Positions 1 to 15,081 of a stretch of DNA of 15,081 bases are shown one piece after another. Both the position numbers and the translations under genes were made by a program. How positions within the stretch are numbered: the first letter of the stretch is position 1; every line of letters begins with the position of its first letter. This DNA comes from Prevotella sp. (GTDB taxonomy: Bacteria; Bacteroidota; Bacteroidia; Bacteroidales; Dysgonomonadaceae): the NCBI GenBank assembly GCA_031285625.1, contig JAITVV010000066.1:1-15081 (forward strand), given 5' to 3'. Under the pieces are notes generated by a model. That model ran no database searches, had not been told where the DNA came from, and worked only from the letters and a program-made list of their open reading frames with translations.

Positions 1-117
1 TTTTGTTACTTCTAACAAAAATAGAGATTTGAAATGTACACGTAAAAAAAACGAATATTATTAATTGCATATCAAATAATTACATCGCTTGTTAATGTTT
101 TTTAGTGGACACTAGTG
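1..117 (-). mobile_element. Probable end of an insertion sequence (IS4-family-like terminal inverted repeat), continuing beyond the window edge
   Basis: GH35 homology stops abruptly after ENMGRINY. The minus strand then reads CACTAGTGTCCACTAAAAAAAC, which from memory resembles the CAYTAGTGTCC ends of Bacteroidota IS4 (DUF4372-type) elements. AT-rich non-coding DNA follows, with an inward TAnnTTTG (16-23) and an 8-bp inverted repeat (1-20). No transposase is visible. Confidence 0.55.
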
Positions 118-1553
118 TAGTTGATACGCCCCATATTCTCCACCAGTATTTCCAGTGTACTGTTAAACGGGATATCAATATCCATTGTGTATTTATTAAA
201 GTAGCGGTTCAGCTCCCCGGCCTTTTCATCATTTGCATATACAGTGGCATAGTCACGCAGTCCCTTTATCTCTAATGTCCCGCTTATCGGCTGGTTAAAG
301 TGTTTGCGGTATAAAACATATCCATACCCCTGGTTCAGTTGCTCAAAGGTCAGCGGGGTATTATTTTCTGTTGTCTTAAAGTCCATGCCTTCCAGGGTCG
401 CTACCTTGTCAAGCCTTATAGACGGAATCTCTATCAGGTCAATAGCGGAAGGAGCCTCCGGTAAAGTGTAATCTACATATTTTTGGATAACATTACGCAG
501 TGAATCGAACTTGGGGGTAACCCATCCGGCTTCACTGACTGGTGCATCATAATCATAACTGGTCAGGTCGGGTTGTATATCATGCTTCTTATCATAGTTG
601 GCACCACTTGTAAATCCGAAGTTAGTACCGCCATGAACCATATAATAGTTGATAGATACGTCATTCTGAAGGTATTTTTCTGTCTGGCGGGCAACACTTG
701 CCGCGCTTACCCGGGGATGGGGCTCCACCCAGTGTGCAAGCCAGCCCGGATAAAACTCGGCAACCATGTAGGGCCCTTGGCCTCCGTTGTACCGGTTCAC
801 CACTTTTTTCAGGTTATCGATATTACTTTCACCGTTTGCAGTAGGAAGAGCGCCCGGTACAGCCCCGCCTTCAAACAGCCAGCTGCCGTCGGATGTAAAA
901 GAAGGGATATCAAAGCCTGCTGTTTTCAGTTGCTGTACAATCTTCGCGTTATAACGGCGGTGTTCTTCAAGGGGAATATCTTTCCGCTGGGAGACATAGG
1001 AACCGAATTCATTCTCGGCCTGTACCATAATAACAGGGCCGCCTTTGGTTATTTGTAAGTTGCCTATCTCCTGATACAATCTGTTTATATATAGTTGAGT
1101 ATATTTCAGGAATTGCTCATTGTCGCGCCGCAGTTCCATTCCTTCTATATTCTGGAGCCACCATGGATATCCTCCGAATTCCCATTCGGCACATACATAA
1201 GGCCCGGGGCGCAGGATAACCATAAGGCCTTCTTCACCGGCAATCTTAATATATTCTGCCAGGTTTTTATCTCCTGTAAAATCCCATTTGCCCAGTTCGG
1301 GTTCGTGGGCATTCCAGAATACATAGGTGGCTACCGCGTTCAGTCCCATTGCTTTCAGCATTTGCATACGGTGACGCCAGTACTGGTGAGGGATACGCGG
1401 ATAATGCATTTCTCCCGATATAATGCGGACAGGCTTTCCATCGTAGACAAAATCCCCGCCTTTAATTTCAAAGGTATGCTTGTCCTGGGATTGGACGGCT
1501 ACAGGAGATAATAAAAACAATAGTAATAACAGTAAATAGTTTCTCTTGGTCAT
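102..1553 (-). pseudogene. GH35 beta-galactosidase, 3'-truncated by an insertion
   Basis: Signal peptide and GH35 motifs SGEMHYPR, RPGPYVCAEWEFGGYP, QAENEFG (acid/base), AEFYPGW (nucleophile), YMVHGGTNFG and TSYDYDAP. It ends at ENMGRINY plus TSVH*; family members normally continue through further beta-sandwich domains. Confidence 0.85.
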
Positions 1554-1932
1554 AATGGTATTTTGATATAAGTTTGAATTTAAAAGAGATTATCACCTGA
1601 ATTAAATAGAAGATAATCCCTTATGTGATGCTGGAATGTGGATAAATGGAATCTGGTTAAGGATCAATCGGTAAGCAGGGTAAAAAAGAGTAACAGGTCG
1701 ATTCGGGAATAACCGGATAACCTTATTCTACTTTATTTTTCATAAATTCAAATAGCTCTTTTCATAAAGTTAGACGTTTTTTCTGAGTTACAAACATTTT
1801 CAGTCCGCTTTTTTTATTTAAATATATACCATTTACTCAAAAGAATTCCTCGAAACTCGCTGGGGTTGTTCATTAATACCCTACTTTATTTTACCGTTAG
1901 CGTTTATCCTGTACCGTAACCTGCCTGTAAAA

Positions 1933-3564
1933 TTAATCCGGATAGAGAGGTAGCCGGTATACCCTGTGAAATCCTCCAGCATTCTCCAGTTCGAGACGGA
2001 AGACCACTTCATTGGAGGCCGGGTCTATTTCGAGGATGCAAGAACCGCTTTTTCCGTTGCTCAGGGTAGCTCCTTCCGAAGAACCAAACAAGATGTGTCT
2101 CGTTTGCGGCAGATAGCCGGCATTGGAACGAGACGAGGCATAATACTCGGGCATGTCCTTGCCGTAATCCCACACTTGGCGGACAGTCATGTTCGCTTCA
2201 TCTATTTCGTAGATCACAGCACGACTGTAAGGTATCTGCAGATTGTTACGGATAAAGTTACGCGCCAATCCATTGTCAAACACCAAAATGCGATGCAGCA
2301 TGCCGTTGCTGCCTTCGTCCGGCAGTACTATCGGAGCATGCGGCCCCCATGCCCAGTCGAAATCATCGAGGTGTACCGCACCTTCTACTACGGCGGGATC
2401 GGTAATCACGTTACCATCACCATCCAGTGGAGTAAGCAAATACGGTTGATATTGCTCACGCCAGCCCCTGTGGGGAGCGAGTATCCACATCAATTCGCCG
2501 GACGGCTTAAACTTAAAGATACCTTGGTAGCGTGAACAGGATATATAGTTTTCCCCCCAATCGGCGATGGCATTGTTGTGTGCCCAGTTGGAGGGAGACA
2601 TTGCCGCCGGATTCACTCCCAGCACCTTAGCACCGAAACGAGCAGAATCCAACATATTTGCCAAATCCCACTCATGCACGATGGCACCAGTTTCAGGATT
2701 CCATTCCACTATTTGGTCACGGATGCGACGGGTTCCGTTAATACGCTGAGCATCCTGTTGGGTCATACAACTTATCAGATTGCCATTTCCCATTTCTCTG
2801 GTTTCGTGATGAAATTTGTAGCCATCGGTAGTTAGAAAGTCATAAGTCTGCATCACTTCCCCCAAGATATTGACCGTGCGGATGAAACCTCTATTATTAT
2901 CTCCAATAAGCCAGTTGCCGTCTTTCATGCGTGAGAAAGCGGCGTTCATAATGGTGTGCATCATTTCTTCCGAATTTCGCCAGTTGAGCAGGTAGCGGAT
3001 TTCGCCATCGGCATCTACCATATAGGGCATGGAAGTGTCATTGTCGCCATTGGGAGTGTAGAGCATCAAATCCATACCCGGCTCCATGCGGGATACATCA
3101 GCCTTGAGTACACGGCGGACCTGAGGCACATAAGGGATATTGAGCGGACCTACCTGTATCTCTATTAGCGTGTCGCCTTGTTCAATACCCTGCTCGTCAA
3201 GGAATGCCAATTTCACCTGGTTGGTATAGTCGGAATATAGTCCTAACACGTCTATGAACTGTGCTGGTTCGGCGCTGTATGGAAAGAGGTGTTCCTGTGC
3301 CGGGGTTATGGCATTAGGTTTCGGCAAAACGGTGGCACGTATGGACATACCGCCCGAAGTATTGACCCGAATCCGTGCTGCCAGTGGGCAGAATCCGCTC
3401 GGGTCGACGGTAACGGAGGCAACAGCGGCAGTGAGGGCGGGAGTACCGGTTTGCGGCGTCGGGAGTGTAGGGATATCATCGTCGCTGCAAGCGACAACGG
3501 TAAGGAAACTCACCAACAACAGAATAAAGCTATACAAGCATTGTTTAAAAATCAGTTTTTTCAT
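1933..3564 (-). CDS. Arylsulfate sulfotransferase (ASST family) lipoprotein with N-terminal Ig-like domain
   Basis: Lipobox VVAC followed by SDDD. N-domain motifs DPSGFCPLAA and VLGLYSDYTNQV. ASST motifs FHHE, WAHNNAI, SRYQG, WGPHAP, FDNG, YSRAV and C-terminal HRVYRLPLYP. Confidence 0.85.
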   Translation of the reverse strand: MKKLIFKQCLYSFILLLVSFLTVVACSDDDIPTLPTPQTGTPALTAAVASVTVDPSGFCPLAARIRVNTSGGMSIRATVLPKPNAITPAQEHLFPYSAEPAQFIDVLGLYSDYTNQVKLAFLDEQGIEQGDTLIEIQVGPLNIPYVPQVRRVLKADVSRMEPGMDLMLYTPNGDNDTSMPYMVDADGEIRYLLNWRNSEEMMHTIMNAAFSRMKDGNWLIGDNNRGFIRTVNILGEVMQTYDFLTTDGYKFHHETREMGNGNLISCMTQQDAQRINGTRRIRDQIVEWNPETGAIVHEWDLANMLDSARFGAKVLGVNPAAMSPSNWAHNNAIADWGENYISCSRYQGIFKFKPSGELMWILAPHRGWREQYQPYLLTPLDGDGNVITDPAVVEGAVHLDDFDWAWGPHAPIVLPDEGSNGMLHRILVFDNGLARNFIRNNLQIPYSRAVIYEIDEANMTVRQVWDYGKDMPEYYASSRSNAGYLPQTRHILFGSSEGATLSNGKSGSCILEIDPASNEVVFRLELENAGGFHRVYRLPLYPD

Positions 3565-3590
3565 CGTAAGATTGTACTTAATAATGAAAG

Positions 3591-3612
3591 GTGGGCAGGT
3601 TCACCTGCCCAC
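3591..3612 (-). terminator. Stem-loop between susD and the ASST gene (weak terminator or mRNA-stabilising hairpin)
   Basis: Perfect inverted repeat GTGGGCAGGT-TC-ACCTGCCCAC. On the minus strand it is followed only by CTTTCATT. Confidence 0.65.
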
Positions 3613-3629
3613 TGTCTATTGTAAAAAAA

Positions 3630-5264
3630 TTATTGCCATTCAGGTTTTTGGTCCAATTCTACGTTCGCGTCTACTTCAGCTTGCGGAATAGGCAGGAAGC
3701 GATGCTTAGGCTGGTAGTTGGCCGGACTTTGACCGGCATCCTTAGTTTCTACGAGATAGTTTTTAAGGGCGCTGTCGTCATACCAGCGGATAAGATCGTA
3801 CCAGCGCAAATTCTCGGCACAGAATTCCAGTAACTTTTGCTTGCGCAGTTCGGTCCAGGCGGCATCCACATCTAAAATCTCTTTGCCTGGCAATCCAGCA
3901 CGCACACGGATACGGTTGATGTCCGCCATGGCGCCACCTACATTATTCGTTTGCAAACAGGCCTCGGCATGAAGGAAAAGAATTTCGGCAAAGCGCATCA
4001 CGCGCAGGTTGTTGTCGCGCGCCTGCTCATTGCCTCCGTACATAGTACATCCGGCAGTAGACCACCAGGCAGCGAATTTCTTGAAGATAAACCGTCCGGG
4101 TACACCACCAATAGGTTCCCACTGCGGAGCAGGGTTTACTTTCGTACCGGCAGCTCCCCACATGGTATCAAAATCGACATCGTTGTACCATGTTTCGTCA
4201 GGCTTCACATCGCCATAGTCGCTGTACTTGAAGTAGCAGGTGGTGTAGAGGCGTTTGTCCCATTTGGTATCGCTACCGGCCGACCGGGGTTCGGATACAA
4301 ATTCGCTGACAAGGTGAGCCGAAGGTTGCATCTTGTACCATCCGCCACCGCTAGGCAATTGCGGACCAAAGAAGTTGGCAAGATTATTTCCCATAAAACC
4401 GTTGACACCTGTCTGGTTACCCCATGTACTGTTTGGGTCGCCAAAGAAACCATAGTCAATTTCGTAAATGGATTCACGGTTAAACTCGGTGGTATTCTTG
4501 AAGTTGTCTTCGTAGTTCTCTGTAAGGTTATAAGTATAGGGAGAAGTCATAATCAACTCGAACTGGGTTTTGGCTTCGGCATACTTGCCTTGCCACAGGT
4601 AAGTCTTACCCAACATGGCGATGGCGGCACCCTTGGTGATACGCCCGTTTTCAGCAGCAGGACGTTCAACAGGTAAAGCTTCGATAGCTGCATTAAAATC
4701 GCTTTCGCATTGTGCCAGTACATCGGCTTGGCTGCTCCAGCCATGTTGTTCAGAGTCGGCCTTTTGCGGCAGGGTACGTATTACAGCGCCACCGTAGTTC
4801 TGTTGCAACAGGAAGTACTGGAATCCGCGCATGAAATAAGCTTCGCCCATCATTTGCTTCAGGGTGGCAGCATCCATATCTACATTGGGAGCCGAATACA
4901 TAAACTCATTAGCTAGCTGTACACCCATGTACAGTTTTGCCCATGGGTCGTCAAGTGTTTCGGGGGTGTTGGTGTAAGTCAGTACCTCCCAGGCAAACCT
5001 TTCTTCGTTCCGGGTAGGAAACAGGTCGTCAGCGCGCATGGAGTTGTTCCATATCCCGCTGTATGCTCCGTAATAACCGTACATTTCATCGCGGATAGGG
5101 TTGTACACAGCCACCAATCCCCGCATTACGTTCTCTTCATTAGTCCAGAAAGTACCATCGGTTTCTTTACTGGGATCGTTGCCCTCGTCTAAAAAACTTT
5201 CACTACATGATGTCGTTAATATCAGGGCAAGCACGAATGCTGTCATATATTTCTTTATATCCAT
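3630..5264 (-). CDS. susD: RagB/SusD family outer-membrane glycan-binding lipoprotein
   Basis: Lipobox LTTSC-SESFLD. Motifs GEAYFMRG, GRITKGAAIAMLGKTYL, MRFAEILFLHAEA, INRIRVRAG, RWYDLIRW and LPIPQAEVDAN. Lies directly downstream of susC. Confidence 0.95.
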   Translation of the reverse strand: MDIKKYMTAFVLALILTTSCSESFLDEGNDPSKETDGTFWTNEENVMRGLVAVYNPIRDEMYGYYGAYSGIWNNSMRADDLFPTRNEERFAWEVLTYTNTPETLDDPWAKLYMGVQLANEFMYSAPNVDMDAATLKQMMGEAYFMRGFQYFLLQQNYGGAVIRTLPQKADSEQHGWSSQADVLAQCESDFNAAIEALPVERPAAENGRITKGAAIAMLGKTYLWQGKYAEAKTQFELIMTSPYTYNLTENYEDNFKNTTEFNRESIYEIDYGFFGDPNSTWGNQTGVNGFMGNNLANFFGPQLPSGGGWYKMQPSAHLVSEFVSEPRSAGSDTKWDKRLYTTCYFKYSDYGDVKPDETWYNDVDFDTMWGAAGTKVNPAPQWEPIGGVPGRFIFKKFAAWWSTAGCTMYGGNEQARDNNLRVMRFAEILFLHAEACLQTNNVGGAMADINRIRVRAGLPGKEILDVDAAWTELRKQKLLEFCAENLRWYDLIRWYDDSALKNYLVETKDAGQSPANYQPKHRFLPIPQAEVDANVELDQKPEWQ

Positions 5265-5289
5265 ATTGCTTAGTATTTGATTATTGAAA

Positions 5290-8200
5290 TTAGAATGTTA
5301 CTTGCAAGCCGAAGGTAATGGTACGCGCCAGCGGATAGCGTCCCATGTCGCAACCACGGCTCATTACTATGTCAGAGCCATCCATTCCGGCGTTAATACC
5401 CAAATCTGGAGTGTAACCAGTGTAGCTTGTCAGCGTAAACAGGTTTTCTATAGCGGTATAGATGCGTACGTTCTGCAGCCGGGCTTTCTGCATCCATATC
5501 TGTGGCAGGGTATAACCCAATTCCAGTGTTTTCAGTCTCAAGAAATTACCACTTTCGAGCCAGCGATCGGTGTAGGCCCACTCAGTACCGTTGTTATCGG
5601 TATTGGTAGAGGGATCGCCGGTGGTACCTATGAATCGTGGAATGTCAGTACCGGTATTGTCGGGACGCCACGAATCTGCTACATCGGTGAAGAAATTTAC
5701 CACACCTTCTTGTTTAGCATTGGAGTACGGCAGAGCATTGAAGATCTTGTTTCCGAATTGCCCATCGAAGAACACGTGTAGGTCGAGGCCTTTCCATGCA
5801 GCACTCAGGTTGATGCCGAGGCTGGTTTTAGGCAGAGCCGTACCGGCATATTGACGGTCGGTACCGTCAATCTTGCCATCGCCATTGGCATCAATATACT
5901 TCAGGTCGCCGGGAACAGCGTTAGGCTGAATCAGTCCGCCGTCCTTATTCTTATAAGCGTCAATCTCTGCCTGGTTTTGGAAGATGCCTTCGCTCTTAAT
6001 CAACCAGAAACTTCCGATAGGATATCCCAACTTGGCATAAGTAACTGCTCCTCCGGCGTTTGGATTAAAACCCTCCCACTCAGTGCGTTCGCCGATAGTA
6101 ACTTTGGTTAATTCGTTGCTCAGGAAAGTGGCGTTGACACCAACGTTGTAGCTGAAATCGCCCACATCGTCACGCCAGTTCAATGATAGTTCCAGACCCT
6201 TATTGGTTACGTCTCCGGCGTTAAGGGTCGGCATTCCGCTCAGACCGAAGCTGGTAGGTTGCGGAATAGCAAGCAACATGTCGGTAGTCTTCTGAATAAA
6301 GTAGTCGGCAGTCAAGGTAAACTTGTTGTTCCACATTCCGTAGTCGATACCTATATTCAGTGTTTTGGATTTTTCCCAAGTAGTATTCTGCGGGCTTACC
6401 CAACTGACACCGGTGATAGAACCGTTGACCCAAGTATTTCCAAATACGCCATTGTATCCCAGCATCGGAGCCGACTGTGTAGCGTAGCGGCCGATACCAT
6501 TCAGGTTACCCAGTACACCGTAGCCCACGCGTAGCTTGAGTTGATTGATTGTTTTGTTCATTGAGTCGAAAAACTCTTCGTTGGCTATATTCCAACCTAT
6601 CGAGGCAGATGGGAAACTACCCCATTTGTGTCCATCGGCAAATTTGGACGAACCATCGCGGCGAATAGATACACTTGCCAGATAACGATCGCCGTAAGAG
6701 TACATGGCGCGTGCAAACATGGACAGCAAAGATTCTTTCCATGCTCCACCACCTGCTATCATTCGGCTGGCGTCACCCACACCTATCACATGCAGGCCGT
6801 CGGGCATATCTCTGGCTCCGGCACTGAAGTTACGAAAGTTGGTACGTTGAGCCGAATAACCGGCTAATACATTAATGGAGTTCAGTCCAAAGGTGTTGTC
6901 GTAATTCAGGGTATTTTCTATAAGCCAGTCGTCTTGCCAAGCTGTATTTTCATCGAGTTGCGAAGTAAGATTTTGGGATTGCGAACTGACGTAATAAGGT
7001 ACAATATCGCTGTAATTGCGATAGGTATAACGATTGACCCCGACATTGAACTTGTATTTCAATCCCTTGAGGAACAGATCCGCTTCGACCCACGCGTTTA
7101 GCATCAGGTCTACATTGTGGCGTTTATTGTCGTGCGCCTCCAATTCGGCTACAGGATTGGTCGCAGTTTTCGCCCATGCGGGAGTCATACCCCAATGTCC
7201 CGGAAAATCGGGATGATTGTAGTCATATACCGACTGCATAGGTACTATATTAGGCAGTGCGGAAGTTCCATAGTTATCATAGTCGGTACGGCTCATTCGG
7301 ATAGCGAACGTGTTACCCAGCCTCACGTGATTGTCGAAGAAAGAGAACGTATTTTTGGTACGCAAATTCCATCCTTCGTATCCTGATGTCTTCATAATAC
7401 CGTCCTGCTTGGTGTAGCTGCCCGATACATTGAAAGTGGCCGTTTTACTGCCTCCCAATACGTTAAGGTTAATTTTGCTGATAAATGCTTGGTTAAACAC
7501 TTCATCCTGCCAGTCAGTACCTTTACCGTTCCAGCCGGTCAATTCGCTAGCGTCTTGCGCTATGTTGTACTGTTTGGCAAAGTCGCGAAACTGGTTTCCG
7601 TCCATTAGGCTCAACCTCTTGGCTACGTTCTGCACGCCGGCGTAGGCATCTACCGTAACGCGGGTAGGCGATTCCCTTAGTCCTCCCTTGGTGGTGATAA
7701 GGATAACGCCATTAGCTGCGCGCGAACCGTAGATAGCAGCAGCCGAAGCGTCTTTCAGCACCTCTATGGATTGAATGTCGGATGGGTCTACCATGTTGAT
7801 GTCGCCATATACACCGTCAATTACATAGAGCGGAGTAGTAGAACTCAAAGAGTTGATACCACGTATATTGATGCTCATGCTTTGTCCCGGCTGGCCGGTA
7901 GTGCTTGACACTGTAACACCGGCTACCCGTCCTTGAAGCGCTGATGCCGCGCTACGTGCCACGTTGGCCTGCAAATCTTTGCCGGAAATAGAAGCGACAG
8001 CACCTGTGAGATGGCTCTTTTTTGCCGTACCATAACCGATAACGACTATCTCGTCCAAAAGCATTTCATCCTCAATCAGTGTTATGTCCAGTGTTGTATC
8101 ATCTCCTAACAGTATTTCTTGCGAAACAAAGCCCATGTATGAAATGACCAGTGTGGAACCGGGCGAAACATCAATGGAAAAATCCCCGTCTATATCGGTC

Positions 8201-8643
8201 ACGGTACCTATGGCCGTATTGCCTTTTACCGTAATACTCGCGCCTATAATAGGTTCTCCTTTGTTGTCAATGACCACGCCTGTGTAATTCCTCAAAGGAA
8301 CTTGCCGGGGTACTGTTATAATTATAATCCGGTTGCCTTCGATCCTGTAGGTTGCACCTGTACCGTTGAGTAGGAGTTCCATGGCTTCAGGCAGAAGTTT
8401 GTCCATTATATTAATATCGACGGCTTGTTTCGTATTGATGACCGATTCATTATAAGCGACTGTCATCTTTGTCTGTTTTTCTATTTCCTCAAAAGCCGAT
8501 AATATGGTTGTCCGGCCCGGAGGTAATGTAATTTTTTGGCTCTGTGCATTCAGGTTCAGTGAGCCCAAGAGTAAAATAAAAAGAAAAATGCTTCTTAATA
8601 AATTAACCCACTGTTTACTTAATGAATGATTCGATATTTTCAT
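5290..8643 (-). CDS. susC: SusC/RagA TonB-dependent transporter with N-terminal STN signalling domain (transducer)
   Basis: Signal peptide ending LNA-Q, STN domain, GEPIIGASITVKG, TonB box LDEIVVIGYG, KDASAAAIYGSRAANGVILITTK signature and terminal Phe. The ORF track opens at a TTG at 8688; the ATG at 8643 (or 8652) is the more likely start. Confidence 0.95.
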   Translation of the reverse strand: MKISNHSLSKQWVNLLRSIFLFILLLGSLNLNAQSQKITLPPGRTTILSAFEEIEKQTKMTVAYNESVINTKQAVDINIMDKLLPEAMELLLNGTGATYRIEGNRIIIITVPRQVPLRNYTGVVIDNKGEPIIGASITVKGNTAIGTVTDIDGDFSIDVSPGSTLVISYMGFVSQEILLGDDTTLDITLIEDEMLLDEIVVIGYGTAKKSHLTGAVASISGKDLQANVARSAASALQGRVAGVTVSSTTGQPGQSMSINIRGINSLSSTTPLYVIDGVYGDINMVDPSDIQSIEVLKDASAAAIYGSRAANGVILITTKGGLRESPTRVTVDAYAGVQNVAKRLSLMDGNQFRDFAKQYNIAQDASELTGWNGKGTDWQDEVFNQAFISKINLNVLGGSKTATFNVSGSYTKQDGIMKTSGYEGWNLRTKNTFSFFDNHVRLGNTFAIRMSRTDYDNYGTSALPNIVPMQSVYDYNHPDFPGHWGMTPAWAKTATNPVAELEAHDNKRHNVDLMLNAWVEADLFLKGLKYKFNVGVNRYTYRNYSDIVPYYVSSQSQNLTSQLDENTAWQDDWLIENTLNYDNTFGLNSINVLAGYSAQRTNFRNFSAGARDMPDGLHVIGVGDASRMIAGGGAWKESLLSMFARAMYSYGDRYLASVSIRRDGSSKFADGHKWGSFPSASIGWNIANEEFFDSMNKTINQLKLRVGYGVLGNLNGIGRYATQSAPMLGYNGVFGNTWVNGSITGVSWVSPQNTTWEKSKTLNIGIDYGMWNNKFTLTADYFIQKTTDMLLAIPQPTSFGLSGMPTLNAGDVTNKGLELSLNWRDDVGDFSYNVGVNATFLSNELTKVTIGERTEWEGFNPNAGGAVTYAKLGYPIGSFWLIKSEGIFQNQAEIDAYKNKDGGLIQPNAVPGDLKYIDANGDGKIDGTDRQYAGTALPKTSLGINLSAAWKGLDLHVFFDGQFGNKIFNALPYSNAKQEGVVNFFTDVADSWRPDNTGTDIPRFIGTTGDPSTNTDNNGTEWAYTDRWLESGNFLRLKTLELGYTLPQIWMQKARLQNVRIYTAIENLFTLTSYTGYTPDLGINAGMDGSDIVMSRGCDMGRYPLARTITFGLQVTF

Positions 8644-8656
8644 ATTTTGCATAAAA

Positions 8657-8762
8657 TTTTTTCGGTGAATATTCGTTTGAATTCTCAATTGGTTTAGTTA
8701 AAAGGTTCATCGATTTCAAACCGGAGGAGGTTTGCTTGCCGGCACTTTCCGGTTCTTTTTCA
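8657..8762 (+). ncRNA. Candidate antisense sRNA to the susC leader, copy A (degenerate promoter)
   Basis: Hairpin 8719-8754 followed by CTTTTT. Two stem positions pair as G-U only on the plus strand. The -7 element is one base short (CATATTTTG). Ends are approximate. Confidence 0.45.
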
Positions 8763-8792
8763 TAGCGGTGATTCATTTAAGGTTTAACAAAA

Positions 8793-8963
8793 TTAATATA
8801 TATATTATCATTTTCTATTTTATATTTCAGATAGGATACGGGATATGTCAACGCGACCATAAAATCGGCAGCACACTTTTACTATCGTTCCGTTTTCTAA
8901 TTTCCACTACTTCATTTACCGGACCATATTGCCCTCGATCCAGACGATAATATTCTTTATTTT
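8793..8963 (-). pseudogene. Decayed remnant of a fecR 3' end
   Basis: Translates in broken frames as KIKNIIVWIEGNMV / PVNEVVEI / AADFMVALTYPVSYLKYKIENDNIYI. The intact FecR reads KIENVIAWINGNMV / PVNEVIKI / VADFMTVLKYLIPSLKYKIENDNIFIY. Confidence 0.9.
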
Positions 8964-9008
8964 ATCTTATTCCAGATTCATATAAAAATGAAAGTATCCT
9001 TTCAAGTA

Positions 9009-9040
9009 CCGGTAGCCTTGATACGGGCTACCGGCCTTTT
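9009..9040. terminator. Hairpin downstream of the GH30 gene
   Basis: CCGGTAGCC-N8-GGCTACCGG. The T-tract lies on the plus-strand side, not the sense side. Confidence 0.55.
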
Positions 9041-9062
9041 ATTGATAAAAGTATTTTACGAC

Positions 9063-10562
9063 CTATTGTACTGATCCTACAAATGTTACAACACTTTTTG
9101 CCGGAATATCCAATATATACTGGCCATTTTCCGGTGTGACAGTTGTTTCAGCCCAGGTATTATCAGCATCGGTAAGTACTCTCCTCAGGCTTGTTACACC
9201 CTGTACGCCGTTAACATTAAGAGGGGTAAGCACATTTTCATCGGTTTTATTTACCATAACAATAACCATTCCATTACCTTTTTTGTATGATGAGATATGG
9301 AAATCGGTAGGAAGCCCATTCCCTCTGTCGATAGTAACTCTGCGGCTATCAGATTCGATATACCTTGAGAAGTTTCCGAATGCTTCGTAGCGTTTTGTCA
9401 GAGTATAACTTTCACGGTCGCTCATATTCATGAAAATCAAGCCTTCGTCGTTATCTCCCGGTACTGCGCCTAGCCAGTAGATTAAAGCACTGGCGCTGGC
9501 ATCCGACAAGTATCTGTGAAAATCGGCAGCCCAGTCCAGAGCATTAGCCATGTCGGTATGAGGGCCGTCGATACTACTTGTTTCGGTGAGCCATACAGGA
9601 ATATTCATATCCATCGCTTTAGAAAACGGAATGATTGATGTCTTTTGTCCCGTTACAGGGTCTTTATAACCATGACCTGCAGCTATCGTATTGCAATCAG
9701 CAAGGGCAGGATTAAAATTCAGAACATCAGCCACAAAATTGCTGGAACCGAAGATGAATCCTAAAATAGGGCCCCATTGTGCATTTTCGCCAAAGATGAT
9801 TTTGGTTGACAATCCTTCGCTGCGGAATGCAGGGCTAAGGTCGTTAACGATGAACGGAGCTAAAGTCATAGAACCCGGTATCCATGTACAAGAAGTCCAT
9901 TCGGCTGCGTATTCAGGTTCGTTAGCCGGAGAAACAGCATAGATAGGATAACCGTTGTTCTGAAATTCCTTAACAAAACGGGTTATATAGTTTGCGTAAT
10001 TCTTATATTGAGATAAGTTCAAACTACCTTGTACCGTACTGCCGTTAGTCTTCATGTAAGCAGGAGGGCTCCAGGCTGAAAATATAACCTTTTCAACATT
10101 GTGCATTTGTTTGGCTTCCCTCAATACCCAATGTTGAGCTCTGATATAGAGTTCATTGTAGTTAGAGTCGCTGCCCTTATCCAAAACGCCGAAAAGCGGG
10201 TCGCTGTAAGGAATATCTATATCCCTGTCGAATCCGAAATCATAGACATTTTCAGCAGGAGAGAAAAATGGGGAAAGTTCTCCCCTGAGAATATTCAATC
10301 TCAAACCTTGTTCTCCATACAACCGGTTCATAATTTCCGAACGTTTGTGATGTGCATAAAGATCGTCGGCGTGTCCCTGGCAAACTCCAAAACCATCGAT
10401 GTTTTGTTGTTCCTGTGCCCATTGTACCGTTACACCGGATGAAGTCACAGTTGTAGCCGCTTTCAAGTTCTTTCCCTCAGGTATTTCTATCTGCTCCATA
10501 TCGGAACATGAGAAAAATAAACCGGAGATAAATATCATTCCTAAAAAAAATCGTGTTTTCAT
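9063..10562 (-). CDS. GH30 glycoside hydrolase lipoprotein (subfamily not assigned)
   Basis: Lipobox FFSC-SD. Motifs QNIDGFG, SAWSPPAYMKTN, SPANEPE (acid/base), WLTETS (nucleophile), FGNFSRYI and C-terminal PAKSVVTFV. Start is 10562 or 10568. Confidence 0.88.
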   Translation of the reverse strand: MKTRFFLGMIFISGLFFSCSDMEQIEIPEGKNLKAATTVTSSGVTVQWAQEQQNIDGFGVCQGHADDLYAHHKRSEIMNRLYGEQGLRLNILRGELSPFFSPAENVYDFGFDRDIDIPYSDPLFGVLDKGSDSNYNELYIRAQHWVLREAKQMHNVEKVIFSAWSPPAYMKTNGSTVQGSLNLSQYKNYANYITRFVKEFQNNGYPIYAVSPANEPEYAAEWTSCTWIPGSMTLAPFIVNDLSPAFRSEGLSTKIIFGENAQWGPILGFIFGSSNFVADVLNFNPALADCNTIAAGHGYKDPVTGQKTSIIPFSKAMDMNIPVWLTETSSIDGPHTDMANALDWAADFHRYLSDASASALIYWLGAVPGDNDEGLIFMNMSDRESYTLTKRYEAFGNFSRYIESDSRRVTIDRGNGLPTDFHISSYKKGNGMVIVMVNKTDENVLTPLNVNGVQGVTSLRRVLTDADNTWAETTVTPENGQYILDIPAKSVVTFVGSVQ

Positions 10563-10691
10563 AAACAATACTTTTTAGTAAAAAATAGAGTAATAACATT
10601 CGAGGCAAAAATGAAATTGCCTGCATCGCGCAAAAGCAGATATTAGTGACACTGAATGTCCGAGTATGGTTTTGAAGCCTCTCGATTCAGG

Positions 10692-10699
10692 CAAATCTA
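10692..10699 (-). promoter_or_regulatory. Candidate Bacteroidota -7 promoter element for the GH30 gene
   Basis: TAGATTTG matches TAnnTTTG about 130 nt upstream of the start. No well-spaced -33 TTTG was seen. Confidence 0.4.
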
Positions 10700-10921
10700 T
10701 AGCTTTAAAACAGACGTTTCCATTTGTGATTCAAAGTTTTAAATAAAATTACTAAACACTTCCCCATTAAGGGAAATATACATAGAAGAGTATCTGCAGA
10801 TACGGAGCCTTTATGGGTGTACATCATAGTAGAGCGGAAACCTCAAGATTCCTTCCTAAATCACCGATGTTCAACTTACTAATTAATACAAGCCCATACT
10901 TACATTTTTCTAATTTTATTT

Positions 10922-12088
10922 TTAGAATAAATTTACATTTATTATCTTATTTAAAGTTTTCATAGACTCGGCTGAGCAATATCCGTCGGGAGCCGTGTTT
11001 ATACAATAATCCAGTAACCGGTCGATAGAAGATGTGGCAACATGCATTCGCGTATCGGATGAAGCGTAATATATGTATATCGTACAATCATTATCTGTAA
11101 TCCATCCATTCGAAAATAATACATTATACACATCTCCCACACGTTCCTTTTCCATGGGAGCCATGAAATATCCGGCAGGCTCGGTAATTAATTTATTGGG
11201 ATGCTGCAAATCTGTAAGGTACAAATAAAGTATATAGCGCAATCCTGCGGCGCAATTGCGTACGCCATGGGCCAGATGTAGCCAACCTTTCGGAGTCTTT
11301 ACAGGATGAGGACCTTCCCCATTCTTAACCTCTTTTACCGTATGATAGTGACGGTAGTTTATTATTTCTTCTTTATCTATTTCCGCCTTTGTCATATCAT
11401 CGATAAGCGCCCAGCCGATTCCGCCTCCGCTTCCCGCATCTATGAATCCATCCTGGGGACGTGTATATAGCGCATATTTACCGTTCACAAACTCGGGATG
11501 CAATACGACATTGTGCTGCTGGCTTTTCGATTTGAGGTCGGATAAACGTTCCCAACTTATCAAATCCTTTGTCCTTACAATCCCGGCAGAGGCTACCGCC
11601 GAAGACAGGTCTCCTGCCGGTGCTTCGGGGTCTTTTCGTTCGGCACAGAATATGCCGTAAATCCATCCGTCTTCGTGGGCGGTCAGGCGCATATCGTACA
11701 CATTCGTCTCCTTGTCGCCGGTTTGTGGAAGGGTGACAGGATACTCACGGAAACGGAAATTATCGACCCCGTTAGGGCTTTCCGCTATTGCAAAAAAAGA
11801 TTTCCGGTCATATCCCTCGACACGGGCTATTAAAAGATATTTGTCCTGCCACTTTATAGCTCCTGCATTAAAAACTGCATTAATACCGAAGCGTTCCATA
11901 AAATATGGGTTCGTTTCAGGGTTCAAATCATAACGCCAAAATAACGGAGTATGGTCTGCCGTTAATACAGGATTTTTATATCGTTCAAATATGCCATTTC
12001 CGGTTAAAATCCTCTCATTTTTACGCGCTAAAGTTTGTTCATGGGCTTTACTAATAATGTTCAGCCTCTCATTATAAATATCATTCAT
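10922..12088 (-). CDS. GH130 4-O-beta-D-mannosyl-D-glucose phosphorylase-like protein
   Basis: [45 protein letters not shown] (catalytic Asp), [24 protein letters not shown] and [12 protein letters not shown]. No signal peptide. Closely resembles B. fragilis MGP as recalled. Confidence 0.92.
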
Positions 12089-12140
12089 ATTGGATTTCCT
12101 TTATTTTATATTACAGATACAAAGAACATGGAAGAAAAGC

Positions 12141-12215
12141 CAAATCTATCTTTAAATATGGGTTTGATTACTTTAACAATGTATTGTTAAGCACTAATAT
12201 TCAATACAATACATT
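12141..12215 (-). promoter_or_regulatory. Candidate GH130 promoter (-7 TAGATTTG at 12141-12148) with an upstream operator-like palindrome
   Basis: TAnnTTTG match about 53 nt upstream of the ATG. Palindrome TTAACAAT-GT-ATTGTTAA at 12173-12190 and a second inverted partial site ACAATACATT at 12206-12215. Confidence 0.5.
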
Positions 12216-12247
12216 TAGTTTTTTGTTACGTACTTAGGTCTTACTGC

Positions 12248-12407
12248 CTATTTCCTCAGGGGATTGGTATGTTTATCCGGCCCGGAAACAATGTAACTTT
12301 CCGGTTTTGTGCATTCAGATTTAGCGGGCCTATAAGCAGCATATAAAGAATAGTATATTTTCTTTATAAATTAACCTGCTATTTATTTGATTAATAAATA
12401 TTTTCAT
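12248..12407 (-). pseudogene. Decayed remnant of a susC 5' end
   Basis: ATG AAA ATA at 12407, then after a frameshift QVNL*RKYTILYMLLIGPLNLNAQNRKVTLFPGRINI. The intact SusC reads WVNLLRSIFLFILLLGSLNLNAQSQKITLPPGRTTI. Confidence 0.9.
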
Positions 12408-12414
12408 ACATTTG
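12386..12414 (+). promoter_or_regulatory. Antisense sigma-A-type promoter overlapping the pseudo-susC start codon
   Basis: TTTG at 12386-12389, a 17-nt spacer (slightly short), then TACATTTG at 12407-12414. Confidence 0.6.
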
Positions 12415-12420
12415 CATAAA

Positions 12421-12526
12421 TATTTCGGTGAATAGTCGTTTTAATTCTCAGATGGTATAGTTAAAAGGTTCATCGATTTCAAACCGGAGGGATATGCTTG
12501 CCGGCGTCCTCCGGTTCTTTTCATTT
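12421..12526 (+). ncRNA. Candidate cis-antisense sRNA (DonS-like position), copy B
   Basis: Lies downstream of a consensus -7 element. Ends in hairpin AACCGGAGG (12482-12490) / CCTCCGGTT (12508-12516) plus CTTTTCATTT. Its position between anti-sigma and susC matches that described for Bacteroides PUL antisense sRNAs. Confidence 0.55.
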
Positions 12527-12550
12527 CTGGTATTTTAGGTTTAACAATAT

Positions 12551-13543
12551 TTAATATATAAATATATTATCATTTTCAATTTTATATTTCAGAGAGGGTA
12601 TGAGATATTTCAATACGGTCATGAAGTCGGCAACGCCCTCTTCAGGCATGATTCTCATCGTTATCCGTTCATCCCGGTATTTGTCCGGATCGAAATATAC
12701 TTTTACGGCATATTTCCGCTCAATGATTTTTATTACTTCATTTACCGGCATGGACTGAATGACCATATTGCCGTTGATCCAGGCTATGACGTTTTCTATT
12801 TTCACAGTCTTTTTCTTGATTAATCCCGTTTTTTTACCGTATGTTACCTGTTCGTTAGGAAGCAGAAGCACAGATTCCTTATCCGTATTTTTGAATGTCA
12901 CGTTTACTTTCCCGCTTTCAAGCGAGGCAGACAGGTTTTCACTGTCTGTATAAGCAGAGACATTGAATATGGTACCCAAAGCTTCAACATCCATACTGCT
13001 CGTTTTTACGATAAAAGGCTTTGTTTCGTCTTTAGCCACGGTAAAATAAGCTTCTCCATTCAGAAATATGTCCCGGGTACCGGTAAAGTGCCGGGGATAA
13101 ATAAGGATACTACCGGAATTTACTTTTACTACAGAAGAATCAGGGAGGGTGATTGTCCGGATTTCGCCATCGGGTACAATACATTCAATGAATGCAAGGC
13201 TGTTATCAGCCATATTAGAGTTTTTTACGGCCCAATAGGTAATCCCCGCGGATATAAGCGGGAGTACCAGTATAGCCGCGATCCTTAATAATTTCCGTAT
13301 GGATAATCTTTTTTTAGAATCGGGGATAGATGTTGCTTGTATCTTTGCTTGTAAGATTTCATAGGATTTTTCAGCAGACTGGCCGGCTATAATATCCAGT
13401 TCGTCCCAGATACTTCTGAAAGCTGCATCTTTTTCAGCTTTGTCATCAGTATCTTTTATCCATGATATGAATTCCTTTTGCAGGCGGTCCGGATAATTAT
13501 TATTAAAGTACTGTCTTATTATTTCATGTATTCTTGTCGGCAT
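12551..13543 (-). CDS. FecR-family anti-sigma factor
   Basis: Transmembrane segment RIAAILVLPL. FecR motifs LPDSSVVKVNSGS, LNGEAYFTVAKDETKPFIV, LGTIFNVSAY and LESGKV. The likely start is the ATG at 13543 (MPTRIH) rather than the TTG at 13597. Confidence 0.93.
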   Translation of the reverse strand: MPTRIHEIIRQYFNNNYPDRLQKEFISWIKDTDDKAEKDAAFRSIWDELDIIAGQSAEKSYEILQAKIQATSIPDSKKRLSIRKLLRIAAILVLPLISAGITYWAVKNSNMADNSLAFIECIVPDGEIRTITLPDSSVVKVNSGSILIYPRHFTGTRDIFLNGEAYFTVAKDETKPFIVKTSSMDVEALGTIFNVSAYTDSENLSASLESGKVNVTFKNTDKESVLLLPNEQVTYGKKTGLIKKKTVKIENVIAWINGNMVIQSMPVNEVIKIIERKYAVKVYFDPDKYRDERITMRIMPEEGVADFMTVLKYLIPSLKYKIENDNIFIY

Positions 13544-13564
13544 ATCTTTCCCGTTTATATATTT

Positions 13565-13591
13565 ATGACAGGAAAGATATCGCTTTCTCCC
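13565..13591 (-). promoter_or_regulatory. Possible ECF-sigma promoter for fecR
   Basis: GGGAGA-N15-TGTCAT between the sigma and fecR genes resembles motifs recalled at Bacteroidota sigma/anti-sigma junctions. This is inference only. Confidence 0.3.
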
Positions 13592-13608
13592 GACCAAGGG
13601 CGATTTTT

Positions 13609-14157
13609 TCAGTAAAAAAATACAATTGCCAGATACAGAACCTTCCGGATATCGTTTAGGGCAAGGCTTAACTGGTTTTCCACGGTTTTTTTTGCCAGCC
13701 CTAATTTTTCAGATATCGTTTCTTTTTCAAGATTATAGACCCGGCTCATTATAAATATTTTACGTCTTTGGATAGGCATCCGGCTTACTGCCAACCGCAC
13801 TAAAAAGAGTAATTCTTCTGCATTTAGTTTTTCTTCCGGATTTGTTTCCGCAGGCTGGTTGTAATCGGTTATGTATGATTTTTCGACAAATTTATGCTCC
13901 AGATAGTTTAATGCCTTATTTTTAGCTGTTCTATACATATAAGCATTGAAAGAACGGATATTAAGAATATTTTCCCTGTTTTCCCATATTCTTAAAAAAA
14001 TATCCTGAGATAACTCTTCTGCAATGGTTTCAGACTTTATTATATGTGTGATGAAATATTTTATTTTGGGGTAATATTTCAAAAAGATTGAACGAAAGGC
14101 CTCATGGTTTCCCAGAGCTATCTTCTTAAGGTCGTTTATTTCTTCATATGGTACCAT
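13609..14157 (-). CDS. ECF sigma-70 factor (Bacteroides expansion family)
   Basis: Region 2 AEELSQDIFLRIWENR ... AKNKALNYL and region 4 RRKIFIMSR ... ISEKLGLAKKTVENQL. Adjacent to fecR. Confidence 0.95.
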   Translation of the reverse strand: MVPYEEINDLKKIALGNHEAFRSIFLKYYPKIKYFITHIIKSETIAEELSQDIFLRIWENRENILNIRSFNAYMYRTAKNKALNYLEHKFVEKSYITDYNQPAETNPEEKLNAEELLFLVRLAVSRMPIQRRKIFIMSRVYNLEKETISEKLGLAKKTVENQLSLALNDIRKVLYLAIVFFY

Positions 14158-14185
14158 TGGTGAGCGATTTTACATCCAATAAATA

Positions 14186-14193
14186 CAAAATTA
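14186..14193 (-). promoter_or_regulatory. Candidate -7 promoter element of the ECF sigma gene
   Basis: TAATTTTG matches TAnnTTTG about 29 nt upstream of the ATG. Confidence 0.6.
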
Positions 14194-14217
14194 AGATTTA
14201 TTATCATATAATATACC

Positions 14218-15081
14218 GAACTCATTTAAATTTTTTTCTTTTTAAGAATTTCTTCAGACCAATGACAATAAAAGCCAGATAATTGAATCCTTTCCAGCTA
14301 GATACAGTAGTATCAAACCTGTTAAGGAGGCTTCTGAACCCATCGAGCCATGCATTTGTTCGTTCAATGGAATAACGCTCCCGATAAAGCAATTAATCAA
14401 AATAATTGTCGTTTTGACAGTCCCCGTTACGCGGATTTTCAGCAAAATTTGCAATAATGCCTTTCTCTGAGCAGAGTTGCCTGAACTGTTGCGAGTCAAA
14501 ACCGGCATCTGCATTCACAAACAATCCGTCCAGGGATATGCCTGCCTGCTCCAATGGGTTCACCAGTTCATTGAAATGAGTTTCAATTTCGAACAGGTCA
14601 TGGTGATTCCCACTTGCGGGTTCACTCATCGATAATGGCAAACCTTGACGGTCAGTGAAATACAGAGAATTGGTGGTTTTACGTTTTTTCCGTTTTTGAT
14701 AACCTGTCTGTTTTCCTCCCTTTATCGCTCCGGTATGACTGCCGTCCAGGTCGCTGCTTGATAAATCCAACAAGTATCTGTATTTGTGCAGAATTTGTAT
14801 CCAGCTTTGGCTCCATACACCAGCCTTGCACCATTTGCGGTAATGATAGTAAACTGACTGCCAACTGAGAACCAAATCTGAAAAAAGAAATCCTACCGGA
14901 AGTAAATACCACTGCACGCCTGTTTTTAACTTATAGAGTATCGCATTAACGATCTCTTCAAGAGGTGCTTGGGGTGAAAAGCCTCTTTTGTTGGATGGAA
15001 TATGGCAGATTATTTCCATTTCTATTATATCTTTGTCAAGTACTTTGTACATAGGGGGAAGCGATTAGGTTTTAGTTTACA
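14218..15081 (-). mobile_element. IS5-family insertion sequence (far end outside the window)
   Basis: Contains an IS5-type transposase. The probable terminal repeat GAACTCATTTAAA overlaps the transposase stop codon. The boundary is approximate because the partner repeat is not visible. Confidence 0.75.
14222..15052 (-). pseudogene. IS5-family DDE transposase with a premature TAA at 14393-14395
   Basis: Motifs AILYKLKTGVQW, DLDGS and NADAGFD. The same frame continues past the stop as LLYRERYSIERTNAWLDGFRSLLNRFDTTVSSWKGFNYLAFIVIGLKKFLKEKKFK*. Confidence 0.9.

Follow-up and report, generated by a model that had tools for sequence, protein, structure and literature searches.

Polysaccharide utilization loci (PULs) are the main tools with which gut Bacteroidota digest plant and host glycans. 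Their canonical components are an ECF sigma factor, a FecR-type anti-sigma factor, a SusC transporter headed by an STN domain, SusD and a set of enzymes. Martens et al., in 2009, reportedly presented the O-glycan PULs of Bacteroides thetaiotaomicron as an example of such trans-envelope signalling by an ECF sigma/anti-sigma pair, and Cao et al., in 2016, are said to have described the DonS family of PUL-associated cis-antisense sRNAs. To our knowledge, little has been documented on the ways in which an existing sensor gains control of new enzyme sets.

Three described systems offer points of comparison. DonS RNAs, as set out in excerpts of PMC7366714, are cis-antisense RNAs of 78-128 nt that are divergent to susC and lower its expression. 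In PUL24 of B. thetaiotaomicron, a spontaneous BT1871-BT1872 duplication puts a GH97 alpha-galactosidase under a ribosomal promoter (excerpts of PMC11501099). PUL20 and PUL44 of the same species are enzyme-first PULs: they open with a glycoside hydrolase gene that FopS sRNAs target (excerpts of PMC11697453).

The locus described here occupies a 15,081-nt contig, analysed whole and called the window below, within a 4.84-Mb, 96-contig metagenome-derived genome of a termite-gut Dysgonomonas-like bacterium. It resembles the ECF-sigma PULs of Bacteroides in possessing an ECF sigma factor, FecR, STN-SusC, SusD and enzymes, with every gene of the window on the minus strand, but differs in that the fecR-susC adjacency is broken by an enzyme cassette lying between two copies of the junction. 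Each copy carries a predicted RNA that, by the description of the family in excerpts of PMC7366714 and PMC13750123, is like DonS in lying between the anti-sigma gene and susC, on the opposite strand, in having a terminator hairpin and in its predicted size of about 105 nt. Unlike DonS, the predicted RNA occurs twice in one locus, once facing a dead susC start followed by enzyme genes. The PUL24 event, as excerpted, is likewise a duplication in or beside an ECF-sigma PUL, and it alters the promoter of glycoside hydrolase genes, as the one in the window may do; a GH97 gene is also found in the sister lineage of the window. The PUL24 duplication arose recently, can revert, is associated with an IS element and brings in a promoter from outside, whereas in the window the PUL's own junction is duplicated, and the duplication is old and fixed, with decayed coding halves. 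PUL20 and PUL44 share with the arrangement predicted for the window a transcription unit that begins with an enzyme gene instead of susC and sRNA control at its 5' end; their FopS sRNAs act in trans, however, and the excerpts of PMC11697453 describe no duplicated junction or pseudogene remnants.

Gene content and mosaic make-up of the locus

The ECF sigma gene (13609..14157) matches Pfam Sigma70_r2 and Sigma70_r4_2 (PF04542 at 42.5 bits and PF08281 at 39.7 bits, each above cut-off). The intact FecR-type anti-sigma gene (12551..13597; Pfam FecR and FecR_C, PF04773 and PF16344, above cut-offs) starts 12 nt past the sigma end, and its last ~90 codons form part of the upstream junction copy. Compared with the products of the uninterrupted locus L031, the sigma factor is 61% and FecR 59% identical. 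In the same genome, susC directly follows 22 of the 24 fecR genes (full-length fecR-like ORFs), with gaps of -4 to 228 nt. The fecR of the window is an exception: 3.9 kb separate its stop (12551) from the start of susC (8652), and the locus is an ECF-sigma/anti-sigma-controlled PUL with a broken fecR-susC adjacency.

Two enzyme genes fill this gap. The first encodes a GH130 protein (10922..12088; PF04041) whose closest solved relative is a 4-O-beta-D-mannosyl-D-glucose phosphorylase (PDB 3WAS, E 2.8e-196); it is 75% identical in amino acids to a paralogue on contig C61 of the same genome and, reading the N-terminus by eye, has no signal peptide. The second encodes a GH30-family protein (9063..10568; PF14587, PF02055) with a lipoprotein-type signal, also read by eye from the N-terminus, and with AcXbh30A (7N6H, E 4e-40) as its best solved relative. 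No GH30 homologue at E<=1e-60 was found in 34 other genomes of the genus. Where the fecR remnant begins, immediately beyond the stop codon of GH30, lies a 10-bp GC-rich hairpin (9009..9034; strand unassigned, T-run on the plus strand), and the alignment suggests that it overlaps fecR-derived sequence.

Downstream of the cassette, the live SusC-type TonB-dependent transducer (5290..8652; 1120 aa; Pfam STN, CarbopepD_reg_2, Plug and barrel) carries its STN domain at residues 75-124, scoring 31.0 bits against a cut-off of 28.4. It is directly followed by a SusD-family gene (3630..5264; SusD_RagB, SusD-like_3), whose product shares 89% amino acid identity with that of contig L054, from the sister lineage. 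An arylsulfotransferase-like gene of the ASST beta-propeller type (1933..3564; PF05935), also present in L054, comes next. At the contig end lies a GH35 beta-galactosidase gene (102..1553; PF01301). Its 483-aa product is short next to a GH35 relative of 632 aa in L052, with which it shares 83% identity over 479 aa.

Domain-wise BLAST and sliding identity indicate that the live SusC has a signalling head of the fecR-linked type, and a plug and barrel of an STN-less type. GC content runs from 34% in the sigma gene and 39% in fecR through 43% in GH130 and GH30 to 47-50% in SusC, SusD and ASST, compared with 37.0% for the genome. It climbs from 33% (8401-8700) to 46-53% inside susC, not at the copy boundary. 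By these comparisons, the locus is a GC mosaic and its live SusC a chimera; the chimera suggests that sigma/anti-sigma sensors may be transplantable onto other transporters.

Duplication, reciprocal decay and age of the junction

A preliminary description of the window had reported a ~0.5 kb segment present twice in direct orientation, and a segment of 0.5-0.6 kb is confirmed. A repeat search returns seven direct-repeat blocks in co-linear order, each 27-90 nt long and 75-90% identical, located at 8503-8963 and 12268-12802 with a spacing of 3762-3839 nt, in agreement with the coordinates of that description. Over the homologous span, MAFFT alignment of the pair has 492 aligned columns, of which 360 (73%) are identical, and 95 columns with gaps. 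When the upstream copy is searched by BLAST against all 4.84 Mb of the genome, the only matches are the downstream copy (78% identity over 365 nt, E 2.4e-74) and a weak one of 57 nt, which excludes chance and leaves exactly two copies.

The upstream copy, copy A (12247..12835), consists of the live fecR 3' end, the intergenic region and a dead susC 5' end of ~57 codons with stops. Its ATG at 12417 reads MQMYENIY*, more stops follow, and homology ends near 12247. The downstream copy, copy B (8480..9034), holds a dead fecR 3' remnant (about 8795-9034), the intergenic region and the live susC 5' end. No frame of the remnant is free of stops, and compared with the intact fecR end it has lost 13, 62 and 2 nt in three deletions. 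Reciprocal decay, as first proposed, is evident from these features, and the copies do bracket the Pfam-assigned GH130 and GH30 genes. The two fecR ends are identical at 111 of 147 positions (75.5%), and either is only 63-66% identical to the closest relative's uninterrupted junction.

The age of the duplication can be gauged from L054, an independent metagenome contig that carries, in order, a partial copy A, GH97, GH130, GH30, copy B, SusC, SusD and ASST. The layout is that of the window with an additional GH97 gene, which sits exactly where the dead susC start stops. Nucleotide identity between the window and L054 is 84.5% for GH130 and 86.5% for GH30 in codon alignments (82.6% and 86.2% in BLAST segments), and dS over five genes is 0.49-1.29. 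Within the fecR remnant, the 13-nt and 2-nt deletions are common to both, and the 62-nt deletion is found in the window only. The same layout and two common deletions place the duplication before the split of the lineages (dS 0.5-1.3).

Conservation between the two lineages is uneven. Positions 12249-12506 of copy A are 92.6% identical to positions 1-256 of L054. The copy B core is 84-94% identical between the lineages, the adjoining remnant tail 61-70% and susC ~80%. The two cores of L054 are 95-98% identical to each other. Taken over 100-nt windows, the match to L054 is a strong mosaic of 62-98% identity, reaching 93-98% across the coding 3' end of GH30, so the high identity of copy A (89-97%) could reflect recent gene flow and not constraint; L054 ends without the upstream flank of copy A.

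Among related loci, an uninterrupted fecR-susC allele is readily found, as the preliminary description had proposed to check, but with different cargo. In G017/L031 (arranged as in L055, labelled Dysgonomonas termitidis) and in 15 other loci of the orthogroup, susC directly follows fecR. In L061, fecR and susC are separated by an alkaline phosphatase gene, with no repeated junction. As to other cassettes with a duplicated junction, an RNA-model search found two junction elements in 0 of 36 related loci; the window and L054 are the only two of the 38 sources that have them.

A predicted antisense RNA in both copies

Each copy of the junction retains an RNA structure on the plus strand, opposite susC, consisting of a 9-bp helix (P1) and a Rho-independent terminator. 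RNA model R1 matches both at full length, giving a predicted DonS-like antisense RNA gene at 12391..12529 in copy A (134.2 bits) and at 8627..8765 in copy B (130.1 bits). Copy A has helix P1 plus a hairpin/T-run terminator at about 12480-12525, with a terminator-like site on the plus strand at 12500-12515; the corresponding plus-strand site in copy B is at 8738-8753. The RNA is predicted to be ~105 nt long, a figure for which its 5' end was placed by a TAnnTTTG-like box overlapping, on the other strand, the ATG of susC. Read by eye, this -7 box is one base short of TAnnTTTG in the window's copy B.

The arrangement recurs at other junctions. In the same genome, an antisense hairpin with T-run occurs at 14 of 22 canonical fecR-susC junctions, and terminator-like sites on the sense strand occur at 7 of 24 (the 22 canonical junctions and the two window copies) and are mostly weaker. 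Searching 38 sources with model R1 yields 21 matches, all antisense, and those compared with a fecR match follow it closely; two matches in a single source occur in the window and L054 alone.

RNAalifold predicts helix P1 and the terminator from seven sequences. The antisense strand pairs better than the sense strand on account of G.U pairs, with 60/63 versus 47/63 paired cells in P1 and 90/98 versus 78/98 in the terminator. Across 20 sequences, in an alignment that was fitted to the RNA model and so favours structure, 92% of cells are paired versus 78% in shuffles (0/500 reach the observed value), and 20 of 23 pairs change on both sides, with slid controls at 32-54%. The element matches no Rfam family, FopS included. 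No sigma-dependent promoter was located, and a scan for promoters of the E. coli type turned up 16 where 15.0 were expected, which is no enrichment. On these predictions, both copies look like carriers of an intact small antisense RNA gene. The structured RNA did not figure in the preliminary description, and it would offer a reason for retaining both copies.

Function and origin of the duplicated junction

The preliminary description took the locus for a scar of PUL remodelling, a view upheld by the mutual closeness of the copies, the decay of both redundant halves, the GC mosaic and the mosaic ancestry of the SusC domains. The account that we consider somewhat more probable than its negation is an old duplication of a control junction, with a DonS-type RNA, that left each copy as a regulatory module, one for the cassette and one for susC/susD, in a stable rewiring. 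A ~0.55-kb fecR-susC control junction was duplicated long ago, with GH130-GH30 (GH97-GH130-GH30 in the sister lineage) between the copies. The redundant coding halves, the susC start of copy A and the fecR end of copy B, are decaying, and the non-coding core of both copies has stayed intact. This core would encode the ~105-nt structured RNA opposite susC and probably also houses the leader and the region where the sigma factor starts transcription. Two transcription units would result, the enzyme cassette behind copy A, and susC-susD with the following genes behind copy B. With the same regulatory module before each unit, the added enzymes would answer to the transporter's sigma/anti-sigma switch and its antisense brake. 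What the sequence shows is an old duplication with reciprocal decay around a variable cassette, a conserved RNA structure in each copy and a mosaic locus; we infer that the RNA is made, that each copy holds a sigma-dependent promoter and that the cassette is driven from copy A. A TAnnTTTG-like box, read by eye ~60 nt before GH130 in the window, means that the cassette may not depend on copy A.

How the two copies arose is a separate matter. One candidate origin, possible but holding well under even chances, is the collapse of two adjacent sigma/FecR PULs, the first ending in GH(97)-GH130-GH30 and the second a related PUL downstream, with deletions that took most of susC onwards from the first, and sigma and most of fecR from the second. 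It concerns origin only and is compatible with two functional regulatory modules. Had the copies started out as diverged paralogues or xenologues, their 75-79% identity would call for no long decay; the GC mosaic points to several sources, and the lack of a second GH30 copy in the genome argues against a simple whole-PUL tandem duplication. However, collapse calls for two separate deletions, each stopping inside a gene, versus one duplication-insertion; both copies are AT-rich like the native regulator genes, with the GC shift lying inside susC; and a search of 35 genomes of the genus and 170 of the family turned up none in which both PULs stand intact side by side. The layout also recalls Campbell-type single-crossover integration or tandem duplication-deletion, in which an insert lies between direct target repeats with gene halves truncated at the inner ends, but the window has no integrase, att site or excision product and its repeats are about 25% diverged, so the mechanism is not readable from sequence. 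Single-crossover integration, collapse of adjacent PULs and duplication-insertion all predict the present layout.

A rather unlikely alternative on function holds that the duplication is a neutral by-product of cassette entry, copy A being functionless and not yet eroded, and the cassette being expressed by fecR readthrough or from its own promoter. The coding remnants are clearly decaying, the stretch of high identity in copy A may be a recombination tract given the mosaic identity to L054, the box before GH130 could serve the cassette, and the alkaline phosphatase insertion in L061 shows that such insertions need no second copy. Against this, copy A holds a full-length, intact RNA element that scores slightly above that of copy B, whereas the equally old tail of the fecR remnant is down to 61-70% identity between the lineages, and the cores of L054 have stayed close to each other.

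The preliminary description further proposed that the junction may act as a module-exchange site. On this reading, recombination between the copies would eject the cassette and admit others, recurrently and to this day. Flanking direct repeats, a cassette content that varies by lineage (GH97 in L054 only) and the very different cargo attached to the same sigma/FecR orthogroup in other genomes are in its favour. The proposal nevertheless fared badly and is improbable: the copies are only 73-79% identical and share no exact stretch longer than 33 nt; the layout and remnant deletions persist across dS 0.5-1.3; the cassette contains only GH130 and GH30 and no integrase or att-like feature; and none of the 36 related loci carries two elements. 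No joint of fecR to live susC, the excision product expected of an integrated cassette, occurs in the contigs of four runs, although contigs drop rare variants. A lone contig with a joint that skips 3774 nt was rejected as an excision product; it has a depth of 5.4 versus about 45-50, also aligns back to 9045 and matches susC at 85% identity, and we read it as another strain's downstream copy.

A repeat-induced misjoin, conceivable in a 96-contig metagenome assembly where the window is an entire contig ending in an IS fragment and a high-depth GH35 region, can be dismissed, since L054 has an identical order with both copies, contigs of X1, the probable source run, add up to an even depth (43-65 in each of 25 bins, 1510 to 14084), one X1 contig spans 9085-12487 with 0 differences, a contig of another study's run X3 crosses the GH30-to-remnant joint (8960-9316), and the copies, >20% different, are too unlike for assemblers to confuse.

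Resting on sequence from one locus in two lineages, the locus provides a dated natural example of an enzyme cassette between copies of a control junction whose coding parts are rotting and whose structured antisense RNA element is kept. The excerpts of PMC7366714, PMC13750123 and PMC11697453 describe no DonS-type RNA facing an enzyme operon.

Sensor transplantation of the kind that the chimeric SusC suggests is of interest for engineering inducible PULs. More tentatively, and with rather low confidence, the fecR-susC junction could be a portable regulatory cassette made of a sigma-dependent start region, a DonS-like antisense RNA gene and a leader. Bacteroidales would expand or rebuild their PULs by copying it before new enzyme operons and also by grafting the sigma/FecR/STN signalling head onto foreign SusC barrels. 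The locus would then display both steps, in the duplicated junction around GH(97)-GH130-GH30 and in a SusC with head and body of different ancestry, and PUL regulation would evolve by shuffling an RNA-plus-promoter module, not gene by gene. If each copy works, we know of no earlier case of a DonS-type RNA facing an enzyme operon, a statement made short of a targeted literature search, and the favoured account of two regulatory modules would supply a simple route to co-regulating added enzymes with the transporter.

The locus and its duplicated junction

The window is one entire contig (C38, 15,081 bases) of a 4.84-Mb genome in 96 contigs, and the public run that matches it best is labelled a termite gut metagenome. 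All of its genes lie on the minus strand. From the upstream end they encode an IS4/5-type transposase fragment (14393-15052; 219 aa with DUF4096 and a partial DDE domain), an ECF sigma factor (13609-14157), a FecR anti-sigma factor (12551-13597), GH130 (10922-12088), GH30 (9063-10568), an STN-bearing SusC (5290-8652), SusD (3630-5264), an arylsulfotransferase-like protein with an ASST beta-propeller (1933-3564) and GH35 (102-1553). GH130 is close to 4-O-beta-D-mannosyl-D-glucose phosphorylase (PDB 3WAS, E 2.8e-196), and the nearest relatives of GH30 are xylan-active GH30 enzymes (PDB 7N6H, E 4e-40). By these similarities the two enzymes would be compatible with hemicellulose use.

The ends of the contig have features of their own. 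The transposase fragment directly precedes the sigma gene, at the end opposite GH35, and depth there is about twofold in X1, the probable source run. At the GH35 end (1-1553), summed X1 contig depth reaches 256-379, compared with about 45-50 over the rest of the window, and variant positions are numerous. GH35 has 483 aa versus 632 aa in an 83%-identical relative, and no frame extends it within the final 100 bases. This end probably reflects a gene common to several co-resident strains, at which the assembly broke.

The preliminary description proposed a directly duplicated fecR-susC junction whose copies have decayed reciprocally, and this is borne out. Self-comparison of the window recovers two direct copies at 8503-8963 and 12268-12802, linked by seven co-linear repeat blocks of 27-90 nt with 75-90% identity and a spacing of 3762-3839 nt. 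Aligned over their region of homology, the copies agree at 360/492 columns, with 95 gap columns and a longest identical run of 33 nt; the genome holds exactly two such copies (E 2.4e-74). The upstream copy, copy A (~12247-12835, minus strand), retains a live fecR end followed by a dead susC start that reads MQMYENIY to a stop and then meets more stops. In the downstream copy, copy B (~8480-9034, minus strand), the fecR end is stopped in all frames and carries deletions of 13, 62 and 2 nt, and the live susC comes next. A local scan of the genome finds 65 susC-like ORFs, 43 of them without an adjacent fecR, and this susC alone among the 43 has a FecR C-terminal remnant upstream. A PF16344 (FecR_C) search of five genus genomes placed 142/142 matches in open frames of at least 288 aa; it missed the window's own remnant even at E<=10, so it has no power to detect such remnants.

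Uninterrupted alleles are present in relatives. Within the genome itself, susC follows 22 of 24 full-length fecR-like ORFs at -4 to 228 nt. The closest FecR among 35 genus and 170 family genomes (58-59% identity) is that of genome G017, where sigma, fecR and susC are uninterrupted and the junction can be aligned to both window copies; L055, titled Dysgonomonas termitidis, has the same arrangement. In their fecR ends the window copies share 75.5% identity, against 63-66% with the G017 relative. This is consistent with a duplication of the junction, or the coming together of close paralogues, later than the split from that relative. Among relatives of the window's sigma/FecR pair with sufficient downstream DNA, 16 of 17 loci are canonical. 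The exception, L061:8998-14508 from a Dysgonamonadaceae MAG, carries a gene for a 370-aa alkaline phosphatase after fecR and ahead of an STN-bearing susC; it shows neither a repeated junction nor a match to R1, the covariance model of the junction RNA element.

Authenticity, age and origin of the rearrangement

The rearrangement is real, old and stable. A GH30 protein scan of genome contigs found no relative; a GH30 protein search did find L054, an independent 14,165-base metagenome contig that is co-linear with the window. Its bases 1-256 comprise the copy A core and dead susC start (92.6% identical to the window), followed by GH97 (a Pfam assignment; absent from the window), GH130, GH30, copy B, SusC, SusD and an ASST-like gene, and its final gene encodes an MFS transporter where the window has GH35. 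Values of dS between window and L054 are 0.70 for GH130, 0.49 for GH30, 1.28 for SusC, 1.29 for SusD and 1.08 for ASST. Together with this co-linearity, an even X1 summed contig depth (43-65 in 25/25 bins across 1510-14084), a single X1 contig covering 9085-12487 with zero differences and a contig of another study spanning 8960-9316 argue against local misassembly. The fecR remnants of window and L054 have the 13-nt and 2-nt deletions in common and the 62-nt deletion is found in the window only; the remnant must thus have died before these two lineages separated, and its erosion has continued since. The dead susC starts carry stops at differing positions.

GH97 of L054 (257-2420; compare window 12105-12247) occupies precisely the interval from where the dead susC start ends to a conserved stretch of about 30 nt preceding GH130, and the difference is a gene gain or loss at the edge of the GH130-GH30 cassette. 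The ASST gene, an unusual PUL member, follows SusD in both lineages (window 1933-3564; L054:10868-12553) with 80% amino acid identity.

Several origins fit this layout: duplication-insertion, either as one complex event or by insertion after a short tandem duplication; Campbell-type integration of a junction-bearing circle; and the collapse of two adjacent related PULs. A foreign source for copy B is mildly disfavoured by the native-like composition of both copies. The genome has only one GH30 copy, which argues against plain tandem duplication of the whole PUL.

The further suggestion that the junction acts as an exchange site is not upheld for present-day activity: there is no recombinase gene, the layout has persisted over a dS of at least 0.5, and in the contigs of four runs (X1-X4, of which X2-X4 cover the window in part) none links fecR with the live susC, a search that rare excision could escape. 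One X1 contig (476 bases, depth 5.4) contains a joint that skips 3774 bases. It was rejected as an excision product, since the same contig returns to 9045 and matches susC at only 85% identity; it fits copy B of a related strain with the fecR remnant mostly gone. A metatranscriptome contig from another public run, X2 (window 12537-13535), matches fecR at 91% identity. Its next 16 bases look like the copy B spacer, not the copy A spacer, and adapter sequence follows; the contig could stem from a relative whose junction is in a different state, or mark the end of a cDNA.

A predicted antisense RNA element in both copies

Both junction copies contain a hairpin and T-run on the plus strand, opposite susC. 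A strong hairpin, mostly of 10-12 bp, with a T-run on this strand occurs at 14 of the 22 canonical fecR-susC junctions of the genome. Seven junctions of the sigma/FecR orthogroup have in common an A-run, a hairpin that shows compensatory changes, and a pair of blocks, UCGGUGAAU and GUUCAUCGA (antisense strand), which RNAalifold folds into a 9-bp helix. The antisense strand fits better than the sense strand owing to G.U pairs, both in the helix (60/63 versus 47/63 pairing cells) and in the terminator (90/98 versus 78/98). An ATG immediately precedes the A-run and hairpin at 7/7 junctions (window 12527-12530 and 8765-8768; loci L031, L034, L018, L019 and L054). A small ORF starting there was considered and dropped, as reading frames differ between copies, and the ATG is probably not a coding start.

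R1 matches four sites in the genome: copies A (12391-12529, plus strand) and B (8627-8765, plus strand) and the junctions on contigs C80 and C95. Across 38 sources it finds 21 sites, 21/21 of them antisense, and those compared with the end of the fecR match begin or sit close behind it; only the window and L054 hold two sites each. At least 4 of 35 genus genomes have a match, with 92 of about 830-3000 first-look candidates scored per genome. In a 20-sequence alignment fitted to R1 itself, 92% of cells are paired versus 78% in shuffles (0/500 reach 92%), and both-side changes occur in 20 of 23 pairs, with slid controls at 32-54%. In most copies a TAnnTTTG-like box, read by eye, overlaps the susC ATG on the plus strand and would give an antisense RNA of about 105 nt. 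No ECF-type -35/-10 pair of conserved spacing emerges across the seven junctions.

The DonS family is described as repressive cis-antisense RNAs of 78-128 nt that are encoded divergently from susC (PMC7366714, PMC13750123). The predicted element would match this published description, the basis of comparison being the description and not sequence. Judged by the 14 junctions with a hairpin and T-run, DonS-like antisense units seem common in the genome, though only four match R1. Among 4227 Rfam families at E<=1, neither FopS nor any other sRNA family was matched, the sole match being a chance-level lncRNA inside fecR.

R1 scores copy A as a full element (134 bits), while the neighbouring remnant of the same age is eroded. 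Between window and L054, copy A is 89-97% identical, and the copy B core forms a local peak of 84-94% between the remnant tail (61-70%) and susC (~80%); within L054, identity between cores A and B is 95-98%. Visual comparison of the four cores pairs A with A and B with B across genomes, not A with B within one genome, and gene conversion between the copies was dropped as an explanation for this reason. Identity along the locus is a mosaic of 62-98%. It reaches 93-98% in the 3' coding part of GH30, a tract that extends into the well-conserved first half of the fecR remnant. A constraint test on the dead coding pieces, which set window-L054 divergence against dS, was rejected as confounded by this mosaic. 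Given this mosaic, and since the sequence upstream of copy A is missing from L054, the high identity of copy A could come from recent gene flow that mimics constraint.

The junction as an evolutionary seam

Base composition changes along the locus. The genome has 37.0% GC, and the 99th percentile of its 1.5-kb windows is 46.4%. The sigma gene has 34% GC, FecR 39%, GH130 and GH30 43%, and SusC, SusD and ASST 47-50%, with the increase, from 33% to about 50%, located inside susC. The head of SusC (signal peptide with STN, and CarboxypepD_reg; window 8000-8652) is nearest to the fecR-linked SusC of G017 at 61-62% identity. For its plug, the nearest sequences are STN-less SusCs of AraC-linked PULs in the genus (53-70%). 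The same holds for its barrel (39-42%, 529-590 bits), which gives no more than 21-31% and 65-310 bits against fecR-linked SusCs. On these comparisons, the live SusC is a chimera of two ancestries, one for the head and one for the plug and barrel (5290-8000). The AraC-linked PULs also hold GH30-like, GH130 (69-75%), MFS and GH35 (83%) genes; no GH30 homologue at E<=1e-60 was found in the 34 other genus genomes.

Weak but recurrent PF16344 matches (18-31 bits) fall in the STN region of fecR-adjacent SusC (ORFs of ~1100-1200 aa; own and five genus genomes), which hints at a common fold for the anti-sigma C-terminal domain and the transducer signalling domain.

The cargo behind the sigma/FecR orthogroup is very different elsewhere. 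Because of the GC mosaic, the split ancestry of SusC and this varied cargo, the junction region is a seam that joins modules on an evolutionary scale. Its parts are of known kinds: an ECF-type PUL, a DonS-like RNA and PUL enzymes rewired by duplication, the last described in PMC11501099; enzyme-first PULs are likewise described in PMC11697453. No description of the combination was found in the literature, and the combination is what is new: a reciprocally decayed duplication of the junction, with an intact predicted antisense RNA element in each copy and a head-swapped SusC alongside.
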